From Bacillota bacterium (GTDB lineage Bacteria > Bacillota > UBA5301), in the NCBI GenBank assembly GCA_017656135.1, contig JACDOJ010000004.1, forward strand, positions 6,007 to 70,006: DNA of 64,000 nt, given 5' to 3'. Positions 1 to 64,000 of the stretch are shown here, piece by piece. Under the pieces are notes generated by a model that was not told where the DNA came from, did no database searches, and saw only the letters and a program-made list of their open reading frames with translations. Both the position numbers and the translations under genes were made by a program. Numbering within the stretch: the stretch's first letter is position 1; every line of letters starts with the position of its first letter.

Positions 1-59
1 TTGGACAGGATTGTATTAGCTTTTTTGCGATAGATTAAATAGATTAATATTAATAGGAT

Positions 60-89
60 TTGCCAAGTTATTCTAGAATGAGATAGAAT
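60..89 (+). promoter_or_regulatory. Candidate sigma-A type promoter for the mrp operon (TTGCCA, 18 nt spacer, TAGAAT)
   Basis: TTGCCA at 60-65 and TAGAAT at 84-89 lie in the AT-rich leader upstream of the ATG at 112. This is a motif match only. Confidence 0.3.
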
Positions 90-111
90 ATTTTAAAAAA
101 GACAAGGATGG

Positions 112-2427
112 ATGAAGTTGCTGTTCGCTCTCGTACTGGCCCCCTTTGTCCTGGCGGCGCTGGTACCGGTTGTACGAAAAGTCGCAGGACCACGCATAGG
201 ACTATACACACTACCCTTACCGATTCTATTATTTGTCTATCTGCTCTCAAAAACGGCAGAAATAAGTCAGGGTAAAGTCATCGAATCTGCCTGGGAGTGG
301 GTGCCTTCCTTGGGCCTTTCCTTTGCCCTGCGTCTTGATGGGTGGTCTCTTCTTTTTACCCTCCTGGTAACTGGTATAGGTTCGCTGGTTCTCCTTTATT
401 CCCATTTTTACTTGGGACCCGACGAGGATTTGACCAAGTTTTACCTTTATCTCCTAAGCTTTATGGGTTCTATGCTGGGTGTTGTACTTTCAGCCAACCT
501 GCTTTTGACTTATGTGTTTTGGGAGCTCACCAGCTTTACTTCGTTCTTGCTTATTGGGTTTTGGTCGTTCCGGGAGCAGTCCAGGTACGGAGCACAGAAA
601 GCATTGCTTATCACAGCCTTTGGCGGTTTTGTCATGCTGGCGGGGTTTGCACTGATATATTTGGTGACCGGCAGCCTCAATATAGAGACAGTCCTGGCCA
701 ACAAGGGAAAAATCCTCTCTAGCCCTTATTACCCGTATATCCTTCTCTTGATACTAGTAGGGGCATTTACCAAGTCCGCACAGGTGCCATTCCATATCTG
801 GCTACCTAATGCGATGGAGGCTCCCACGCCAATTAGCGCTTTTCTACATTCGGCGACTATGGTTAAGGCCGGCCTGTATTTGGTGGGGCGGTTACTACCC
901 ATCCTGGGCGGAACCGAACTCTGGTTCCATACTGTTACCCTGGTCGGAGCAGCAACAATGGTTACCGGAGCATTATTAGCCGTCAAGCAGGATGACCTCA
1001 AAGCTCTCCTAGCTTACTCAACCATTAGCCAGTTAGGTTTGATCATGTTGCTTTTCGGTATCGGCACACCTTTTTCAACTGCGGCTGCGGTTTTTCATCT
1101 CTTTAATCATGCCGCTTTTAAGGGAGCCCTTTTCATGGTGGTAGGTATCATCGATCATGAAACTGGTACCCGGGATATCAACCTGCTGGGAGGACTTGCC
1201 AAAAAAATGCCTCTCAGCGCCGTTATCACCGGCCTGACTGCCTTTTCCATGGCCGGAGTTCCGCCTTTGGCTGGCTTTCTGAGCAAAGAACTTTTCTACG
1301 AAGCTACTCTAGAGACGGGAACCATGGGTCTTGTATCAGCCTCGCTTCCCTGGATTGCCGTAGGTGCCAGCGTTTTTACCTTTATTTATTCTGCCCTTCT
1401 GGTCCTGTTCGTCTTCTTCGGTAAGCAAAGGGGCGAGACTCCCAAACACCCCCATGAGGCACCAGGTTTGATGCTCGTGGGGCCAGGTTTGCTGGCAGCA
1501 ATAACTGTCATAGTCGGACTTTGGCCGGATTTATTCGGTGGCTCTTTGATCAACCCTGCTGTGACTACTATTACCGGCAAGGCTTATGACGTCCATTATC
1601 ACCTGTGGCACGGCATCACCACACCACTGCTTATGAGTAGCATAACTGTTGCTTTGGGTGCCTTGGGCTATACCTTGGTCGGCCGGATCCGCGCTTGGTT
1701 TAAATCCGTTAGAGCTAGGGTGACTCCGAATTATTTCTACGATCAGGGTTTACGTCTCATGATTGCCGGTTCCCGCAAGTTGACCAGCAGGTATATGACT
1801 GGACTCCTCAGAGATTATATCGTGTATATCTTGGCTACCCTGGTCACTCTGGTTGGCTACACTTACCTGATCAAGGCTGGAGGAGCCCGGACGTTGCAGT
1901 TGGCCCGGATCAATCCTTATGAACTGATTATGACCGGGCTCCTTGTTGCTGCGGCGCTCATCGTCATCAGGACCCATTCCCGGATGGTTGGAGTCCTTGC
2001 TTTAGGAGTCGTAGGCTTTTTGGTTTCCACTCTCTGGGTTGTTTTCAGGGCGCCTGATTTAGCTTTAACCCAGCTGATTGTTGAGACCATCGGGTTAATC
2101 CTGTTTTTGTTGGTCTTCCAGTATCTGCCCAGCCTTTCCCGGAGCACAGAACCTCCGGGGAAAAAGGCCGTAAACCTGGCCATTTCGGCGGCGGTGGGTA
2201 TACTCATGGCCGTCCTGACTATTACTGCTCTTGGTACGCGCTTATACGAACCAATCTCCGCCTTTTATGTGGATAACAGCTTAAAACTGGGTGGTGGCCG
2301 CAACATTGTCAACGTAATCTTGGTTGATTTCCGCGGTCTTGATACCATGGGAGAGATAACGGTTTTAGGAGTTGCGGCTATGGGTGTATTTGCTTTGATT
2401 AAGTTAAAGGGGAAGAATATGCAATGA
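112..2427 (+). CDS. mrpA: Na+/H+ antiporter subunit A (MrpA/MnhA, NuoL-like with C-terminal MnhB-like extension)
   Basis: 771-aa polytopic protein with NuoL/ND5-type motifs (WEL.S..SFLLIGFW, KSAQVPFHIWLP.AMEAPTP.SA.LHSATMV.AG). It is the first of seven co-oriented overlapping genes in the A-G order typical of Mrp. Confidence 0.9.
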   Translation: MKLLFALVLAPFVLAALVPVVRKVAGPRIGLYTLPLPILLFVYLLSKTAEISQGKVIESAWEWVPSLGLSFALRLDGWSLLFTLLVTGIGSLVLLYSHFYLGPDEDLTKFYLYLLSFMGSMLGVVLSANLLLTYVFWELTSFTSFLLIGFWSFREQSRYGAQKALLITAFGGFVMLAGFALIYLVTGSLNIETVLANKGKILSSPYYPYILLLILVGAFTKSAQVPFHIWLPNAMEAPTPISAFLHSATMVKAGLYLVGRLLPILGGTELWFHTVTLVGAATMVTGALLAVKQDDLKALLAYSTISQLGLIMLLFGIGTPFSTAAAVFHLFNHAAFKGALFMVVGIIDHETGTRDINLLGGLAKKMPLSAVITGLTAFSMAGVPPLAGFLSKELFYEATLETGTMGLVSASLPWIAVGASVFTFIYSALLVLFVFFGKQRGETPKHPHEAPGLMLVGPGLLAAITVIVGLWPDLFGGSLINPAVTTITGKAYDVHYHLWHGITTPLLMSSITVALGALGYTLVGRIRAWFKSVRARVTPNYFYDQGLRLMIAGSRKLTSRYMTGLLRDYIVYILATLVTLVGYTYLIKAGGARTLQLARINPYELIMTGLLVAAALIVIRTHSRMVGVLALGVVGFLVSTLWVVFRAPDLALTQLIVETIGLILFLLVFQYLPSLSRSTEPPGKKAVNLAISAAVGILMAVLTITALGTRLYEPISAFYVDNSLKLGGGRNIVNVILVDFRGLDTMGEITVLGVAAMGVFALIKLKGKNMQ

Positions 2428-2837
2428 AATCGTTCATCCTAGAAACTGTTTCAAAGGTTGTTCTGTTCGTAATTTTAATTTTCTCCTTTTACCTGCTGTT
2501 GCGGGGACATAACGCACCCGGTGGCGGTTTTATCGCCGGCTTGATGACCTCGGCGACTTTTATCCTACTGTATCTGGCTCTTGGCCCTGGCGCCCGGAAA
2601 CAAATCTTACCCCTAAACTTTCGGGCTTTTATTCCGGTGGGGCTCCTCATCTCCGCCCTGACCGGACTCGTTCCTTTGGCTGGGGGCAAACCTTTCTTGA
2701 CCAGCGCCTTCGGATATGCGGATCTTCCGGTCTTCGGGGAGATAGAGTGGGCTACTGCAATGCTGTTCGATTTTGGGGTGTATCTGGTGGTAGTAGGGGT
2801 TACTATGAGCATTATTTCAGTGCTAGGGGAGGAGTAA
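2424..2837 (+). CDS. mrpB: Na+/H+ antiporter subunit B (MrpB/MnhB)
   Basis: 137-aa membrane protein with the RGHNAPGGGFIAGL motif typical of the MnhB domain. Its start overlaps the mrpA stop (ATGA). Confidence 0.85.
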   Translation: MKSFILETVSKVVLFVILIFSFYLLLRGHNAPGGGFIAGLMTSATFILLYLALGPGARKQILPLNFRAFIPVGLLISALTGLVPLAGGKPFLTSAFGYADLPVFGEIEWATAMLFDFGVYLVVVGVTMSIISVLGEE

Positions 2838-2838
2838 A

Positions 2839-3183
2839 GTGGAAGTCTTGATGGCTCTGGTAATCGGGTTTTTATTTAGTGGCGGCACCTACCTGCTGCT
2901 CCAACGCCGGTTGATCCAGGTGATTTTCGGTACCTCCCTGATATCTCACGGGTCCTTGTTGCTCGTCCTGACTTTGGGCAGGTTGAAGACCGGGCGCCCT
3001 CCGGTGTTGATTGAGGGCTACTCAGGGCCGTATGTTGACCCGCTCCCCCAGGCGCTGAATTTAACAGCAATTGTGATTGGTTTTGCGACTACGGCTTTTA
3101 TCCTGGTCCTGGCGTCCAAGGTTTACCAGGAGTACGAAACTGACGACTTAGAGGAACTGCGGGGCGTTGACGGTGATGAATAA
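2839..3183 (+). CDS. mrpC: Na+/H+ antiporter subunit C (MrpC/MnhC, NuoK-like)
   Basis: 114-aa protein with three TM segments, NuoK-like, in the expected position in the operon. Confidence 0.85.
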   Translation: MEVLMALVIGFLFSGGTYLLLQRRLIQVIFGTSLISHGSLLLVLTLGRLKTGRPPVLIEGYSGPYVDPLPQALNLTAIVIGFATTAFILVLASKVYQEYETDDLEELRGVDGDE

Positions 3184-4651
3184 TCTACTGATCTTACCGG
3201 TTGTCTTACCTCTACTGGGGGCAATTGCAATTTTTCTTACCCGGGGAAGGATTCAGCTGCATAGGGCTATCGCTATAGTAACTGTCTTGACCATGCTCTT
3301 ATTCAGTATTATCCTCCTTGGCTATGTCAAGGAAGGGGCAATCCCCGTTTTCAGCGCCGGCGATTGGGAGATCCCTTACGGCATAGTCTTTGCTGCGGAT
3401 ATATTCAGCGCCCTTATGTTGACAGTAGCTTCTATAGTAGCCACGGCGGTACTGCTTTTTTCCTTTAAGACCATGGACGAGGCCAGGGAAAAATATGGCT
3501 ATTACGCATTTTTTCTACTGGTGATGATGGGGGTAAACGGTTCTTTCCTTACTGGAGATATTTTCAATTTATATGTCTTCTTTGAGATCATGCTCATTTG
3601 TTCCTACATCCTGCTCTCATTAGGTAGCGGCAAAGAACAATTGCGGGAGTCTTTCAAGTTTATGGTCATCAACATGCTTTCCTCAACCCTGTTCTTAGTT
3701 GGAGTAGCTTTCTTATACGGTGTAACCGGCACCTTAAACTTGGCCGACCTTGCGGTCAAGGTTCAGGCGGCCCAGGGTGAGGGGTTTATCACAGTCATCG
3801 CCGTACTCTTTCTGGTTGTTTTTGGGACAAAAGCTGCCATTTTCCCCTTATACTTCTGGTTGCCGGATTCCTACAGGGTACCGCATCCGGCTGTTAGCGC
3901 CCTCTTCGGTGGACTGTTGACCAAGGTAGGGGTGTACGTCTTGTACCGCATTTTTACCCTGGTCTTTATAACCGACCCTGGTTACACTCATACCCTGCTC
4001 CTGGTGGTCGCTGCCGCCACAATGGTTTTGGGGATTATCGGAGCTGTTTTCCAAATGGACATGCGCAAGCTGTTATCTTACCATATAATTAGCCAGATCG
4101 GGTACATGATAATGGGACTGGGGATATTTACTTCTTCCTCCCTGGCAGCCGGGGTGCTGTTTATCATCCACAATATTCTGGTGAAGGGGGCTCTGTTTCT
4201 GGTGGCCGGTACTGTAAAGCATTTGACTGGCACTGAAAACCTTAAGGAGCTTGGAGGCCTGTTGCAGGTATATCCCTGGTTGGGAATAATTTTCTTCTTT
4301 GCTGGAATTTCCCTGGCAGGAGCCCCACCATTCAGTGGGTTTTTTGCTAAGTATAGCTTGATGCTGGCAGGCCTGGAGAGCGGCAGGTATGTTATTGTTG
4401 CTGTCAGTTTGGGGGTCAGTATCTTAACCTTGTTTTCCATGATGAAGATCTTCCAGTACGCCTTCTGGGGTGCCGCTCAGGATTGGTATGAGCAGAAGAG
4501 TTATGGGCACCTGGTGGCTCCCGCAGCTGTCCTGGTGGTCTTATCTGTGGCCATGGGGCTGGGAGCACAGTGGATGTACGAATTATCCGCTGCCGCCGGG
4601 AGTCAACTGCTGGATCCCAGCATCTACATTAAAGCTGTGTTAGGGGCGTAG
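3167..4651 (+). CDS. mrpD: Na+/H+ antiporter subunit D (MrpD/MnhD, NuoM/N-like)
   Basis: 494-aa polytopic protein with a NuoM/N-like core (FFEIMLI, KAAIFPLYFWLPDSY..P.PAVSALF.GLLTKVG). Confidence 0.9.
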   Translation: MTVMNNLLILPVVLPLLGAIAIFLTRGRIQLHRAIAIVTVLTMLLFSIILLGYVKEGAIPVFSAGDWEIPYGIVFAADIFSALMLTVASIVATAVLLFSFKTMDEAREKYGYYAFFLLVMMGVNGSFLTGDIFNLYVFFEIMLICSYILLSLGSGKEQLRESFKFMVINMLSSTLFLVGVAFLYGVTGTLNLADLAVKVQAAQGEGFITVIAVLFLVVFGTKAAIFPLYFWLPDSYRVPHPAVSALFGGLLTKVGVYVLYRIFTLVFITDPGYTHTLLLVVAAATMVLGIIGAVFQMDMRKLLSYHIISQIGYMIMGLGIFTSSSLAAGVLFIIHNILVKGALFLVAGTVKHLTGTENLKELGGLLQVYPWLGIIFFFAGISLAGAPPFSGFFAKYSLMLAGLESGRYVIVAVSLGVSILTLFSMMKIFQYAFWGAAQDWYEQKSYGHLVAPAAVLVVLSVAMGLGAQWMYELSAAAGSQLLDPSIYIKAVLGA

Positions 4652-4654
4652 CCG

Positions 4655-5149
4655 ATGTTTGTTCGTCAAGTTCTCCTCAATATCTTTCTGGCCTTCGTTT
4701 GGATGCTCTTGCAAAACTCATTCAATACTGCAAACTTTCTGGCCGGTTATGTTATCGGGGCCATTGTGCTCTACGTCTTTCGCCGGGGGTTTCCTGGAGG
4801 AGTAATTTACCTCTCCCGGTTCAAGGCTGTTTTAGAACTGCTCATCGTCTTCCTCTGGGAATTGCTCAAGGCCAGTTTTACTGTGGCCGCAATGGCCCTT
4901 TCCCGGAAAATCGACATCTGTCCCGGGATTGTGTCTGTACCCACAGAGCTCCAGTCTGAGCTGGCAGTTGTGCTTTTGGCCAATTTGATTACTTTGACTC
5001 CTGGGACTCTCACTGTGGATATTGCCCCGGACAGGTCTCAGCTTTATGTGCATGTCCTTAATATCACCGGTTCTGAGGAGGAAGTTCGTCGGGAGATCAA
5101 AGATAAGTTTGAGAAGCGAATTTTAAAGATTGTTGGAGGTCGGAAGTGA
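4655..5149 (+). CDS. mrpE: Na+/H+ antiporter subunit E (MrpE/MnhE)
   Basis: 164 aa with size, position and hydrophobic N-terminal half typical of MnhE (TLTPGTL.VD motif). Confidence 0.8.
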   Translation: MFVRQVLLNIFLAFVWMLLQNSFNTANFLAGYVIGAIVLYVFRRGFPGGVIYLSRFKAVLELLIVFLWELLKASFTVAAMALSRKIDICPGIVSVPTELQSELAVVLLANLITLTPGTLTVDIAPDRSQLYVHVLNITGSEEEVRREIKDKFEKRILKIVGGRK

Positions 5150-5427
5150 TGCTCCTGCCCACCGTCACCAACCTGGCACTCTTCACCATCACCATTTCTA
5201 TGGCTCTTTGTCTTTGGCGGCTCATTGTCGGACCCAGTTTTCCGGATCGGGTGGCAGCCAGCGATACCATCAGCACCAATATTGTGGCTTTGCTGATTGT
5301 GCTGAGTATTAAGTTTACCACCCAAGACTATTTTGACGCAGTTTTGGTCATTGCCATTTTAGGTTTTTTAAGCAGTGTGGCCTTGGCCAAGTTCTTGATA
5401 GGGGGGTCAGTCTTTGACCGGGATTAG
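5146..5427 (+). CDS. mrpF: Na+/H+ antiporter subunit F (MrpF/MnhF)
   Basis: 93-aa protein with three TM segments and an RL..GPS..DR..A.D motif. Its start overlaps the mrpE stop. Confidence 0.8.
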   Translation: MMLLPTVTNLALFTITISMALCLWRLIVGPSFPDRVAASDTISTNIVALLIVLSIKFTTQDYFDAVLVIAILGFLSSVALAKFLIGGSVFDRD

Positions 5428-5797
5428 CTTGAGCGAGCTCTTAACTAGCTTTTTCATCCTCTTTGGCCTCTTTTTTGTCCTCACCGGGTCCATCGGCCTG
5501 ATTCGGTTTCCGGATGTGTACACTCGGTTGCATGCGCCTACAAAAAGCGCAACTCTGGGAGTGTTCGGGATTCTGATCGCCTCCATCATTCACCAGGCCT
5601 CCCACGGTTTTCTGGGCATCAAGGAAATTTTAACTACCGTCTTCCTGTTTTTGACGGCACCGGTGGGGGCCCATATGATCGCCCGGGCAGCTTACTTGAC
5701 CGGGGTACAGCCTGCTCAGCAGTCTACAACCTGTGAGTTTTTCTATATCCTTAGGCAGAAGGAAGAAGACAAACAGGATGCAGACCAGAATTTATAA
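5414..5797 (+). CDS. mrpG: Na+/H+ antiporter subunit G (MrpG/MnhG)
   Basis: 127 aa with the G.IGL.RFPD.YTRLHA..K..TLG motif typical of MnhG. It is the last gene of the operon. Confidence 0.8.
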   Translation: MTGISLSELLTSFFILFGLFFVLTGSIGLIRFPDVYTRLHAPTKSATLGVFGILIASIIHQASHGFLGIKEILTTVFLFLTAPVGAHMIARAAYLTGVQPAQQSTTCEFFYILRQKEEDKQDADQNL

Positions 5798-6872
5798 AGT
5801 GGATCCTTGGGCTCCTGATCCCATAGTAATCGAGGAAGCAGCCGGCCTCTTGGCCTCTGGGGAGGTTGTCGCCTTTCCCACCGAAACCGTCTACGGCCTG
5901 GGGGCCAACGGCCTGGATTCACGGGCCGTGAAAAAGATTTTCGCTGCCAAAGGACGGCCTGCCGATAACCCTTTGATCCTACACATCGCCGAGCCCGAAA
6001 CCCTACATGAAATCGTGGCAGATATCCCTGAGCGGGCCCAGATCCTCATCCGGCGGTTTTGGCCGGGGCCGCTCACCATGGTTCTGCCTAAGAAACCGGA
6101 GATTCCTTCCGAAGTTACCGCCGGCCTCTCCACAGTCGCGGTGCGGATGCCTGCTCACCCTGTGGCCAAGGCGTTAATCGCAGCGGCCGGAGTCCCGGTG
6201 GCAGCCCCCAGCGCCAACATCTCCGGGCGGCCCAGTCCCACCAGGGCGGAGCACGTCTGGGAGGACCTGGCGGGTAAAATCGCAGCGGTGGTCGACGGAG
6301 GCCAGTGTGGAATCGGCCTGGAATCTACCGTCATCGACCTCTCCGGAGAGGTTCCTTACCTGCTCAGACCGGGAGGGATCACCTTGGAGCAGTTGGAGGC
6401 GGTCCTCGGCCGCGTGGAAGTGGCGGGAGAGGTGGCTGCCTCCCAGACTCCCAAAGCTCCCGGCATGAAGTACCGGCACTATGCCCCGAAAGCGCCGCTG
6501 TGGATTGTGAACGCTGAAACCACGACCCAAACCCTATCCCTCCTGAACCGGCTGGTAGAAGAGGACTTGGCTAGAAATGAGAAGGTGGCGGTCATTGCCT
6601 CAGCTGAGACCGTGGCTGCACTGGAAGAGAAGGCTAGACCAGGCCTGATCCTAAGAAGCCTGGGTAGCCGCAATGAACCGGCAGTTGCGGCTCAAAACCT
6701 CTTTGCGATTTTGCGGGAGGTGGACAAGGCGGGCGCCGATGTCATCTACGCTGAGGCTGTGGGCACCGCTGGAATCGGCGCTGCGGTGATGAACAGGCTC
6801 TACAAAGCCGCCGGCGGCCGGGTGATTAACCCTGATCCAGAGCCTTCTGAGCGGCCAGGGAGAGCAAAATGA
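5778..6872 (+). CDS. tsaC: L-threonylcarbamoyladenylate synthase (TsaC/Sua5/YwlC family, long form)
   Basis: YrdC-domain motifs are present (VAFPTETVYGLGAN, KGRP..NPLILH, APSAN.SGRPSPT) plus a C-terminal Sua5 domain. The start was moved to the ATG at 5778 (MQTRIYKV), which is preceded by GGAAGAAG. Confidence 0.9.
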   Translation: MQTRIYKVDPWAPDPIVIEEAAGLLASGEVVAFPTETVYGLGANGLDSRAVKKIFAAKGRPADNPLILHIAEPETLHEIVADIPERAQILIRRFWPGPLTMVLPKKPEIPSEVTAGLSTVAVRMPAHPVAKALIAAAGVPVAAPSANISGRPSPTRAEHVWEDLAGKIAAVVDGGQCGIGLESTVIDLSGEVPYLLRPGGITLEQLEAVLGRVEVAGEVAASQTPKAPGMKYRHYAPKAPLWIVNAETTTQTLSLLNRLVEEDLARNEKVAVIASAETVAALEEKARPGLILRSLGSRNEPAVAAQNLFAILREVDKAGADVIYAEAVGTAGIGAAVMNRLYKAAGGRVINPDPEPSERPGRAK

Positions 6873-9033
6873 AGGTAGGGTAGATCATCAGGGTTGCCGC
6901 TGCCACTACTCCTGAATCATTGACCAAAAGAACAACCACTGCCGCTGTGAAGGCGGTCCAAAACCCCCGGATGATGCGGGGGTTTTTGTCTTTGACCTTT
7001 TTGGGTAGGCCCTTGGGGCGCCAGAAGATCAGGGCTAAACCAAAGATGAAGGAGAGCAGCCCGTCGGCCCAGACCGTGTAGTGCATGAGCTTCCAGTTCA
7101 TGGCCAGCTTCCGGCTGAAGACCTCCCAGGCGCCGTTCAGCCCTTGGGAACCGATCTGGAAGACAAAGCGGCCCAGGTGAGAGAGGTTTTCTGGGTTGAG
7201 GTACAGATCCCAGAAAGCAAAGGCTGAAAGGGCCAAGAGGACGGCCAAGGGCAGGTAAACCAGGTGCCTCAGACGCACTTTCTTTGCCCTGCCCAAAAAG
7301 AGCCAGGTTATGCTGCTGGCGGTTAACCCAATGGTCCCCCCTACATTAGCTCCCCACCAGGGAGATCCCAACACCACCAGGACTACCAAGGAAAAAAGCA
7401 TCCCCCATCTCCAGGCCGATCTGCCGATGTGCTCCCAAAGAGCGGCCCAACCCATAAAGAAACTCCCGATCAGCACCCCCATGTACTCATTACCGATCCC
7501 GTAGAACCGGGCGCCGCCGATAGGGTCATAGCCCAGGAGGGAGCCGGCCGCCAAGCCCCAACCCGCCAAGACATCAACCACCAAAAGCAGGCTTGTTAGC
7601 AGGGATACCAGGGCAAAGACCGGGATGATCGCAAAACCCCTGACCAGAATGAGGCCCATGACCGGCGGTAGAGCAAAGAGCGCCAGAGTGTAGAGCCACC
7701 CCTGAGGCGGCAGACCTGCAATGGCCAGGAGCAGCAGGGGAGGAAAGGTTTCCGCCAGACAAAGGGCGGAGTACAGCTTACTGGCCGTCCGCTTAGACCT
7801 GGAGGGGAGTTTCTGCCACAAGAGCAAGAGCACCCCGAGAAAGACCACCGCGATTTGAGAGATGACGTAGGCTTTGAGAAAAGGTGCCCGGTAGCTGTTG
7901 ATCTTGACCCACCGCTCGCTTGCGGCCGAGAGGTAGCCCAGTTTATCTGCAGGTCCGCCAGTGGAACGGGCCGGTGCTCCGTAAGCTCCAGGAGCTCGCA
8001 GATTCCAGGCGGAAAGCAGGGTGGGCAGAAGGTCGGTGTTGGTGATGAGCCCGGCCTTTCTAGTGGTGGGGCTTATTAGGAAACCTCCGGATAGAAACTT
8101 CCCCCACGTAACCAGGAAGGTCAGAGGGCTCTCGCTTCTGTACGCGTCCTTACTGGGATAGGCGGAAACCAGCCAAAACTGGACCGATCCAATCGCTCCT
8201 TCACCTAACTGTCTCAGGAAACCGTCGATCTCGCCAAGTAGCCGCCTGCGCCACTCCACTACGGCCTGGGGAGACATCAGGTCACTCTCCTCATACAGAC
8301 GAAGGAGGTCCCCGGTTTCGAGGAAAATTAGGTGGTGTTCAGGGAGTGCCTTCAGGGTGAGCCTGGTCAACTTCTCGTAGTCGGTTCGCAGGCCTCCAGG
8401 GAAGGTCGGGTCGGAGATTAAAGGTGCAGTGTAGCTGGCTTCAGGCACTACACCCTCTGGCCGCATTAATAGCAGCGAAGCCGGCCGGTGGACCCCCGCC
8501 GTGCTGTCTCCGGCTCCGATGAGGATTGACTTGAGCCCTGCTTCCTGCAAAACTTTGCCTAAAAGCTCTAGCTCAACCCGGTGCTTCAGTCGAGAGGTGG
8601 TCCTGATAATGGCGCCGATGTAGGGGGTGAAGGCGGGCTCTACTGGGCCGGTACGCTCCGAGAGCGCTCGGTTCGGGAGGTAGCGCCGGAAGAGGTCGGC
8701 GGCCGGGCCTTCAGAGGTAGGTTCGCTCAATTGGTAAAAGAGGCGCGCCTCAGCCGGCACCTTAGCCCGGGCGCCACTGGCTAAACTGGCATAGCAGTTC
8801 TCTGGGGAGTAAGCGGCGGCGGTACGGGAGTTCAAAAGGGCGATGCTGGCTTTGGGCAAGACCGCCTTTTTCAAGTAGGGGAGATCGGCAGCCTCTAAAT
8901 CTTCGATGCTTACCCCGCCGATGAGGACGACAATCTGTTTTAACTCTCCAGCCAGGTTTAAAGCAACCTCCGCCCGACTAAGACCGGAGTAGAGCCAAAT
9001 AATGACCAGAACCCACACGAAGGCCTTTTTCAT
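6826..9033 (-). CDS. Large membrane protein of unknown function: signal peptide, ~400-aa extracytoplasmic domain and a C-terminal polytopic domain
   Basis: The likely start is MKKAFVWVLVIIW at 9033, which overlaps the stop of the upstream glycosyltransferase (ATGA-type coupling). The C-terminal half carries about 10 hydrophobic segments. I do not recognise a family. Confidence 0.6.
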   Translation of the reverse strand: MKKAFVWVLVIIWLYSGLSRAEVALNLAGELKQIVVLIGGVSIEDLEAADLPYLKKAVLPKASIALLNSRTAAAYSPENCYASLASGARAKVPAEARLFYQLSEPTSEGPAADLFRRYLPNRALSERTGPVEPAFTPYIGAIIRTTSRLKHRVELELLGKVLQEAGLKSILIGAGDSTAGVHRPASLLLMRPEGVVPEASYTAPLISDPTFPGGLRTDYEKLTRLTLKALPEHHLIFLETGDLLRLYEESDLMSPQAVVEWRRRLLGEIDGFLRQLGEGAIGSVQFWLVSAYPSKDAYRSESPLTFLVTWGKFLSGGFLISPTTRKAGLITNTDLLPTLLSAWNLRAPGAYGAPARSTGGPADKLGYLSAASERWVKINSYRAPFLKAYVISQIAVVFLGVLLLLWQKLPSRSKRTASKLYSALCLAETFPPLLLLAIAGLPPQGWLYTLALFALPPVMGLILVRGFAIIPVFALVSLLTSLLLVVDVLAGWGLAAGSLLGYDPIGGARFYGIGNEYMGVLIGSFFMGWAALWEHIGRSAWRWGMLFSLVVLVVLGSPWWGANVGGTIGLTASSITWLFLGRAKKVRLRHLVYLPLAVLLALSAFAFWDLYLNPENLSHLGRFVFQIGSQGLNGAWEVFSRKLAMNWKLMHYTVWADGLLSFIFGLALIFWRPKGLPKKVKDKNPRIIRGFWTAFTAAVVVLLVNDSGVVAAATLMIYPTFILLSLAAQKALDQG

Positions 9034-10184
9034 GCTTTTGCCCCCTGATCCAAAAGCCTCCGGTAAAGGGTGTAAGTGCTTTCCACCATCTGGCTCACCG
9101 AATGCCTCTCCCACACAGTCTTTTGCAGCTTCTCTGCCAGAGCAAGGGCCAAGTCAGGTTGCCGGATTACCTGGAGGATGGCCTGGCTCAGGGCGACCGC
9201 ATCACGCGGCTCCACCAAGAGCCCGGTTTCCCCAGAGCGGATGACCCCAGGGACGCCTCCGACCCTAGTTGCTACCACCGGCAGCCCTACTGACCCTGCC
9301 TCCAGGAGGGAGAGAGGGAGCCCTTCGCTCCAGGAGGGTAGGATGAAGAGGTCGCTGCTGGCGTAGAGGGGGAGCAAGTCAGCCACCTGTCCGGCCAGTC
9401 TCGCCACTTCTTCTCCGGCGGTCCTGTTCAAGAGCTCCACTTGTCTCAGAAGATCCTTTTTTTGGGGCCCGTCGCCGGCGACAATAAACCGCACTCTTTC
9501 TCCGGCCTGCCAGACCCGTTCTGCTGCCTCCAGGAGGGTTTCCACACCCTTGGCCGGAATTAAACGGGCTGCTGTTAAGGCCACCCTGTCTTCCGGAGCC
9601 CATCCGTACCTTTTTCGGAGCTTCTGGCGCAAGGAGCGTCGCCGATTCGGATCCACCTGGTAGGCGTGAGTGTCGATCCCGTTGTAGATAATGTTCAAAA
9701 GGTGAATTGGGTAGCCCGGAATCTGGGCCAGGTACTGGGCCAGGTGTCCGGAGACGCAGACCACTGCTTGGCACCTGCGGGCTATCAGGCGTTCCACTAT
9801 CGGGTAAACCTTGTCCCAGCCCTTAACTCCCCCGGGACAAAAGTTATGGACTGTATAGACCATAGGCAGGCTCCTTTTTCCGGCGGCCAAGGAGCCGACT
9901 AGGGCCGCTTTGAAGCCATGGAGGTGCACGATGTCCACCGGAAAACGCCTGAGCAGCCGGTACAACCTGTAAACGCTCCGTCCGTCCTGGACCGGGTTGA
10001 TACCGCCAAAAAGGGGTAGGGGGTAGACTGAATCTACATAGGGTCTGAGCTGCTCGAAATCATTGGTTTTCGCGGAGAAGGCCAGGATGCGGAAACCGTA
10101 ATCCCGTGAGGCCTGGGCCAGGGTCTGCCAGTGGCGGAGCATGCCTCCAGACACTGGTCTCAAGACGTGAGCGATGGTCTGCAT
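9030..10184 (-). CDS. Glycosyltransferase, GT4 family (GT-B fold)
   Basis: 384 aa with the typical GT4 C-terminal signature (ILPSWSEGLPLSLLEAGSVGLPVVATRVGG.P..I..G.TG.LV). Confidence 0.85.
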   Translation of the reverse strand: MQTIAHVLRPVSGGMLRHWQTLAQASRDYGFRILAFSAKTNDFEQLRPYVDSVYPLPLFGGINPVQDGRSVYRLYRLLRRFPVDIVHLHGFKAALVGSLAAGKRSLPMVYTVHNFCPGGVKGWDKVYPIVERLIARRCQAVVCVSGHLAQYLAQIPGYPIHLLNIIYNGIDTHAYQVDPNRRRSLRQKLRKRYGWAPEDRVALTAARLIPAKGVETLLEAAERVWQAGERVRFIVAGDGPQKKDLLRQVELLNRTAGEEVARLAGQVADLLPLYASSDLFILPSWSEGLPLSLLEAGSVGLPVVATRVGGVPGVIRSGETGLLVEPRDAVALSQAILQVIRQPDLALALAEKLQKTVWERHSVSQMVESTYTLYRRLLDQGAKA

Positions 10185-10248
10185 TAAGAGCTCATCCTTT
10201 TCAACATCTGCTTTTTAGGGTATACTTGGAGTGTCTACGGTATGCGAA

Positions 10249-10276
10249 GGGAACTTTCTCAGCATCCCATACGTTA
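10249..10276 (+). promoter_or_regulatory. Candidate ECF-type (autoregulated) promoter: GGGAACTT, 17 nt spacer, CGTTA
   Basis: GAAC at 10251-10254 and CGT at 10272-10274 are separated by 17 nt. The site sits just upstream of the AGGAG RBS (10286-10290) of the ECF sigma gene. It resembles the GGAAC..CGT class of ECF promoters. Confidence 0.4.
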
Positions 10277-10297
10277 GTAAAGAACAGGAGATAGGTG

Positions 10298-10918
10298 ATG
10301 ACAGTGTCCTGGGCCCAGGCCATTGCGAAATCCAAAACCACCAAGAGGACGGCCGAGAGCGATCGTGAGCTCTTTGCCTCCATGGTGCAGGAACATGAGC
10401 GGTATCTTTTTAACATCGCTTATCGCCTGGCGGGGAACAGGGAGGAGGCTGAAGATCTAGTCCAGGAAGCTCTGGTGCGGGCGTTCCGGTCCTTTAGATC
10501 CTTCGAACCGGGGACTTCCTTTAAGAGCTGGCTGTACCGGATCGTCTCCAACCTCTACGTGGACACTTTGCGCAAACGGTCTAAGTACCGGGAGGAGTCT
10601 TTAGACGAGCCGATTATCTACGAAAACGGTGAGTTTAAAAAGAGCATCCCGGATTACTCTGCAGATCCTTCCCAGTTAGTGGAGGAAACCGGTTTTGTGG
10701 GAGAGGTCCAAAAGGCTTTGGATTGTTTGCCGGCCGAGTACCGCTTGGCTGTCATTCTCTGCGATGTTCAGGGTTTCTCTTATGAGGAGATTGCTGAGAT
10801 CATGGACTGTTCGATCGGTACAGTTCGTTCCCGAATCCACCGTGGACGCAAAGCTCTCAGAAAATATCTGGAGGAGTTCGGCAAGGAGAGGAACTGGCTG
10901 CCCGGGACAGTCCAATAG
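10298..10918 (+). CDS. ECF (group 4) RNA polymerase sigma factor
   Basis: Region 2 (YRLAGNREEAEDLVQEALVRAF..F) and region 4 (LP.EYR.AVILCDVQGFSYEEIAEIM.CS.GTVRSRIHRGRK.L) motifs are present. The start was set to the ATG at 10298, 7 nt after AGGAG. Confidence 0.85.
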   Translation: MTVSWAQAIAKSKTTKRTAESDRELFASMVQEHERYLFNIAYRLAGNREEAEDLVQEALVRAFRSFRSFEPGTSFKSWLYRIVSNLYVDTLRKRSKYREESLDEPIIYENGEFKKSIPDYSADPSQLVEETGFVGEVQKALDCLPAEYRLAVILCDVQGFSYEEIAEIMDCSIGTVRSRIHRGRKALRKYLEEFGKERNWLPGTVQ

Positions 10919-10944
10919 ACGGACTACGAGGGTGGTGAGTTGCA

Positions 10945-11499
10945 GTGAACTGTCAAAAGGTTGATAATCTTTTATCTGCCTTTATTGACAGGGAGGTCTC
11001 CCCGGAGGAGAGCCGGGAGATCCGCCTCCACGTGGAGGAGTGCGATCTTTGCCGACAGACCTACCTCGAGTTGAGCCAAGTCAAGGATGCTCTGGCTTCT
11101 TTGGGTGAGATAGAGCTCCCCCCCGGATTCCATTCTCACCTCTTGGATCAACTGAAACAGGCTGAAGAACCGTGGATTATGCGCTGGCTGCAGCAGTTTA
11201 AACCGCTGGTCTTTGCCGGGGCCTTAGGCGTTCTGTTTGCTACCATCGGCCTGCCACTGGCTCAGGGTGCCAAGGTGGTTCAGCCTGATCCCTTATCTGA
11301 CTTGCGTTTCTTAATCAGCGAACACCAGCGGTTTCAGCAAAGCGAACCCTTCAGCAATTCGCTACCGCCGACTGTTACCAACCTGTTACCGGAGGTCCGC
11401 TACCGACCGGTCCACGTGGACGACTTTTTCATCCGGACTGTAAGCACCGAGCATAATTACGCTCAAGAAGTGGTTTTAAGCCATCACCTAAGGTATTAG
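10945..11499 (+). CDS. Anti-sigma factor, zinc-finger (zf-HC2/ZAS) type, single-pass membrane protein
   Basis: The N-terminus (C..V..LLSAFID.E.....REI..H...C..C) gives an H-x3-C-x2-C motif. There is one central TM segment (LVFAGALGVLFATIGL). It lies directly downstream of the ECF sigma gene. Confidence 0.7.
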   Translation: MNCQKVDNLLSAFIDREVSPEESREIRLHVEECDLCRQTYLELSQVKDALASLGEIELPPGFHSHLLDQLKQAEEPWIMRWLQQFKPLVFAGALGVLFATIGLPLAQGAKVVQPDPLSDLRFLISEHQRFQQSEPFSNSLPPTVTNLLPEVRYRPVHVDDFFIRTVSTEHNYAQEVVLSHHLRY

Positions 11500-11509
11500 G
11501 AGACGTCAG

Positions 11510-12544
11510 ATGAAACACAAGTGGTGGTTAACTTTCACATTGGCCCTCTTGGTTTTGACCGCGGGTCTGCACGCGCTGGCCGGGGAGAAATACGACCGAC
11601 TGTTGGAGATGGCCATTCTGGCTCCAAAACGCTTTTCCTATTCCGGAACCATGGTTAATGTGACCTGGTCCGGCCAGGATGCGGCCAGCACGAAATTACG
11701 GTTTTACCATGCCGCCCCCGGGCAGAGCCGGTGGGAGGTCTTGGATGATGAGGGCCAGGTCAAAGTGGTGGTAATAGAGGATTTCAAGCGGCGCTGGGAG
11801 ATATATCCGGCAGAGCACAAGGTCTATGTCACCTCATCCCTGGAGTGCTGCCTTAATGAGTCCTACGCCGAACTGGCCAGGCTCAATGCCAATTACGAAA
11901 TTAGAGTGAACGGAACCGGCCAGGTTGCCGGTAGGGAAACCGTGATCATCTCCTTGAGACCCAGGTTTTCCACGAGTCCTGCTCGGCTGATCTGGCTGGA
12001 TACTGAAACCGGGGTGGTTCTGCGCTGGGAAGAGTACTCCGGTGAGGGCTCCCTTACTGAGCTGGGGGTCTTTACTGATTTCAGAATAGAGCGTTCCCTG
12101 GACTCAGAGTTGTTTCACTACCACCCTGGGCACAAGGACCAGGTTAAATACCACGAGTATTCAGAGCTGCCTCAGGAGGTGGTTGAGCTCCAAAAACGGA
12201 CTGCGGCTGTGATCAGGTACCCAAGTGAACTGCCGCCAGGGTACCGCTTCAGCAGAGGGCGGGTCTTGTCCCGGTACGCTCCAAACGATACGGTCCAACT
12301 ACAGTTCACCGACGGACTCAATTGCATCTCCATCTTTCAGACCTTTTACCCTGCGGGACCACTGGAGCCCGGGCCGCACTTAGAAGACGCCACCCGGATG
12401 CTGATGAATAACACCCCGGTTTACCTGGTGGAAACCCCGGCAGGCTACGTCCTGAGCTGGACCAAAGGCAATGTAGCTTACCATATTGTCGGGGATATTC
12501 CTATAGAGCAGATTAGGGCCCTGGCCCATTCTTTAGGCAAATAG
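11510..12544 (+). CDS. Secreted RseB/MucB-like (LolA-fold-like) protein with a DUF4367-like C-terminus
   Basis: It has a signal peptide and an N-terminal pattern (FSYSGTMVNV...RFYH....SRWEVLD) reminiscent of RseB/MucB. The C-terminus (LSWTKGNVAYHIVGDIPIEQIRALAHSL) is reminiscent of DUF4367. The assignment comes from pattern and operon context, not from a search. Confidence 0.5.
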   Translation: MKHKWWLTFTLALLVLTAGLHALAGEKYDRLLEMAILAPKRFSYSGTMVNVTWSGQDAASTKLRFYHAAPGQSRWEVLDDEGQVKVVVIEDFKRRWEIYPAEHKVYVTSSLECCLNESYAELARLNANYEIRVNGTGQVAGRETVIISLRPRFSTSPARLIWLDTETGVVLRWEEYSGEGSLTELGVFTDFRIERSLDSELFHYHPGHKDQVKYHEYSELPQEVVELQKRTAAVIRYPSELPPGYRFSRGRVLSRYAPNDTVQLQFTDGLNCISIFQTFYPAGPLEPGPHLEDATRMLMNNTPVYLVETPAGYVLSWTKGNVAYHIVGDIPIEQIRALAHSLGK

Positions 12545-12572
12545 GTATCTTATCTGTAAAGGAGGAGGCAGT

Positions 12573-13760
12573 ATGATCAAATCTTTGAAAAAGTATATTC
12601 CCCTATTGATCGTCGGTATCATTGCCGCCAGCATCGGTGGAGTCATCACCGCCAATTTGTTGATTGAGAAACCGGCCTTAGCAGAGGATCAAAAGGATGA
12701 GACAGTGACTATCAAACCGGTGGCCATCACCGGCGATCCTAACGCAATAGCCAATGTGGCTGAGATGGCTTCCAAAGCCGTGGTTAAGATTGAAACAACT
12801 TACAAACCCGCGGCTCAAAAGTATCTCACTGATAACCCCTTCTTTAATGATCCCTTTTTCCGGTACTTCTTCGGGGATATTCAGCCGATGCCGGACCAGG
12901 CTCCCAGGGAGGGTATGGGTTCCGGTTTCATCTTCCGGGAAGACGGTTACATTCTGACCAATGATCACGTGGTCCGGGGTGCCGATGAGATCAACGTCTT
13001 CATCTACGGTTATGATAAGCCTCTAAAAGCGGAAATTGTTGGCGCCGATGCCAGTTTGGACCTGGCCGTCTTGAAAGTTGACCCTAAAGGCAAAAAACTG
13101 CCGACCGTGAAACTGGGCGACTCCAACAAACTTCGGATCGGTGAGTGGGCTGTGGCCATCGGTGACCCTTACGGGATGGACTGGACAGTCACCGCCGGCG
13201 TAATCAGTGCCAAGGGACGACCTTTAACCATCAGGGACAACGACGGGCGGGCCCGGCGGTACAAGGACCTGATCCAAACCGATGCGGCCATCAATCCCGG
13301 TAACTCCGGCGGTCCGCTCCTGAACCTTAAGGGCGAGGTTATCGGCATCAATACTGCAGTTAACGCCGCCGCACAGGGCATTGGTTTCGCCATTCCCATC
13401 AACACCGCCAAAGAGGTCCTCTCCGACCTCATCGATCACGGACAGGTGATCCGGCCCTGGTTGGGCGTCTCCATCACCGATGTCACTGAAGATATGGCCG
13501 AAGCTTTAGGGCTTTCTTCCACCGACGGTGTTCTGGTGGCGGATGTGGTACCCGGTAGCCCTGCTGACAAGGCCGGCATCATGCGCTACGACGTCATTCT
13601 GGAGGTCAATAAGACTCCGGTTAAATCCAGTGACCACCTGGTGGAACTGATTCGCAGCACCGACGTGGACGAAACAGTGGCCATCTTGATCAGCCGGAAC
13701 GGTCGAACCAGACTGGTCACTGCCAAAATCGACAAAGCTCCAGCAGACCTGCGGATGTAG
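12573..13760 (+). CDS. htrA: HtrA/DegP/DegQ-family periplasmic serine protease with one PDZ domain
   Basis: It has an N-terminal TM anchor, a trypsin-like core (TNDHVV, LDLAVLKV, TDAAINPGNSGGPLLN) and a PDZ domain (VLVADVVPGSPADKAG...DVILEVN). Confidence 0.9.
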   Translation: MIKSLKKYIPLLIVGIIAASIGGVITANLLIEKPALAEDQKDETVTIKPVAITGDPNAIANVAEMASKAVVKIETTYKPAAQKYLTDNPFFNDPFFRYFFGDIQPMPDQAPREGMGSGFIFREDGYILTNDHVVRGADEINVFIYGYDKPLKAEIVGADASLDLAVLKVDPKGKKLPTVKLGDSNKLRIGEWAVAIGDPYGMDWTVTAGVISAKGRPLTIRDNDGRARRYKDLIQTDAAINPGNSGGPLLNLKGEVIGINTAVNAAAQGIGFAIPINTAKEVLSDLIDHGQVIRPWLGVSITDVTEDMAEALGLSSTDGVLVADVVPGSPADKAGIMRYDVILEVNKTPVKSSDHLVELIRSTDVDETVAILISRNGRTRLVTAKIDKAPADLRM

Positions 13761-13784
13761 CTGAGAGCTTGAAAAGAAGACATG

Positions 13785-13816
13785 AAAAAACCCGGGCCAA
13801 ATGACCCGGGTTTATT
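13785..13816. terminator. Bidirectional intrinsic terminator between htrA (+) and the cytochrome gene (-)
   Basis: A perfect 9-bp stem AAACCCGGG (13788-13796) / CCCGGGTTT (13805-13813) with an 8-nt loop. It is flanked by an A-run upstream and a T-rich run downstream. Confidence 0.7.
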
Positions 13817-13836
13817 ATTATTTGGATTTATTTTTT

Positions 13837-14199
13837 TTACTTAGCGTACTCTAAACCGATTTTACCGGTGTTGGGATCGACGGTGTGGCAGTTCTGGCAG
13901 CGGCCTTCATATTTCTCGATGAAGTGGTTTTCGCCTTCATGATAGTGAGCCTTGTGCAGGATAGGACCGAAAGCCAGTTTGCCGGATTTGTGGCATTTTA
14001 AGCAGTCCTCATAGAGAGCACCGGGTTTTACAGGCGGGTGCCCCTTGATGTTCTTAACTTCGGCGGTAAGGTCGTACTTGCTGCCGACTACGTGACAGTT
14101 AGCGGCGCCGCAACCCTTACCTTCGGCAGCCATAACAAAAAGGCTCATAGAAGTAAGAATAAGAGCAGCAACAGTAAGGGTTAGAAGAGTTCTCTTCAA
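13837..14199 (-). CDS. Small secreted multihaem c-type cytochrome (three haem-binding motifs)
   Basis: Motifs CGAANCH (CX4CH), CLKCH and CQNCH are present, plus extra His residues and an N-terminal signal/anchor (LLTLTVAALILTSMSLFVMA). The start was placed at the TTG at 14199, 8 nt after AGGGAGGAG. The ORF track extends to a GTG at 14250. Confidence 0.7.
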   Translation of the reverse strand: MKRTLLTLTVAALILTSMSLFVMAAEGKGCGAANCHVVGSKYDLTAEVKNIKGHPPVKPGALYEDCLKCHKSGKLAFGPILHKAHYHEGENHFIEKYEGRCQNCHTVDPNTGKIGLEYAK

Positions 14200-14232
14200 A
14201 GCCTTCTCCTCCCTCAAATATGATATTTTTTT

Positions 14233-14251
14233 GGTGCAAATATTTTGCACC
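14233..14251. promoter_or_regulatory. Perfect 8-bp inverted repeat GGTGCAAA-TAT-TTTGCACC in the cytochrome gene leader (operator or 5' UTR hairpin)
   Basis: Read directly from the sequence. It lies between the candidate promoter and the RBS of the cytochrome c gene. Confidence 0.4.
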
Positions 14252-14258
14252 TAACTAA

Positions 14259-14288
14259 ACTATAGCATAATATATCCAAGCCTGTAAA
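14259..14288 (-). promoter_or_regulatory. Candidate sigma-A promoter for the cytochrome c gene (TTTACA, 18 nt spacer, TATAGT on the minus strand)
   Basis: The reverse complement of 14283-14288 is TTTACA and of 14259-14264 is TATAGT, in an AT-rich 42-nt intergenic spacer. Confidence 0.35.
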
Positions 14289-14292
14289 TGCT

Positions 14293-14634
14293 TTAGTCTA
14301 TTGCCAAATTATTACTTGCACCAAGGTTCTTGGCTGCTTGAGTGAAGACGTTCTCCCGGGAGGTATAGCCGCAGAGGGCACAGCGGACCTCTAAGTAAAG
14401 CTCGCCATCATCTAAAACATCCTCCCATTCATCAGCCGCCCAGACGATCTTGCCGGTATTCGGGTCAATCCTCACCTCCTGAGCCAGCTTCTTGATGAGA
14501 TAGAACCGGCTCCTGTTCCCCTGGCAGCTGGGGCACAAGTACTTATGGTTCAACCAAACCGCCTCCCTTTTCTGGTAGTATTGCGCGAAGTCCCTCAGGG
14601 AGATACTAAGGGCGGGAGGGAATGATGCTGTCAT
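14293..14634 (-). CDS. Hypothetical zinc-ribbon protein (CxxC ... CxxC)
   Basis: 113-aa ORF with CPSC and CALC pairs about 55 residues apart. No family recognised, and the start is uncertain. Confidence 0.5.
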   Translation of the reverse strand: MTASFPPALSISLRDFAQYYQKREAVWLNHKYLCPSCQGNRSRFYLIKKLAQEVRIDPNTGKIVWAADEWEDVLDDGELYLEVRCALCGYTSRENVFTQAAKNLGASNNLAID

Positions 14635-14791
14635 GGTTTACTGGTTCAATAACAGCACCTATACCTGCAGTGAGTGTGGAAACACCTTCACTCTCAACCT
14701 GGACAAATACGAAGGCTACTATATCTTGCATTGTCCTTACTGCGGCAATAACTACTACTTTGAACTCCTTACTACAGAGGACCAAACCTAG
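14633..14791 (+). CDS. Small zinc-ribbon protein, 52 aa (below the ORF-track cutoff)
   Basis: Hand translation gives MVYWFNNSTYTCSECGNTFTLNLDKYEGYYILHCPYCGNNYYFELLTTEDQT*, with CSEC and CPYC 17 residues apart. GGGAGGG lies 13 nt upstream, a long spacer. It is co-oriented with and just upstream of ywlE. Confidence 0.45.
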   Translation: MVYWFNNSTYTCSECGNTFTLNLDKYEGYYILHCPYCGNNYYFELLTTEDQT

Positions 14792-14839
14792 AAGGACTTG
14801 GTTTCCTCCTTGCCGAAAGACTTTTGAGGTGATTTTCCA

Positions 14840-15322
14840 GTGAAATCGGTCCTTTTTGTTTGCACCGGGAATACCTGCCGCAGCAGCATGGCAGAGGCGC
14901 TGCTCCGAAATATCTTAAAAGACAAGGGGCTTGATTCTAAGGTGCAGGTCTCCAGCGCAGGGGTGAGCGCGCTGCCTTCTATGCCAGCCAGTCCTGAAGC
15001 AGTGGAGGTTCTGGCCAAAGGTTGGCAATTGGACATCTCCAGCCACAAAGCGACTCAGCTCACTGACGAGCTGGTTTCCGGTGCCGACTTGATTTTGACC
15101 ATGTCTAAGAGTCACCAAGACTACATCCTTCAGGTAGTTCCTGAGGCCAAGGAAAAGGTCTTCCTGCTCAGCGAGTTTGCCGGGCAGAATGGGGATGTCT
15201 CTGACCCCATCGGCCGCGGCCGGGAGGAGTATCAGCGGGTGGCTGAGGAGATCGAGGGGTACCTGCAAAAAGCCCTGCCTAAAATGATAGATTTTCTAGG
15301 ACTTAAGGAGGGAGCTGAGTGA
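14840..15322 (+). CDS. ywlE: Low-molecular-weight protein phosphatase (YwlE-like arginine/tyrosine phosphatase)
   Basis: The P-loop VLFVCTGNTCRSSMAE and the DP motif (VSDPIG) are present. Synteny with rpiB and upp matches Bacillus ywlE-ywlF. Confidence 0.85.
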   Translation: MKSVLFVCTGNTCRSSMAEALLRNILKDKGLDSKVQVSSAGVSALPSMPASPEAVEVLAKGWQLDISSHKATQLTDELVSGADLILTMSKSHQDYILQVVPEAKEKVFLLSEFAGQNGDVSDPIGRGREEYQRVAEEIEGYLQKALPKMIDFLGLKEGAE

Positions 15323-15756
15323 AGGTTGCAATCGGATCTGACCACGGCGGCTATACCATCAAGGAATTGCTCAAGAGGGAGTTGAGCAAAGAAGGGATAG
15401 AGTTTACGGATTTTGGTACCTTCAGCACTGAATCCTGTGATTATCCCGACTACGCCTTCAAGGTAGCCGAGGCTGTGGCCAGAGGAGAATTCGAACGTGG
15501 CATACTGATTTGTGGGACAGGCATCGGCATGAGCATCGCTGCCAATAAGGTGAAAGGTGTGCGGGCAGCCCTCTGCCACGATGTCTTTTCCGCAGAAGCC
15601 ACCCGCCTGCACAATGACAGCAATGTCTTGACCATGGGCGAGCGAGTGGTCGGTCCCGGGTTGGCTTTGAAGATTGCCAGGACCTGGCTGAACACCGAGT
15701 TTTCCGGTGAGGAGAGGCACCGGCGGCGGATCGATAAGATCACCGACTACGAGTAA
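15319..15756 (+). CDS. rpiB: Ribose-5-phosphate isomerase B (RpiB/LacAB family)
   Basis: [35 protein letters not shown] and RH.RR motifs are present. Confidence 0.9.
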
Positions 15757-15776
15757 GCACGGAGGAGGAATTTTTA

Positions 15777-16400
15777 ATGGTCCATGTTATTGATCACCCA
15801 CTGATCCAGCACAAGCTGGCCTACATTCGCGATGTCAATACCGGCCCCAAAGAGTTCAGGGAGCTGGTTGATGAGGTTGCCACCCTGATGGCCTACGAGG
15901 TCACTAGAAACATGCCCTTGGAGGAGGTTATCATCCAGACCCCGTTGGCTAAGGCCAAGTGTAAGATGATCTCCGGCAAAAAACTGGCTTTGGTGCCGAT
16001 TTTACGCGCCGGTCTGGGCATGGTCGACGGTATCCTGAAACTGATACCCCACGCCCGGGTAGGTCACATCGGAATGTACCGTGATCCGGAATCCCTGAAG
16101 CCCGTCTCCTACTACGGTAAACTTCCCCCGGACATTCAGGAACGGGATGTGATTATCATTGATCCTATGCTGGCCACCGGAGGCTCTGCCGCAGCGGCGG
16201 TGGACTTTTTGAAGGAACGGGGTGCCACCAGCATCAAACTGATGTGTTTGATTGCGGCGCCTGAGGGGATACGTTTCTTCGAAGGACGCCACCCGGATGT
16301 GGACATCTACGTGGCAGCTGTTGACGAAAAGCTCAATGAGCACAGCTACATCGTTCCTGGCTTAGGTGATGCCGGTGACCGGCTATTCGGGACCAAGTAA
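15777..16400 (+). CDS. upp: Uracil phosphoribosyltransferase
   Basis: HPLI.HKL..RD..T....[15 protein letters not shown] and the D.MLATGGS and [14 protein letters not shown] motifs are present. Confidence 0.95.
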
Positions 16401-16401
16401 A

Positions 16402-16854
16402 ATGAAGAAAGAGCGTCCTTCCTGGGATGAGTATTTCATGGAAATCGCCGAGCTAGTGGCGAAGCGCTCCACTTGCCTGCGCCGGCAGATCGGAGCGGTG
16501 ATTGTCAAAGACCGCAGGATCCTCACCACCGGCTATAACGGGGCACCGTCGGGAATACCTCACTGTTCGGAGGTGGGCTGTCTGCGGGAGCAGCTTCAGG
16601 TGCCTTCAGGGGAACGTCATGAGCTCTGCCGGGCGATTCACGCTGAGCAGAACGCCATCATTCAAGCGGCCTACCATGGCGTTTCCTTAGTGGGTGGGAC
16701 ATGCTATACCACCTGCCAACCCTGCAGCCTCTGCGCCAAGATGCTGATCAATGCCGGCATCGAGACCATAATCTACAAAGGGAGTTACCCCGACCCGTTG
16801 GCTCAGGAGTTCTTGGATACTGCTGGGGTCAAGACGGTTAAGTTTGACAAGTAG
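16402..16854 (+). CDS. comEB: dCMP deaminase (ComEB-like cytidine/deoxycytidylate deaminase)
   Basis: WDEYFM.IA..VA.RSTC, HAEQNAI and PC..CAK..INAGI zinc-binding motifs are present. The start was set to the ATG at 16402 (MKKERPSW), just after the upp stop. Confidence 0.85.
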
Positions 16855-16923
16855 GGCCTCTTGCCATACAATAAAACTGCAGCTAGATGCAGAGAATGGT
16901 GTTTACTGGAAGGAGGTGAGCCC

Positions 16924-17955
16924 ATGGAGAGGTACCTGGGCCCATTTATTTGTGCTCTGGTTTTTGCTGCTGTTTTGACTCCGCTGGTGCGCAGACTGGC
17001 GCTGGCTCTCTGGATCATGGACGAGCCCGCCGAGCGGAAGGTGCATGAACGCCCGGTACCGCTCTGGGGAGGGCTCGCCATTTTCCTGTCTTTCTTGTTC
17101 ACCGCCAAGATTTTTGCCAGCGAGTTTCAGGCTTTCGGCGGAATTGTGGTGGCCGGGACCTTAATCACAGTTATCGGGTTGATCGATGATGTCCGGCCCC
17201 TGTCGGCTAAGACCAAGTTCTTAGGCCAGATCTTGGCCTCGTTGGTCTTGATCGCCCTAGGAACGAAGATTGAGTTTTTGACCAACCCCTTCGGTGGCAT
17301 GATCTACCTGGGCTGGTGGGGTATCCCCCTGACGGTGCTCTGGGTGGTCAGCATCACCAATATGGTCAACCTCATCGACGGCTTGGACGGTCTGGCCGCC
17401 GGAGTGGCTGCCATTGCCTCGGCTGCGCTCTGGGTGGTGGCAGCCAGCAAGGGGCAGACGACCATGGCCTTGCTAAGTGCCGTATTGGCCGGAGGTGCCT
17501 TGGGCTTTTTGCCCTACAACTTCAACCCGGCCAAAATCTTCATGGGTGATACCGGCAGCATGTTCCTAGGGTTCATGCTGGCGGCGCTCTCGGTGGAAGG
17601 GGCCCTCAAAGGAGCCGCTACCATCGCCCTGACCATCCCGCTGTTGGTCCTGGGTGTCCCCTTCTTCGATACCCTCTTTGCTATCTGGCGGAGGTATCGG
17701 GAAGGGCGTCCGGTTTACAAGGCCGACCGAGGGCACTTACACCACCGGCTGCTGGACATGGGACTGAGCCAGAAAGCGGCGGTGCTGTTGGTCTACGCTT
17801 TCAGCGTGGCCTTGGGAATCACTGCGATCATCGTCTCCCAGTTAGGTGAAGCCGGCAGCTTCCTGGCCGTGGTCAGCTTAGGAGTCTTTATGTACTTGCT
17901 GAGCGAGGTTATGACTACCGCTGTCCCAGTGGGAAAGGAAAAGAATCATGGCTAA
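16924..17955 (+). CDS. tagO: Undecaprenyl-phosphate N-acetylhexosamine-1-phosphate transferase (MraY/WecA/TagO family)
   Basis: Polytopic protein with NMVNLIDGLDGLA, NFNPAKIFMGDTGS and D..HLHHRL motifs. The start was set at the ATG at 16924 after GGAGGTG. Confidence 0.85.
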   Translation: MERYLGPFICALVFAAVLTPLVRRLALALWIMDEPAERKVHERPVPLWGGLAIFLSFLFTAKIFASEFQAFGGIVVAGTLITVIGLIDDVRPLSAKTKFLGQILASLVLIALGTKIEFLTNPFGGMIYLGWWGIPLTVLWVVSITNMVNLIDGLDGLAAGVAAIASAALWVVAASKGQTTMALLSAVLAGGALGFLPYNFNPAKIFMGDTGSMFLGFMLAALSVEGALKGAATIALTIPLLVLGVPFFDTLFAIWRRYREGRPVYKADRGHLHHRLLDMGLSQKAAVLLVYAFSVALGITAIIVSQLGEAGSFLAVVSLGVFMYLLSEVMTTAVPVGKEKNHG

Positions 17956-19102
17956 ACCGATCAAGGTCGCCTGTATAGTTGGAACCAGGCCGGAGGCCAT
18001 TAAGATGGCCCCGGTCGTCAGAGATCTCAAGGCCAGAGACGGCTTTGAGGTTTTCTTGTTATCTACCGGGCAGCACAAGGAAATGCTGGCTCAGGTATTG
18101 GCTGCTTTTGATCTCACTCCCGATCATGACTTGGAGATCATGACCGAGCGCCAAACCCTGAACCAGATCCTGGCCCGGGCCATTCCTGGGTTGGATCAGG
18201 TTTTCGCCCAGTTCCAACCTAACCTGGTGCTGGTCCAAGGAGATACCAGTACAGCCTTTATCGCCGGCTTGGTTGCCTTTAACCGGCGCATTAAGGTTGG
18301 ACACGTCGAGGCCGGGCTGCGTTCCGGCGACAAGTGGCAGCCCTTCCCTGAGGAGGTCAACCGCCGCCTTCTCTCGGTGGTGGCGGACCTGAACTTCGCT
18401 CCTACTCCCACCGCCCGGGATTATCTGCTCCGGGAGGCGGTGGATCCAGGTTCCATTTTCGTCACTGGAAACACTGTGATTGATGCCCTGCTCACAGTCA
18501 TCAAGCCTGACTACCGGTTCCGAGAATCGCTCTTGGAAGAGGCCCTCCAAGAGCATGGGGTCAAGCGGATCCTGGTCACCGCCCACCGCAGGGAGAACTG
18601 GGGAGAGCCCATGGCTGAGATTTGCCAGGCGGCAAAAAGCCTCCTAGCCTCGGGTCTGCCCCTCAGGTTCATCTGGCCGGTCCACCTCAACCCCGTGGTC
18701 AGAGAGGTGGTCCACCGGGAACTTTCTGGAGTTTCCGGCGTCTATCTGACCGACCCTCTGGAGTACTCGGATCTGGCTAACTTGATGAGCCGGGTCGATT
18801 TAATCTGGACCGATTCCGGCGGGATTCAGGAGGAGGCTCCAAGCCTTGGAGTGCCCATTCTGGTGCTGCGGGAGGTTACTGAGCGTCCGGAAGGAGTGGC
18901 AGCCAAGGCTGCCCGTCTGGTGGGAACCGAAGCCGGGAGGTTGGTGCAGGTGACCCGGACCATTTTGACCCAGTCCGACGAGTATCGGAGGATGGCCGCT
19001 GCGGCCAACCCCTACGGAGACGGCGCAGCCAGTCGGCGGATTGGTGAGTACCTCGCCTGGTACTATGGGTTGATTTCCGAGAAACCGCTCCCCTTCGCGT
19101 AA
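17948..19102 (+). CDS. wecB: UDP-N-acetylglucosamine 2-epimerase (non-hydrolysing)
   Basis: GTRPEAIKMAPV, VQGDT.TAF..GL.AF, HVEAGLRS and TDSGGIQEEAPSLG.P.LVLR..TERPE motifs are present. Confidence 0.9.
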   Translation: MAKPIKVACIVGTRPEAIKMAPVVRDLKARDGFEVFLLSTGQHKEMLAQVLAAFDLTPDHDLEIMTERQTLNQILARAIPGLDQVFAQFQPNLVLVQGDTSTAFIAGLVAFNRRIKVGHVEAGLRSGDKWQPFPEEVNRRLLSVVADLNFAPTPTARDYLLREAVDPGSIFVTGNTVIDALLTVIKPDYRFRESLLEEALQEHGVKRILVTAHRRENWGEPMAEICQAAKSLLASGLPLRFIWPVHLNPVVREVVHRELSGVSGVYLTDPLEYSDLANLMSRVDLIWTDSGGIQEEAPSLGVPILVLREVTERPEGVAAKAARLVGTEAGRLVQVTRTILTQSDEYRRMAAAANPYGDGAASRRIGEYLAWYYGLISEKPLPFA

Positions 19103-19166
19103 GGGGAGGTATAAACGAGGGAAATACTGGCAAAACTACGGGTAGAACGGCTTAGGGGGTACGACC

Positions 19167-19904
19167 ATGCGTCGGTTTCTACTTTCCGTAGTTTTGCTTT
19201 TTTTGTTTCTAGGGCCTTCCGGGGCTTTAGCCCAGGGACTGGATCTCTTCCAGCTTTACCAAGAGACCGGGGCTACTCTCCAGGAGACCGAATTCCAGGC
19301 TTGGCTCCGGCTCTCCGACCGGTACAACGAGCCGGATGTGGACAAGTTGCTGGCTCAGGTGGCCACCGACTTGGGATTTGAGGTTAAGGGAGCCATTCAA
19401 ACCAGCAGTTTCCGGGACAATTTCGAGCAGGCCTTCGTGATGGTTGACTTCTTTGAGGCTGAGGGGTGGCTTACGGTTCAGCGCATGCAGAACCTGACCC
19501 TTTCCAAGGAAGTCGAAACCTTCCTCGGCCTGCGAGCCCTGCGGACCGGGACCTGGCCTAGCCTATCCCACTACCGGGACCGAGTTACCTCCGATTTCTT
19601 GGGCTACGGGCCCGAGGCAGACCTGCAGTTTTTCACCACTTTGATCGGAACTCTCAGAGGCGAACTCTCCGCTGAAGCCAGAAAGGAAATCACCGACCGG
19701 GTCAAGGCTAAAGCTCAGGCCAAAGTTATCGAGAGCTACCGGCAGGACAACCTCGAGTCCATTTCCCTCTACACCGAACACCTTCCCGACCGCCAAAAGG
19801 TGGGGGAAAAAGTGATGAATTTGCACTTGGCCTATAGGTACAACCAGTTTGAGAACTGCACTTACATCTATCTTGGAACCCCAATTATCGCCCCGGATTA
19901 CTAA
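19167..19904 (+). CDS. Secreted protein, YwmB-like by position (upstream of murA-spoIID)
   Basis: 245 aa with a signal peptide. Its size and its position immediately upstream of murA match Bacillus ywmB. The assignment rests on synteny only. Confidence 0.45.
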   Translation: MRRFLLSVVLLFLFLGPSGALAQGLDLFQLYQETGATLQETEFQAWLRLSDRYNEPDVDKLLAQVATDLGFEVKGAIQTSSFRDNFEQAFVMVDFFEAEGWLTVQRMQNLTLSKEVETFLGLRALRTGTWPSLSHYRDRVTSDFLGYGPEADLQFFTTLIGTLRGELSAEARKEITDRVKAKAQAKVIESYRQDNLESISLYTEHLPDRQKVGEKVMNLHLAYRYNQFENCTYIYLGTPIIAPDY

Positions 19905-19915
19905 AGGGGACTGTC

Positions 19916-21199
19916 ATGGAAAACTTACTGATCTCAGGAGGCACCAGACTCCACGGAAAAGTTAGAATTCACGGGGCCAAAAACGCGGCCCTTCCCATCC
20001 TTGCCGCTACCCTTCTGGCCGGGGGACCGGTTACCTTAAGGGAAATCCCGGAGCTGGAAGATGTCCGGACCATGCTGGACCTCCTGAAACACCTGGGAGT
20101 AAAGGTCAAGAGGCTTGCCCCCTGCCGGTACCGGCTTGACCCTGTGGGTTTCGCGGGCTGGGATGCTCCGTATGAGCTGGTCCGCAAGATGCGTGCCTCC
20201 TTCTTGGTGCTGGGCCCGATTCTCTCCCTCCACGGCAGGACCAGGGTTTCTCTCCCCGGCGGGTGTGCTATTGGCTCTCGTCCCATCGACCTGCATTTAA
20301 AGGGTTTGCAGGCGCTGGGTGCCGAGATCAGCATGGGCTACGGCTTCATCGAGGCAAAATCTAAACAGCTTAGAGGAAACCACATCTTTCTGGACTATCC
20401 CAGCGTCGGGGCGACCGAGAACCTGTTGATGGCGGCCTCCCTGGCCCGGGGCGAAACGGTGATTGTCGGTTGTGCCCAGGAACCGGAAGTTGTGGATTTA
20501 GCCAACTTCCTGAACATCTTAGGCGCTAAGATCAGCGGCGCCGGTACAGACCGGATTACCGTCAAAGGTGTCCAGGCCCTAGGCGGGGGAGTCGAGTATA
20601 CCATAATTCCGGATCGGATCGAGGCCGGCACTTACCTTGCTGCAGCTGCCGCCGCCGGAGGCAACCTTCAGCTTACCAATGTGGAACCTGAGCATCTCCG
20701 ACCGACTCTGGCCAAATTGGTCGAGGCTGGGGCTACCATTCAGGAAACCGACCGGGGGCTCTTCGTGGAGCGAGACGGCCCCTTAAACAGCTTCGACATC
20801 ACCACCCTGCCGTACCCCGGCTTTCCCACCGACCTGCAGCCCATTTTCACCGCACTGGCCAGCCTTTCCCAGGGCGTCAGCTTGATTCGGGAGACGGTTT
20901 TCGAGAACCGGTTCCGCTATGTCGACGAACTCTTGCGCATGGGCGCCAGTATCAAAGTGGAGGGCAATGTGGCCCTGGTTTATGGGGTCTCCACCCTCTA
21001 CGGCACCAGGGTCAAAGCCCATGACCTGCGGGGAGGAGCGGCTTTGGTAGTCGCGGCCCTGGCAGCTCAGGGCACCACCACTCTCACCTGCCTGCATCAC
21101 TTGGATCGGGGGTACGCCGACTTGGAGCTCAACCTACAGCGGGTAGGAGCTAAAATCCAGCGTGTCCCGGCAGAGGACACCGGAATCGTCACCGCATAA
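19916..21199 (+). CDS. murA: UDP-N-acetylglucosamine 1-carboxyvinyltransferase
   Basis: G.V.I.GAKNAALPILAA.LL, the catalytic-Cys region LPGGCAIG.RPIDLHLKGL, and FPTD.Q are present. Confidence 0.95.
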   Translation: MENLLISGGTRLHGKVRIHGAKNAALPILAATLLAGGPVTLREIPELEDVRTMLDLLKHLGVKVKRLAPCRYRLDPVGFAGWDAPYELVRKMRASFLVLGPILSLHGRTRVSLPGGCAIGSRPIDLHLKGLQALGAEISMGYGFIEAKSKQLRGNHIFLDYPSVGATENLLMAASLARGETVIVGCAQEPEVVDLANFLNILGAKISGAGTDRITVKGVQALGGGVEYTIIPDRIEAGTYLAAAAAAGGNLQLTNVEPEHLRPTLAKLVEAGATIQETDRGLFVERDGPLNSFDITTLPYPGFPTDLQPIFTALASLSQGVSLIRETVFENRFRYVDELLRMGASIKVEGNVALVYGVSTLYGTRVKAHDLRGGAALVVAALAAQGTTTLTCLHHLDRGYADLELNLQRVGAKIQRVPAEDTGIVTA

Positions 21200-21258
21200 T
21201 TCCCCACCGCCAGCATATATATCTGACGAATGTTATTTGCTGCAAAGGGGAACAGTTC

Positions 21259-22284
21259 ATGCGTTTCAACCTGCTCAAAGCAATTCTTTACGTCCTTATC
21301 GGGGTAATCCTTGTGCCAATCATCTTCACTTTGGGCTGGAGCTACTTTGGGACCTGGCACCGGACCAGCCGGCCTTCTCAGCCAATTGCTGTCTATGTTC
21401 CCGGTACCGGGCTGGTTCAAATGGACTTGGAGGAGTACATCAAAGGGGTAGTGGCGGCGGAGATGCCCGCCAACTTTGAACTGGAGGCCTTAAAAGCCCA
21501 GGCGGTGGCCGCCAGAACCTATGCTGTTCGGAAAATGCGGGCCAATGGCGGCCCTGGTTGTGACAAGCATCCCGGAGCTGACATCTGCACAGACCCCAGC
21601 CACGGCCAGGCCTGGGTTTCCTTTGAGGACCTGAAAAGGAGATACGGGTTTTTCACCAACTTACGGGTTCTGGCTAAAATCGACAAAGCTGTCGAGGAGA
21701 CCAGAGGGATCGTCGCCACCTACGCCGGTCGGCCCATCGATGCCATTTATCACTCCAATTCCGGAGGGGTTACTGAGGACTCTGAGAACGTCTGGGGAAA
21801 CTACATCCCGTACCTGCGGTCGGTGAAGACCAGCCTGCCACCCCACGAGCGGGTCATCGACCGGAAGACTTTCAGCATCAGCCAGATTTCCAGCCTGTTA
21901 GGGGTGAACCTGGCCAAGGCCGATTTGGCCAGGGCCCGGCAGCTCTTGCCCGGGGAATCCATTCCGGTTACAGGCGGTCAGAACCGGCCGCAGCTGGAGG
22001 TCTTGGAGCGGAGCAAATCCGGAAGAGTGGTTTCTCTCTACTTAGGCGGGGTCAAGGTTCGGGGCATCGACTTTCGCCAAAGGTTGGGCCTAAAATCCAC
22101 CAACTTTACCTGGACTGTCCACGGTGATGAGGTGACCTTCACCACTCTGGGCAACGGGCATGGTGTAGGGATGTGCCAGTACAGCGCCAACGCCATGGCC
22201 AGAGCCGGTGTGACCTATGATCGGATTCTCAAACACTTCTACACCGGAATCGACCTCACTTACCTAAAAGACCTGATTAAGTAG
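21259..22284 (+). CDS. spoIID: Stage II sporulation protein D (lytic transglycosylase)
   Basis: N-terminal TM anchor plus EEY..GVVA.EMP..F..EALKAQAVAARTY, Y.G.PI.A.YHS.SGG.TE and G.GHGVGM.Q..A..MA motifs. Synteny after murA supports the call. Confidence 0.9.
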   Translation: MRFNLLKAILYVLIGVILVPIIFTLGWSYFGTWHRTSRPSQPIAVYVPGTGLVQMDLEEYIKGVVAAEMPANFELEALKAQAVAARTYAVRKMRANGGPGCDKHPGADICTDPSHGQAWVSFEDLKRRYGFFTNLRVLAKIDKAVEETRGIVATYAGRPIDAIYHSNSGGVTEDSENVWGNYIPYLRSVKTSLPPHERVIDRKTFSISQISSLLGVNLAKADLARARQLLPGESIPVTGGQNRPQLEVLERSKSGRVVSLYLGGVKVRGIDFRQRLGLKSTNFTWTVHGDEVTFTTLGNGHGVGMCQYSANAMARAGVTYDRILKHFYTGIDLTYLKDLIK

Positions 22285-22294
22285 GCAAATTAAT

Positions 22295-22323
22295 ACATAT
22301 TTGGGACGAGCCTGGAAAAAATA
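22295..22323 (+). promoter_or_regulatory. Candidate forespore (sigma-F type) promoter: ACATA, 14 nt spacer, GGAAAAAATA
   Basis: The -10 region at 22314-22323 fits the recalled GGnRAnAnTW pattern exactly. The -35 at 22295-22299 matches GYWTA at 4 of 5 positions, and the spacer is one nt short of the recalled 15. It sits upstream of the spoIIQ-like gene. Confidence 0.35.
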
Positions 22324-22331
22324 AGCCCTGG

Positions 22332-23051
22332 GTGATTGCTATGGAAATCAAGAAGGCCCTAAGGGCTATCCGATCTTTCTCATATGTCCCTAAACATGCT
22401 GTCAAAGAGACTTCTTGGAAACGCCGACTTTCTCTGCCCATCTTCATTCTGGTCTTAGCTCTGGTCATGGTCGGTGGAGGGCTCTGGCTGACTCAGGTGG
22501 TGGAGAGGAACATCGACGAGGCTCTGACCAGGCAGATGCAACACCTTCAGGGCCAGAGGGCCCCAGAAGAAGTGCAGAGGGCGTCGAATGCGGCCCCGTC
22601 CGAAGAGGAGCAGGAGCAGGTAGAGGCCGAGGTCTTTGATGTGACCAGGCTCATCCCGCCGGTTCAGGGCCGATCAAACCTCCCGCCAGGCTGGTTCAAA
22701 CACCCAGGGTACAACGCCTGGCAGTACCATGACGGCCACGACCTGAAAGTCGCCGGCGGGGCTAAGGTCCGGGCTATGGCCTCCGGGGTAGTGGCTCACC
22801 TGGAACAGGACTACGATGAGGATGGGCTGGGCCCCAGGGGGTACAGGCTGCAGGTGGAGCACTCTCAAGGCGCCGTCTCCGAATATATATTCCCTGGTGA
22901 GCTTGGGGTCCGCCTGGGAGAAAAGATCCAGGCCGGCGAGGTCTTGGGTACGGTTTCCGGCCATCCAGGTGGGGAGGCTCTGATCCATATCGGTCTGGAA
23001 CAAAACGGCAAAGTACTGGATTGGCTGGTAATCCTGGAAAATAGAGGTTAA
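22332..23051 (+). CDS. spoIIQ: SpoIIQ-like membrane-anchored LytM/M23-domain protein (degenerate active site)
   Basis: It has an N-terminal TM segment (LSLPIFILVLALVMVGGGLWL), then a LytM domain with HDGHD (HxxxD). IHIGLE replaces the usual HxH motif. Its position between spoIID and spoIIID matches Bacillus. The start is the GTG at 22332 or the ATG at 22341. Confidence 0.6.
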   Translation: MIAMEIKKALRAIRSFSYVPKHAVKETSWKRRLSLPIFILVLALVMVGGGLWLTQVVERNIDEALTRQMQHLQGQRAPEEVQRASNAAPSEEEQEQVEAEVFDVTRLIPPVQGRSNLPPGWFKHPGYNAWQYHDGHDLKVAGGAKVRAMASGVVAHLEQDYDEDGLGPRGYRLQVEHSQGAVSEYIFPGELGVRLGEKIQAGEVLGTVSGHPGGEALIHIGLEQNGKVLDWLVILENRG

Positions 23052-23072
23052 AAGAGATGGGCTTGGCATCAG

Positions 23073-23100
23073 GCATATTAGACCTGGCCTCGCATATAAA
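23073..23100 (+). promoter_or_regulatory. Candidate mother-cell (sigma-E type) promoter: GCATATT, 13 nt spacer, CATATAAA
   Basis: The -35 at 23073-23079 fits the recalled kmATATT pattern. The -10 at 23093-23100 matches CATACAhT at 6 of 8 positions. It lies upstream of spoIIID, which is sigma-E dependent in Bacillus subtilis. Confidence 0.4.
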
Positions 23101-23130
23101 TTTACTAATTCTGAGCGAGGGGGCTAGGGT

Positions 23131-23385
23131 ATGAGAGATTATATCCGGCGTCGAGTTTTGGAGGTCGGCACTTATATTATAAATACCAAGGCGACCGTCA
23201 GACAGGCGGCAGATGTCTTTGATGTATCCAAGAGCACTATTCACAAAGATGTGACCGAACGCTTGCCCCGGGTAAATAAAGACCTAGCCCGTAGGGTCAG
23301 GAAGGTACTGGAAAACAACAAGGCGGAACGCCATATCAGAGGCGGTGAGGCTACCCGGAGAAAATACCGGAGAAAAGCTTCCTAG
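23131..23385 (+). CDS. spoIIID: Stage III sporulation protein D (mother-cell transcription regulator)
   Basis: 84 aa. The sequence M.DYI..R.L..G.YI...KATVR..A..F.VSKST.HKD...RL, continuing to NKAERHIRGG.AT, is the characteristic SpoIIID sequence. Confidence 0.9.
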   Translation: MRDYIRRRVLEVGTYIINTKATVRQAADVFDVSKSTIHKDVTERLPRVNKDLARRVRKVLENNKAERHIRGGEATRRKYRRKAS

Positions 23386-23427
23386 GCTACAGAGTTTAAG
23401 CTGGCAGAAAGTTCTAGGGGAGGAATT

Positions 23428-23467
23428 TACCACAGGCCTGTTGAACACAGGTTACTGTGGTATTTTT
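23428..23467 (+). terminator. Intrinsic terminator after spoIIID
   Basis: 8-bp stem TACCACAG (23428-23435) / CTGTGGTA (23455-23462) with an inner 5-bp hairpin CCTGT/ACAGG, followed by TTTTT (23463-23467). Confidence 0.5.
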
Positions 23468-23505
23468 ATACTCTAAATCAGCAGGAAAGTAGGTAGGCAG
23501 CGGGC

Positions 23506-24522
23506 ATGTTCGGCGTCCAAGACCTGGGTATCGATTTGGGAACAGCGACCATCTTGATTTACGTCCGGGGGAAGGGAATCGTTCTCAAAGAACCGTCGGT
23601 GGTAGCCATGGAGCGGGATACCTCTCAGATTCTGGCTGTGGGTACGGAGGCTCGGCGGATGATCGGCCGGACCCCCGGCAACATCGTGGCGGTTAGACCA
23701 ATGCGGGACGGGGTCATCGCCAACTACGACGTCACTGAAGTCCTGCTGAAACAGATGATTCGCAAAGCGGCTGGGCGACGTTTTTTTAAGCCCAGCATTG
23801 TCATATGTGCCCCGGCCGGGGTGACCAGTGTAGAGCGGCGGGCGATCATCGAGGCGGCCTTTGAAGCTGGGGCAAAACGGGTCGCCCTGATCCAGGAGCC
23901 GATGGCCGCGGCCATCGGAGCCGGTTTGAACATTGGGGAGCCTTCCGGCAGCATGGTCGTGGATATCGGCGGAGGGACCACCGATGTGGCGGTGATTTCC
24001 CTAGGAGGCATCGTGGAAAGCGAGTGCATCCGGGTAGCCGGGGACAAATTCGATGAGGCCTTGGTCCGATACATCAAACGGGAATACAACATTATGATTG
24101 GTGATCGTACCGCCGAAGAAATCAAAAAAGAGGTGGGCACAGCTCACCCCGATAGCGAACTCAAGGTTTGCGAGGTCCGCGGAAGGGACCTGGTCTCGGG
24201 GTTGCCCAAAAATCTGAGTTTCTCGTCCCGGGAAGCCTACCTGGCCCTGCTCGAGCCGGTAAATGCCATTGTGGATGCGGTGAAAACGGTCTTGGAACGG
24301 ACCCCCCCTGAGCTTGCAGCGGACATCATGGAGAAAGGCATCGTCCTCACCGGCGGGGGATCTCTGCTCAGGGATTTAGATAGGCTCATAGCCGACAAGA
24401 CCGGCATTCCCACTCACCTCACCGAGGACCCGGAATCCTGTGTGGCCCTGGGGGCCGGGAAGATCTTTGAGGGCGTCGCCGGCCTGAAGGCAGACCTTTT
24501 CATCAAGAAAAAAATCAGCTAA
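23506..24522 (+). CDS. mbl: MreB-family actin-like rod-shape protein (Mbl by synteny)
   Basis: GIDLGTA...Y..G.GIV..EPSVVA, R.MIGRTPG.I.A.RP..DGVIA.Y, EP.AAAIGAGL and VDIGGGTT.VAVISLGG motifs are present. It follows spoIIID as in Bacillus. Confidence 0.9.
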   Translation: MFGVQDLGIDLGTATILIYVRGKGIVLKEPSVVAMERDTSQILAVGTEARRMIGRTPGNIVAVRPMRDGVIANYDVTEVLLKQMIRKAAGRRFFKPSIVICAPAGVTSVERRAIIEAAFEAGAKRVALIQEPMAAAIGAGLNIGEPSGSMVVDIGGGTTDVAVISLGGIVESECIRVAGDKFDEALVRYIKREYNIMIGDRTAEEIKKEVGTAHPDSELKVCEVRGRDLVSGLPKNLSFSSREAYLALLEPVNAIVDAVKTVLERTPPELAADIMEKGIVLTGGGSLLRDLDRLIADKTGIPTHLTEDPESCVALGAGKIFEGVAGLKADLFIKKKIS

Positions 24523-24528
24523 AAAAAG

Positions 24529-24705
24529 TTAGAAAGGCAGGCTGGAACGGTCCGGCCTAATTTCCCGCACCCGGACTTTGTAGTGCCGGGTTTTGCTTTT
24601 CTCTTCGTGTTCCCGCTCTCGGAGCTTTTTATCTGCCCAGTACATCACGAATATTTTGGAAATAACGTAGATAGCATAGACCGCCAGAATGGTGTAAAGG
24701 GTCAT
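24529..24705 (-). CDS. Hypothetical small membrane protein (58 aa)
   Basis: One TM segment (MTLYTILAVYAIYVISKIFVMYW) followed by a basic tail, with AAGGGGG upstream. It overlaps a weak terminator-like hairpin for mbl (stem 24569-24574 / 24586-24591 followed by T-runs), so it may not be real. Confidence 0.3.
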   Translation of the reverse strand: MTLYTILAVYAIYVISKIFVMYWADKKLREREHEEKSKTRHYKVRVREIRPDRSSLPF

Positions 24706-24797
24706 CTTCACTTGGCCCCCTTTCCCCGCCACTACTTATTGTAATTATTTATATATTATTTCTCCAATTCCTCTTTCCTAAAACCGGATAAAAAGCT

Positions 24798-24824
24798 TAA
24801 GGCTCTAGCGGGCTTTGCCGATGA
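24798..24824 (+). promoter_or_regulatory. Candidate sigma-28 (SigD/FliA) promoter: TAAG, 15 nt spacer, GCCGATGA
   Basis: TAAG at 24798-24801 and GCCGATGA at 24817-24824 compare well with the TAAA-N15-GCCGATAA consensus. The site lies directly upstream of the AGGAGG RBS (24832-24837) of flgF. Confidence 0.55.
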
Positions 24825-24844
24825 AACCGGTAGGAGGTGGTTTG

Positions 24845-25576
24845 GTGATTCGCGGTATCTACACCGGTGCTACAGGTATGTTAACCCAGCAGCGCCGGTT
24901 AGATGTAATCTCCAATAACCTGGCCAACGTCAACACAGCCGGTTTCAAGCGGGATTATCTCGCCAGTGTGTCTTTCCCTGAGGTGGAGATGTACCGGGTC
25001 GCCGGGGGCCGTAGCGTTCCGGTAGGTCCTTTAGGCTACGGAGCCGACACGCCGGTTTTGCACACCGATTTCGGCCCGGGATCCCTCCAGGTAACCGGAA
25101 ATCCCTTGGACCTGGCTATAGAGGGCGAGGGTTTCTTTGCAGTGGATACTCCCCGGGGTGAGCGCTACACCCGGGCCGGCCACTTCTTCCGAAACGCCCA
25201 GGGTTTCTTGGTGACCGGCTCCGGCGACTACGTGCTGGGGCAAAGAGGACGAATTCCTCTCTCTGGCAGCGAGATCCAAGTGAGCCAGGACGGTTGGGTG
25301 AGTGTGGACGGCCGGCGGGTGGACCGGATTCGGGTCGTCATTTTTCCACCTGCCTTTGGGCGTAAGGAAGGGGAGAATAAGTGGGTGGCGGCTGAGGTCA
25401 CCGAAGTGGCTGAGCCGCGCATCCGGCAAGGGGCTGTAGAACGGGCCAATGTCAACGCCGTCAAGGAGATGGTGGACATGATCACCGTCCTCAAAGCCTA
25501 CGAAGCCAACCAGAAGATCATCACCACTCAAGATGAGCTTTTAGACAGGGCCGTCAATGAGGTCGGCCGGACGTAA
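24845..25576 (+). CDS. flgF: Flagellar basal-body rod protein FlgF (FlhO-like)
   Basis: The N-terminal rod motif ([31 protein letters not shown]) and the C-terminal ...ANV....EMV.MI...AYEANQK motif are present. The start was moved to the GTG at 24845, because the ORF-track start at 24815 lies inside the sigma-28 box. Confidence 0.85.
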   Translation: MIRGIYTGATGMLTQQRRLDVISNNLANVNTAGFKRDYLASVSFPEVEMYRVAGGRSVPVGPLGYGADTPVLHTDFGPGSLQVTGNPLDLAIEGEGFFAVDTPRGERYTRAGHFFRNAQGFLVTGSGDYVLGQRGRIPLSGSEIQVSQDGWVSVDGRRVDRIRVVIFPPAFGRKEGENKWVAAEVTEVAEPRIRQGAVERANVNAVKEMVDMITVLKAYEANQKIITTQDELLDRAVNEVGRT

Positions 25577-25681
25577 GGATAGAATAGCAGGGTGTGCCCA
25601 GGCTGGACCGCAGAGACTAAAGACGTCGAAGCGGAAGCCTCGCTCTACTGACCGACTGAGGTGGAGCACCAAGCCGCACGC

Positions 25682-25704
25682 CCTCCTTACCTAAGTTAAG
25701 GAGG
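25682..25704 (+). promoter_or_regulatory. Anti-SD/SD hairpin sequestering the flgG ribosome-binding site
   Basis: CCTCCTTA (25682-25689) is the perfect reverse complement of TAAGGAGG (25697-25704), with a 7-nt loop. The second arm is the flgG Shine-Dalgarno sequence, 7 nt before the ATG at 25712. Confidence 0.5.
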
Positions 25705-25711
25705 TCTTTTC

Positions 25712-26500
25712 ATGATCAGAGCGCTTTTCACTGCCAGTTCAGGTATGTCAGCCCAGCAGCTGAATATCGACGTCATCTCCAACAACCTGGCCAACGTCAA
25801 TACAACGGGTTTCAAGAAGAGCAATGTGGACTTTGAGGATCTGCTCTATCAGACCTTGAGGCCTGCCGGCTCCCCGGTTATCGAAGGGGCTCAGATTCCC
25901 ACCGGGATTCAGGTGGGCCAGGGTGTCCGACCGGTGGCCACACAGAAGATCTTCAGCCAGGGGCAGTTTAAACGGACGGAGAACCCCCTGGACTTAGTCA
26001 TTGAAGGTGATGGTTTCTTCCAGATCCTGATGCCCGATGGGACCATCGCTTACACCCGCAATGGGGCTTTCAAACGGGACGGGGAAGGCAGGCTCGTCAC
26101 TTCCGACGGCTTTTACTTGGAACCGCCTATTGTCATCGACTCTGATGTCACCGAGGTAGGCATCGCCAATGACGGTACTGTGACTGTACGGCGTAGCGGC
26201 CAGGAAGGGGTAGAGACTATCGGCCAGATTCAGCTGGCCCGGTTCGGAAACCCCGCCGGCCTGGAAAGCATCGGCCGCAGCCTCTTGCGGCAGACCCCGG
26301 CCTCCGGTGAGCCTTTCGTCGGGACCCCAGGTCTGGACGGCTTGGGCTCTTTAAACCAGGGTTATCTGGAGATGTCCAATGTCCAAGTTGTAGAGGAAAT
26401 GGTCAATATGATTGTGGCTCAGCGGGCCTACGAAGTAAATTCCAAGGTCATCCAGGCCGCTGAAGATATGCTGCAAATTGCCAACAACCTCCGCCGGTAA
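25712..26500 (+). CDS. flgG: Flagellar distal rod protein FlgG (FlhP-like)
   Basis: [33 protein letters not shown] and the C-terminal GYLE.SNV....EMVNMI.AQRAYE.NSKVI motif are present. Confidence 0.9.
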
Positions 26501-26515
26501 ATAGGGGGCGGTAAG

Positions 26516-27481
26516 ATGCTCCGGCGCACTATCTTCATTCTGGTAATTGTTTTTGCTCTGGCCGTTTCGACCGGGGTGGGGGCAACGAATTTCCAGTTTC
26601 TGAATTCTGTCGAGGCCCAAAGCGACCAGGTTACCTTGGCCGACCTGGTTTCTCCCGAAAGCAGAGTCCCGGCAGCTTGGGAAGAAGTAGTGGTGGTGCA
26701 GGCGCCAAGTCCCAGGCGAAGCATCACCGTGACCGAACCCCAGGTAAAAAGAGCCCTACGGGAAGCGGGGGTGGACCCGGACGGCTTAGAGGCCGTGATC
26801 CCAGAGCGGGTCGTTGTTCATACCCCAGGGCAGGTTATTTTGCCCGCTGATGTCCAAGCCGAGTTCCAGCGGCAGCTGGAAGCGGTCTTGAAGCTTCCGG
26901 TAGAAGGTTTCAGAATCAAGTTGGTGGGCTGGACAGAGGAACTGACGGCCCCTTTAGGTGAGGTTCGGATTTCCATCTTGGAGGAGCGGGAGGATCTTTG
27001 GGAGTCCCTCCTCAGAAGCTATGCTTCTTTTGCCTACGAGATCAAAGTCCAAGACCAGGTAGTGAAGAGTGGCCGGGCCAGAGTTCGGGTCTTCGGGACC
27101 ATCCAGGTACCCGTTCTCACCAGGGACCTCCAGCGGCATGAGGTGGTAGGGCCGGAGGATCTAACCTGGCGGGAGATGGAGCTTGCCCGCCTCACTCCGG
27201 AAACGATCTTGGATCCTGAGGATGCGGTAGGGCAGAGGACCACCCGGTCGATTCGGGGAGGCCTCCCACTGGCGGCTCGGGACCTGGAAGTGCCGCCTTT
27301 AGTCCAATACCGCTCCAGAGTCAGGCTTACGGCCGAGTATCGCGGGATCTACCTGGAGACAGTAGGGCAGGCCCTGATGGACGGAGGTCTGGGGGACATC
27401 ATCAAAGTGGAGAACATCGCCAGCGGCAAGATCGTCAGCGCAGAAGTGGTCGGCCCTGGCGAAGTCAAAGTGCTGCTCTAG
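26516..27481 (+). CDS. flgA: Flagellar P-ring assembly chaperone FlgA (long form)
   Basis: Signal peptide plus a C-terminal SAF/FlgA domain (G.R..R.I..G.PL...DLE.PPLV..RS.V.L........L...G.AL.DG..GD.I.V.N..SGK). It lies between flgG and flgH. Confidence 0.8.
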   Translation: MLRRTIFILVIVFALAVSTGVGATNFQFLNSVEAQSDQVTLADLVSPESRVPAAWEEVVVVQAPSPRRSITVTEPQVKRALREAGVDPDGLEAVIPERVVVHTPGQVILPADVQAEFQRQLEAVLKLPVEGFRIKLVGWTEELTAPLGEVRISILEEREDLWESLLRSYASFAYEIKVQDQVVKSGRARVRVFGTIQVPVLTRDLQRHEVVGPEDLTWREMELARLTPETILDPEDAVGQRTTRSIRGGLPLAARDLEVPPLVQYRSRVRLTAEYRGIYLETVGQALMDGGLGDIIKVENIASGKIVSAEVVGPGEVKVLL

Positions 27482-27497
27482 TTTAGGAGGATCAACC

Positions 27498-28091
27498 ATG
27501 GCTCAGGCAGCCCGGAAAACCATACTGATTGCCGTCTGCATCTTTTTTGCTCTGGCACTTCCTGTGGGTGCAGCAGCCAACTCTCTTTGGACGGAGGCCG
27601 GGGGCAACTTGTTTTTGGATACTAAGGCCTCTGAGGTCGGCGACCTGGTGACCATCATCATCGTCGAGGAGTCCCAAGCCACTCAGAAAGCCTTGACCCA
27701 GACCAAGAAGAGCGGTTCGGTGGGGGTTGGACCAGGTCTTGGGATCCTCTCTAACGTCCTGCCGGAGATCACCGGGTCCGGAGAGGACAGTATGAATGCT
27801 TCCGGGACTACCACCCGGGGTGGAAGCCTGGAGGCAAAAGTGACGGTCCAGGTGGCCGAGGTCCTGCCCAACGGCAACCTGTTCCTGAAAGGCAGCCAAA
27901 AGATCATCATTAACGGGGAAGAACAGAACATCCAGGTCACCGGTGTGGTCAGGCCTGAGGATATCCGCTCGGACAACACCGTGCTTTCCACCTATGTTGC
28001 CAATGCCAAGATTACCTATACCGGTGAAGGACCCATTGGAGACCGGCAGAAGCCGGGGATTCTGACCAAGCTATTCCACTGGCTGTTCTAG
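27498..28091 (+). CDS. flgH: Flagellar L-ring protein FlgH
   Basis: SLW.......LF.D.KA..VGD.VTI.I.E and LPNGNL...G...I..N.E......G.VRPEDI...N.V.S...A.A.I.Y.G.G motifs are present. Confidence 0.9.
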   Translation: MAQAARKTILIAVCIFFALALPVGAAANSLWTEAGGNLFLDTKASEVGDLVTIIIVEESQATQKALTQTKKSGSVGVGPGLGILSNVLPEITGSGEDSMNASGTTTRGGSLEAKVTVQVAEVLPNGNLFLKGSQKIIINGEEQNIQVTGVVRPEDIRSDNTVLSTYVANAKITYTGEGPIGDRQKPGILTKLFHWLF

Positions 28092-28103
28092 GAGGAGAAC
28101 GTA

Positions 28104-29225
28104 ATGGTCTCTCGTTTGCAAACGCTGTGCATAGTCATCCTGCTTCTGGTAGCGCTGGTTACTTCGGCTGGGGCCGCGGAGCTTGAGCCGACGGTGCGGG
28201 TCAAAGACATCGCCCACCTAAAAGGGGACAGAATCAACCAGCTAACCGGGTTGGGCCTGGTAGTCGGACTGGATGGCACCGGTGATGGCTCCGGCTCCAT
28301 GGCTAATGTCCAGATGGTGGCCAACATGCTGCAGCGCTTCGGGCTCACCCTCTCTCCGCAGGACCTCAGGACCCGGAATGTGGCGGCGGTCATGGTCACC
28401 GCGGAGCTGCCGCCCTTTGCCAGGGAGGGTGACACCATTGATGTCACCGTCTCCTCTTTCGGAGATGCCAAGAGCCTTCAAGGGGGGATCCTGCTCATGA
28501 CCCCCTTGCGGGCGGCCGACGGCCAGGTCTATGCTGTGGCCCAGGGGCCGGTTTCCATCGGTGGTTTCAACGTCTCAGGTGGCGGTTCCAGGGTACAGAA
28601 GAACCACCCCACTGTCGGGCGAATTCCCGGCGGGGCCACGGTGGAAAGGGAAGTCCAGGTTACCCTCACCAACGGCAACTATTTGGATCTGGTCTTGGAT
28701 AACCCGGATTTTACCACAGTTAGCAGGCTGGTCAAAAACATCAACGCTGCCTTCCAGGCCGAGGTGGCCAAGGCGGTGGATAAAAGCACTATCAAACTAA
28801 GAATACCTGATTCATACCGGGATGATCCGGTTTCTTTCGTCGCCCGCTTGGAAAGGGTGGAGGTTCAGCCGGATACCGTGGCGAAAGTGGTTATAAATGA
28901 GCGCACCGGCACCATTGTCATGGGCCAGGATGTGCGGATTTCCACGGTGGCAGTGGCCCACGGCAGCCTGAGTGTGACCATCGGCACTCAGTACGAGGTT
29001 TCCCAACCCTGGCCCGATTCAGAGGGCACCACTCAGGTAGTGCCGGAGACCGAGGTCGAGGCCAAAGAGGAAGAGGCCAAACTGATGGTGCTCCCAGCCG
29101 GTTCCAGTGTCAGTGATGTGGTCAAGGCTTTGAATGCCATTGGAGCCACCCCCAGGGACATCATCGCCATTCTCCAAGCGGTCCAGGCCGCAGGGGCCCT
29201 GCATGGAGAATTGGAGATCATCTAG
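28104..29225 (+). CDS. flgI: Flagellar P-ring protein FlgI
   Basis: R.KD......R.NQL.G.GLVVGL.GTGD, GD.IDV.VSS.GDAKSL.GG.LL.TPL...DG.VYA.AQG and the C-terminal ..V..LNA.G..P.D.I.ILQA...AGAL...LE.I motif are present. Confidence 0.95.
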   Translation: MVSRLQTLCIVILLLVALVTSAGAAELEPTVRVKDIAHLKGDRINQLTGLGLVVGLDGTGDGSGSMANVQMVANMLQRFGLTLSPQDLRTRNVAAVMVTAELPPFAREGDTIDVTVSSFGDAKSLQGGILLMTPLRAADGQVYAVAQGPVSIGGFNVSGGGSRVQKNHPTVGRIPGGATVEREVQVTLTNGNYLDLVLDNPDFTTVSRLVKNINAAFQAEVAKAVDKSTIKLRIPDSYRDDPVSFVARLERVEVQPDTVAKVVINERTGTIVMGQDVRISTVAVAHGSLSVTIGTQYEVSQPWPDSEGTTQVVPETEVEAKEEEAKLMVLPAGSSVSDVVKALNAIGATPRDIIAILQAVQAAGALHGELEII

Positions 29226-29237
29226 GAGTTAGGTGCT

Positions 29238-29645
29238 ATGGATTTTGATTTAAACCCACTCTCTCTGGATCTGCTGACCAAACTTAATTTCCAAACCGAC
29301 CAGGGCAGCCTCTCGCCGCGGGGGGCCTTTGCTGAACTTTTGGCCAAGGTTCAACAGGAGGGGGTAGGAGAATCCCCTGATGGTCAGCCCATGGATGATG
29401 CGCGGCTCAAAGAGGCTTGTTGTCAGTTGGAGGCGGTCTTCCTGAACATCTTGGCCAAAGAGATGCGCAAAACTGTCCCCCGAGACGGCTACTTCCAGCC
29501 CAGCCGGGCCCGGGAGCTCTTCACCGAGATGTTAGATGAGGCTCTAACCGAAGAGGCTGGCAAGGCTCAAGGCACCCAACTGGCTGAAATCCTCTACGAG
29601 CAGTTGAAACAGGCCCAAAGTAATAAAGATCATCCTCAGAAATAA
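29238..29645 (+). CDS. flgJ: Rod-binding protein (FlgJ N-terminal domain only, no glycoside hydrolase domain)
   Basis: 135 aa with the Rod_binding-type core (LKEACCQLEAVFLNILAKEMRKT.P). The ORF ends without any muramidase domain. Confidence 0.75.
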   Translation: MDFDLNPLSLDLLTKLNFQTDQGSLSPRGAFAELLAKVQQEGVGESPDGQPMDDARLKEACCQLEAVFLNILAKEMRKTVPRDGYFQPSRARELFTEMLDEALTEEAGKAQGTQLAEILYEQLKQAQSNKDHPQK

Positions 29646-29655
29646 TGGAGAGCTT

Positions 29656-31158
29656 TTGGCTGTCCTTTCAGTTCCCATCACCCCAATTATTACAGCCTGC
29701 CTTGGGGCAGGAGAACTTCCCCGTCTTCCAGAATTAGTTGGTATGCTTGTTCTAACTCTGGCCATATTGCTAATTATAGCTCCCGCCGGGGCCCAGGCCG
29801 CACCGCCGGCAATCACCGATATTACAGCGGTGCCGACTGAAGCGGGCGTGGAGTTTGTTATCAAGGGTTCCGGCGATCTGGAGCACCGGCTGCTGTACTA
29901 CGTGAACCCCAGCAAGATCATCCTAGAGCTGCCCGGTTACACCCTGGATTCCGGGCTAAAAGTCCCAGCGGTATCTGGCCCCGGTATCCAACGGGTGCGC
30001 CTGACCCAGAACCAGTCCGGGATCAAGGTCGCCATTGACCTTTATTATCCTGTCCCGCGCTCCCAGGTAACGGTGAAAAAAGAGCCGGGCGGGCTAAGGC
30101 TGGTCGTGCCTACTCTCTTCGAAGAATCCCGGCGGATTCGGGTAACCCCCGGCGTCTATTACCACCAAGTGACCAGGGGCACTCCCGAGGGCCCGATCGA
30201 GATCAATATTCTGGAGCTAGACCCGGAGGTGGCCCAAGTTAAAGTGGAAACCCGCCTGGCCCAGGAGCGCACCTTGGGGCGGGAGCCCCTGAGCGCCATT
30301 ACCAAGCGGGCGGGAGCCCTGGCCGGTATCAACGGATCCTTTTTCAGCTCAGATGGGACCCCACTGGGCTTGTATATTCAAGACGGTCGGCTGATCACTG
30401 AGCCCATTCTCCACCGGACCGCCCTGGCTGTGACCGAAGAGGGTAAGCTTTTGATCACTCCCTTTGGTTTCAGCGGAAAAGTCCGGCTAGGCGAGGTGGA
30501 ACTGCCTGTCTCCGGGCTGAACCGCCAACGCTATACCGATGAACTGATTATTTACACCCCGGATAGGGGTGAAACCACCGAGACGAATAGTTTCGGTTTT
30601 GAACTCGTAATCATAGACGGTAAAGTTGCCGAGAGGGTCAGGGGGGATGCGGCTATCCCCAGGAACGGTTATGTGGTTTCCGGCCACGGCAAGTACAAAG
30701 ATATCCTCCAAGGGATAGAGGTGGGCACCCCTTGCACTCTCCAGCTGGAGACAGAGCCTGATTGGCGCCGGGCCAAGATTCGGTACGCCGTCGGTGCCGG
30801 GCCACAGTTGGTGAAAAACGGTCAGATCCAGATCACCGCTGATGAGGAGAGTTTCAAACCCGACATCACCCAGGGGAAGGCACCCAGGTCGGCCCTGGGA
30901 CTGACTCCTTCCGGCAAGATTGTGGCTGTCACTGTCAATGGCCGCAAAGCCAACATCAGCGTTGGGATGACTCTGGAGGAGCTGGCGGAGCTGATGGTCG
31001 AACTAGGCTGCGAGCAGGCCTTGAATCTGGACGGCGGTGGGTCGGTGACCATGGTCATCCGGGACAGACCTTTAAACATGCCTTCTGACGGCCGGGAGCG
31101 CCAGGTCAGCAGTGCCATATTGTTCATCGTCAATGAAGACCACAAGGAGAGCTTTTAA
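29656..31158 (+). CDS. Secreted AMIN-domain protein fused to a phosphodiester glycosidase (NAGPA/DUF2233-like) domain
   Basis: The N-terminal AMIN-like module spans ITDITAVPTEAGVEFVIKGSGDL to IILELPG and on to IQRVRLTQNQSGIKVAIDL. The C-terminal domain has GINGSFF, GAGPQLVKNG, PRSALGLTPSGKIVAVTVNGR and ALNLDGGGS. The start is uncertain (TTG at 29656 or ATG at 29743). Confidence 0.65.
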   Translation: MAVLSVPITPIITACLGAGELPRLPELVGMLVLTLAILLIIAPAGAQAAPPAITDITAVPTEAGVEFVIKGSGDLEHRLLYYVNPSKIILELPGYTLDSGLKVPAVSGPGIQRVRLTQNQSGIKVAIDLYYPVPRSQVTVKKEPGGLRLVVPTLFEESRRIRVTPGVYYHQVTRGTPEGPIEINILELDPEVAQVKVETRLAQERTLGREPLSAITKRAGALAGINGSFFSSDGTPLGLYIQDGRLITEPILHRTALAVTEEGKLLITPFGFSGKVRLGEVELPVSGLNRQRYTDELIIYTPDRGETTETNSFGFELVIIDGKVAERVRGDAAIPRNGYVVSGHGKYKDILQGIEVGTPCTLQLETEPDWRRAKIRYAVGAGPQLVKNGQIQITADEESFKPDITQGKAPRSALGLTPSGKIVAVTVNGRKANISVGMTLEELAELMVELGCEQALNLDGGGSVTMVIRDRPLNMPSDGRERQVSSAILFIVNEDHKESF

Positions 31159-33083
31159 TGACAGTAAAACCGGTTTGGAAACTGCTTTTTGCTACAGTAC
31201 TCATAGTCGCCCTGGGCGCCTCAGCCCAAGCGGTGGAGTTTTTCCCGCTGGACCAGTTGGAGCCGGGAATGCATGGCTATGGCCGTACCGTCATCAGAGG
31301 CAGTGAAGTGGAATCCTTTGATGTTGAAGTTCTAGGAACCTTGGAGTACCAGGGTCTTGTGGATAAGCTGGTCCTGGTCCGGGTCGGCGGCGAAGTGATG
31401 GAAGAGAGCGGGGGCATCGCTCAAGGTATGAGCGGCAGCCCAGTTTACATCGACGGCAAGCTGCTGGGGGCCCTCTCTTACGGGTATGGTCTCGCTGACC
31501 ATTTCATCGGCATGGTCACCCCAATCGATGCCATGCTTTCCGTCTTGGAGCTAGTTCCCGGCACCGAAATGCAGTTGAGCCGACCAGTGTACTTAGAGGG
31601 CCGGCGCTACGACTCGGTAGCCCTGGGAGAGACCGAAAATCCCAGTGCTTTGGAGCTCGTTCCGGTCTCCACCCCGCTTCTGGTCTCTGGAATGGGGCCC
31701 AGAGGGCGGCAGCGTCTCCAAGAGCTCTTTCAGGGGCTGGATGTGACCGTGCGGAGCATCGGAGCATCGGGTGAAGGGGGGGGCGGCGAGCTCAAGCTGG
31801 AGCCTGGCAGCCCCATCGCCGTAGATTTAATCAAAGGCGACATCCGGGCTTTGGCCTTGGGAACAGTCACCTACATCGATGATGAAGGCCGTTTTCTCGC
31901 CTTTGGGCACCCCTTTGCCAGCCGGGGCCGGAGTAACTATTTTGCCAGTTACGCCCAGATTCTGACTACGGTCCACAGCATCGATACCCCCTTCAAAATC
32001 GGAAAACCAGGTTCCAGTTTTGGGGTGGTCACCCAGGACCGGCAGGCCGCCATCGCCGGGCAGCTTGGGGCTTTGCCCACCACTGTACCGGTGAAGGTCA
32101 CTGTTCGGGATCTGGACTTACAGAGAGAGCGGACCTATTTCTTTGAGGTGATCAAAGACCCGCTTTTGACCTTGAACCTGATCGATACCGCTGTGCTGCA
32201 AACTATCGACAGCACCTTGGACCGGATCGGCCCAGGCACCGCCTCCCTCGAATTCACCATCTCTGGGGAGGAGCTGCCTGCCGGCGGCTTCACTAGGAAA
32301 AACCTCTTCTTTAGTAGTTTTGACATCGCTGCCGTCTCCACCGGGGAGCTTTTTGAGGCCTTGGACTTGGTGCTCAATAACGAATTCAAAGAGGTGGAGA
32401 TTGACCAGGTCGAAGTCACGATTCTGGTGGAAGAGGCACGGCGGACGGCCAAAATCGAAAACGCTCGGCTGCTCACAGATGAAGTCTACCCCGGTGATAC
32501 CGTTGAGATCGAAGTTACCTTGCGTCCCTGGCGCAGTGATCCCATTACCAGGGTGGTTAAACTGGATATCCCCCAGGATATCGAACCTGGGGAAGTGACC
32601 GTGACGGTGCGCAACGCCAGCTACCTGACGTATTCCGAAGAAGAGGAAGAGAGCGAGCACGTCGAGGAGCCTGAGGTGCCAGGCAAGCCAGACAATCCGG
32701 CGGAGCTGAAACCCAAAAAGAACGAACCGGTCACTAAAACCAATGCTGAAAGCTTGGAGCTTTTGATCAGCGATTTTGTTCTCCGGGAGAAGAATAACCA
32801 GATTGTGGCCGAGTTCTATCCCCCTGTTCCCTACTCTCAGGAGGAAGAGGGACCGGAAGAAGAGCTGAATCCGGCGCCCGGTGAGGCTGAAGGTTCGGGT
32901 TCAGGCCTAGAAGCTGAGGCCGGCGAGGCGGAACTCCGTGCAAAACCCATCACCTCCTCTTTGGATACCGAGTATGTTATTGAGGGGAGCACAACGGTGA
33001 ACATGGAGATTCGCGCCTATTCGGAGCTAGATGGAGAGCAGCCGGTTGAGGACTGGTCAGGTAAGCGCATCGTCTTAGACTAG
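31158..33083 (+). CDS. Secreted peptidase S55 (SpoIVB-like) domain protein with a long acidic C-terminal region
   Basis: It has a signal peptide (LLFATVLIVALGASAQA). GGIAQGMSGSPVYIDGKLLGALS (Ser motif, residues 90-95) and LGTVTYIDDEGRFLAFGHPF (His at about 251) resemble the SpoIVB Ser378 and His236 regions. The ATG overlaps the stop of the preceding gene by 1 nt (TAATG). Confidence 0.7.
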   Translation: MTVKPVWKLLFATVLIVALGASAQAVEFFPLDQLEPGMHGYGRTVIRGSEVESFDVEVLGTLEYQGLVDKLVLVRVGGEVMEESGGIAQGMSGSPVYIDGKLLGALSYGYGLADHFIGMVTPIDAMLSVLELVPGTEMQLSRPVYLEGRRYDSVALGETENPSALELVPVSTPLLVSGMGPRGRQRLQELFQGLDVTVRSIGASGEGGGGELKLEPGSPIAVDLIKGDIRALALGTVTYIDDEGRFLAFGHPFASRGRSNYFASYAQILTTVHSIDTPFKIGKPGSSFGVVTQDRQAAIAGQLGALPTTVPVKVTVRDLDLQRERTYFFEVIKDPLLTLNLIDTAVLQTIDSTLDRIGPGTASLEFTISGEELPAGGFTRKNLFFSSFDIAAVSTGELFEALDLVLNNEFKEVEIDQVEVTILVEEARRTAKIENARLLTDEVYPGDTVEIEVTLRPWRSDPITRVVKLDIPQDIEPGEVTVTVRNASYLTYSEEEEESEHVEEPEVPGKPDNPAELKPKKNEPVTKTNAESLELLISDFVLREKNNQIVAEFYPPVPYSQEEEGPEEELNPAPGEAEGSGSGLEAEAGEAELRAKPITSSLDTEYVIEGSTTVNMEIRAYSELDGEQPVEDWSGKRIVLD

Positions 33084-33118
33084 ACTGAAGACATCAAGAC
33101 TAGAGAGTCGTTTTTCGG

Positions 33119-33146
33119 AAACCGTTTCCAGTTGGAAACGGTTTTT
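33119..33146 (+). terminator. Intrinsic terminator ending the flgF-to-S55 transcription unit
   Basis: 11-bp stem AAACCGTTTCC (33119-33129) / GGAAACGGTTT (33134-33144) with a 4-nt loop, running into TTTTT (33142-33146). Confidence 0.65.
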
Positions 33147-33257
33147 CCCTCTCTTACAAGGAATTGCCGGGGTGTGGCTTTTCCCATTACAGAGGTTATC
33201 CCGGCGAGCCTGTAGAAGAAATAAGTTCGAGGTTCACTGATTCCAGGAGGATTTGTT

Positions 33258-36200
33258 TTGTCCAAACCCTTACCCCGCAAATCAATAGGAATATCTTTGG
33301 CTTTCTTGCTGGTGTTGGCCTTCTTTTTTTTCGGCTTCACTCAGCTGCTTTTCACCTGGGAAGCGGTGCCAAAGACGCTCGAGAAAGCCATTCAAAAGGG
33401 TTTGGCCGGTTCAGGGGTGACTGTCCAAATTCAGGAGATCGCCCCGGGGCCAGGCACCAGCTTCAATCTCAAAGGCATCCAGGTGCAGTTTTCGGAGGCG
33501 GGTTGGGCCAGAATAGCCGAGCTCAAAGTCAACTACTCCTGGACCAAGCTGCTGGCTAATTTAGCTGACCCAGCTGAGGCTGTGACCGGCATTATCTTAG
33601 TCGAGCCGGAGGTAGATGTCGATTTGGGCAAACCCGCCGGCCTTTCTGTACCGGGCTCTCAAGGTAGCAAGCTGCCCTTTGGCCGCTTATCTATCCGGGT
33701 GGTTTCCGGGAAACTGACCCTTCGTTTGACGGCTGAATCCTCTCAGGTGCCTGAAGGTTTACGCCCTGTGGTGCAGGGATTGGGTTTGAATCTGACCGAT
33801 CGCCCGGTGGTGCTGACAGAGGTCGACGGTGACATCCTCTTCACCGGCTCAGGCCAGGTCCAGCTGGTCCTCAACACCCTACCTGTTGGCACTTACCTCT
33901 CTAATTTGACCTTTCAGGGCCAGTACCTTCCTGAAAAAGGCTGGGCCCTCAAACTCTGGACTGATAACGCCGAAATCACCGGTTTTGCTCGCTTAGCCAA
34001 GGAATACTATCCCGAACTGGACGTGCGTTCCGGGAGTTTTTCCGCTACCGCCTATCTCAGCGCCTCTCCTGGCTTCGGCCGGCTTAGGTGGTCTGCTGAT
34101 CTCTGGCTGCACCGGCTAGGTGGAAACCTAGACAGCTTGGAGGCGAGTTTCAGCGGGCTGCAAGGGGGCATGACGATAACTAAGGATTTAGTACGCATTC
34201 ACTCCCTGCGGGCCGCTGTGGACGGAGACTGGCTGGAGATTTCTGGTGCCGTCCAAACCACTGCACCCCATGCCTTGGACCTGCGGATCAAAGGAGAGCG
34301 AGTGGAGCTTGCCCGGCACAGGAAGCTCTGGGGGAAGTACCTACCTGCCCAGTACGGAGAGGGCATTGCTGGTCACCTGGATCTGAACCTGACGGTCGGC
34401 GGTACGCTGGCCAAACCAGTTCTGGCCGGGAGGGTGACTCTGGCTGATGCGGGGGTGGCTGTGACAGCTCCGGTTCCGGTGGAGATCACCGGCATCGGCG
34501 GTGAGATCAGCCTCGCCGGAGACAGGATCTGGACCGAGGGAATCCACCTTTCCTTGGCCGGAGAAAACCTGGAATTAAAGGGCCAGGTGCTCTTGGGAGC
34601 CAGCCCTTATTTTGACCTCAGCCTCACCACTCAGCAGGTGGGGTTGGACCGGCTGGTTTCCTGGTTATACCGGCACGGCTTAGGCTCTCTGGTCCCTCAA
34701 GTTTTAAGGGCTCACAGCACTCAGTCTCTTAAAGGAGAGCTGGCCTTCACCGGAACGGTTTTAGGACACCTGGAAAGTCCGCTCTTCGCCGGCAGCTTGC
34801 TTTTGGCCGACGGAGAATTGGCCGGCGTGCCGGTAGAACGTTTGGCAGCAGAATTTGACTATGTGCACAATACCCTCAACTTCCGCCGGCTGGATCTGAC
34901 CCTGCCCCAGGGGCAGCACCTCTCCGGCAGCTTACAGTTAGACCCTACTCACAAGAATTATTCCGGAATCATCAAGTATCAAAACCTAGATACTGGTTGG
35001 TGGGCCCAGTACCTTCCGGACTTACCTACTGAGCTCTCAAAGCTGAGCGGAAAAGCTTCCGGAGACCTGGTGATCGAGGGTAAGCTTGGCGCCTTCTCAG
35101 CGGCCAGTGCTGCCGGTTCCACCAGAATAGAGCAGGTGGAATACCTGGGTCAAAGGCTGAGGCAGGTCTCGACCGACTGGTCTTGGCACCAGGGTAGCTT
35201 GGAAGTGAGATATGCAGAGCTAGTTGGGGAGTGGGGCACTGTCTCAGGCTCAGGCAGCTTTCGCCCGGCCAGCGGTGAGATCGAAGCCCAGGTCTTTGGG
35301 CATAACTTGGCCTTGCCAAAGGTGGTGGCTGCCCTCGAGGCCAGTGGGATAAAGGTGGAGCGGATGGAGGGCCTGGGAGGTACCGCCACCTTCCGGGCTA
35401 AGCTCTCCGGAACATTGGCTGCACCCCAGGCCAGTGGGACAGTGGTTGTAGCGGGTCCGGCCTGGCGCGGGGAGAGTTTCGACCTGTTGACCGGAAACCT
35501 GCGGTATATCGACCGGAACCTGGTAGTGGAGAAGGTGGAGTTGACCACCGGGCTGGCCAGGGTTGCCCTTTCAGGCCAAATCAACCAGGTTTTGACCAAG
35601 CCCAAGCTGTTTCTCAAGATCAACATCGAGGATGTGGAGTCCGCCAAGTTGGCAAGCCTCTTCGGTTACGACTTGCCGGTTTCCGGTTTGCTGGACAGCC
35701 GCTTGGAGCTCACCGGCAGCTTAGAGAAGATCAGGGTCAAGGGGCCGGTTTCGGTGGCCAAAGGAACCATCAAAGACCTGCCTTTAGAGAGTGCCCAAGC
35801 CGAGTTCTTCTACCAGGACGGTCTGGTGCAGTTCACGGATTTGTTTGCAGTGGTGGCCGGTTCAGAGGTGAAAGCCAACGGCAGGATCGATCCCGAAGGG
35901 GTCAAGGTCTCCTTCCAAGTGGCTGGGGCAGACCTGGCTCTCTTGGAGCAGTTGGGGGTAGACTTCCCCCAAGTCCAGGGATCAGTGGGTTTCTCAGGCG
36001 TTTTGAGTGGTGAGCCGGCTAACTTAATTCTGGAAGGTCGGGTTGAGGCTAAAGGCCTCGCCTATCAGGGATACCATTTGGCCAGGGCTGAAGGTTTCGT
36101 CCAGTATTACCTGGCCCAGGACAAGGTGGTACTGGATGCCTTGCGGTTGTACCCAGCCAAAAGCAGTATCCAGGTCACCGGAGAGGTGTATCTGGCCTCT

Positions 36201-38057
36201 AGGCCTAGGTACCGGTTGGATGCGGTCATCTTCCAGGTTAAGGTCGAGGATGGGAAGAAAGTCGCCCCGGACCTCCCCTGGCCGGAGGTCTCAGGGTCAG
36301 TCAGCGGAGTGCTTCACCTGGAGGGTCAGGGCAGCGATGTCTCTGCTCGGGCCGTCTTAGAGGTGGCTGACCTTAAGTACCGTGACTTCCGGTATGACGG
36401 TGCCTTGGACCTAGGCTATGCCGATGGAGTCTTCCAGCTCTACCAAGGCCGTCTGTGGCACGGAGAAAGCCTCATAGTGGCCGAGGGAACCTATCAAATC
36501 GGTGGCGACCTTGACATCGATGCGCAGGGCCATGAGTTTGATCTGGCACCACTGGTTGCCGCCTTCCGACCGGATCTTTTGGTAGAAGCCCAAACGGAAG
36601 TGGAACTCAAGTTAACCGGAAGTCCTCAAGCTCCTCGGGGTACCGTGAAGTTCGCTCTAAAGGACGGGGTGGCTGAAGGGGTGAACATTGACTCCTGTGA
36701 GGGGTTGATCCAATTTGGCCCCTCTGGGATCGAACTGAAGAGGGTAAGCATTGTTACCGGGGCCAATCAGACCCTCATTCACGGGACTTTGCCCTACAGC
36801 TACCAGGAAGAAGGCCTGGGCCTCCAGGTTCAAATGGAGGACAAGAGCCTGGCCTTGCTCTCCTTGATTACCGACGCCCCGGTGGAAGTTGACGGTCGGG
36901 GACGGATTGACCTGACTATTTCCGGCAGCCTCCAGAAACCGGTTTTGAACGGTGTGGTTGACCTAGACCAGCTGCACCTGGCTCTTCCCAGCGTACTACC
37001 GGGCAGTTTTGATGGGGTCACCGCCAAGATTGATTTTTCTGGCCGTCGGGGGACTATAAAACAAGCCACCGGTTTCTACAACGGCGGTAGGTTTGAGCTA
37101 AATGGCGGCATGGATTTCACCAATCCCGGCGCTGCTCTTCTGGACTTGGCCTTCAAAGGGACCGGAATCGGCTTGGACTATACCGTCTTAACCTCCAAAG
37201 CCGATGTGGATCTGAAAATCACCGGTCCTATGAAGAAGCCGCTCATCAAAGGGGCTGCCGTCCTGACCGATGCCGTCTTCCGATTTGCCCAGGGCGACAG
37301 GGGGAGCAAAAACTATACCTCTGAAGCCCGGTTGGATATCAAGGTGACCAACAGCAATGATGTCCGCATCCTGGTTTCGGATATCGTCGACGTCAGGGCC
37401 TTCGGGGAGATCACCCTGGGCGGTACCATCAAAGACCTCACCCTGACCGGTCACGCTGAGGCCACTCGGGGGAGCATCACCTATGCGGATACTGAATTCA
37501 GGGTTACCTCCGGGACGGCTGACTTTGCCTCTTTCCGAGGGGTGATTCCGGTCTTGGCGGTTCAGGCTGAGACCAGGGTCCCGGATGCCCTGATTCAACT
37601 GCGGATCACCGGGCCCGCCGATGACTTGAAACTGGCACTGGAGTCCAATCCGCCTATGAGCGAGCAAGAGATCGTCACCAGGCTCAGCTTGCCGGGGCGT
37701 CTCAGCCAGCTCATTGAAGGGGCCAAAGAAGGCATGTGGGAGGAAGAGCTGATTAGGCTCTTCGATGAAGAGCTGAGTTCACAGGTGATGGGTAGCATCG
37801 AATCGGTGGTCCGGGAGGCACTCCAGTTGGATGAGTTCCGCATCAAGCAGGCCTTCAGTGAAGAGAACATTCAGCTGCAGTTCGGTAAGTACCTAGTGGA
37901 TAACCTCTATGTCACCTACACCCGGACTCTGGATGAGGAGAACCCCTTGGAGTACCTGGGCTTTGAATATCGGTTCAAACCCAACATCATCCTGAACAAC
38001 TCCATCAGCAGTGATGGAGAGATCCGGTTCGGACTGGAAACTAAGTTGAGGTTCTAA
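33258..38057 (+). CDS. tamB: TamB-like translocation and assembly module protein (AsmA-like, DUF490 C-terminus)
   Basis: 1599 aa with an N-terminal anchor (ISLAFLLVLAFFFFGF) and a long repetitive beta-rich body. The C-terminus has the typical DUF490 ending (QFGKYLVDNLYVTYTR..........LGFEYRF.PN.......SSDGE..FGLE.K.RF). The TTG start at 33258 follows GGAGGA. Confidence 0.85.
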   Translation: MSKPLPRKSIGISLAFLLVLAFFFFGFTQLLFTWEAVPKTLEKAIQKGLAGSGVTVQIQEIAPGPGTSFNLKGIQVQFSEAGWARIAELKVNYSWTKLLANLADPAEAVTGIILVEPEVDVDLGKPAGLSVPGSQGSKLPFGRLSIRVVSGKLTLRLTAESSQVPEGLRPVVQGLGLNLTDRPVVLTEVDGDILFTGSGQVQLVLNTLPVGTYLSNLTFQGQYLPEKGWALKLWTDNAEITGFARLAKEYYPELDVRSGSFSATAYLSASPGFGRLRWSADLWLHRLGGNLDSLEASFSGLQGGMTITKDLVRIHSLRAAVDGDWLEISGAVQTTAPHALDLRIKGERVELARHRKLWGKYLPAQYGEGIAGHLDLNLTVGGTLAKPVLAGRVTLADAGVAVTAPVPVEITGIGGEISLAGDRIWTEGIHLSLAGENLELKGQVLLGASPYFDLSLTTQQVGLDRLVSWLYRHGLGSLVPQVLRAHSTQSLKGELAFTGTVLGHLESPLFAGSLLLADGELAGVPVERLAAEFDYVHNTLNFRRLDLTLPQGQHLSGSLQLDPTHKNYSGIIKYQNLDTGWWAQYLPDLPTELSKLSGKASGDLVIEGKLGAFSAASAAGSTRIEQVEYLGQRLRQVSTDWSWHQGSLEVRYAELVGEWGTVSGSGSFRPASGEIEAQVFGHNLALPKVVAALEASGIKVERMEGLGGTATFRAKLSGTLAAPQASGTVVVAGPAWRGESFDLLTGNLRYIDRNLVVEKVELTTGLARVALSGQINQVLTKPKLFLKINIEDVESAKLASLFGYDLPVSGLLDSRLELTGSLEKIRVKGPVSVAKGTIKDLPLESAQAEFFYQDGLVQFTDLFAVVAGSEVKANGRIDPEGVKVSFQVAGADLALLEQLGVDFPQVQGSVGFSGVLSGEPANLILEGRVEAKGLAYQGYHLARAEGFVQYYLAQDKVVLDALRLYPAKSSIQVTGEVYLASRPRYRLDAVIFQVKVEDGKKVAPDLPWPEVSGSVSGVLHLEGQGSDVSARAVLEVADLKYRDFRYDGALDLGYADGVFQLYQGRLWHGESLIVAEGTYQIGGDLDIDAQGHEFDLAPLVAAFRPDLLVEAQTEVELKLTGSPQAPRGTVKFALKDGVAEGVNIDSCEGLIQFGPSGIELKRVSIVTGANQTLIHGTLPYSYQEEGLGLQVQMEDKSLALLSLITDAPVEVDGRGRIDLTISGSLQKPVLNGVVDLDQLHLALPSVLPGSFDGVTAKIDFSGRRGTIKQATGFYNGGRFELNGGMDFTNPGAALLDLAFKGTGIGLDYTVLTSKADVDLKITGPMKKPLIKGAAVLTDAVFRFAQGDRGSKNYTSEARLDIKVTNSNDVRILVSDIVDVRAFGEITLGGTIKDLTLTGHAEATRGSITYADTEFRVTSGTADFASFRGVIPVLAVQAETRVPDALIQLRITGPADDLKLALESNPPMSEQEIVTRLSLPGRLSQLIEGAKEGMWEEELIRLFDEELSSQVMGSIESVVREALQLDEFRIKQAFSEENIQLQFGKYLVDNLYVTYTRTLDEENPLEYLGFEYRFKPNIILNNSISSDGEIRFGLETKLRF

Positions 38058-38170
38058 CAATCTCTGCCAAGCTGTGGTCTTTCTGCCGCCGGCAGCAGTA
38101 TTTACAGAGCCCAGCGGGAAGGAATAACCTACGGGGCGGTAGAACCTCCTTTTGGTAGAAGGGCGGCAAA

Positions 38171-38812
38171 ATGATGTTCAAAGAATACTTGGATGTTCTG
38201 AGCAAACAGAAGCTTCTCTCCCCAGATGAGGAGGCCCGCCTCTGGTCTCAATACAAAGAGGAGGGAAAGCTGGAAGCCCGTGCCACCTTGATCAAGGCCT
38301 ATCAACCCTTGGTCATCAAGCTGTTGGCCGGGTTTACAGTTCCTGATGATCTGGGTATGGACCTGCTGCAAGAGGGTACCGTTGGTCTAATTGAGGCGGT
38401 GGAAAAATATGAGCCCCGACAAGGGGTTCCCTTTCCGGTCTATGCCCGGTACCGCATCCGGGGTCGGATCGTGAACCTGCTCTCTCAGTATTCTGCCCGG
38501 AAGCGGTCCGAGATCCTCGCTGGTGATGAGTACCTAATTGGGGTGGAGGAAGCGGCCTCCGCCAGGTACCGGCACCCGGAAGGGGTTGTGGAAGAGCAGG
38601 AACTGCAGGGCCAGGTAAGACAGGCCTTTTCCCGTCTCCCAGAGAAGGAACGGCGGGCCGTGGCGGCCACCTTTGTAGAGTGCCTCAGCTCCCAGAGTGC
38701 TGCCAAGGAACTGGAGGTCAGCCCTTCCTACTTTTACAAGCTGCAGAAAAAGGCCCTCCGCCGGATGCGGGGGATGATGGCCAAGTTCATCGCCGATTCC
38801 CGGGGAAACTAG
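38171..38812 (+). CDS. Sigma-70 family sigma factor, group-3-like (FliA/SigF-type region 2, compact)
   Basis: Region 2 (DLLQEGTVGLIEAVEKYEP.QGVPF..YARYRIRGRIVNLL) and region 4 HTH (LPEKERRAVAATFVE.LS.QSAAKELEVSPSYFYKLQKKALRRMR) are present. At 213 aa it has a short region 3. Confidence 0.8.
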   Translation: MMFKEYLDVLSKQKLLSPDEEARLWSQYKEEGKLEARATLIKAYQPLVIKLLAGFTVPDDLGMDLLQEGTVGLIEAVEKYEPRQGVPFPVYARYRIRGRIVNLLSQYSARKRSEILAGDEYLIGVEEAASARYRHPEGVVEEQELQGQVRQAFSRLPEKERRAVAATFVECLSSQSAAKELEVSPSYFYKLQKKALRRMRGMMAKFIADSRGN

Positions 38813-38836
38813 TGCTCTTGCCTTGGAGGTGATGGG

Positions 38837-39574
38837 ATGGCAAGACTTTCCGAAAAGGTAATTGAGCATTTACGTTTCGCAAGAAATTGGTTGGAGCGAG
38901 CTGAGGAAGAGTATTCTAAGGAACAGATCTTGGAAGGAGAACTAACTCTTTCTCTGGCTCAGGCGGAAGTCCGCCATGCCTGGGAGACTAGCAGGGGGTC
39001 GGAGCTTTCCACCACCTTGCGCGCCGCCCAGCTCTGGCGCCGGCGAATTATGCTGGTAGCAGTGGTTTCCCTGGTGGCCTGGGGTGGGTTTCACTACTAC
39101 CATAGGCAGGGCCCAGGCTATCCCGGCACCGAGTACCAGTTGGGACAGCCGGTTATGCCCGGTCGGTGGGAGAAGCAGATTGAATATAAACTGGTGATCC
39201 AGCCGCCGGTGGAAATCGAGCAGGTCTCTTCCAAGCAGACTGCCGAGCCTGAGAAGGTTCAAATCGAACCTGAAACTCAGAACAGTGTTTCTCCGGAGGC
39301 GGCAGGTGAAAGAGAAGTGCCTCAGGTTCAGGAACAACCCGCTCCTCTTCCCGTAAAAGAGGAGGCTCTTAAAGGCCAGGAGCCAGCTGTTAAAGAGGCG
39401 GAAACCCTAGAACCTGTGGAGCCGGAGCCTGAGAGCGTAAAGCCGGCCGAGCCGGAAAAACCGGAGCAGACAGCGGCTCAAGGCACAGATGCACCCGAGG
39501 AGCAGGTAGAGCCCCCACAAATCGACCTAGGGGAGCTGTTTAAAGTAGCCAATAACGCCTTGAACAGTGAGTAA
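38837..39574 (+). CDS. Single-pass membrane protein with a Pro/Glu-rich C-terminal region (possible anti-sigma partner; unknown function)
   Basis: About 75 aa of helical N-terminal segment, one TM (IMLVAVVSLVAWGGFHYY), then a low-complexity EP-rich tail (EPVEPEPESVKPAEPEKPEQ). It lies 24 nt downstream of the sigma gene. Confidence 0.5.
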   Translation: MARLSEKVIEHLRFARNWLERAEEEYSKEQILEGELTLSLAQAEVRHAWETSRGSELSTTLRAAQLWRRRIMLVAVVSLVAWGGFHYYHRQGPGYPGTEYQLGQPVMPGRWEKQIEYKLVIQPPVEIEQVSSKQTAEPEKVQIEPETQNSVSPEAAGEREVPQVQEQPAPLPVKEEALKGQEPAVKEAETLEPVEPEPESVKPAEPEKPEQTAAQGTDAPEEQVEPPQIDLGELFKVANNALNSE

Positions 39575-39610
39575 ATAGAGTTCGAAACCAGATAGAGGAG
39601 GCCTAGTCAG

Positions 39611-41314
39611 GTGTCAATAACTGCAGTTACCAAAGGAAGACCTCTAGTTGCAGTACTGATCACAGTTTTAATTAGCGTTTTGATAAGCCCGGCAGCATTC
39701 GCTGGAGACAGCATCAATCCTCCGGTCCGGAAGATCGAGATCGCCGGAAATGAAAAGGTTGCCACGGATGAAATTTTACAGGCAATCACCAACACCAAAC
39801 TGGGAATGCCGGTCGATGAGGACCTGGTCAAAAAAGACCTCCAGGCCATCGCCGACCTGGGCTATTTCTCCGATGTCCGGGCCAACTTCCGCCAGTACCA
39901 GGACGGCGTCAAGATCATCTTTGAAGTGGTGGAGAATCCGGTGGTCAAGGGTATCGAGATCAAGGGTAATTCGGCCCTGCCTGCCGATAAGCTCCGGGAG
40001 CTCATCCCGGTGAAAGACGGTGAGATCCTAAACGTTAATACCCTGAACAAGGGCCTGCAGTCCATGTTGGAAGATGCCTTCAAAGAGTACGGTATTCCGG
40101 CCAGGATCACCGATGTCCAGGTGAAAAACTCCGGCATTATTGAGGTGCAGCTGGCCGAAACCCGAGTGAACCAGATCATCATCGAAGGCAATGAGAAGAC
40201 CAGGGACTACGTTATTCGCCGGGAGATCCGCCTCAAGCCCGGAGACGTCTTGAACATGGTTGAACTCCACAAAGACCTACGTAATGTGTTGAACCTGGGC
40301 TTTTTCGATGATGTCTCCCGGGAGTTCAGGGAGACCAGCGACCCGGACGTAGTGGATCTGGTCATTAAAGTCAAGGAGCGCCGGACCGGTACAGCCAGCC
40401 TTGGTGCGGCCATCAGTTCCACTGACGGGCTCTTAGGGTATATTGAAGTGGCCGAGGATAACCTCTTCGGTAAAGGCCAGCGGGCCAACATCAAACTGGA
40501 ATTCGGTAAGGACAAGACCCTGTACCGGTTAGGTTTCTTTGAGCCTTATATCAACGAAAAGACTTCCGGTGGTTTCAATATCTACAACGAGCGCAGCACT
40601 GAGTATGATGCGGAGAACAGATCCTTTGTCAAATCCGAATCCGGTCTCGATGCTACTTTAGGCCGGGAGTTAGGTGAAGATCTAAAAGGCTATCTGAAAT
40701 TAAGGGTCTATGATACCGCTGAGGATTACCCGGAAACTGAGAGGATAGACGAGCAAGGTAAGACTCGTTCCTTGACCTTCAGTGTCATCAAGGATACCCG
40801 GGACTTCTTCCTGCGTCCCTCTAAAGGTTCCCGCCAGGAATTATCGGTGGAGGTTGCCCCTAGTTGGCTAGGGAGTGAGTACCAGTTTAACCGGTACATC
40901 GCCGACTACAGCAAGTATTTCACCGTCAACTCCAAAGGGCACGTTCTAGCCCTGCACGGTAGAGTCGGCCACATCCAGCCCACCGGCGGTGAGGGCATCA
41001 GTGATACCGAGCTCTTCCGGGTCGGCGGTCCCGATACCGTCAGGGGATACGAGTACTCCGAGGCCTTTACCGGCCAGAGCATACTGGTCTTGAATGCGGA
41101 GTACCGCTTTAAAATCGCCGACAAACTGGACGGTGTCATCTTCTATGATACCGGTAACGCCTGGAAAGCCGATGAAAAGATCAGCCTCAGCGACCTGCAC
41201 ACCGGCATCGGCGTCGGCGTTCGCATCGATACTCCGGTAGGAATCATGCGGATCGACTATGGGGTAGGTGAAGGCAGCGGTAAGACCTACTTCAGCTTAG
41301 GTCAGACCTTCTAA
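39611..41314 (+). CDS. bamA: Omp85-family outer-membrane protein assembly factor (BamA/TamA-like, roughly 3 POTRA domains)
   Basis: Signal peptide, then POTRA repeats (I.KIEI.GNEKV....I, VKGIEIKGN, VNQIIIEGNEKT.D.VIRRE). The barrel has typical motifs (RGY, ...N.EYRF..........FYD.GNAW, R.DYG) and ends in the aromatic terminus LGQTF. Confidence 0.9.
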   Translation: MSITAVTKGRPLVAVLITVLISVLISPAAFAGDSINPPVRKIEIAGNEKVATDEILQAITNTKLGMPVDEDLVKKDLQAIADLGYFSDVRANFRQYQDGVKIIFEVVENPVVKGIEIKGNSALPADKLRELIPVKDGEILNVNTLNKGLQSMLEDAFKEYGIPARITDVQVKNSGIIEVQLAETRVNQIIIEGNEKTRDYVIRREIRLKPGDVLNMVELHKDLRNVLNLGFFDDVSREFRETSDPDVVDLVIKVKERRTGTASLGAAISSTDGLLGYIEVAEDNLFGKGQRANIKLEFGKDKTLYRLGFFEPYINEKTSGGFNIYNERSTEYDAENRSFVKSESGLDATLGRELGEDLKGYLKLRVYDTAEDYPETERIDEQGKTRSLTFSVIKDTRDFFLRPSKGSRQELSVEVAPSWLGSEYQFNRYIADYSKYFTVNSKGHVLALHGRVGHIQPTGGEGISDTELFRVGGPDTVRGYEYSEAFTGQSILVLNAEYRFKIADKLDGVIFYDTGNAWKADEKISLSDLHTGIGVGVRIDTPVGIMRIDYGVGEGSGKTYFSLGQTF

Positions 41315-41340
41315 CCAGTGTACAGGAGTGGAATCAGAGG

Positions 41341-42636
41341 ATGAGGAAACACACGGGTCCATGGTGGCTTGCGCTCGGCTTGATAGTTTTACTGCTGGGC
41401 TTGCCTGGGCCCGTTTTCGCTTCTGGGGAGAGTAGTTCCTCCGAAACAATTGAGAAAATTGAAGTCAACGTAGTGATTGTCGGTAATGTACACCCAATTC
41501 TGAAGCAGCGGGTGGAACGGGCTGTCCGGGCAGTGGCCGAAAAGGCCCTCTTAGGCCGAAGTGTCCAGGAAGTGCACCGGTTTCTCAAGGAGTTCATCGA
41601 CTCCCTCTCCCAAGTCTACGTCGGTACCATCACCGGCTTTGAATTGGAGCGACTGGATCTTTTGCCTGGCCGGGTCAGCCTGGTGGAAGCGAGATTCCGG
41701 GTTTCGGAAAAGGTGGTGGAGAGGGTCACAACCTCCTGGGAATTGTCTGAGAAGGTGCCGGACTGGATAGTAGAGAGAATCACCCAGGGCCTTGAGAAGA
41801 GCTTGCGGAGGATGAGCAGGGTCTGGGAGGGTCTGCCTTTGGAGGCCTACTCTTGGGCAGGGAAGGCCATCTCCCAGTCAGCTGAGGAAATGCTTCCGGT
41901 GATCGCCGGGTTTCGCCTCCGGCTTTCTCCTGAAGTGGGCCCTACCACCCATCTCCGGGTTCGAGTGGAACCCCTGGAACCTAGAGTTTACCGGATCGAG
42001 CTGGAATCCAGCTCCTCCACCTTACCTCCGGTGATCTTGCGCCAGTTGACCCAGACACTGCGCCGGGAGGTGAATTTCCTCTCCGGCCTGCCGGTGGATT
42101 ATGTCCGCCACAACCAGGCTGAGCTTGAGAATTACCTGCGCACTCAGTTAAACCGTACTGAAGCCTTGTACAAGCTCCGGGCCGTCTCCTCTGTTCACCT
42201 GGATGTGGGTGCGGTGACCAAAGCCCAAGTGGCGGTGGAATCCAAAAACTACAAGCTCCTCTGGGAAGGTAGAATCAATTTCGGGGTCGAGGCCGATCCC
42301 ACTCTGCGCTTGGAGCTCGGCCGCTACCTCTCTCCTGTCACCCGGCTGATTGTCGGCGCGGAGATTCCGGTCAGCACTTTGAGCTTCCTTCCGGCGGTGG
42401 GAGCCGGGGTAGAGTGGCTGGGGGGAGACTTCGTCTTCTTATATCCCTTGTCCACCGGGAAACCTAAACTCCGGTACGAACACCAAATCGATTCCATCAC
42501 CCGCTTAAGACTGGAACGGGATTGGTCCGAGGACTACTTTGAGCTGGCCTATGGAATCAAAAATACCCCCTATTTGACTACCGAGATTGTCGGCAACAAT
42601 TCGGGGATCTGGTTCAGATTGGTTGGCAGTCTGTAA
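41341..42636 (+). CDS. Secreted protein of unknown function; C-terminal ~150 aa show an alternating beta-strand pattern (possible small OM barrel)
   Basis: It has a signal peptide (WWLALGLIVLLLGLPGPVFA) and an alpha/beta N-terminal part. The C-terminal strands have alternating hydrophobicity (LRLELGRYL, RLIVGAEIPV, AVGAGVEWL, DFVFLYPL, RLRLERDW, YFELAYGIK, GIWFRLVGSL). I do not recognise a family. Confidence 0.6.
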   Translation: MRKHTGPWWLALGLIVLLLGLPGPVFASGESSSSETIEKIEVNVVIVGNVHPILKQRVERAVRAVAEKALLGRSVQEVHRFLKEFIDSLSQVYVGTITGFELERLDLLPGRVSLVEARFRVSEKVVERVTTSWELSEKVPDWIVERITQGLEKSLRRMSRVWEGLPLEAYSWAGKAISQSAEEMLPVIAGFRLRLSPEVGPTTHLRVRVEPLEPRVYRIELESSSSTLPPVILRQLTQTLRREVNFLSGLPVDYVRHNQAELENYLRTQLNRTEALYKLRAVSSVHLDVGAVTKAQVAVESKNYKLLWEGRINFGVEADPTLRLELGRYLSPVTRLIVGAEIPVSTLSFLPAVGAGVEWLGGDFVFLYPLSTGKPKLRYEHQIDSITRLRLERDWSEDYFELAYGIKNTPYLTTEIVGNNSGIWFRLVGSL

Positions 42637-42644
42637 AGTCCCTT

Positions 42645-42673
42645 TTGCTTCAGGCCGCTAACCTTGATATAAT
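42645..42673 (+). promoter_or_regulatory. Candidate sigma-A promoter for skp (TTGCTT, 17 nt spacer, TATAAT)
   Basis: TTGCTT at 42645-42650 and a perfect TATAAT at 42668-42673, about 45 nt upstream of the skp ATG at 42717. Confidence 0.5.
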
Positions 42674-42716
42674 GGGATTTGCGTACATTTGCCAAAATAC
42701 GTTAAGGGGAGATTCG

Positions 42717-43163
42717 ATGTTGAGGTACAAAATGGCTTTGGGGATTGTGGCCCTCTTAATTGTGGTGGCTTCGGCTTTAGTGCTGGGCGGCCAGACTGCT
42801 TCCAGTGCCGAGGAAAAGCCCAGCTTTGCCTATATCGATACGGTCAGACTGTGGAATGAGCTGCCTCAGATGAACGAGATGAGGGCGGCTTTGGAGGAGG
42901 AAACCCAGAAGAAACAGGCGGCTTATGACGCTGAGGCTGCCAAGCTGGAAGATGAAGAAGCCCGGCGCAAGCTCTTCCAAAAGTACCAGGATGAGCTGGA
43001 GGCCCAGAAGGATGCCATGCTGAACCAGGTTTTAGAGCGAACCTACCAGCTGATTAAGAAGGTAGCTGAAGAACAGGGCTTTGATGTGGTCTTGGAGAGA
43101 CAGAGCGTTCTCTACGGTGGATACGATTTGACAGACGCGGTGCTGGAGGCCGCTCAAAACTAG
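42717..43163 (+). CDS. skp: Periplasmic chaperone Skp/OmpH
   Basis: 148 aa with a signal peptide and a coiled-coil core (EL...NEMRAALEEE.QKKQA...AEAAKLED). The OmpH-type ending (GFDVVLERQSVLYGGYDLTDAVLEA) is present. The start ATG at 42717 follows AGGGGAG. Confidence 0.8.
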   Translation: MLRYKMALGIVALLIVVASALVLGGQTASSAEEKPSFAYIDTVRLWNELPQMNEMRAALEEETQKKQAAYDAEAAKLEDEEARRKLFQKYQDELEAQKDAMLNQVLERTYQLIKKVAEEQGFDVVLERQSVLYGGYDLTDAVLEAAQN

Positions 43164-43188
43164 TCCATACGCGGTGAGGGGGGAGAGG

Positions 43189-44286
43189 ATGGCCAAAAGG
43201 GTATTACAGTTTTCAGCAGTGCTGTTCGCTGGTGCTCTAATGGTGCTGGCAGCCTTTTGGTTCTCCGGTGACATCCTCACTGCGAAGCTGGACCTTTCTA
43301 AGGAGAGGGATCCTTCCTTCTTGGAGCCGGTAGATGCAGCTTCTGTTCCCGCCGCTTTCGAGCCTGTTTCAGCGCCGGTGGCCGTGGTCCGGCTCAGCGA
43401 AGTACTGCCGCTACACCCTGCCTGGCCTAAGCTCCAAGAGCTGGAGCAAAGGCTGTCCAGGCTCCAAGCAGGTGCCGGTGGTAATGAGAAGCCTGAGGAC
43501 GAGCCCCTGGAGGAAACCCTGGCCTTAGAGGGAGAGCGGCTCACCCAGGAGTACCAGGCTCAGCTGGAGGCCGAAGAAAAGGCGGCTTGGAAGCTGACGG
43601 AGCAGAAGATTGAGCGGAAAAAGGCAGAGCTCAAAGAGGAGCTCCAGAGCAAGCTGGAAAGCTTACGCCAGGAGCTGACCCAAGAGTTGGCCCAGAAGGG
43701 GCAAGAGATCCAAGGGGAGTACCAGGCCAGGATTTTGAGTTTGCGGGTTAAGATGGAGCTCTTGGATGGTAAAGAAGACCCGGCTCTCGCCGAGAGAATC
43801 AGCGAGCTCCAGAAGGAGATCAAGTATAAGCTGGAGGGTTTGGAAAGGGAGTACCAGGCCAAGGTCGGCCGACTGGAAGAGCAGCTGGCCGCAGAATACC
43901 AGGAGAGGCTGAAAGGGTACTCAGAGGATTTAATTGCTGAGACCCAGGCCAAGTTGGAGCAGAAACGAGCTGAGCTTGAAGCTGAACTCAAAGAACACCT
44001 GGAGTATCTGGTCAGAGAGCCTGTAACTCTGCCGGTTGTAGGACCTGAGGATACCGGCGGCCTGGCTCAGCTGGCCCAGGAGATTGCCCAGCTGCGCACG
44101 GAGATGCTCGGGGATATCCGGTCCCTCGGCGAGCGGGTGGCCTACCGCTTAGGCCTGGAGACAGTGGTGTTGACAGAAGATGCCGTCTTTGGCGGGAAAG
44201 ACATCACCGAAGAGGTTAAAGAAGAGATATCCAAGAAGGAAGGGAGTCCTATTGGTGCAGCAGAAAGAGCCGGTAACACTCAGTGA
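43189..44286 (+). CDS. Long Skp/OmpH-like coiled-coil protein (365 aa) with repeated EYQA heptad-rich segments
   Basis: N-terminal anchor, about 250 aa of E/K/L/Q coiled coil with a recurring EYQA(Q/R/K) motif, and an OmpH-like ending (VVLTEDAVFGGKDITEEVKEEI). Confidence 0.55.
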   Translation: MAKRVLQFSAVLFAGALMVLAAFWFSGDILTAKLDLSKERDPSFLEPVDAASVPAAFEPVSAPVAVVRLSEVLPLHPAWPKLQELEQRLSRLQAGAGGNEKPEDEPLEETLALEGERLTQEYQAQLEAEEKAAWKLTEQKIERKKAELKEELQSKLESLRQELTQELAQKGQEIQGEYQARILSLRVKMELLDGKEDPALAERISELQKEIKYKLEGLEREYQAKVGRLEEQLAAEYQERLKGYSEDLIAETQAKLEQKRAELEAELKEHLEYLVREPVTLPVVGPEDTGGLAQLAQEIAQLRTEMLGDIRSLGERVAYRLGLETVVLTEDAVFGGKDITEEVKEEISKKEGSPIGAAERAGNTQ

Positions 44287-45325
44287 ACTAGCAACCCTGG
44301 TCAACGGTGAGGTAATCGGGGATCCTCACATCTTGATTTCAGGGATAGGGACGATTTATGAGGCCCGGCCCGGCCAGTTGGTGATGGCTGAGGATGAGCG
44401 TAAGCTGAAACAGGCTTTGGAGCTGAAACCAACCGCCCTGCTCCTTCCTTTTGAGCTGGCGGACAAAGGCGCGGAGGTCAAAGGGGTAATCAAGGTACAA
44501 AACCCGCGTTTGGCCTTTGCCCGGCTCCTCGCTTATTTTGCTCCCCAGTACAGCCTGCCTCAGGGGATTCATCCTGAGGCCACCGTCAGTCCCAAGGCGA
44601 AGTTAGGGAAAAATGTTCGGGTCCACGCCAGAGCGGTCATCGAAGAGGGGGCCCAAATTGGTGACGGGACCTGGATCTGGCCGGGAGTTTACATTGGCCC
44701 GGATGCGGTTATTGGCAGCGACTGCCTAATCTATCCCAATGTGGTGATCAGAGAACGGGTGACCATCGGAGACCGGGTCATCATCCAACCTGGTGCGGTC
44801 ATCGGTTCTGACGGGTTTGGCTTTGTGACCGTAGACGGCGTACACCACAAGGTCCCGCAGATCGGCACCGTCGAGATCGGTAATGACGTGGAGATCGGAG
44901 CCAACACCTGTATCGACCGGGCCACAGTGGGTAAGACGGTGATCGGCACCGGGACTAAACTGGATAACCTGGTCCAGATCGGCCACAACGCCGAGATCGG
45001 TCCTTATAACCTCATGGCCGGCATGGCCGGAGTGGCCGGCAGCTCCCGAACCGGCGAGTACGTCACCCTGGCCGGCAAAGCCGGATTAGCCGGACACCTT
45101 ACCGTCGCCCCCAAGACTGTGGTGGCCGGAGGGGCAATTGTGGCTTCCGATGTGACTGAACCCGGCTTTCTCTCCGGCATCCCTGCCCGGCCGCACCGGG
45201 AAGAAATGCGGGCCAAGGCCACCATGCGCCGGGTACCGGAGCTTATTAAGAAGCAGAAAGAGCTGGAACGGAAAGTAGCCGAACTCACCGAGCTACTGGA
45301 GAGACTCAGTGCCGAGGCCAGGTAA
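44255..45325 (+). CDS. lpxD: UDP-3-O-acylglucosamine N-acyltransferase
   Basis: The N-terminal LSELA..V.GE..GD....I.G motif and long hexapeptide repeats are present, including GSDGFGF........HKVPQ.G.V.IG.DVEIGANT.IDR. The start is the GTG at 44255 or the TTG at 44252 after GGGAG, and overlaps the end of the previous gene. Confidence 0.9.
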   Translation: MQQKEPVTLSELATLVNGEVIGDPHILISGIGTIYEARPGQLVMAEDERKLKQALELKPTALLLPFELADKGAEVKGVIKVQNPRLAFARLLAYFAPQYSLPQGIHPEATVSPKAKLGKNVRVHARAVIEEGAQIGDGTWIWPGVYIGPDAVIGSDCLIYPNVVIRERVTIGDRVIIQPGAVIGSDGFGFVTVDGVHHKVPQIGTVEIGNDVEIGANTCIDRATVGKTVIGTGTKLDNLVQIGHNAEIGPYNLMAGMAGVAGSSRTGEYVTLAGKAGLAGHLTVAPKTVVAGGAIVASDVTEPGFLSGIPARPHREEMRAKATMRRVPELIKKQKELERKVAELTELLERLSAEAR

Positions 45326-45379
45326 GAGGGAGATTCTGCCGGGACAGGATACTACTGCTTTCCTGCCGAAATGGTGGTT

Positions 45380-46465
45380 ATGAGGATCCTGGACCGGTAT
45401 TTTTTCAGCGAAGTTATAGGCCCTTTTGTCTTGGCCTTGACGGTCATAATCATTTTGATGATCAGCGGGGTGCTCTTCGAGTTAAGTGATTTACTGATCT
45501 CGAAGAGAGTTCCGCTTTCTGTCATTTTGCGCCTTTTTTCCTACCAACTCCCCTGGGCCACTGTGGAGGCCCTGCCCATCGCAGTGCTGGCGGCAGTCTT
45601 GATCGTCACCGGCCGGCTGGCCGCTGAGAATGAGCTCACCATCATCAGGTCAGTGGGGGTCAGCCTCAAACGCTACCTAGTTCCGGCCCTGATCTTTGCC
45701 CTTGCCATCAGCATCCTCAGCTACTACTTAAGTGAAGAAGTCCTGCCTCAGGCCAATCACGCCTTTCAAAACACTGTTCGCCGCATTGTCTTGAAGGATG
45801 CGAGCCCGGAGATCGAAGAGGATGTCTTCTTCCGGGCCGGCAAGGAATACTTCTTCTACATTGGGCAGGTTGACCCGGCCAGTTTAGAGATGCGGCAGAT
45901 CATGGTCTACCAGCTGCGCCAGGAGGGCTACCCCAGGTTAATCACTGCCGCCTCCGGCTACATCCGGGACGGTTCCTGGCACCTCACCGACGGAGTGATG
46001 CGGGATATCGGAGAGGACGGCTTCGTCTCCGATGAGGTGAAATACTCCAGCCTCACCCTGGAGCTTGGAGACGGCCTAGAGCATTTCTTTGCCAACCAGA
46101 AGACCACTCGGGAGATGACCAGGGCCGAACTTTTGGAAAACATCCATCTCTTTGCCGAGAGCGGGGTGAATCTGCGCCCCTTCATCGTCGATTACCACCT
46201 GAAACTGGCTTCTCCTTTGGCCAGCCTGGTTTTTGTCCTTTTTTGCCTTCCCTTGGCCCTGCGTTTCCTGCGCCTGCCCAGGTATTCCCGGTTTTTGGCC
46301 CTGGCGGCCAGTGTTGCCTTGACTCTGTCCTACTATCTCCTGACCCCGTTCTGCCGGTCCCTTGGAATCAACGGGATCATCCCGGCGGTTTTAGGGGCTT
46401 GGCTGCCGGTGCTTTTCCTGGGTTCAGTGGGGACTCTCCTCTATACCCGGCTGGACTCCTTTTAG
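45380..46465 (+). CDS. LPS export ABC transporter permease, LptF/LptG (YjgP/YjgQ) family
   Basis: The MRILDRYFFSEVIGPF start and six-TM architecture with a central periplasmic domain are typical of LptF/G. Only one such gene is in the window. Confidence 0.85.
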   Translation: MRILDRYFFSEVIGPFVLALTVIIILMISGVLFELSDLLISKRVPLSVILRLFSYQLPWATVEALPIAVLAAVLIVTGRLAAENELTIIRSVGVSLKRYLVPALIFALAISILSYYLSEEVLPQANHAFQNTVRRIVLKDASPEIEEDVFFRAGKEYFFYIGQVDPASLEMRQIMVYQLRQEGYPRLITAASGYIRDGSWHLTDGVMRDIGEDGFVSDEVKYSSLTLELGDGLEHFFANQKTTREMTRAELLENIHLFAESGVNLRPFIVDYHLKLASPLASLVFVLFCLPLALRFLRLPRYSRFLALAASVALTLSYYLLTPFCRSLGINGIIPAVLGAWLPVLFLGSVGTLLYTRLDSF

Positions 46466-46475
46466 GGGTAGTGCT

Positions 46476-48653
46476 ATGGGGAAGAAACTTATCCTGATCT
46501 TGAGCACAGTGATATTGAGCTTGACAGTGGGCTGCCTGGCCCAGGCCGAGGGTAAGCCGATCAAAATCAGCGCTCAGTCCTCTTTGGCCTGGGAGCTGGC
46601 TGAAGGGGTGCTCACAGTCACCGGTGACGTTCACCTGGAATATGAGGATTTCACCCTAAACTGCCAGCGCCTGGTGGTGAACACCGAAACCCAGGTCTTA
46701 GAGGCCTTCCAGGATGTGCGCTACCAGGATCCAGACGGTGAGATCACCGCAGACTATTTCCGCTACGATACTCGAAGCGAGACCGCCAGCTTCCGCGCTT
46801 TCTCTGCTGTCTTCACCGGTGATGGACTGGCTACCGACGCCTATCTCCACGGCGAGCGGCTGACCACCAAGGGAGAAGACGCTTTTGTCAGCGGTGCCAC
46901 CTTCAGTGGCTGCGACCGTGAGAACCCCCACTACCACCTGAAAGCAGTGAAGATCGAGTATTATCCCGGTGAGCGGCTGGTGGCTCGGAAGGTCTCCTAC
47001 TACGAGGGGCACTTCAAACTCTTCACCCTGCCGGTCTTGGTGGTTTCCCTAAAAGAAAGCCGTTGGGAGGCGCCGAAGCTCGGTTACAACTCCGAGGACG
47101 GCTGGTACATCAAAACAACCTACAACTACTACCGGAACCCCAATTCTTCCGGCTCTCTCTTCCTGGACTACTACCAAAAAAAGGGGTGGGGTACCGGTTT
47201 CAAACACCAGTACAGGTGGGAGCGAGTTCTCCCTGCTGCCGGTTGGTTCTACTTCTACACCAAAGAGAACGGGGATAGCGGCACACCACCCTCCTACCAC
47301 ACAGCCTTCTCTCTGGAACCGGAGCTACCTGAGGCCTGGCGGGGGAAGTTGGAGGGAGAGTACAAAGCCGACTACTACCAGGGCCAGCTGGAACACAACT
47401 GGGGCGGCCGGGCCAACTTGAGCTGGAACCGGCCTAATCAGCGGGTGGCCTTGGATTACAGCCTGCTCAAGAAAAACCCGGCTGAGCTCTACCCCGGCAG
47501 TGTCTACCAGCGCACCCGGGCCTCGGTATCTGTGGAGAGCCGGCCCCGGCCGGACCTGCGGTATGCGGCTACCACCAACTTCTTCACCCAGAGCCGGGTG
47601 GACTATCCGAAAGATGATCTTACAGCCTTTGCTCAGGCTTGGGTGAGCCAGGACCTGAACGATTACCGGCTGCAGTTCAAGGTTGAGCATCAGTACAACC
47701 CGGTCTCCCCTGCTTCCGATGAGATTCCGAACTGGAAGAGTTATACGGTCTTGCCGGAGGTGAGGTTGACCACTAAGCGCTTGAGCCTAGGGGGACGAAC
47801 CCTCCCGCTCAGGGCCAGTATCAGTGCCAGCCGGGTACAGGAGGAACCAGGGAACCTATCGACTATGAAGGCCAGTGGACAGCTAGTCCTCACCGGTTTG
47901 AACTATCGGCCGGCCCCTGGGTCCTGGTTGAACTTCACCGCCAGTGCCACCGGCAGCTACTACGATACTAACCACGGCCAGGCCCAGATGACCACCAGGG
48001 CCATTTACCGCCAGCAGTTTTCACCCTATTTCAGGAGCAGTTTGACCCACAACTGGACCGGCCGGGTGGGGGTCTCCCCCTTGACTTATGATCTGACCCA
48101 ACCGGTTCACAATCTGCAAGGCCGTCTCGATTACACCACCGGCCGCTGGAGGGCGGGCGCCAGCACCGGTTACGACCTCCTGGCTCTTCAGCCTGAAGAT
48201 CTTGAGGCAGAGGTAAGTTACCGCCACAGCCAAAGGCTTTACTCTTCAGCCCAGGTGGCTTACGCCTTACCTGAAGGTGCTTGGGAATACGTCAAGCTTT
48301 CCTTGCGCTATGACGCCGGGAAAGAACGGGAGCTGCAGGGAAGCATCTACTATGACTTTCTCCAGGAGACGTGGCAGACGGTCAGCCTCTCGGCCCGTCA
48401 GCGGTTGAACCCGGACTGGCTCCTTGAGGCCGGCATAGATTGGGACGAAACCTACGGCGGCCGCCTGCGCCGGGGAGAAGTCAGCTTAACTAAAGACCTG
48501 CACTGCCGGGAGCTGCGGATTTCCCTCGATGCGGTTAGGAAGGAGATCTGGTTCGAGTTGATCTTCAAAATCCTGCCGGGAGAACCCTTAAGGTTAGGCG
48601 CCTCTGACCGGAGGTTCCTGGTGGACCTGGAGTTCTTGGAGGGGGAGGTTTAG
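46476..48653 (+). CDS. lptD: LPS-assembly outer-membrane protein LptD (OstA N-terminal domain plus beta-barrel)
   Basis: Signal peptide and an OstA-like jellyroll (L...GDV.LEY.DF.L.C..L........LEA..DV.Y.D). The ATFSGC......HY.L.A..I.YYPGERLVA..V.....G..LF.LPV motif is followed by an aromatic-rich barrel. Confidence 0.8.
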   Translation: MGKKLILILSTVILSLTVGCLAQAEGKPIKISAQSSLAWELAEGVLTVTGDVHLEYEDFTLNCQRLVVNTETQVLEAFQDVRYQDPDGEITADYFRYDTRSETASFRAFSAVFTGDGLATDAYLHGERLTTKGEDAFVSGATFSGCDRENPHYHLKAVKIEYYPGERLVARKVSYYEGHFKLFTLPVLVVSLKESRWEAPKLGYNSEDGWYIKTTYNYYRNPNSSGSLFLDYYQKKGWGTGFKHQYRWERVLPAAGWFYFYTKENGDSGTPPSYHTAFSLEPELPEAWRGKLEGEYKADYYQGQLEHNWGGRANLSWNRPNQRVALDYSLLKKNPAELYPGSVYQRTRASVSVESRPRPDLRYAATTNFFTQSRVDYPKDDLTAFAQAWVSQDLNDYRLQFKVEHQYNPVSPASDEIPNWKSYTVLPEVRLTTKRLSLGGRTLPLRASISASRVQEEPGNLSTMKASGQLVLTGLNYRPAPGSWLNFTASATGSYYDTNHGQAQMTTRAIYRQQFSPYFRSSLTHNWTGRVGVSPLTYDLTQPVHNLQGRLDYTTGRWRAGASTGYDLLALQPEDLEAEVSYRHSQRLYSSAQVAYALPEGAWEYVKLSLRYDAGKERELQGSIYYDFLQETWQTVSLSARQRLNPDWLLEAGIDWDETYGGRLRRGEVSLTKDLHCRELRISLDAVRKEIWFELIFKILPGEPLRLGASDRRFLVDLEFLEGEV

Positions 48654-48655
48654 GC

Positions 48656-49309
48656 ATGAGTCGGCTGAGGAGCCTCCTTCCTCTGGCAGTTGTCCTCCTC
48701 CTTTTGGCGGCCGTCCTGACCCTGGATACCAACGAGGAGTACCCTACTCCGTCCGAGGATAGGGAGGAAAAGATAACCTACTTCTTTTCTGAGAATACCC
48801 TGATCGGCCGGTCCCAGGGCCGAAAGACCTGGGAGGTTAAGGCGGAAAGGTTTCAGGTGGATGAAGCGGAACGCTACATCTACCTCAGCGGGGCGATCAC
48901 CGGGGTGATCTACCGGAACGGCGAGGAGAGCTACTGGCTTTCGGCCTCAAGAGGGGTCTACAATCGGAAAACCCAGGATCTGGAGCTTACCGGGGGAATC
49001 CTTATCACCACCAAGGACGAGGAGAAGATCCAGGCGGCCGGGCTGACCTATGACCACGCCCGGGACGAGGTGAACTTTTTGCCTCCGGTTAAGGTGGAGG
49101 TAGGGAGATACACTCTCGAGGCTGATCGGGTCGTTTTTAAAAGCAACCCTGAGCGGCTCTTGGCCAGCGGAGGAGTGATAATAAAATCGAGGTCAAACGA
49201 GGAAATCAGGTGTTCTGAGCTTATATATTACAGGCAGGACAACACCTGGGAGATAAAGGGGGCAGTGGAGATGTCTACTGATGTCAATTCCAGCCCCGGA
49301 AAGGAGTAG
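48656..49309 (+). CDS. lptC: LptC-like LPS export periplasmic/anchor protein
   Basis: N-terminal TM anchor then repeated beta-jellyroll pattern (KTWEVKAERFQVDEAERYIYLSG, LELTGGILITTKDE, RVVFKSNPERLLASGGV). It sits between lptD and lptA. Confidence 0.65.
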   Translation: MSRLRSLLPLAVVLLLLAAVLTLDTNEEYPTPSEDREEKITYFFSENTLIGRSQGRKTWEVKAERFQVDEAERYIYLSGAITGVIYRNGEESYWLSASRGVYNRKTQDLELTGGILITTKDEEKIQAAGLTYDHARDEVNFLPPVKVEVGRYTLEADRVVFKSNPERLLASGGVIIKSRSNEEIRCSELIYYRQDNTWEIKGAVEMSTDVNSSPGKE

Positions 49310-49315
49310 CAAAGG

Positions 49316-50029
49316 GTGGACCGAGTGCTTGTTTTCAGTGTTGTGCTGGTGCTCATACTGGGATTAGCTGGGCTTCCCGTTGCAGCTGACAGCGAATTAC
49401 GGATTAAAGTATTGGAGAACAAGGAGTTTAGGATTAACGGAAATGAGGTTCATATCGTCGGCAAGATCGAAATCACCAAAGGAGATCTCTTCCTGACCGC
49501 TGGGGAGATCGTCTACAACTCAGAGGAGAAGACGGCGGTGATCACCGGGGAACCCTATTTGAAGACTAAGGACGCCGAGGTGGACGGCCAGCGGATTGAG
49601 GCCGATTTTGAGGAGGATGTCTTCACCTTCACTGGTTCCGTCCGCGTCCAGCAGGCCGAGAGGGTGGCCCTGGCCAACGAGGTACACGTGGATAACGCCA
49701 AGCACATCTACCTTCTCTTCGGCAACGTCCTGGTGACTGAGAAAAAGGACGATAAAGAACTTCGGGCGGAGGAAGTCCTGATTGATTCAGAAAGCGATAC
49801 CATCGAGGTTAAAGGGCCGGTGGAGCTGAGTTTCATCCTGGCTAAAGACCAAGAAGAAACCCCGGAGGAAACCGACGCCCAGGAGGGGACTGCTGGGGAG
49901 CCGAAGGCGGAAGCAAAAGAAGAGCCTCCCCCCCAAACTACTGCTGACGAGGTTTATGTGCAGGTAGAAGACGTGTCAACAAGGCCGCTGTCGGCAGCAG
50001 AGGAAGGAAGCAGTACAGAGCTGTATTAA
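49316..50029 (+). CDS. lptA: LptA/OstA-like periplasmic LPS transport protein with an acidic C-terminal tail
   Basis: Signal peptide and an OstA-type repeat pattern (VHIVGKIEITKGDLFLTAGEIVYNSEEKTAVITGEPYL, FTFTGSVRVQQ, LFGNVLVTEK). The last ~90 nt overlap the convergent MFS gene. Confidence 0.7.
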   Translation: MDRVLVFSVVLVLILGLAGLPVAADSELRIKVLENKEFRINGNEVHIVGKIEITKGDLFLTAGEIVYNSEEKTAVITGEPYLKTKDAEVDGQRIEADFEEDVFTFTGSVRVQQAERVALANEVHVDNAKHIYLLFGNVLVTEKKDDKELRAEEVLIDSESDTIEVKGPVELSFILAKDQEETPEETDAQEGTAGEPKAEAKEEPPPQTTADEVYVQVEDVSTRPLSAAEEGSSTELY

Positions 50030-51152
50030 CTCCCCAGGCATCGGCGATGGCTCCGATAGCCGGGAGGAAGAGGGAGACACAGGCGGAGACCAGGCCGATC
50101 ATCAACCCTGAGGCCAAACCGGCATTGGCCGGGAGCAGGCGCTGCACGACGACGACCGTGACCGGAAGGCTGCAGTTGACGGCGGCCCCGGCCAGCGCCA
50201 AAAAGATCCACTTCCACGGACCGGCGGTCCGGTAAAAGCCGAAGAGCAAGAGCGTACCCAAAAGCAGGGAGCCGGCAATTACTTTGCGGGCTCCTATTTT
50301 ATCGTGCAAATATCCTCCGACAAAGCCCGCGATGGCTCCGAAGAAGAGATAAACCGAGACCATCTGGCCGGCGGTGACCACAGGATAACCCAGCTGGACC
50401 AAGAAGGCCGGCAGGAAGGTGTTAAGCCCCTGCATGACCCAGGTGCGCAGGAATACGATGAGGTTGATGGCCAGGACTGGGACCCAGACTTTCCCCAGGT
50501 TCTTCCTGAGAATGGCCAGAGACTCCAGTCTGGAGGTGGCTCGGGGGTTTTCATCCACCACTCGCCCCAACCCAGAGAGGCTCATATACAAGGTAACCAC
50601 AAGGACCGGCGCCAAAAGCCAGAGGGTGGTCACGAGGCCCCCGGCTTCCACCAGAGGAACGATTAAGAGTGGGGTCAGGGAGAACCCCACATTGCCGGCG
50701 ACGAAAAAGATGCTCATCCACAGCCCTTGCTGCCTTGCAGGTACCACCTTGGGCATCAAGGTCGCTCCCAAGGGGTGGTAGAGCCCGGAGCCCAGCCCTC
50801 CGAAGAAGGCCAGTGTTATTAGGGCCCACAAGGAGCCGGCGATTCCTAAAAGGCTCATGGCCAAGCCGATCCAGGCGGCAGCCCAAATCAGAAGGATTCC
50901 CCGGCGCCGGTGATCCACGGCCATCCCGAAGAAAGGTTGGGTGAAGGCGGAAGAGGCGGAAAAGACCGCCATTATCCCGCCTAAAGCAGTATTGCTCAGC
51001 CCGTAGTGGGTGCTGAGGAAGGGTAGTAGCGGTGCCAGTATGTTGGCCATGAAGTCGTTAAGGAGGTGCCCTGCGGCGATGGCCCCTCCTATCAAGGCTC
51101 CGGTGCTAGCCGGATTTGGTTGGATTTGAACAAGTTCGATACTCTTTTCCAT
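49938..51152 (-). CDS. MFS-family transporter (12 predicted TM segments)
   Basis: 404-aa polytopic protein with MFS-like loop motifs (G...D...RR). It is the only minus-strand gene within the OM/LPS cluster. The substrate cannot be inferred. Confidence 0.85.
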   Translation of the reverse strand: MEKSIELVQIQPNPASTGALIGGAIAAGHLLNDFMANILAPLLPFLSTHYGLSNTALGGIMAVFSASSAFTQPFFGMAVDHRRRGILLIWAAAWIGLAMSLLGIAGSLWALITLAFFGGLGSGLYHPLGATLMPKVVPARQQGLWMSIFFVAGNVGFSLTPLLIVPLVEAGGLVTTLWLLAPVLVVTLYMSLSGLGRVVDENPRATSRLESLAILRKNLGKVWVPVLAINLIVFLRTWVMQGLNTFLPAFLVQLGYPVVTAGQMVSVYLFFGAIAGFVGGYLHDKIGARKVIAGSLLLGTLLLFGFYRTAGPWKWIFLALAGAAVNCSLPVTVVVVQRLLPANAGLASGLMIGLVSACVSLFLPAIGAIADAWGVNTALYCFLPLLPTAALLTRLLPAHKPRQQ

Positions 51153-51211
51153 AGCTTCATACTTATTTCCCTATTTTCAGGGAATTACCTGCTAGTAGCT
51201 AATTTCTTCTA

Positions 51212-51220
51212 TGCTATAAT
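51212..51220 (+). promoter_or_regulatory. Extended -10 promoter element TGCTATAAT upstream of the large ABC-associated gene
   Basis: TGnTATAAT was read directly at 51212-51220. A GAGGGGG RBS (51234-51240) and a GTG at 51249 follow. Confidence 0.4.
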
Positions 51221-51248
51221 GGCACTTGAGAATGAGGGGGAAAATAGC

Positions 51249-53720
51249 GTGGCTACTCCGGTTATTCGGCTCAAAAATAGATTTTTCTCGTTCTGGCGAC
51301 AGGATTCTTTCATCAAAGACATTTTTTCCCTGATTATTATCACAATCTTGATTGGCGGAGCCATCTCTTTTGGCTTGGCCTGGGTGGTTGATGCCTATTT
51401 CGGCGATACCGTCACCGGCCTCATCGGAGATGTGGGCCAGTATGATCTGATCCTGCATGTCCGGGAGGATGCCGCCGATATGGCCAAAAAGGAGCTGGAG
51501 AAGATCATCGCCCAAAACTTTCCAGGGGCAGAGTACAAGCAGGCTCCCACCGTGGCTGGGAGAGCCAACTTCCTCTTGGCCCTGCCTGATGAGTATAAGA
51601 ACCGGGAGGTGCTGGAGAATATCGACTCCTATTTCAGCACTTTGCCGGGAGGCAACGGTCACACCTTCATTATTGCACCGGTGGTTACCGTCCGGGGCGT
51701 TCAGTTCGGGGCCAAGGGTATGCTGATCAAGAGGCTCCAGGAGCTACCTGGGGTTAAGTTTGCCTTTGTCAGCGGTAGCAACGTGCTGGCTGTTCTCACT
51801 GAGGATGCTGATTCCAAAGCCATCACTCAAAAGGCCCAAGAGATTTTGGATGATTACCGGACCATCGAGGTTCGTTTCCCCATGGGTTACCAGATTAAGG
51901 ACATCTCTGCCACCGGAGAGCGGCTGGTTATGGCCATCCAGGACCGAATCCAGCCTAAGCTGGTCAAAGATGTTACCCTCTCTGAAGAAACCAGCGATAT
52001 GCAGGCCTTCTTGGATGCCCTGGTGGAGATGAAGAGATTTCTCTTAGGGTACGCTTCTGAAGTGGAGATCAAACTGGATCCTTCAGCCGCCCTGCGGGTC
52101 GGGGACCGTGTGGTTCTCCAGGGAGCCTCTCCGCAGCCGTTGGTGGTTGGGGACACCCTACGCCCCGATAACCTGGTGGTGGATATCATCTCAATCCAAG
52201 GTGATACGGCTAAGGGTATCATTACTCAAGGTGATATTAGTGATATCGCCCACGGGCAGTTGGAGTTTTCCGCCGAGAGTGGACAAGGCCCGATTGTAAC
52301 CAAGTCCTACCGCCTGGAACGGGGGACCGATATCGGCCAGCTGGTAGGTGAAACCATCATTCATAATGATCGTTTCGAACTGATGTTGGCCATTGATGAA
52401 AGCATCAAGCTTTTGGAAGAACTGGAGGTCATGGCCGCCGAGGCTGATGAAACCAGCCAGCACCTTTTGGCCACCTTGGATGCTTATGAGGATACTCTGG
52501 ACCAGATTGCCAGGGTAGAGGAAACCTTGCGCTCAGTCAACCAGAGCCTGGACGGTCCCTTGACTCAGCTGGGCCGTCTTAATATCGATGAACTCGTTTC
52601 CACCTTGAAAAACACCGGTAAATCCATCGATTACCTATTGGCCACCATGGGCTTGGTAAATCCGCCCAGCGCCGGTCAGTTGGCCGATGTGGAGCAGAGC
52701 TACTCAGAGGTTCAAGGCCGGACCGGTCTGGACCAAGTCTTAAAAGACATCAACCCAGTAGTTCAGCTCTTGCGGAAGTTCCGGGAACGGATCAATCAGT
52801 TTGCCCTCCAGGTGGATACTTTCGGCTCCTTGGCTGAGAACTCCGACCTGGTTCACCGCTTGATGCAGGATATCGGAGGAGCGACCACGTCGGCGCTCTC
52901 GGCCATGGAGCAGGTGGATGTAGACGCCCTGCGCCAAGACCTTAAGGATATTACCGCTCGCTTAAAGGCCATCGGTAATCTGGACACTGAATTGGTGCGC
53001 CGACAGATGCAGGATGTCCGCAGCACCCTGCCGGATCTCACCGATGAGGAGATCGGTCGTTCAGTCCGGCTCATCGACAGGTACATCGGTGGTGAGGTCA
53101 TTCCAGGAGAACGCTTGGAGATCTTGGTGGACTCCGGGGTCAGGGCTGATGAGGTCAAGCCGGTGATCGCCGAGATGCTGGGGACTGAGGACTTCTCTGT
53201 CTTGGAGGCGCCTATCGGAACCCTCCAGCCTGATGTCAGGGGTATTCTCTTCAGCGTGCTCCGGGAGGTTCGCTCCACCATTGCCGGCCTGACAGCGGTG
53301 GTTTTTACCCTGATTATCCTCTGGCTGGATCACGCCCTGATCGTCACCGCCCTGCGGAAGTTGATTCCCAGCCGCAAGCAGGTGGCGAAGGGGTGGGCCC
53401 GCATCTGGCAGCGGTGTTTGCCTGACCTAGCCGCACTGTACAGCGGGGCAGTAGGTGGCACTGTTCTTCTCGGCAGCTATTTGCTGTCCGGAGGAGCCAT
53501 ACCTCTGCTTTCACCGGTGCACATCCTGATCATCGGTGTGCTGGCTGGATTGGGAACAGCGGCCTTGTCTGAGCGGATTAGCCCGGTCTCCGAAGCGGAG
53601 ATTTACGCCGGCTTATCCCTGGGTATGCGCAAGACTGATATTCTCAGGGAAATTGTGATTCCTGAGGGCCGGCCTGGGATTTCTAATCTCTTGAACCGGC
53701 GTAAGCTACGGTTTCAATAA
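51249..53720 (+). CDS. Uncharacterised 4-TM envelope protein: TM1, ~690-aa extracytoplasmic domain (ferredoxin-like and long helical segments), TM2-4, then a C-terminal EAA-like ABC coupling loop
   Basis: TM1 is SLIIITILIGGAISFGLAWVV, and three C-terminal TMs follow. The basic loop RKLIPSRKQVAKGWARIWQR fits a cytoplasmic location. The last ~40 aa (SEAEIYAGLSLGMRKTDILREIVIPEGRPGISNLLN) fit the EAA/G-x9-I-x-(L/I)P coupling motif of HisM/GlnP-type permeases. The start was set to the GTG at 51249, since the ORF-track start at 51066 overlaps the divergent MFS gene. Confidence 0.65.
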   Translation: MATPVIRLKNRFFSFWRQDSFIKDIFSLIIITILIGGAISFGLAWVVDAYFGDTVTGLIGDVGQYDLILHVREDAADMAKKELEKIIAQNFPGAEYKQAPTVAGRANFLLALPDEYKNREVLENIDSYFSTLPGGNGHTFIIAPVVTVRGVQFGAKGMLIKRLQELPGVKFAFVSGSNVLAVLTEDADSKAITQKAQEILDDYRTIEVRFPMGYQIKDISATGERLVMAIQDRIQPKLVKDVTLSEETSDMQAFLDALVEMKRFLLGYASEVEIKLDPSAALRVGDRVVLQGASPQPLVVGDTLRPDNLVVDIISIQGDTAKGIITQGDISDIAHGQLEFSAESGQGPIVTKSYRLERGTDIGQLVGETIIHNDRFELMLAIDESIKLLEELEVMAAEADETSQHLLATLDAYEDTLDQIARVEETLRSVNQSLDGPLTQLGRLNIDELVSTLKNTGKSIDYLLATMGLVNPPSAGQLADVEQSYSEVQGRTGLDQVLKDINPVVQLLRKFRERINQFALQVDTFGSLAENSDLVHRLMQDIGGATTSALSAMEQVDVDALRQDLKDITARLKAIGNLDTELVRRQMQDVRSTLPDLTDEEIGRSVRLIDRYIGGEVIPGERLEILVDSGVRADEVKPVIAEMLGTEDFSVLEAPIGTLQPDVRGILFSVLREVRSTIAGLTAVVFTLIILWLDHALIVTALRKLIPSRKQVAKGWARIWQRCLPDLAALYSGAVGGTVLLGSYLLSGGAIPLLSPVHILIIGVLAGLGTAALSERISPVSEAEIYAGLSLGMRKTDILREIVIPEGRPGISNLLNRRKLRFQ

Positions 53721-53734
53721 GGAGTTGAGCTAAG

Positions 53735-54547
53735 GTGGGAACTATACACCTAGAGATAAAAAACTTACGGAAGAAGTACGGCGACTTTGAGGCCGTACGC
53801 GGGGTCAACCTGGAAGTGGCCCGGGGAGAAGTCGTGGTCATCATGGGTCCTTCAGGGTGTGGAAAGTCTACAGTTATTCGCTGTATCAACCGGCTGGTGG
53901 AACCCACTGAGGGGGAGATCTGGTTCGACGGTCTTCCCGTCCATGACCTCTCTCAAAAGGAGATGGTTTCCCTCCGGCGCAGGATCGGGTTTGTCTTTCA
54001 GAACTTCAACCTGATTCACCGCCTCAATGTACTCCAGAACGTCATGCTGGGCTTGATCTACGCCGGGGTCGACAAGGACCAGGCTTTGGAACAAGCCGAA
54101 GAGGCCCTGCGTAAAGTAGGTTTACTTCAGGCAGCCGGCAAACGCCCAAGTATGCTCTCCGGAGGCCAGCAACAGCGGGTGGGCATCGCCCGGGCTCTGG
54201 CCCTTCAGCCGGAGCTGATGCTTTGGGATGAACCCACCGCCTCTTTGGACCCGATTCTGGTCCGGGAGGTCCTGGACGTCATGGAGGATTTGGCTCAGTC
54301 CTCCGGAACCACCATGGTCATTGTTACTCACGAAGTTCCCTTCGCCCTGCGGGTAGCCGACCGAATCGTCTTGATGGCCGAGGGACAGGTGGTTGAAGAA
54401 GGGGCACCGGATGAGATCTTCCGCCTACCTCGTTCAGGAGTGGGCCACAAGTACCTGGAGATTATCACCTCCCAGTACCATGATGTTACCGAAATGAGAA
54501 GGAGAATTCTGCCAGGCCACCGAACTGAAGGTAAGATTATTGTTTAG
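53735..54547 (+). CDS. ABC transporter ATP-binding protein (GlnQ/HisP-like subfamily) with a short C-terminal extension
   Basis: Walker A (GPSGCGKST), IRCINRL.EPT.GEI, the Q-loop (FQNFNL), the signature (LSGGQQQRVGIARALA), Walker B (LLWDEPTSALD) and the H-loop (VIVTHE) are all present. Confidence 0.9.
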   Translation: MGTIHLEIKNLRKKYGDFEAVRGVNLEVARGEVVVIMGPSGCGKSTVIRCINRLVEPTEGEIWFDGLPVHDLSQKEMVSLRRRIGFVFQNFNLIHRLNVLQNVMLGLIYAGVDKDQALEQAEEALRKVGLLQAAGKRPSMLSGGQQQRVGIARALALQPELMLWDEPTASLDPILVREVLDVMEDLAQSSGTTMVIVTHEVPFALRVADRIVLMAEGQVVEEGAPDEIFRLPRSGVGHKYLEIITSQYHDVTEMRRRILPGHRTEGKIIV

Positions 54548-54558
54548 GAGGCACAGCG

Positions 54559-55389
54559 TTGGTTTCCAGGCAACAGACACTGGCTCATACCATAACCTAC
54601 CGGGGCACCGGGCTGCATACCGGTGTCCGGGTTAATCTAAAGATAACACCGGCGGATCCTGGGACAGGCATCGTCTTCTGCCGGACTGACCTCATCGGAC
54701 AGCCCTGTGTTAAGGCAGAGATCGCCAATGTAGTGAACACTGTACGCTGCACCACCCTGGGGGTGGAGGGCAGGTTCCAAATCATGACCGTTGAGCATCT
54801 GATGGCGGCCTTCAATGGCTTGGGCGTGGACAACGCTGTAGTGGAACTGGACAACGGAGAGGTGCCGGTGGCTGACGGAAGCGCTGCGGTCTGGGTCAGA
54901 TTGATCCAAAAGGCCGGCATCGTTCAGCAGGAGGCGGAGCGGGAGGAGCTCGCCATAACCAAACCGGTCTGGGTGGAATCCGGTCGGGCCAGGTTAATCG
55001 CTCTGCCTGCTGAAGAGCTGCAAGTCAGCTACCTCTTTACCTCCGAACATCACTTGGTGGGAAACCAGTTCGGGGAGTACAAAGTCAATTCCAAAACCTT
55101 CATTCATGAGATTGCTCCGGCCCGGACCTTGGCCTTTGAACACGAGATCAAGCACCTGCGGGAACAGGGTTTGGCTCTCGGCGGGAGCCTGGAGATTGCG
55201 GTGGTTATCGGTGAAGACCGGTATCTCAGTCAACGCCGCTTTCCTGATGAGGTTGTCCGCCACAAAGCTCTCGACCTCATCGGTGACTTGGGGCTGTTGG
55301 GCCGGGTGAAGGGCCATATCATCGGTTTTCGCTCTGGACATAGCCTTAACGTGGCCTTGGGCCACAAGATCCTGGAAACCATAGGTTGA
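54559..55389 (+). CDS. lpxC: UDP-3-O-acyl-N-acetylglucosamine deacetylase
   Basis: RQQTL.....Y.G.GLHTG, TVEHL.AA..GLG.DN, and the region from E.A.ART..F..E......GLA.GGSL..A.V to HK.LDL.GDL.L.G........RSGH..N are present. The TTG start at 54559 follows TAGGAGG. Confidence 0.95.
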   Translation: MVSRQQTLAHTITYRGTGLHTGVRVNLKITPADPGTGIVFCRTDLIGQPCVKAEIANVVNTVRCTTLGVEGRFQIMTVEHLMAAFNGLGVDNAVVELDNGEVPVADGSAAVWVRLIQKAGIVQQEAEREELAITKPVWVESGRARLIALPAEELQVSYLFTSEHHLVGNQFGEYKVNSKTFIHEIAPARTLAFEHEIKHLREQGLALGGSLEIAVVIGEDRYLSQRRFPDEVVRHKALDLIGDLGLLGRVKGHIIGFRSGHSLNVALGHKILETIG

Positions 55390-55443
55390 TACTGCCGATT
55401 CCGGACCCTACAATAAAAAGGCGTGTATAGAGGAGGTTGATCC

Positions 55444-55866
55444 GTGGATATTCGTGAGATCAAGGCAATTTTACCCCACCGTTATCCTTTCCTCCTGGTG
55501 GACAGGGTCTTGGAGCTGGAGAAGGGGCAGCGGGGAGTGGGAATCAAAAATCTCACGGCCAATGAGGCCTTCTTTAACGGCCACTATCCTGATTATCCCA
55601 TCATGCCCGGGGTGCTGATCATCGAGGCCCTGGCTCAACTGGCGGGACTGATCCTTCTGCAGGAAGACGGTGTGGCCAAAGAATCCTTACCGCTTTTTGC
55701 CGGAATCGAGAAGGCCCGCTTCCGACGCCAGGTTATCCCCGGAGATGTGCTGCGCCTAGAAGTGGAAGTCATTGCCCAACGCCGAAACTATCTAAAGGTA
55801 TCTGGGAAAGCTACTGTTGAGGGCGAGATTGCTGCGGAAGCGATTTTGACCTTCATGGCAGCTTGA
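55444..55866 (+). CDS. fabZ: 3-hydroxyacyl-ACP dehydratase FabZ
   Basis: I...LPHRYPFLLVDRV.E.E, NE.FF.GH.P..P.MPGVLIIEA.AQ and FAGI...RFRR.V.PGD.L motifs are present. Confidence 0.95.
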   Translation: MDIREIKAILPHRYPFLLVDRVLELEKGQRGVGIKNLTANEAFFNGHYPDYPIMPGVLIIEALAQLAGLILLQEDGVAKESLPLFAGIEKARFRRQVIPGDVLRLEVEVIAQRRNYLKVSGKATVEGEIAAEAILTFMAA

Positions 55867-55948
55867 AAAAAGGCGTAAAAGGGTTATTTTGAGCCTAAAT
55901 TTGGCCCTATTGCGAGTTATTTTGAAGAATTGGTGGCAGGTTGTCTCT

Positions 55949-55983
55949 AATTCCTGGCCATTATTTAACTTAGGTCAGGAATT
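55949..55983 (+). other. AT-rich hairpin in the fabZ-lpxA spacer (11-bp stem including one G:U)
   Basis: AATTCCTGGCC (55949-55959) pairs with GGTCAGGAATT (55973-55983) around a 13-nt loop and is followed by a T-rich run. It could be a weak terminator or a regulatory hairpin. Confidence 0.3.
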
Positions 55984-56013
55984 TATTATTGAGAGATTGT
56001 TGAGGAATTTATT
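55977..56013 (+). repeat. Two exact copies of AGGAATTTATT spaced 26 nt apart, upstream of lpxA
   Basis: The copies lie at 55977-55987 and 56003-56013, inside a 164-nt AT-rich spacer that is unusual for this otherwise tightly packed cluster. Confidence 0.4.
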
Positions 56014-56030
56014 GGATAATTCAGTGAAAG

Positions 56031-56855
56031 GTGGGGGAATGGGTGGAGCTACGTCAGAATGCTAAAGTAGTGCCTTTCTCAGCTAACATACACCCGACAG
56101 CGATCATCGATCCGGCGGCGGTGATCGGTGCCAATGTGGAGATCGGCCCCTACAGCATCATCGGTGCTGAGGTGGAGATCGGCGATAACACCACCATTGG
56201 GCCGCACGTGGTGATTCAGGGGCCGACTAAGATTGGCAAAAACAACCGGATTTACGCCGGAGCCAATCTGGGCAGTGACCCACAGGACTTAAAGTACAAA
56301 GGTGAAAAGAGCTACCTCTTCATCGGGGATAACAATATCATTCGGGAGTACGCTTCCATTACCCGGGGTACAGCCGGCGGTGGCGGTGAAACCAGGATTG
56401 GCAACAACAACCTGATTATGACCTACGCCCACATCGACCATGACTGCCAAGTCGGTAACAACTGTATTCTGGTTAATGGTTCTGCATTGGCGGGACATGT
56501 CGTCCTGGAGGACAGGGTTATCATCGGTGGGCTCAGCGGGGTGCACCAATTCTCTCGCATCGGCATGATGACTATGGTCGGGGCCTGCACTAAGGTAACC
56601 AAAGATGTTCCCCCCTTCCTCTTGGTAGACGGCCACCCAGCGAAAGTAGTGGGTATCAACATCGTCGGCTTGCGGCGAAACGGCATCACCCCGGAGGTTC
56701 GCTCTGAGATCAAACGGGCCTACAAAGTTCTCTACCGGACCAATCTCAATGTGAGCCAGGCTGTGGAGCAGATGGAGCAAGAGCTCCACGGTTATCCGGA
56801 GATTGACCACTTTATCCGGTTCATCCGCAATGCCGAACGGGGAATCCTGCGTTAA
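56031..56855 (+). CDS. lpxA: Acyl-ACP:UDP-N-acetylglucosamine O-acyltransferase
   Basis: IHPTAIIDP.A.IG..VEIGPY..IG, hexapeptide repeats, the HIDHDC.VGN motif and a C-terminal helical domain (GLRR.G.....R.EIK.AYK.LYR..L) are present. The start is ambiguous (GTG at 56031, 56043 or 56070). Confidence 0.9.
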   Translation: MGEWVELRQNAKVVPFSANIHPTAIIDPAAVIGANVEIGPYSIIGAEVEIGDNTTIGPHVVIQGPTKIGKNNRIYAGANLGSDPQDLKYKGEKSYLFIGDNNIIREYASITRGTAGGGGETRIGNNNLIMTYAHIDHDCQVGNNCILVNGSALAGHVVLEDRVIIGGLSGVHQFSRIGMMTMVGACTKVTKDVPPFLLVDGHPAKVVGINIVGLRRNGITPEVRSEIKRAYKVLYRTNLNVSQAVEQMEQELHGYPEIDHFIRFIRNAERGILR

Positions 56856-56890
56856 ACAAGGATAAGAAAAGTGAGTGTCGAATTAGTTTT

Positions 56891-56932
56891 AGGCTGATTA
56901 CCAACACTGGTATCAGCCTACTTATTTATTTT
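56891..56932 (+). terminator. Terminator-like hairpin between lpxA and lpxI
   Basis: AGGCTGATTACCA (56891-56903) pairs with TGGTATCAGCCT (56908-56919), giving 12 bp with one bulged T and a 4-nt loop. A T-rich tail (ACTTATTTATTTT) follows. Confidence 0.45.
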
Positions 56933-56947
56933 GCGGAGGTTTTGACT

Positions 56948-57805
56948 TTGTCATCAGCCAGCATCGGAATCCTCGCCGGTATCGGCCAGTTGCCGGTTTT
57001 GGCCGCTCAAAGCGGGAAGGCTAAGGGGCTGCGCTGTGTAGTGGTTTCTCTTTTTCCAGATGATAATCCAGAGCTTAAAGTGTATGCTGATGCCTACTAC
57101 CAAGCGGACCCCAGCCGGCTGGGAGAGATTATTGAGATCTTTCAGCGGGAAGGCGTCACCGAGCTTGTGCTTCTGGGCAAGGTAACCAAAGAGCTCCTGT
57201 ACTCTGATTTCCGGCCGGATGCGGCTTGGCTTTCCCTGCTCCAGAAGGTAGAGAACAAGAGCGATGATGCGCTTCTCTTTGCCGTTGTCCAGGAGTTTGC
57301 CGCCTACGGCATTAAGGTTTTACCTCAGAACTATCTCTTTAAAGACCTCTTGGCCCGGCCGGGGGTCTACACCCGGCGAAAACCCACCCCTGAAGAGCTC
57401 CAAGATCTGTTTTTCGGATACCCACAGGCCAAAGTCATTGCCGGCCTGGACATTGGACAGACCTTGGTGGTTTCCGGCGGCGCGGTGATGGCGGTTGAGG
57501 CCATCGAAGGCACCAACCAGGCCATCCTGCGAGGAGGAGAGCTGGCCAGGGGTTCGGTGACCGTCATCAAGGTGGCCAAACCTGCTCAGGACCAGCGTTT
57601 TGATATTCCGACCATCGGTTATGATACCGTTGAAAGTGTGGTCAGGGCCGGAGGCGGTGTGATTGCCGTTGAGGCTGGAAAGGTCTTTTTCGTAGAGCGG
57701 GCCAAAGCCCTGGAGTACGCCGAGGCCCATTCTGTTTGCATCTGCGCCTTCAATCCTGAGGCGGCCCGGGTAGGCCGGGCAGAACGGCTCTGGGAGGAGG
57801 AGTAG
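56948..57805 (+). CDS. lpxI: UDP-2,3-diacylglucosamine hydrolase LpxI (DUF1009 family)
   Basis: IGI.AG.G.LP, L.GKV.K, LDIGQ..VV..GAV.AVEA.EGT...I.RGG and KV.KP.QD.RFD.P.IG..T motifs are present. It lies between lpxA and lpxB. The start is the TTG at 56948 (or 56942). Confidence 0.8.
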   Translation: MSSASIGILAGIGQLPVLAAQSGKAKGLRCVVVSLFPDDNPELKVYADAYYQADPSRLGEIIEIFQREGVTELVLLGKVTKELLYSDFRPDAAWLSLLQKVENKSDDALLFAVVQEFAAYGIKVLPQNYLFKDLLARPGVYTRRKPTPEELQDLFFGYPQAKVIAGLDIGQTLVVSGGAVMAVEAIEGTNQAILRGGELARGSVTVIKVAKPAQDQRFDIPTIGYDTVESVVRAGGGVIAVEAGKVFFVERAKALEYAEAHSVCICAFNPEAARVGRAERLWEEE

Positions 57806-57809
57806 GCGT

Positions 57810-58961
57810 ATGAAGATCATGATCATAGCCGGAGAGCCCTCCGGTGACCTGCACGGCTCCAGATTAGCCAAGGCTTTAAAGGAGAAACGCCCTGATGTGC
57901 GCCTCTGCGGCATGGGCGGCCCCCAGATGCAGGAGGCCGGGGTCAAACTGCTCTTTGACCCTACCAAACTGAGCACTATCGGCTTTGTGGAGGCCTTAAA
58001 GAACTTCAAGGTTCTCCGGAAAGTCATGTTGAAGCTGGCTGATTTCATCCGCCAGAACAAGCCCAATGCCATTGTCTTCATTGACTACCCCGGCTTCAAC
58101 ATGCGCCTGGCCCGAATGGTCAAGGACGAGGGGGTACCGATGATCTACTACTTCAGCCCGTCGGCTTGGGCTTGGGGCAAATCCCGGGCAGAGAAAGTGG
58201 CTCAGACTATCACCAAAGTGGCTTCGGTTTTTCCTTTTGAAGCCGAGGTTTATCAAGAGGCCGGTGCCGACGTTACCTTTGTAGGCCATCCTCTCCTGGA
58301 TATCGTTAAACCCAGCATGAGCCCTGAGGAGGCCAGGGAGTATTTTCAGCTGCCTCCGGGAGCCCCGGTGGTGAGCCTTTTGCCGGGCAGCCGCCGGCAG
58401 GAGGTGGACTTGCTGCTTCCGGAGATGCTCAAGGCCGCCGAGCTCATCAAGGCCAGGGTGCCCGAGGTGCGTTTCCTTTTGCCCAGAGCCGGGTCCATTG
58501 ACCAAAAAATCATCGCCGGTTGTCTGGCCAAAGCCGCGGTTCAAGTCAAGGTGGTCGAGGGCAAGACCTATGATGCCATCAACATCAGCCAGGCGGCGAT
58601 TGCCGCTTCCGGCACGGTCACTTTGGAAGCGGCCTGTCTGGGGACGCCTATGGTCATTATCTACAAGCTGGCTACCTCCACCTACCTCTTAGGGAAGATG
58701 CTGGTTAAGATCCCCCGTGTGGGGTTGCCCAACATCATTCTGCATCGGATGGCCGTGCCTGAGTACATTCAGAACGACGTGAAACCGGAGATCATCGCCA
58801 GCGACATCACCCGGATGCTCACAGACCAGGCCTACTCTCAGAAAATAAAAGACGACCTGGCGGAGGTCGTACGCAGACTGGGCCGTCCAGGGGCAGTAGG
58901 GCGCACTGCTGAACTGGTCTTAGCTCTGGCAGAGAATCAGCGCCTCCGGAAGCAGATGTAA
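57810..58961 (+). CDS. lpxB: Lipid-A-disaccharide synthase (GT19)
   Basis: MKIMIIAGEPSGDLHG..L..AL, GMGG..M..AG, IDYPGFN.RLA, YY.SP..WAW, LLPGSR..E and ASGT.TLEAA..G.PMV..YK motifs are present. Confidence 0.9.
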   Translation: MKIMIIAGEPSGDLHGSRLAKALKEKRPDVRLCGMGGPQMQEAGVKLLFDPTKLSTIGFVEALKNFKVLRKVMLKLADFIRQNKPNAIVFIDYPGFNMRLARMVKDEGVPMIYYFSPSAWAWGKSRAEKVAQTITKVASVFPFEAEVYQEAGADVTFVGHPLLDIVKPSMSPEEAREYFQLPPGAPVVSLLPGSRRQEVDLLLPEMLKAAELIKARVPEVRFLLPRAGSIDQKIIAGCLAKAAVQVKVVEGKTYDAINISQAAIAASGTVTLEAACLGTPMVIIYKLATSTYLLGKMLVKIPRVGLPNIILHRMAVPEYIQNDVKPEIIASDITRMLTDQAYSQKIKDDLAEVVRRLGRPGAVGRTAELVLALAENQRLRKQM

Positions 58962-58977
58962 CCGGGAGGAGCGGTTT

Positions 58978-60156
58978 GTGAACATTATTCTCACATCCAA
59001 CTCCCCAGGGGAGATATCAGGCTGGGTCAAACCGGTGGTGGGAGAGATCAGCCGCGGGTGGCCCGGGGCCAACGTCTACCTTTTCATCTTGCCTTGTTCT
59101 TTTGCCAGCGGGCAGGAGTGCAGTGTGGCCGCCAACATTTCTGGCATCAAAGAGGTCTTTCCCGCCCGGGACTACTGGCGCCTGGTCCTCACCGGTCGGC
59201 GCCCTGCCGGCTACCAGCACGCTGAGGAGGGGTTGGTCCTCTTTCTCGGGGGAGACCAAACCCACGCCGTACTCATTGGTTCCCGGCTGCAGTATCCGGT
59301 CTATGTGTACACTGAAGGGCGTGCCCTCTGGCCGAAGCGGGTTCAGAAGTATTTCGTCCCTTACCCTGAGGCCTTGGCCAAGGTGAAGGAGAAGGCCCCT
59401 GGCAAGGGGGAGCTGGTTGGCAACATAATGCTGGATGCAGTGAAACCCACCATGAGCCGGGATGCTTTCCGCCGGGATTTGGGGCTCAAAACCCATGAGC
59501 CTCTGGTGGCCCTCTTTCCAGGGAGCCGTCCGGGAGAGTTTAGCTACATCGCCGGTTTCTTTTGTGAGGCCACTGAGCTTCTGAAGAGGGAGCTGCCGGC
59601 GGTTAGATTCGTGGTCAGTTTGTCTCCCTTCATCCCTGATGCCCTGGCCCGAGAGGCTTTCCCTCAAGACAGGTTTCGGGACATGATTTTGCTTAAGGGA
59701 AGACAGTATGATATCATGCACAGCGCCGACTTGGCTTTGACCATTCCGGGGACCAACACAGCCGAGATGGCTTTCGAGGGTCTGCCGATGGTGGTTTCCG
59801 TGCCCTTAAACCGTCCGGAGCTGATTCCCTTGGAAGGACTCCCCGGTCTCATCGGTGGTCTGCCGCTTATCGGGAAACCCCTCAAACGCCGGGCGGTTCA
59901 GGCGGTGAACGCCAAGTTAAAGTACACGGCTCTCCCCAATATCCTGGCCAAAGAGGAGATCATCCCTGAACTGAGAGGGGATGTCACCCCGGCTGATCTG
60001 GCCCAGGCGGCCCATGAGCTTCTCAGTGATGAGGAGAGACGGAGGGAGATGGCCGAGCGCCTCAAAGCCGTGATTGGACCCGCCGGAGCAGCCAGGCGTC
60101 TGGTGAATGCGCTGCAAAAACTGACAGGATACGGTGATTACGTCAATGAAATTTGA
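58978..60156 (+). CDS. LpxB-like GT19-family glycosyltransferase paralogue (function unknown)
   Basis: It has the same architecture as LpxB (LFPGSRPGE, ...PGTNTAEMAFEGLPMVV..PLN, LPNILA.EEI.PEL). The N-terminal GEPSGD motif is replaced by NSPGEISGW. The GTG start follows GGGAGGAG. Confidence 0.65.
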   Translation: MNIILTSNSPGEISGWVKPVVGEISRGWPGANVYLFILPCSFASGQECSVAANISGIKEVFPARDYWRLVLTGRRPAGYQHAEEGLVLFLGGDQTHAVLIGSRLQYPVYVYTEGRALWPKRVQKYFVPYPEALAKVKEKAPGKGELVGNIMLDAVKPTMSRDAFRRDLGLKTHEPLVALFPGSRPGEFSYIAGFFCEATELLKRELPAVRFVVSLSPFIPDALAREAFPQDRFRDMILLKGRQYDIMHSADLALTIPGTNTAEMAFEGLPMVVSVPLNRPELIPLEGLPGLIGGLPLIGKPLKRRAVQAVNAKLKYTALPNILAKEEIIPELRGDVTPADLAQAAHELLSDEERRREMAERLKAVIGPAGAARRLVNALQKLTGYGDYVNEI

Positions 60157-61891
60157 TACCAGAACGGCCTGCAGACTTTTTGCCCTAGTCAGACCCCATC
60201 TGAAAGCGTTCATCATCGGCCTGTTTGCGATGGTGGTTACCGCCGCCGTCAACCTGGCCCTGCCCTACCTCTTCGGTAAGGGGCTCATTGACAATGTCTT
60301 GACGACCCGGGACTTCACCCTCTTGAACCTGGTGGCGTTGGGAATTATCGTGCTCTTTATCATCAAGGGTGGTTTCGTGTACACCACCAATTACCTTCTG
60401 GCCTACGTGGGCCAGCGGGCGGTTCTGGATCTCCGGGAACGGATCTTCCGGCACCTGCAGCGGCTGCCTTTATCTTTTTTTGCCCGGCGCAAGGCCGGTG
60501 ATCTCATCTCTCACATGACCTACGACACCACCATGATCGAAAACAGCATCTCCAAAGATTTCGCCAACCTGATTCAACAGATCTTTGCGGCGGTTTTCAC
60601 TTTGGTCGTCATTTTTGTGATCCACTGGAAACTCTCCCTCTTGACCCTGGTGGTTTTCCCCTTTATGGGCTGGGTGTTCGCTGTCTTCAGCTCTAAGATT
60701 CGCAAGGTTGCCCGGAAACGGCAGGAGAAATTTGGGGAACTCACCTCGGTTATGGAGGAATCCATCTACGGAATCAGAATCATCAAGGCTTTCAACCTGG
60801 CGCCGGTCTCTCAGGATCGTTTTGAAGCCGAAAACCTCTCTAACTTTGAAAAAGGCATGAAGACTGAACAGGTCCGGGCGACTATGGTGCCCATCATCGA
60901 GCTGCTTTTAGTCGTGGGTCTCAGCATCGTGCTCTGGTTTGGGGGCAGTGAGGTTATCAAGGGCAACCTGACCGCCGGTGAGCTGATGGCCTTCATCGGC
61001 TACATCGCCATGCTCTCCAATCCGGTCTTGAGCATTTCCAGGACTATCGCCACCCTCCAGCAGGCCTTTGCCGCCGGGGACCGGATCTTCGCCCTTTTGG
61101 ATGAGGATATCACAGTGGAAGATAAGCCTGATGCGGTGGAACTGGGGGAGATCGAGGGCCGAGTACGCTTCGAAAATGTGAGCTTTCAGTATCCTGGGGA
61201 AGACAAGCGGGTTTTAGAGAGAATCAACCTGGATGTAGCACCGGGCGAGATCGTGGCCTTGGTAGGCCCCAGCGGCGCCGGCAAGACCACGCTGGTGAAC
61301 CTGATTCCCCGTTTCTACGATCCCACCGAGGGCGCCATCTATCTGGACGAAATCGACATCAGAGATGTCAAACAGGACTCCCTGCGGGAAAAAATCGGCT
61401 TGGTCCCCCAGGAGACTATTCTCTTTGGCGTCAGCGTCCGGGAGAACATCCGGTACGGGCGGCTGGATGCCACTGATGAAGAGATCGAATACGCTGCCAA
61501 GCTGGCCAATGCCCACGACTTCATCATGGAACTCTCTGAGGGTTATGACACCATCCTCGGTGAGAAGGGGCAGGGTCTCTCCGGAGGCCAGAGGCAGCGG
61601 CTGGCGATCGCCAGGGCTGTTCTCAGAAACCCCAAGATTTTGATCCTGGATGAGGCCACCTCGGCCCTGGACACCGAGTCAGAACGCCTGGTCCAGGATG
61701 CCTTGGATCGGTTGATGGCCAACCGGACTACCTTCGTCATCGCCCACCGGCTCTCCACTATTGTCAACGCCGACCGCATTGTGGTCCTCCAGGACGGCCG
61801 GATTGTGGAAACCGGCACCCATCAGGAACTTTTGGAAGCAGGCGGTTTGTATCATAAACTGTACCAAATGCAATTTTCAAGGGGGAGATAG
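60146..61891 (+). CDS. msbA: Lipid A/LPS flippase-type ABC exporter (MsbA-like, fused TMD-NBD)
   Basis: Six-TM exporter domain plus an NBD with GPSGAGKTT, LSGGQRQRLAIARA, ILILDEATSALD and AHRLST. The cluster context supports MsbA. The start ATG at 60146 overlaps the previous stop. Confidence 0.85.
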   Translation: MKFDTRTACRLFALVRPHLKAFIIGLFAMVVTAAVNLALPYLFGKGLIDNVLTTRDFTLLNLVALGIIVLFIIKGGFVYTTNYLLAYVGQRAVLDLRERIFRHLQRLPLSFFARRKAGDLISHMTYDTTMIENSISKDFANLIQQIFAAVFTLVVIFVIHWKLSLLTLVVFPFMGWVFAVFSSKIRKVARKRQEKFGELTSVMEESIYGIRIIKAFNLAPVSQDRFEAENLSNFEKGMKTEQVRATMVPIIELLLVVGLSIVLWFGGSEVIKGNLTAGELMAFIGYIAMLSNPVLSISRTIATLQQAFAAGDRIFALLDEDITVEDKPDAVELGEIEGRVRFENVSFQYPGEDKRVLERINLDVAPGEIVALVGPSGAGKTTLVNLIPRFYDPTEGAIYLDEIDIRDVKQDSLREKIGLVPQETILFGVSVRENIRYGRLDATDEEIEYAAKLANAHDFIMELSEGYDTILGEKGQGLSGGQRQRLAIARAVLRNPKILILDEATSALDTESERLVQDALDRLMANRTTFVIAHRLSTIVNADRIVVLQDGRIVETGTHQELLEAGGLYHKLYQMQFSRGR

Positions 61892-61892
61892 T

Positions 61893-62936
61893 TTGAAGGG
61901 AATGGTTCTCGCGGCCGGGGTCGGTTCCCGCCTGGAGCCTCTGACTAAATACACTCCGAAGCCGATGGTTCCTTTGGGAAACCGCCCGGCCATGGAACAC
62001 ATCCTGGCTCTTTTGGCCCGGCACAGCATCACCGAGATCGCCACGAACCTCTGGTATCTTCCGGAGCAGATAAAAACCTACTTCGGCAACGGTTCGGGGT
62101 TCGGAGTGAACCTGTACTACTCAGAGGAGAAGGAGCTTTTAGGAACAGCCGGCGGCGTCCGCAAGCTGGCGGATTTCTTCGATGAAACCTTTATCGTCAT
62201 CGCCGGTGACGCTCTCACCGATGTCGACCTCACCGGCCTCGTCAATTTTCACCGGGAGCGGGGGGCTTTGGCCACCATCGCTGTGAAACCGGTTGAGGAT
62301 CCCACCCACTACGGGGTGGTCGTTACGGATGAGCAGGGGAAGATCACCGGTTTCCAGGAGAAGCCCAAACTCGACGAGGCCTTGAGCTTCACCGCCAACA
62401 CCGGGATCTATGTCTTCGAGCCGGAGGTTTTGGAGTTGATTCCGGCCGATACCTTTTACGATTTCGGCAAGCAGCTCTTTCCCAGGCTGGTGGCGGATAA
62501 GGCCCCCTTTTACGCCTGGGCTACCGAGGATTACTGGTGTGATGTCGGGACCCACCAGGTCTACTACCAGGCCAACCTGGACATTGTCCGGGGCCGGGTC
62601 AGGCTGTATACCGCCGGCTTCCGGCAGCCAGAGGGTGGGCTCCTGGTAGCGGAAGGTGCAGAGATCGCCGCTTGTGCTACCCTCAGCGGCACCAATGTCA
62701 TTGGTGAGAACTGCCGCGTGGAGAGCGGGGTCAAGCTGTCTGACAGCGTCCTCTGGGACCGGGTGACTGTAGGTGAAAGGGCCCAGGTGGAGGGGGCTGT
62801 ACTTGGCCAGGGGGTTACTGTCCTTCCTGGGGCCAAGGTTCCCCGGGGCTGCATCATCGGGGACGGAAGCGTTATCGGTTCTCAGGCCAACCTGGCGGAA
62901 GGCACTGTGGTCCCGGCCGAATCCAATTTAAAGTGA
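61893..62936 (+). CDS. Sugar-1-phosphate nucleotidyltransferase with a C-terminal left-handed beta-helix domain
   Basis: LAAGVGSRLEPLT...PKPMVP, GTAGG and the GD.L.D.D motif are followed by hexapeptide repeats. The likely TTG start at 61893 is 5 nt after GGGGGAG. The sugar specificity cannot be determined. Confidence 0.8.
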   Translation: MKGMVLAAGVGSRLEPLTKYTPKPMVPLGNRPAMEHILALLARHSITEIATNLWYLPEQIKTYFGNGSGFGVNLYYSEEKELLGTAGGVRKLADFFDETFIVIAGDALTDVDLTGLVNFHRERGALATIAVKPVEDPTHYGVVVTDEQGKITGFQEKPKLDEALSFTANTGIYVFEPEVLELIPADTFYDFGKQLFPRLVADKAPFYAWATEDYWCDVGTHQVYYQANLDIVRGRVRLYTAGFRQPEGGLLVAEGAEIAACATLSGTNVIGENCRVESGVKLSDSVLWDRVTVGERAQVEGAVLGQGVTVLPGAKVPRGCIIGDGSVIGSQANLAEGTVVPAESNLK

Positions 62937-62948
62937 CGGAGGTTGGCA

Positions 62949-64000
62949 GTGCTACTGGTTATCAGCAACGGGCACGGCGAAGACCTGATGGCCGCCAGGC
63001 TCATCAAGAAGATCTTGGAGCTGGCTCCGGAGATTTGCATTCAAGCCCTGCCGGTGGTAGGAGAGGGCAAGCCGATTGTGGAAACCGGCGTCCCGGTGAT
63101 CCACCCGGGGAAGTCCTTCCCCAGCGGCGGTTTCGTCCGTAGCGGCCTCTCTTACCTCATAGCTGACCTTAAGGCCGGGTTTTGGCGGCACTGGCGGGGT
63201 CAAGCCAAAGCTTTGCGGAAGGCGGCTCCCCACGTCAAGCTGACCCTGGCGGTGGGAGACAGCACTCTTTTGTACCTCTCCCGGCGGCACCTGGGAAAGC
63301 CTTTGGTCTTTGTGCCTACGGCAAAATCCGACTACATCAGGCCCCACTACGCCTTTGAGATCAGGTGGATGAAGAAGACGGCTAGAGTAGTCTTTCCCAG
63401 AGATGCGGTTACCGCCCGGAGTCTGGCGAGGCACGGGGTGAACGCTCACTTTGTGGGAAATTTGATGATGGACAGCATTGACATTCACGGTTACGATTTG
63501 GGTCTGGCTGGCTACGGCGCTTCCCGGGGCCTGCCGCCGGTAATCGGCATTCTCCCTGGTAGCAGAGATGAGGCCTACGACAACTTCCGCCTGCTGGCCG
63601 CGGAGGCAGCAGCCTACAGCCACCGGTACGGGCCGGCGGCTTTCCCTACCGCCTTGGCAGGGAACATCAACGAGCATCTTCTAGGCCGCGAACTGGCCGC
63701 CGCCGGTTGGCAGCCTCTGGAGGAACGGGCCCAAGGAGTCAAAGCTGCCTATCAGAAAGGGGAGGCCCGGATCCTTCTCTGTAAAGGGGCCTTTGGTGAT
63801 GTGCTGAACCTTTCAGACTTGATTCTGGGGCTCGCCGGTACCGCCAATGAGCAGGCCGCCGGCCTGGGCAAGCCGGTAGTCACCCACATCGGCCTGGGTA
63901 GCCAGTTCACTTCCAAGTTCGTGGCGGCTCAGAAACGCCTCTTAGGCGATGCCGTCTCCCTGGTTCAAGGGGAGGACCCGGAGAAACCACCGGCACCGGA
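62949..64000 (+). CDS. Lipid-A-disaccharide-synthase-related protein (third GT19-like gene), 3' end beyond the window
   Basis: The reading frame is open from the GTG at 62949 (6 nt after GGAGG) to the window edge and is not in the ORF track. The translation starts VLLVISNGHGEDLMAARLIKKILE and later has ILPGSRDEAY and GLAGTANEQAAGLGKPVV, which are LpxB-like motifs. Confidence 0.6.
   Translation, partial: MLLVISNGHGEDLMAARLIKKILELAPEICIQALPVVGEGKPIVETGVPVIHPGKSFPSGGFVRSGLSYLIADLKAGFWRHWRGQAKALRKAAPHVKLTLAVGDSTLLYLSRRHLGKPLVFVPTAKSDYIRPHYAFEIRWMKKTARVVFPRDAVTARSLARHGVNAHFVGNLMMDSIDIHGYDLGLAGYGASRGLPPVIGILPGSRDEAYDNFRLLAAEAAAYSHRYGPAAFPTALAGNINEHLLGRELAAAGWQPLEERAQGVKAAYQKGEARILLCKGAFGDVLNLSDLILGLAGTANEQAAGLGKPVVTHIGLGSQFTSKFVAAQKRLLGDAVSLVQGEDPEKPPAP

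Follow-up and report, generated by a model that had tools for sequence, protein, structure and literature searches.

Two adjacent genes in the window, as the 64,000-nucleotide stretch of DNA analyzed here is called, encode an ATP-driven membrane machine that is conserved as a gene pair and has a design not described before. The first encodes an 823-aa membrane protein, labeled BIG in this report, and the second encodes an ABC ATPase (Table 1). We give a probability of about one half to the reading that the pair is an ABC system derived from type I importers, that it transmits mechanical motion, and that it performs periplasmic work tied to LPS or outer-membrane lipids, a function that we infer.

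Table 1. Positions of the pair, its start signals, and the segments of BIG within the window
Feature	Position	Strand	Evidence
Possible extended -10 promoter element (TGCTATAAT) 5' of BIG	51210..51218	+	Letters alone, weak
Shine-Dalgarno GAGGGGG, serving the GTG start at 51249	51233..51239	+	Strong
BIG gene, 823-aa membrane subunit of ABC module	51249..53720, including stop codon	+	Inside ORF 51066-53720
BIG residues 4-59: cytoplasmic amphipathic helix (4-18), TM1 and its periplasmic extension (21-59)	51258..51425	+	DSSP on model; hydropathy; N-terminal K+R = 5
BIG residues 60-210: two ferredoxin-like beta-alpha-beta units	51426..51878	+	Model and family alignment
BIG residues 211-270: alpha/beta linker with invariant EMKRFL motif	51879..52058	+	Model and alignment
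BIG residues 271-372: beta-rich domain, optional (0-153 aa)	52059..52364	+	Model and alignment
BIG residues 373-613: helical arm	52365..53087	+	Model and alignment
BIG residues 614-662: conserved beta-alpha-beta-beta unit just before TM2	53088..53234	+	Strands 622-628 and 650-655, helix 633-644 in model
BIG residues 663-777: TM2, basic cytoplasmic loop (variable length), TM3, outer loop, TM4	53235..53579	+	Model, hydropathy, alignment
BIG residues 778-823: EAA-type coupling loop (three short helices) and basic tail	53580..53717	+	Alignment, model
Shine-Dalgarno AAGGAG of the ATPase gene, overlapping the BIG stop codon	53719..53724	+	Letters
ABC ATPase, 270 aa, importer (GlnQ/Art/HisP) type	53735..54547	+	Pfam ABC_tran 3e-39

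The BIG gene and its family

The GTG start assigned to BIG matches that of database protein P0001 (823 aa, 100% identity). The possible -10 element was missed by a consensus scan because a good -35 element is missing. The BIG family consists of approximately 255 cluster representatives (50% identity) among 1.84 billion proteins, and the best 150 of these matches, which were inspected, bore no name beyond generic ones. No significant match to BIG was found in Pfam, NCBIfam, or the PDB sequences, and profile searches returned no full-length match to a characterized family. This missing family assignment, together with the truncated permease domain described below, would fit a decaying or miscalled remnant of an amino acid importer that became fused to unrelated sequence and has no function. 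However, the ORF is intact in 46 species-level genomes as well as being spread over the approximately 255 clusters, the lengths of the beta-alpha-beta units are strictly kept, several residues are invariant, the ATPase motifs are intact, and the structure prediction is confident. The conservation data effectively refute the idea of a functionless remnant.

Membrane topology of BIG

Hydropathy analysis of BIG gave above-threshold segments at approximately residues 24 to 46, 676 to 700, and 756 to 777, and TM3 (residues 727 to 747) is a helix in the AlphaFold2 model. K+R residues number 5 at the N terminus, 7 between TM2 and TM3, and 8 in the tail at the C terminus, with none just past TM1 and none in the TM3-TM4 loop, and the family means agree with this positive-inside pattern. 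The C terminus is cytoplasmic, since six representatives (among the best 150 of approximately 255 inspected) are natural BIG-linker-NBD fusions with the ABC NBD at the C terminus of BIG; with the C terminus inside and three TMs between, the large domain is therefore extracytoplasmic. BIG has an N-in TM1, an extracytoplasmic domain of approximately 615 aa (roughly residues 60 to 675), and three further TMs. Hydropathy, model, and K+R counts all agree with the arrangement in the original prediction, which had put the size of the large domain too high, at approximately 690 aa; a cytoplasmic large domain is contradicted by the K+R counts and the C-terminal fusions.

The EAA coupling loop and likeness to type I importers

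The EAA motif of BIG, EAEIYAGLSLGMRKTDILREIVIPEGRPG, occupies residues 782 to 810 and is followed by a tail of 13 to 14 residues, close to the 15 or so first estimated. No part of BIG is better conserved than the EAA segment (0.59 in the family alignment), and the short tail is conserved too; the canonical VEAARAxG is present in the subfamily in which BIG and the NBD are fused. All 46 genomic homologs of BIG have the same C-terminal end, with neither TM5 nor TM6, and MetI continues for 68 residues beyond the stretch aligned to BIG, which upholds the earlier claim that the last two importer TMs are missing.

Likeness to type I permeases was sub-threshold throughout. Pfam BPD_transp_1 was detected below its gathering score in 27 of 63 members (best E value, 2.7e-4; profile positions about 47 to 119). 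When a profile of the C-terminal part of BIG was compared with 177,635 PDB sequences, the five best places were filled by MetI (E = 0.011), the Art permease 4yms_D (0.081), and PotC (0.31), all at E >= 0.01, with alignments that cover the last TM (TM4) and the EAA loop. Foldseek with the model of the C-terminal part ranked PotC, MetI, and the Art permease as its top three, none of them significant (E >= 0.5). The remote signals of BIG, each sub-threshold, all suggest a relationship to type I importer permeases.

In the type I importers Art(QN)2 (4YMS), MetNI (3DHW/6CVL), and PotABC, the EAA loop and the preceding TM align with BIG, and the four TMs of BIG have the in/out order of TMs 1 to 4 in a six-TM permease; its ATPase partner is closest to amino acid importer ATPases, including that of 4YMS. 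Unlike these importers, BIG lacks the last two TMs, has a periplasmic insertion of approximately 615 aa between TM1 and TM2, stays below the Pfam gathering score in every member, and lies in an LPS cluster with no nutrient uptake operon and no binding protein nearby. The likenesses would suit a true transporter, with a pathway through the cytoplasmic membrane made by two 4-TM halves and with the periplasmic domain as a built-in substrate receptor, by analogy with permease-fused binding domains; its cargo, imported or flipped, would be some compound related to LPS. Both halves trace to amino acid/MetI-type importers, the EAA loop is highly conserved, and TM2, a long helix (residues 663 to 705), contains an invariant D694 and a near-invariant H695. 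However, every member lacks the two TMs found after the EAA loop in type I permeases of solved structure, such as MetI, the periplasmic domain had no substrate-binding-protein likeness in the Foldseek top 50, and no substrate-binding-protein gene was found in the conserved neighborhood of BIG. We consider a true transporter unlikely.

The ATPase and its pairing with BIG

The ATPase gene begins 14 nt beyond the BIG stop codon. Its translation contains the Walker A motif GPSGCGKST, the signature LSGGQQQR, the Walker B motif and D-loop LMLWDEPTASLD, and the H-loop VTHE, and with every catalytic motif intact the protein is predicted to be active. GlnQ ranked first in NCBIfam (254.7 bits, which is below the GlnQ cutoff), with FtsE at 189 and LolD at 176, and the best PDB matches were the amino acid ABC ATPases 4u00_A (239 bits) and 4yms_J (231 bits), in line with the amino acid importer subfamily originally assigned. 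Both 4yms_J and 4yms_D, the relative of BIG, come from one Art complex. An ATPase homolog begins within 400 nt 3' of BIG in 49 of the 49 loci scored for adjacency. One of the BIG-NBD fusions is found in the complete genome of Carboxydochorda subterranea, a cultured diderm verified by TEM, where it stands at the same position, in the order LptC-LptA-fusion-LpxC. Identity of the ATPase with LptB was rejected because a genuine LptB is encoded separately in relatives (349 to 356 bits against a cutoff of 240); LptG is also encoded, and LptB was outside the top 25 NCBIfam families of the ATPase.

Predicted fold of the periplasmic domain

The AlphaFold2 model of BIG had a pLDDT of 89.3 and a pTM of 0.65. 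In this model, TM1 runs on into the periplasm as a long helix (residues 21 to 59 by DSSP) and is directly followed by the first of the two ferredoxin-like units, which have practically constant lengths family-wide (71 and 80 aa), hold the conserved motif G-x-x-G-E-Y-D-L-I-L-H-V-R, and locally matched ACT domains, metal-binding ferredoxin-like domains, and RND/SecDF proteins in Foldseek. The unit before TM2 also has a fixed length (approximately 49 aa) and a conserved motif, LP.L.DEEIGRS..LID.YIGGEVIPG. The beta-alpha-beta segments proposed from the sequence appear as strand-helix pairs (67 to 72 with 73 to 90; 622 to 628 with 633 to 644), and the modeled connectivity of the unit before TM2 and the unit after TM1 is Porter-like. 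The best Foldseek matches of the whole model were SecDF, MmpL, and AcrB-type RND proteins, which contain subdomains of the porter type. Between TM3 and TM4, the latter with G763xxxG767, is an outer loop of 10 residues; the TM2-to-TM4 segment spans 81 to 146 aa across the family, mainly through insertions in the TM2-TM3 loop.

The beta-rich domain is missing from approximately 20 of 101 aligned members. The helical arm is modeled as a first helix of 61 residues with several helices running back, and the helical region (374 to 613) accounts for the more than 200 aa of helical or coiled-coil sequence noted originally. The only matches in the arm region were to coiled coils or helical bundles. Its tip (about residues 469 to 490) is variable, is modeled with low confidence, and has no conserved motif. 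Because the arm varies about threefold in length (88 to 281 aa family-wide) and is the least conserved part of BIG, it is a poor fit to a fixed ruler spanning the envelope. In the model, a hairpin-like arm that follows a beta domain recalls adaptor proteins, and BIG might be the inner-membrane part of a MacAB-TolC-like tripartite pump whose arm is the adaptor and docks on an outer-membrane channel, possibly one encoded among the candidate outer-membrane-protein ORFs of the same cluster (e.g., 41341-42636). A BIG dimer, however, gives two arms whereas adaptors form a hexameric tube, neither BIG nor its conserved neighbors had an adaptor or TolC family match, about 20% of members do without the beta domain, and the arm tip is unconserved. 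Such a pump is quite improbable.

Genomic context

The pair lies inside an lpt/lpx cluster, on the same strand, in each of the 46 loci whose flanking DNA sufficed for scoring; none of these places a BIG member in a context without LPS genes, and the most distant member listed also has lpt/lpx neighbors. The predicted location between lptA and lpxC holds in every informative genome, but in the window a minus-strand MFS gene (49938-51152), which most relatives lack, separates lptA from the pair. Some ORFs in the cluster are unannotated and could encode outer-membrane proteins. The genes for LptB2FGC, the LPS extractor, belong to the same gene cluster, and BIG, unlike that complex, had no LptF/G or beta-jellyroll match. 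In proteobacterial operons, lptB often follows lptC-lptA; BIG and its ATPase occupy this slot, a frequent lptB slot in other bacteria. The accompanying argument that diderm Firmicutes lack Lol was only partly right, since Halanaerobiales possess LolA and LolCDE (PMC5007114).

Synteny ties the pair to LPS genes and to no substrate, and adjacency to lpxC could equally mean regulation. The pair might be an FtsEX-like regulator or signal transmitter that moves no lipid itself and whose periplasmic motion switches on or positions a periplasmic or membrane enzyme or signals the state of the envelope to LPS synthesis. The modeled architecture of BIG would give the same mechanotransducer logic; FtsEX works via coiled-coil partners, and BIG has a helical arm built in. 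In addition, lpxC is directly 3' of the pair after an 11-nt gap, with no convincing terminator found, and the missing permease helices suit a role other than transport. Against this, no possible partner enzyme regularly adjoins the pair, whose conserved neighbors are Lpt and Lpx proteins only, the variable arm tip offers no conserved motif, and FtsX homology was not found by sequence or Foldseek. We regard an FtsEX-like role as a tenable second reading of fairly low probability.

Comparison with type VII and Mla systems

The type VII systems MacB, LolCDE, FtsEX, and YbbAP resemble BIG in having four TMs, the first two of which are separated by a large extracytoplasmic domain, a likeness of topology already recognized in the original prediction together with the different coupling element. 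They also resemble it in their envelope biogenesis setting and in the expectation of work outside the cytoplasmic membrane. In the type VII Porter/Sabre arrangement, TM1 and TM2 form long helices, each leading into a beta-alpha-beta unit at the border of a large insert (PMC5985334), and the connectivity of the Porter subdomain matches the BIG model. In contrast to type VII proteins, BIG gave no FtsX or MacB_PCD sequence signal, its conserved coupling element is the C-terminal EAA loop instead of a helix between TM2 and TM3, and its ATPase scores higher with GlnQ (255 bits) than with FtsE or LolD. The NBD of the BIG fusions is C terminal, whereas that of MacB is N terminal. Neither the whole nor the C-terminal BIG model gave a Foldseek match to MacB, LolC, or FtsX.

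MlaFEDB and the Veillonella MlaEFD are likewise ABC modules, found in a diderm Firmicute outer-membrane cluster and having a periplasmic domain with a long helical extension; MlaD of Veillonella parvula is long and helical (PMC10665443). Mla is reported in few Limnochordia only (PMC10665443), so that another system could stand in for it there. MCE or MlaE homology was not found in BIG, which is one polypeptide whereas Mla has MlaE and MlaD. Three members weakly matched the helical family Mce4_CUP1, and Mce1C was found at an E value of 0.29, consistent with coiled-coil similarity; MlaE ranked 16th (E = 7) in the Foldseek search with the C-terminal BIG model.

A proposed type I-derived mechanotransmitter

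In the reading that we prefer, a type I-derived mechanotransmitter, BIG and the ATPase would make up an ABC complex of their own, presumably (BIG)2(ATPase)2. BIG would descend from a type I permease of the polar amino acid/MetI kind, retaining the helices through the EAA loop and gaining a giant periplasmic insertion between TM1 and TM2. As two core TMs are gone and a binding protein is lacking, most likely no solute is carried across the cytoplasmic membrane. Coupling probably runs through the EAA loop and not the TM2-TM3 loop, judging from the high conservation of the former and the variable length of the TM2-to-TM4 segment. Closure of the NBDs, driven by ATP, would act on the EAA helices and through them on the long TM1 and TM2 helices and the periplasmic base, comprising the beta-alpha-beta units joined to these helices, so that base and helical arm would move. 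The modeled build, with helices 21 to 59 and 663 to 705 each joined to a beta-alpha-beta unit, appears mechanotransducer-like, and the motion might be transmitted as in MacB, LolCDE, and FtsEX, but on a scaffold of type I origin. We infer the substrate, as we do any outer-membrane contact. The original interpretation is partly supported: the type VII-like anatomy and the EAA-type coupling element stand, the genomic argument is strengthened, and the machine might span the envelope and traffic lipid, lipoprotein, or LPS. Because it lies inside the outer-membrane/LPS gene cluster of Limnochordia, a class of diderm Firmicutes, the pair is well placed as a candidate for some still undescribed step by which the outer membrane is built or kept up.

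RESULTS

The genes for BIG, an 823-aa membrane protein, and for the ABC ATPase directly downstream lie in an outer-membrane (OM) cluster typical of diderm Firmicutes. In the window, this cluster runs through the flagellar L and P rings; TamB, a sigma factor, BamA, OmpH, and LpxD; one LptF/G, LptD, LptC, and LptA; an oppositely oriented MFS gene; BIG and the ATPase; and LpxC, FabZ, LpxA, LpxI, LpxB, an LpxB-like protein, and MsbA. An open reading frame (ORF) reaching back to 51066 encloses the BIG gene but was not taken as the gene, because GAGGGGG at 51233-51239 precedes the GTG at 51249 and the database protein P0001 is an exact match with this start. Upstream of BIG, a consensus scan lent no support to a sigma-70 promoter that includes a -35 box. 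The ATPase is complete, with a Pfam ABC_tran match of 3e-39 and its Walker A, signature, Walker B, D-loop, and H-loop all intact, and the gap from its gene to lpxC is 11 nt.

Features of the window, of BIG, and of related loci (residue numbers refer to BIG; locus positions count within each locus)
Feature	Location	Strand	Remarks
ORF of 762 aa	6826-9114	-	no Pfam match; higher-G+C stretch (0.60 vs ~0.55); adjoins GT4 glycosyltransferase
SpoIID, M23 peptidase, and SpoIVB-like peptidase genes	21259-33083		interspersed with diderm-specific FlgH, FlgI (flagellar L and P rings), and TamB
ORF of 245 aa	38837-39574		no Pfam match
ORF of 431 aa	41341-42636		no Pfam match; between BamA and OmpH
ORF of 370 aa	43174-44286		no Pfam match; hydrophobic N-terminal segment, then Glu/Lys/Leu-rich, probably coiled-coil; overlaps lpxD start
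LptF/G gene	45371-46465		only one in window
LptD candidate	46476-48653		725 aa
MFS transporter gene	49938-51152	-	between lptA and BIG; convergent with lptA, 92-nt overlap with lptA 3' end
Extended -10-like TGCTATAAT	51210-51218	+	direct reading; unflagged by consensus scan
BIG gene	51249-53720	+	GTG start, TAA stop; 823 aa
Invariant Asp D694, near-invariant His H695	~53328-53333		motif L-D-H, near cytoplasmic end of TM2
ATPase gene	53735-54547	+	270 aa; 14 nt past BIG stop codon; preceded by AAGGAG
LpxB	57810-58961
LpxB-like protein	58978-60156		divergent; in tandem with LpxB; partial Pfam LpxB match, 82 bits
LptB and second LptG-like gene of relatives	L007 14605-15324; L012 17422-19243; L048 20894-21851		farther downstream in cluster; after MsbA in L048
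Fused BIG-ATPase gene of Carboxydochorda subterranea	L047 10001-12904		CP141615.1
Amphipathic helix	residues 4-18		cytoplasmic; model
39-residue helix	residues 21-59		contains TM1 (~24-46, hydropathy and model)
Ferredoxin-like beta-alpha-beta units	residues 67-210		model
Alpha/beta region	between residues 210 and 271		invariant EMKRFL motif; model
Beta-rich domain	residues 271-372		model
Helical arm	residues 374-613		starts with 61-residue helix; low-confidence tip; model
Beta-alpha-beta-beta unit	residues 622-660		model
43-residue helix	residues 663-705		contains TM2 (~676-700, hydropathy and model)
TM3, TM4, then three short helices forming the EAA loop	C-terminal part		TM3 727-747, TM4 756-777 (hydropathy and model); near-invariant GxxxG (G763/G767) in TM4

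The distribution of the pair was compared among genomic loci of relatives. In 49 of 49 loci, an ATPase more than 45% identical to that of the window began no more than 400 nt downstream of the BIG homologue, and lpt or lpx genes lay on the same strand in 46, the remaining three being contigs of at most 3.2 kb. The order LptF/G-LptD-LptC-LptA-BIG-ATPase-LpxC-FabZ-LpxA-LpxI-LpxB persisted from 66% to about 20% identity, and the same lpt-BIG-ATPase-lpx order was found in P0161, the most distant among the members listed, and around the fusion in C. subterranea. The original prediction had placed the pair between lptA and lpxC; this order is kept across relatives, whereas in the window the MFS gene intervenes after lptA. 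Among the 49 related loci, the MFS gene is present in L003 alone, and it looks like a lineage-specific insertion that has come between BIG and the lpt genes.

As lptA is usually followed by lptB, the identity of the ATPase with LptB was considered and rejected: the ATPase is GlnQ-like, and genuine LptB lies elsewhere in relatives. LptB (TIGR04406, cutoff 240 bits) was not among its 25 best NCBIfam families, the lowest listed score being 169 bits, and separate LptB proteins in two related loci (L007 and L012) scored 349 to 356 bits against TIGR04406 and sit next to LptG. There is no LptB in the window, and the LptB and second LptG-like gene of this genome probably lie beyond position 64000.

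The LptD candidate was recognized solely via weak OstA/LptD N-terminal similarity, and since nothing in Pfam matches its presumed C-terminal barrel, LptD of this lineage is suggested to be divergent. No LptE candidate was noticed in the window. Most related loci keep the tandem of LpxB and its LpxB-like neighbor, C. subterranea (L047) and L048 among them. The three ORFs without a Pfam match inside the cluster (245, 431, and 370 aa) are candidate envelope proteins and possible partners of BIG. The mixture of sporulation-type and diderm genes upstream is consistent with a sporulating diderm Firmicute.

No sequence or family in Pfam, NCBIfam, or PDB matched BIG itself significantly, and a full-length profile run against PDB sequences returned coiled-coil noise only. 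When 5.8 billion proteins were searched by a word index, 13 relatives came up, each either without a name or called "hypothetical," and the alignment as query brought up the same 13. Of 1.84 billion cluster representatives searched exhaustively with HMMER, 255 matched at E<=1e-3, and the best 150 of these range from full-length proteins of about 570 to 1000 aa down to short fragments. Scanning one genome per GTDB species yielded 46 loci, all from metagenome-assembled Bacillota, with submitter labels that include Limnochordia and Candidatus Darwinibacter. In the high-GC Limnochordales branch, BIG and the ATPase form one protein of 930 to 1000 aa with a canonical EAARAxG and a Pro/Ala/Gly-rich linker. 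One such protein (P0130, WP_324716177.1), annotated merely as "ATP-binding cassette domain-containing protein," comes from the complete genome of C. subterranea L945T (CP141615.1), a cultured member of the Limnochordia whose outer membrane has been seen by TEM. A further database protein, P0013 (595 aa), joins the N-terminal half of a BIG homologue to FeoB_C/Gate (SpmB-like) sequence and most likely arose as a chimera during assembly or gene calling rather than as a genuine combination of domains. We found no description of the BIG family in the literature on Limnochordia LPS and ABC systems, diderm Firmicute OM clusters, or EAA mechanotransmission; other unannotated cluster genes of Negativicutes and Halanaerobiales have been listed, without the BIG pair (Antunes et al. 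2016, PMC5007114).

Hydropathy and an AlphaFold2 model of BIG (mean pLDDT 89.3, pTM 0.65, from a 101-sequence alignment) together gave four transmembrane segments (TMs). Basic residues numbered 5 at the N-terminus, 7 in the TM2-TM3 loop, and 8 in the C-terminal tail, with none right after TM1 or in the TM3-TM4 loop, and averages over 101 family members agreed with this pattern. In six family representatives, a nucleotide-binding domain (NBD) is joined to the C-terminus of BIG via a Pro/Ala/Gly linker of 30 to 45 residues; the C-terminus is therefore cytoplasmic and, with three TMs between, a domain of about 615 residues lies outside the cytoplasmic membrane. The topology originally proposed from the sequence was thus borne out by hydropathy, model, basic residues, and fusions; the large domain is extracytoplasmic as claimed, but the estimate of about 690 aa was somewhat high. 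Units adjacent to the membrane are nearly constant in length family-wide (71, 80, and 49 residues), about 20 of the 101 members lack the beta domain, and the arm, the helical part of the periplasmic domain, varies from 88 to 281 residues. The segment from TM2 to TM4, which contains the TM2-TM3 loop with its predicted short helix (716-723), ranges from 81 to 146 aa, mainly through loop insertions, and conservation is highest in the C-terminal EAA segment.

A hallmark of type I permeases is a cytoplasmic coupling loop of the form EAA-x3-G-x9-I-x-LP. The conserved motif of BIG at 782-810 is of this kind and can be aligned with the corresponding loops of MetI, the Art permease, and PotC, upholding the proposed EAA-type coupling loop near the C-terminus, and both topology and NBD fusions place it in the cytoplasm. 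The last 46 residues are the best-conserved part of BIG (mean top-residue frequency 0.59 versus 0.31 to 0.46 elsewhere), with the consensus E-x-x-A-G-x-[AS]-L-G-[LMF]-x4-[IL]-[ML]-R-E-I-V-[IV]-P-x-[GA]-R-P; the fused subfamily has the textbook form V-E-A-A-R-A-x-G...P. The C-terminal fragment of BIG did not match BPD_transp_1 (PF00528) even at E<=10. Among 63 members scanned with Pfam, 27 matched this family at E<1 (best E 2.7e-4, profile positions ~47-119 of 184) and no other membrane family recurred; the listed member scores were 16.5 to 19.1 bits versus a cutoff of 26.4. A profile of residues 648-823 from 36 members, compared with 177,635 PDB sequences, gave seven matches at E<=10; the top five were MetI (two entries), the Art amino-acid permease, and PotC (two entries), aligned over the last TM and the EAA loop. 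With a separate AlphaFold2 model of the C-terminal part (pLDDT 90.6, pTM 0.80), the top three Foldseek matches were PotC, MetI, and the Art permease, followed by MalG, SugB, OppB, and DppB, at E values of at least 0.5 and TM-scores of at most 0.35.

The nearest families and structures to the ATPase were amino-acid importer ATPases (GlnQ, 255 bits; 4u00_A, 239 bits; 4yms_J, 231 bits; also ArtP and HisP), and the 4YMS complex was matched on both sides, its ATPase (4yms_J) by the ATPase and its permease by BIG. Assignment of the ATPase to this subfamily stood as regards its closest relatives, GlnQ, TcyN, and HisP, but it fell below every named NCBIfam equivalog cutoff (254.7 versus 379, 228.7 versus 406, and 215.5 versus 466 bits, respectively). 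Four independent remote-similarity tests, each non-significant alone, agreed on type I importers. Since the Pfam, PDB-profile, Foldseek, and ATPase similarities point the same way, we conclude from sequence and model comparisons that BIG and the ATPase share their origin in a polar-amino-acid/MetI-like type I importer.

MetI runs 68 residues, containing two TMs, beyond the aligned stretch, whereas BIG and all homologues in 46 loci end 13 to 14 residues past the motif, and this common end point bears out the proposed loss of the last two importer TMs. A minimal five-TM core has at least two TMs after the EAA loop; these are absent in the BIG family, and in the window the next gene begins 14 nt downstream. 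The membrane part of BIG is therefore, judged by its sequence, a mere fragment of a type I permease, and by the Pfam criterion BIG falls outside BPD_transp_1, part of that family's defining core being missing. Canonical EAA-containing permeases were absent from the window and 50 loci, and no substrate-binding protein gene occurred in the conserved neighborhood of 49 loci (about 10 kb on each side). Ordinary import is argued against because two core permease helices are lost and there is no binding protein. Alternatively, the pair may be a genuine transporter with a built-in receptor domain, as its importer ancestry could allow; no binding-protein fold was among the 50 best Foldseek matches of the whole model.

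BIG shares with the type VII proteins MacB and FtsX a layout of four TMs in which a large extracytoplasmic domain separates TM1 from TM2. By the secondary structure of the model only, its elements follow the connectivity described for the periplasmic Porter/Sabre domain of type VII ABC proteins (PMC5985334): helix 21-59 leads into strand 67-72, helix 73-90, and strand 95-102, and strand 622-628, helix 633-644, and strand 650-655 lead into helix 663-705. BIG itself had no Pfam match to FtsX or MacB_PCD, neither of which was among the 25 families most matched by 63 members (families beyond those matched at most 2 members each), and MacB, LolC, and FtsX were absent from the 50 listed Foldseek matches of the whole model and all 25 of the C-terminal model. 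The likeness to type VII that had been pointed out thus holds for layout but not for sequence or fold searches, by which BIG lies outside the MacB/FtsX family; the coupling element, as was also proposed, appears to differ from that of type VII, in that a C-terminal EAA segment aligns to type I importer loops. Whole-model Foldseek gave no global match, only weak local ones (TM-scores of at most 0.1), led by SecDF (E 7.8e-5) and MmpL5 (E 1.1e-4) and followed by AcrB-type pumps, ACT-like domains, and helical-bundle toxins. BIG has no Pfam match to an MlaE or MCE domain, and MlaE came at Foldseek rank 16 (E 7.2) with the C-terminal model. In line with the description of BIG as uncharacterized, Pfam, NCBIfam, PDB, and Foldseek gave no full-length match to a characterized family. 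The pair is distinct from both LptB2FG and Mla.

DISCUSSION

BIG and the ATPase form a dedicated ABC pair that is strictly tied to LPS genes. Its membrane domain is type I-derived and truncated, and a large conserved periplasmic domain is attached to the two long TM helices. The EAA loop and the amino-acid-type ATPase, as found in type I importers, are set in the layout of a type VII mechanotransducer. That the protein is a relic is excluded by the conservation data.

In the mechanism that we consider most likely, the complex would be a dimer of heterodimers. ATP-driven NBD closure would act on TM1 and TM2 by way of the EAA helices, and these in turn on the periplasmic base and arm, amounting to mechanotransmission in the MacB/LolCDE/FtsEX sense. 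A rigid envelope-spanning ruler is argued against because the arm is variable and poorly conserved. Alternatively, the arm could serve as the built-in adaptor of a MacAB-TolC-like pump. Another alternative is an FtsEX-like regulator or sensor feeding into LpxC, whose gene follows that of the ATPase; FtsX was not among the listed Foldseek matches.

The work done by such a mechanotransducer would concern LPS or OM lipid handling. Because Mla is reported in only a few Limnochordia (PMC10665443), it is plausible that the pair could stand in for it in lipid trafficking there. A bolder reading, to which we give roughly three chances in ten, is that BIG and its ATPase are the first members of an unrecognized ABC architecture in which half a type I permease became a periplasm-directed mechanotransducer. 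In Limnochordia it would then take care of a step in OM lipid handling (extracting and delivering phospholipid or LPS, for example, or releasing lipoproteins) that in other diderms falls to non-homologous systems (Mla, Lol, or related ones).

Present classifications divide ABC membrane domains among a small set of folds (seven). In the BIG family, a type I coupling element and ATPase go with four TMs and a large ectodomain, a layout not known outside type VII mechanotransducers, and part of the permease core has been given up. The family therefore bears on how ABC engines get repurposed and on the minimum membrane domain that couples ATP hydrolysis to work outside the cell. Because a fused version exists in the cultured C. 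subterranea, biochemistry and cryo-EM are feasible now. The pair is a fixed member of the LPS/OM cluster in a whole class of diderm Firmicutes, organisms that are central to the diderm-to-monoderm debate and whose lipid and lipoprotein traffic to the OM is poorly known. If the lipid-step reading is true, the BIG pair would represent a way of supplying or policing the outer membrane that evolved independently.
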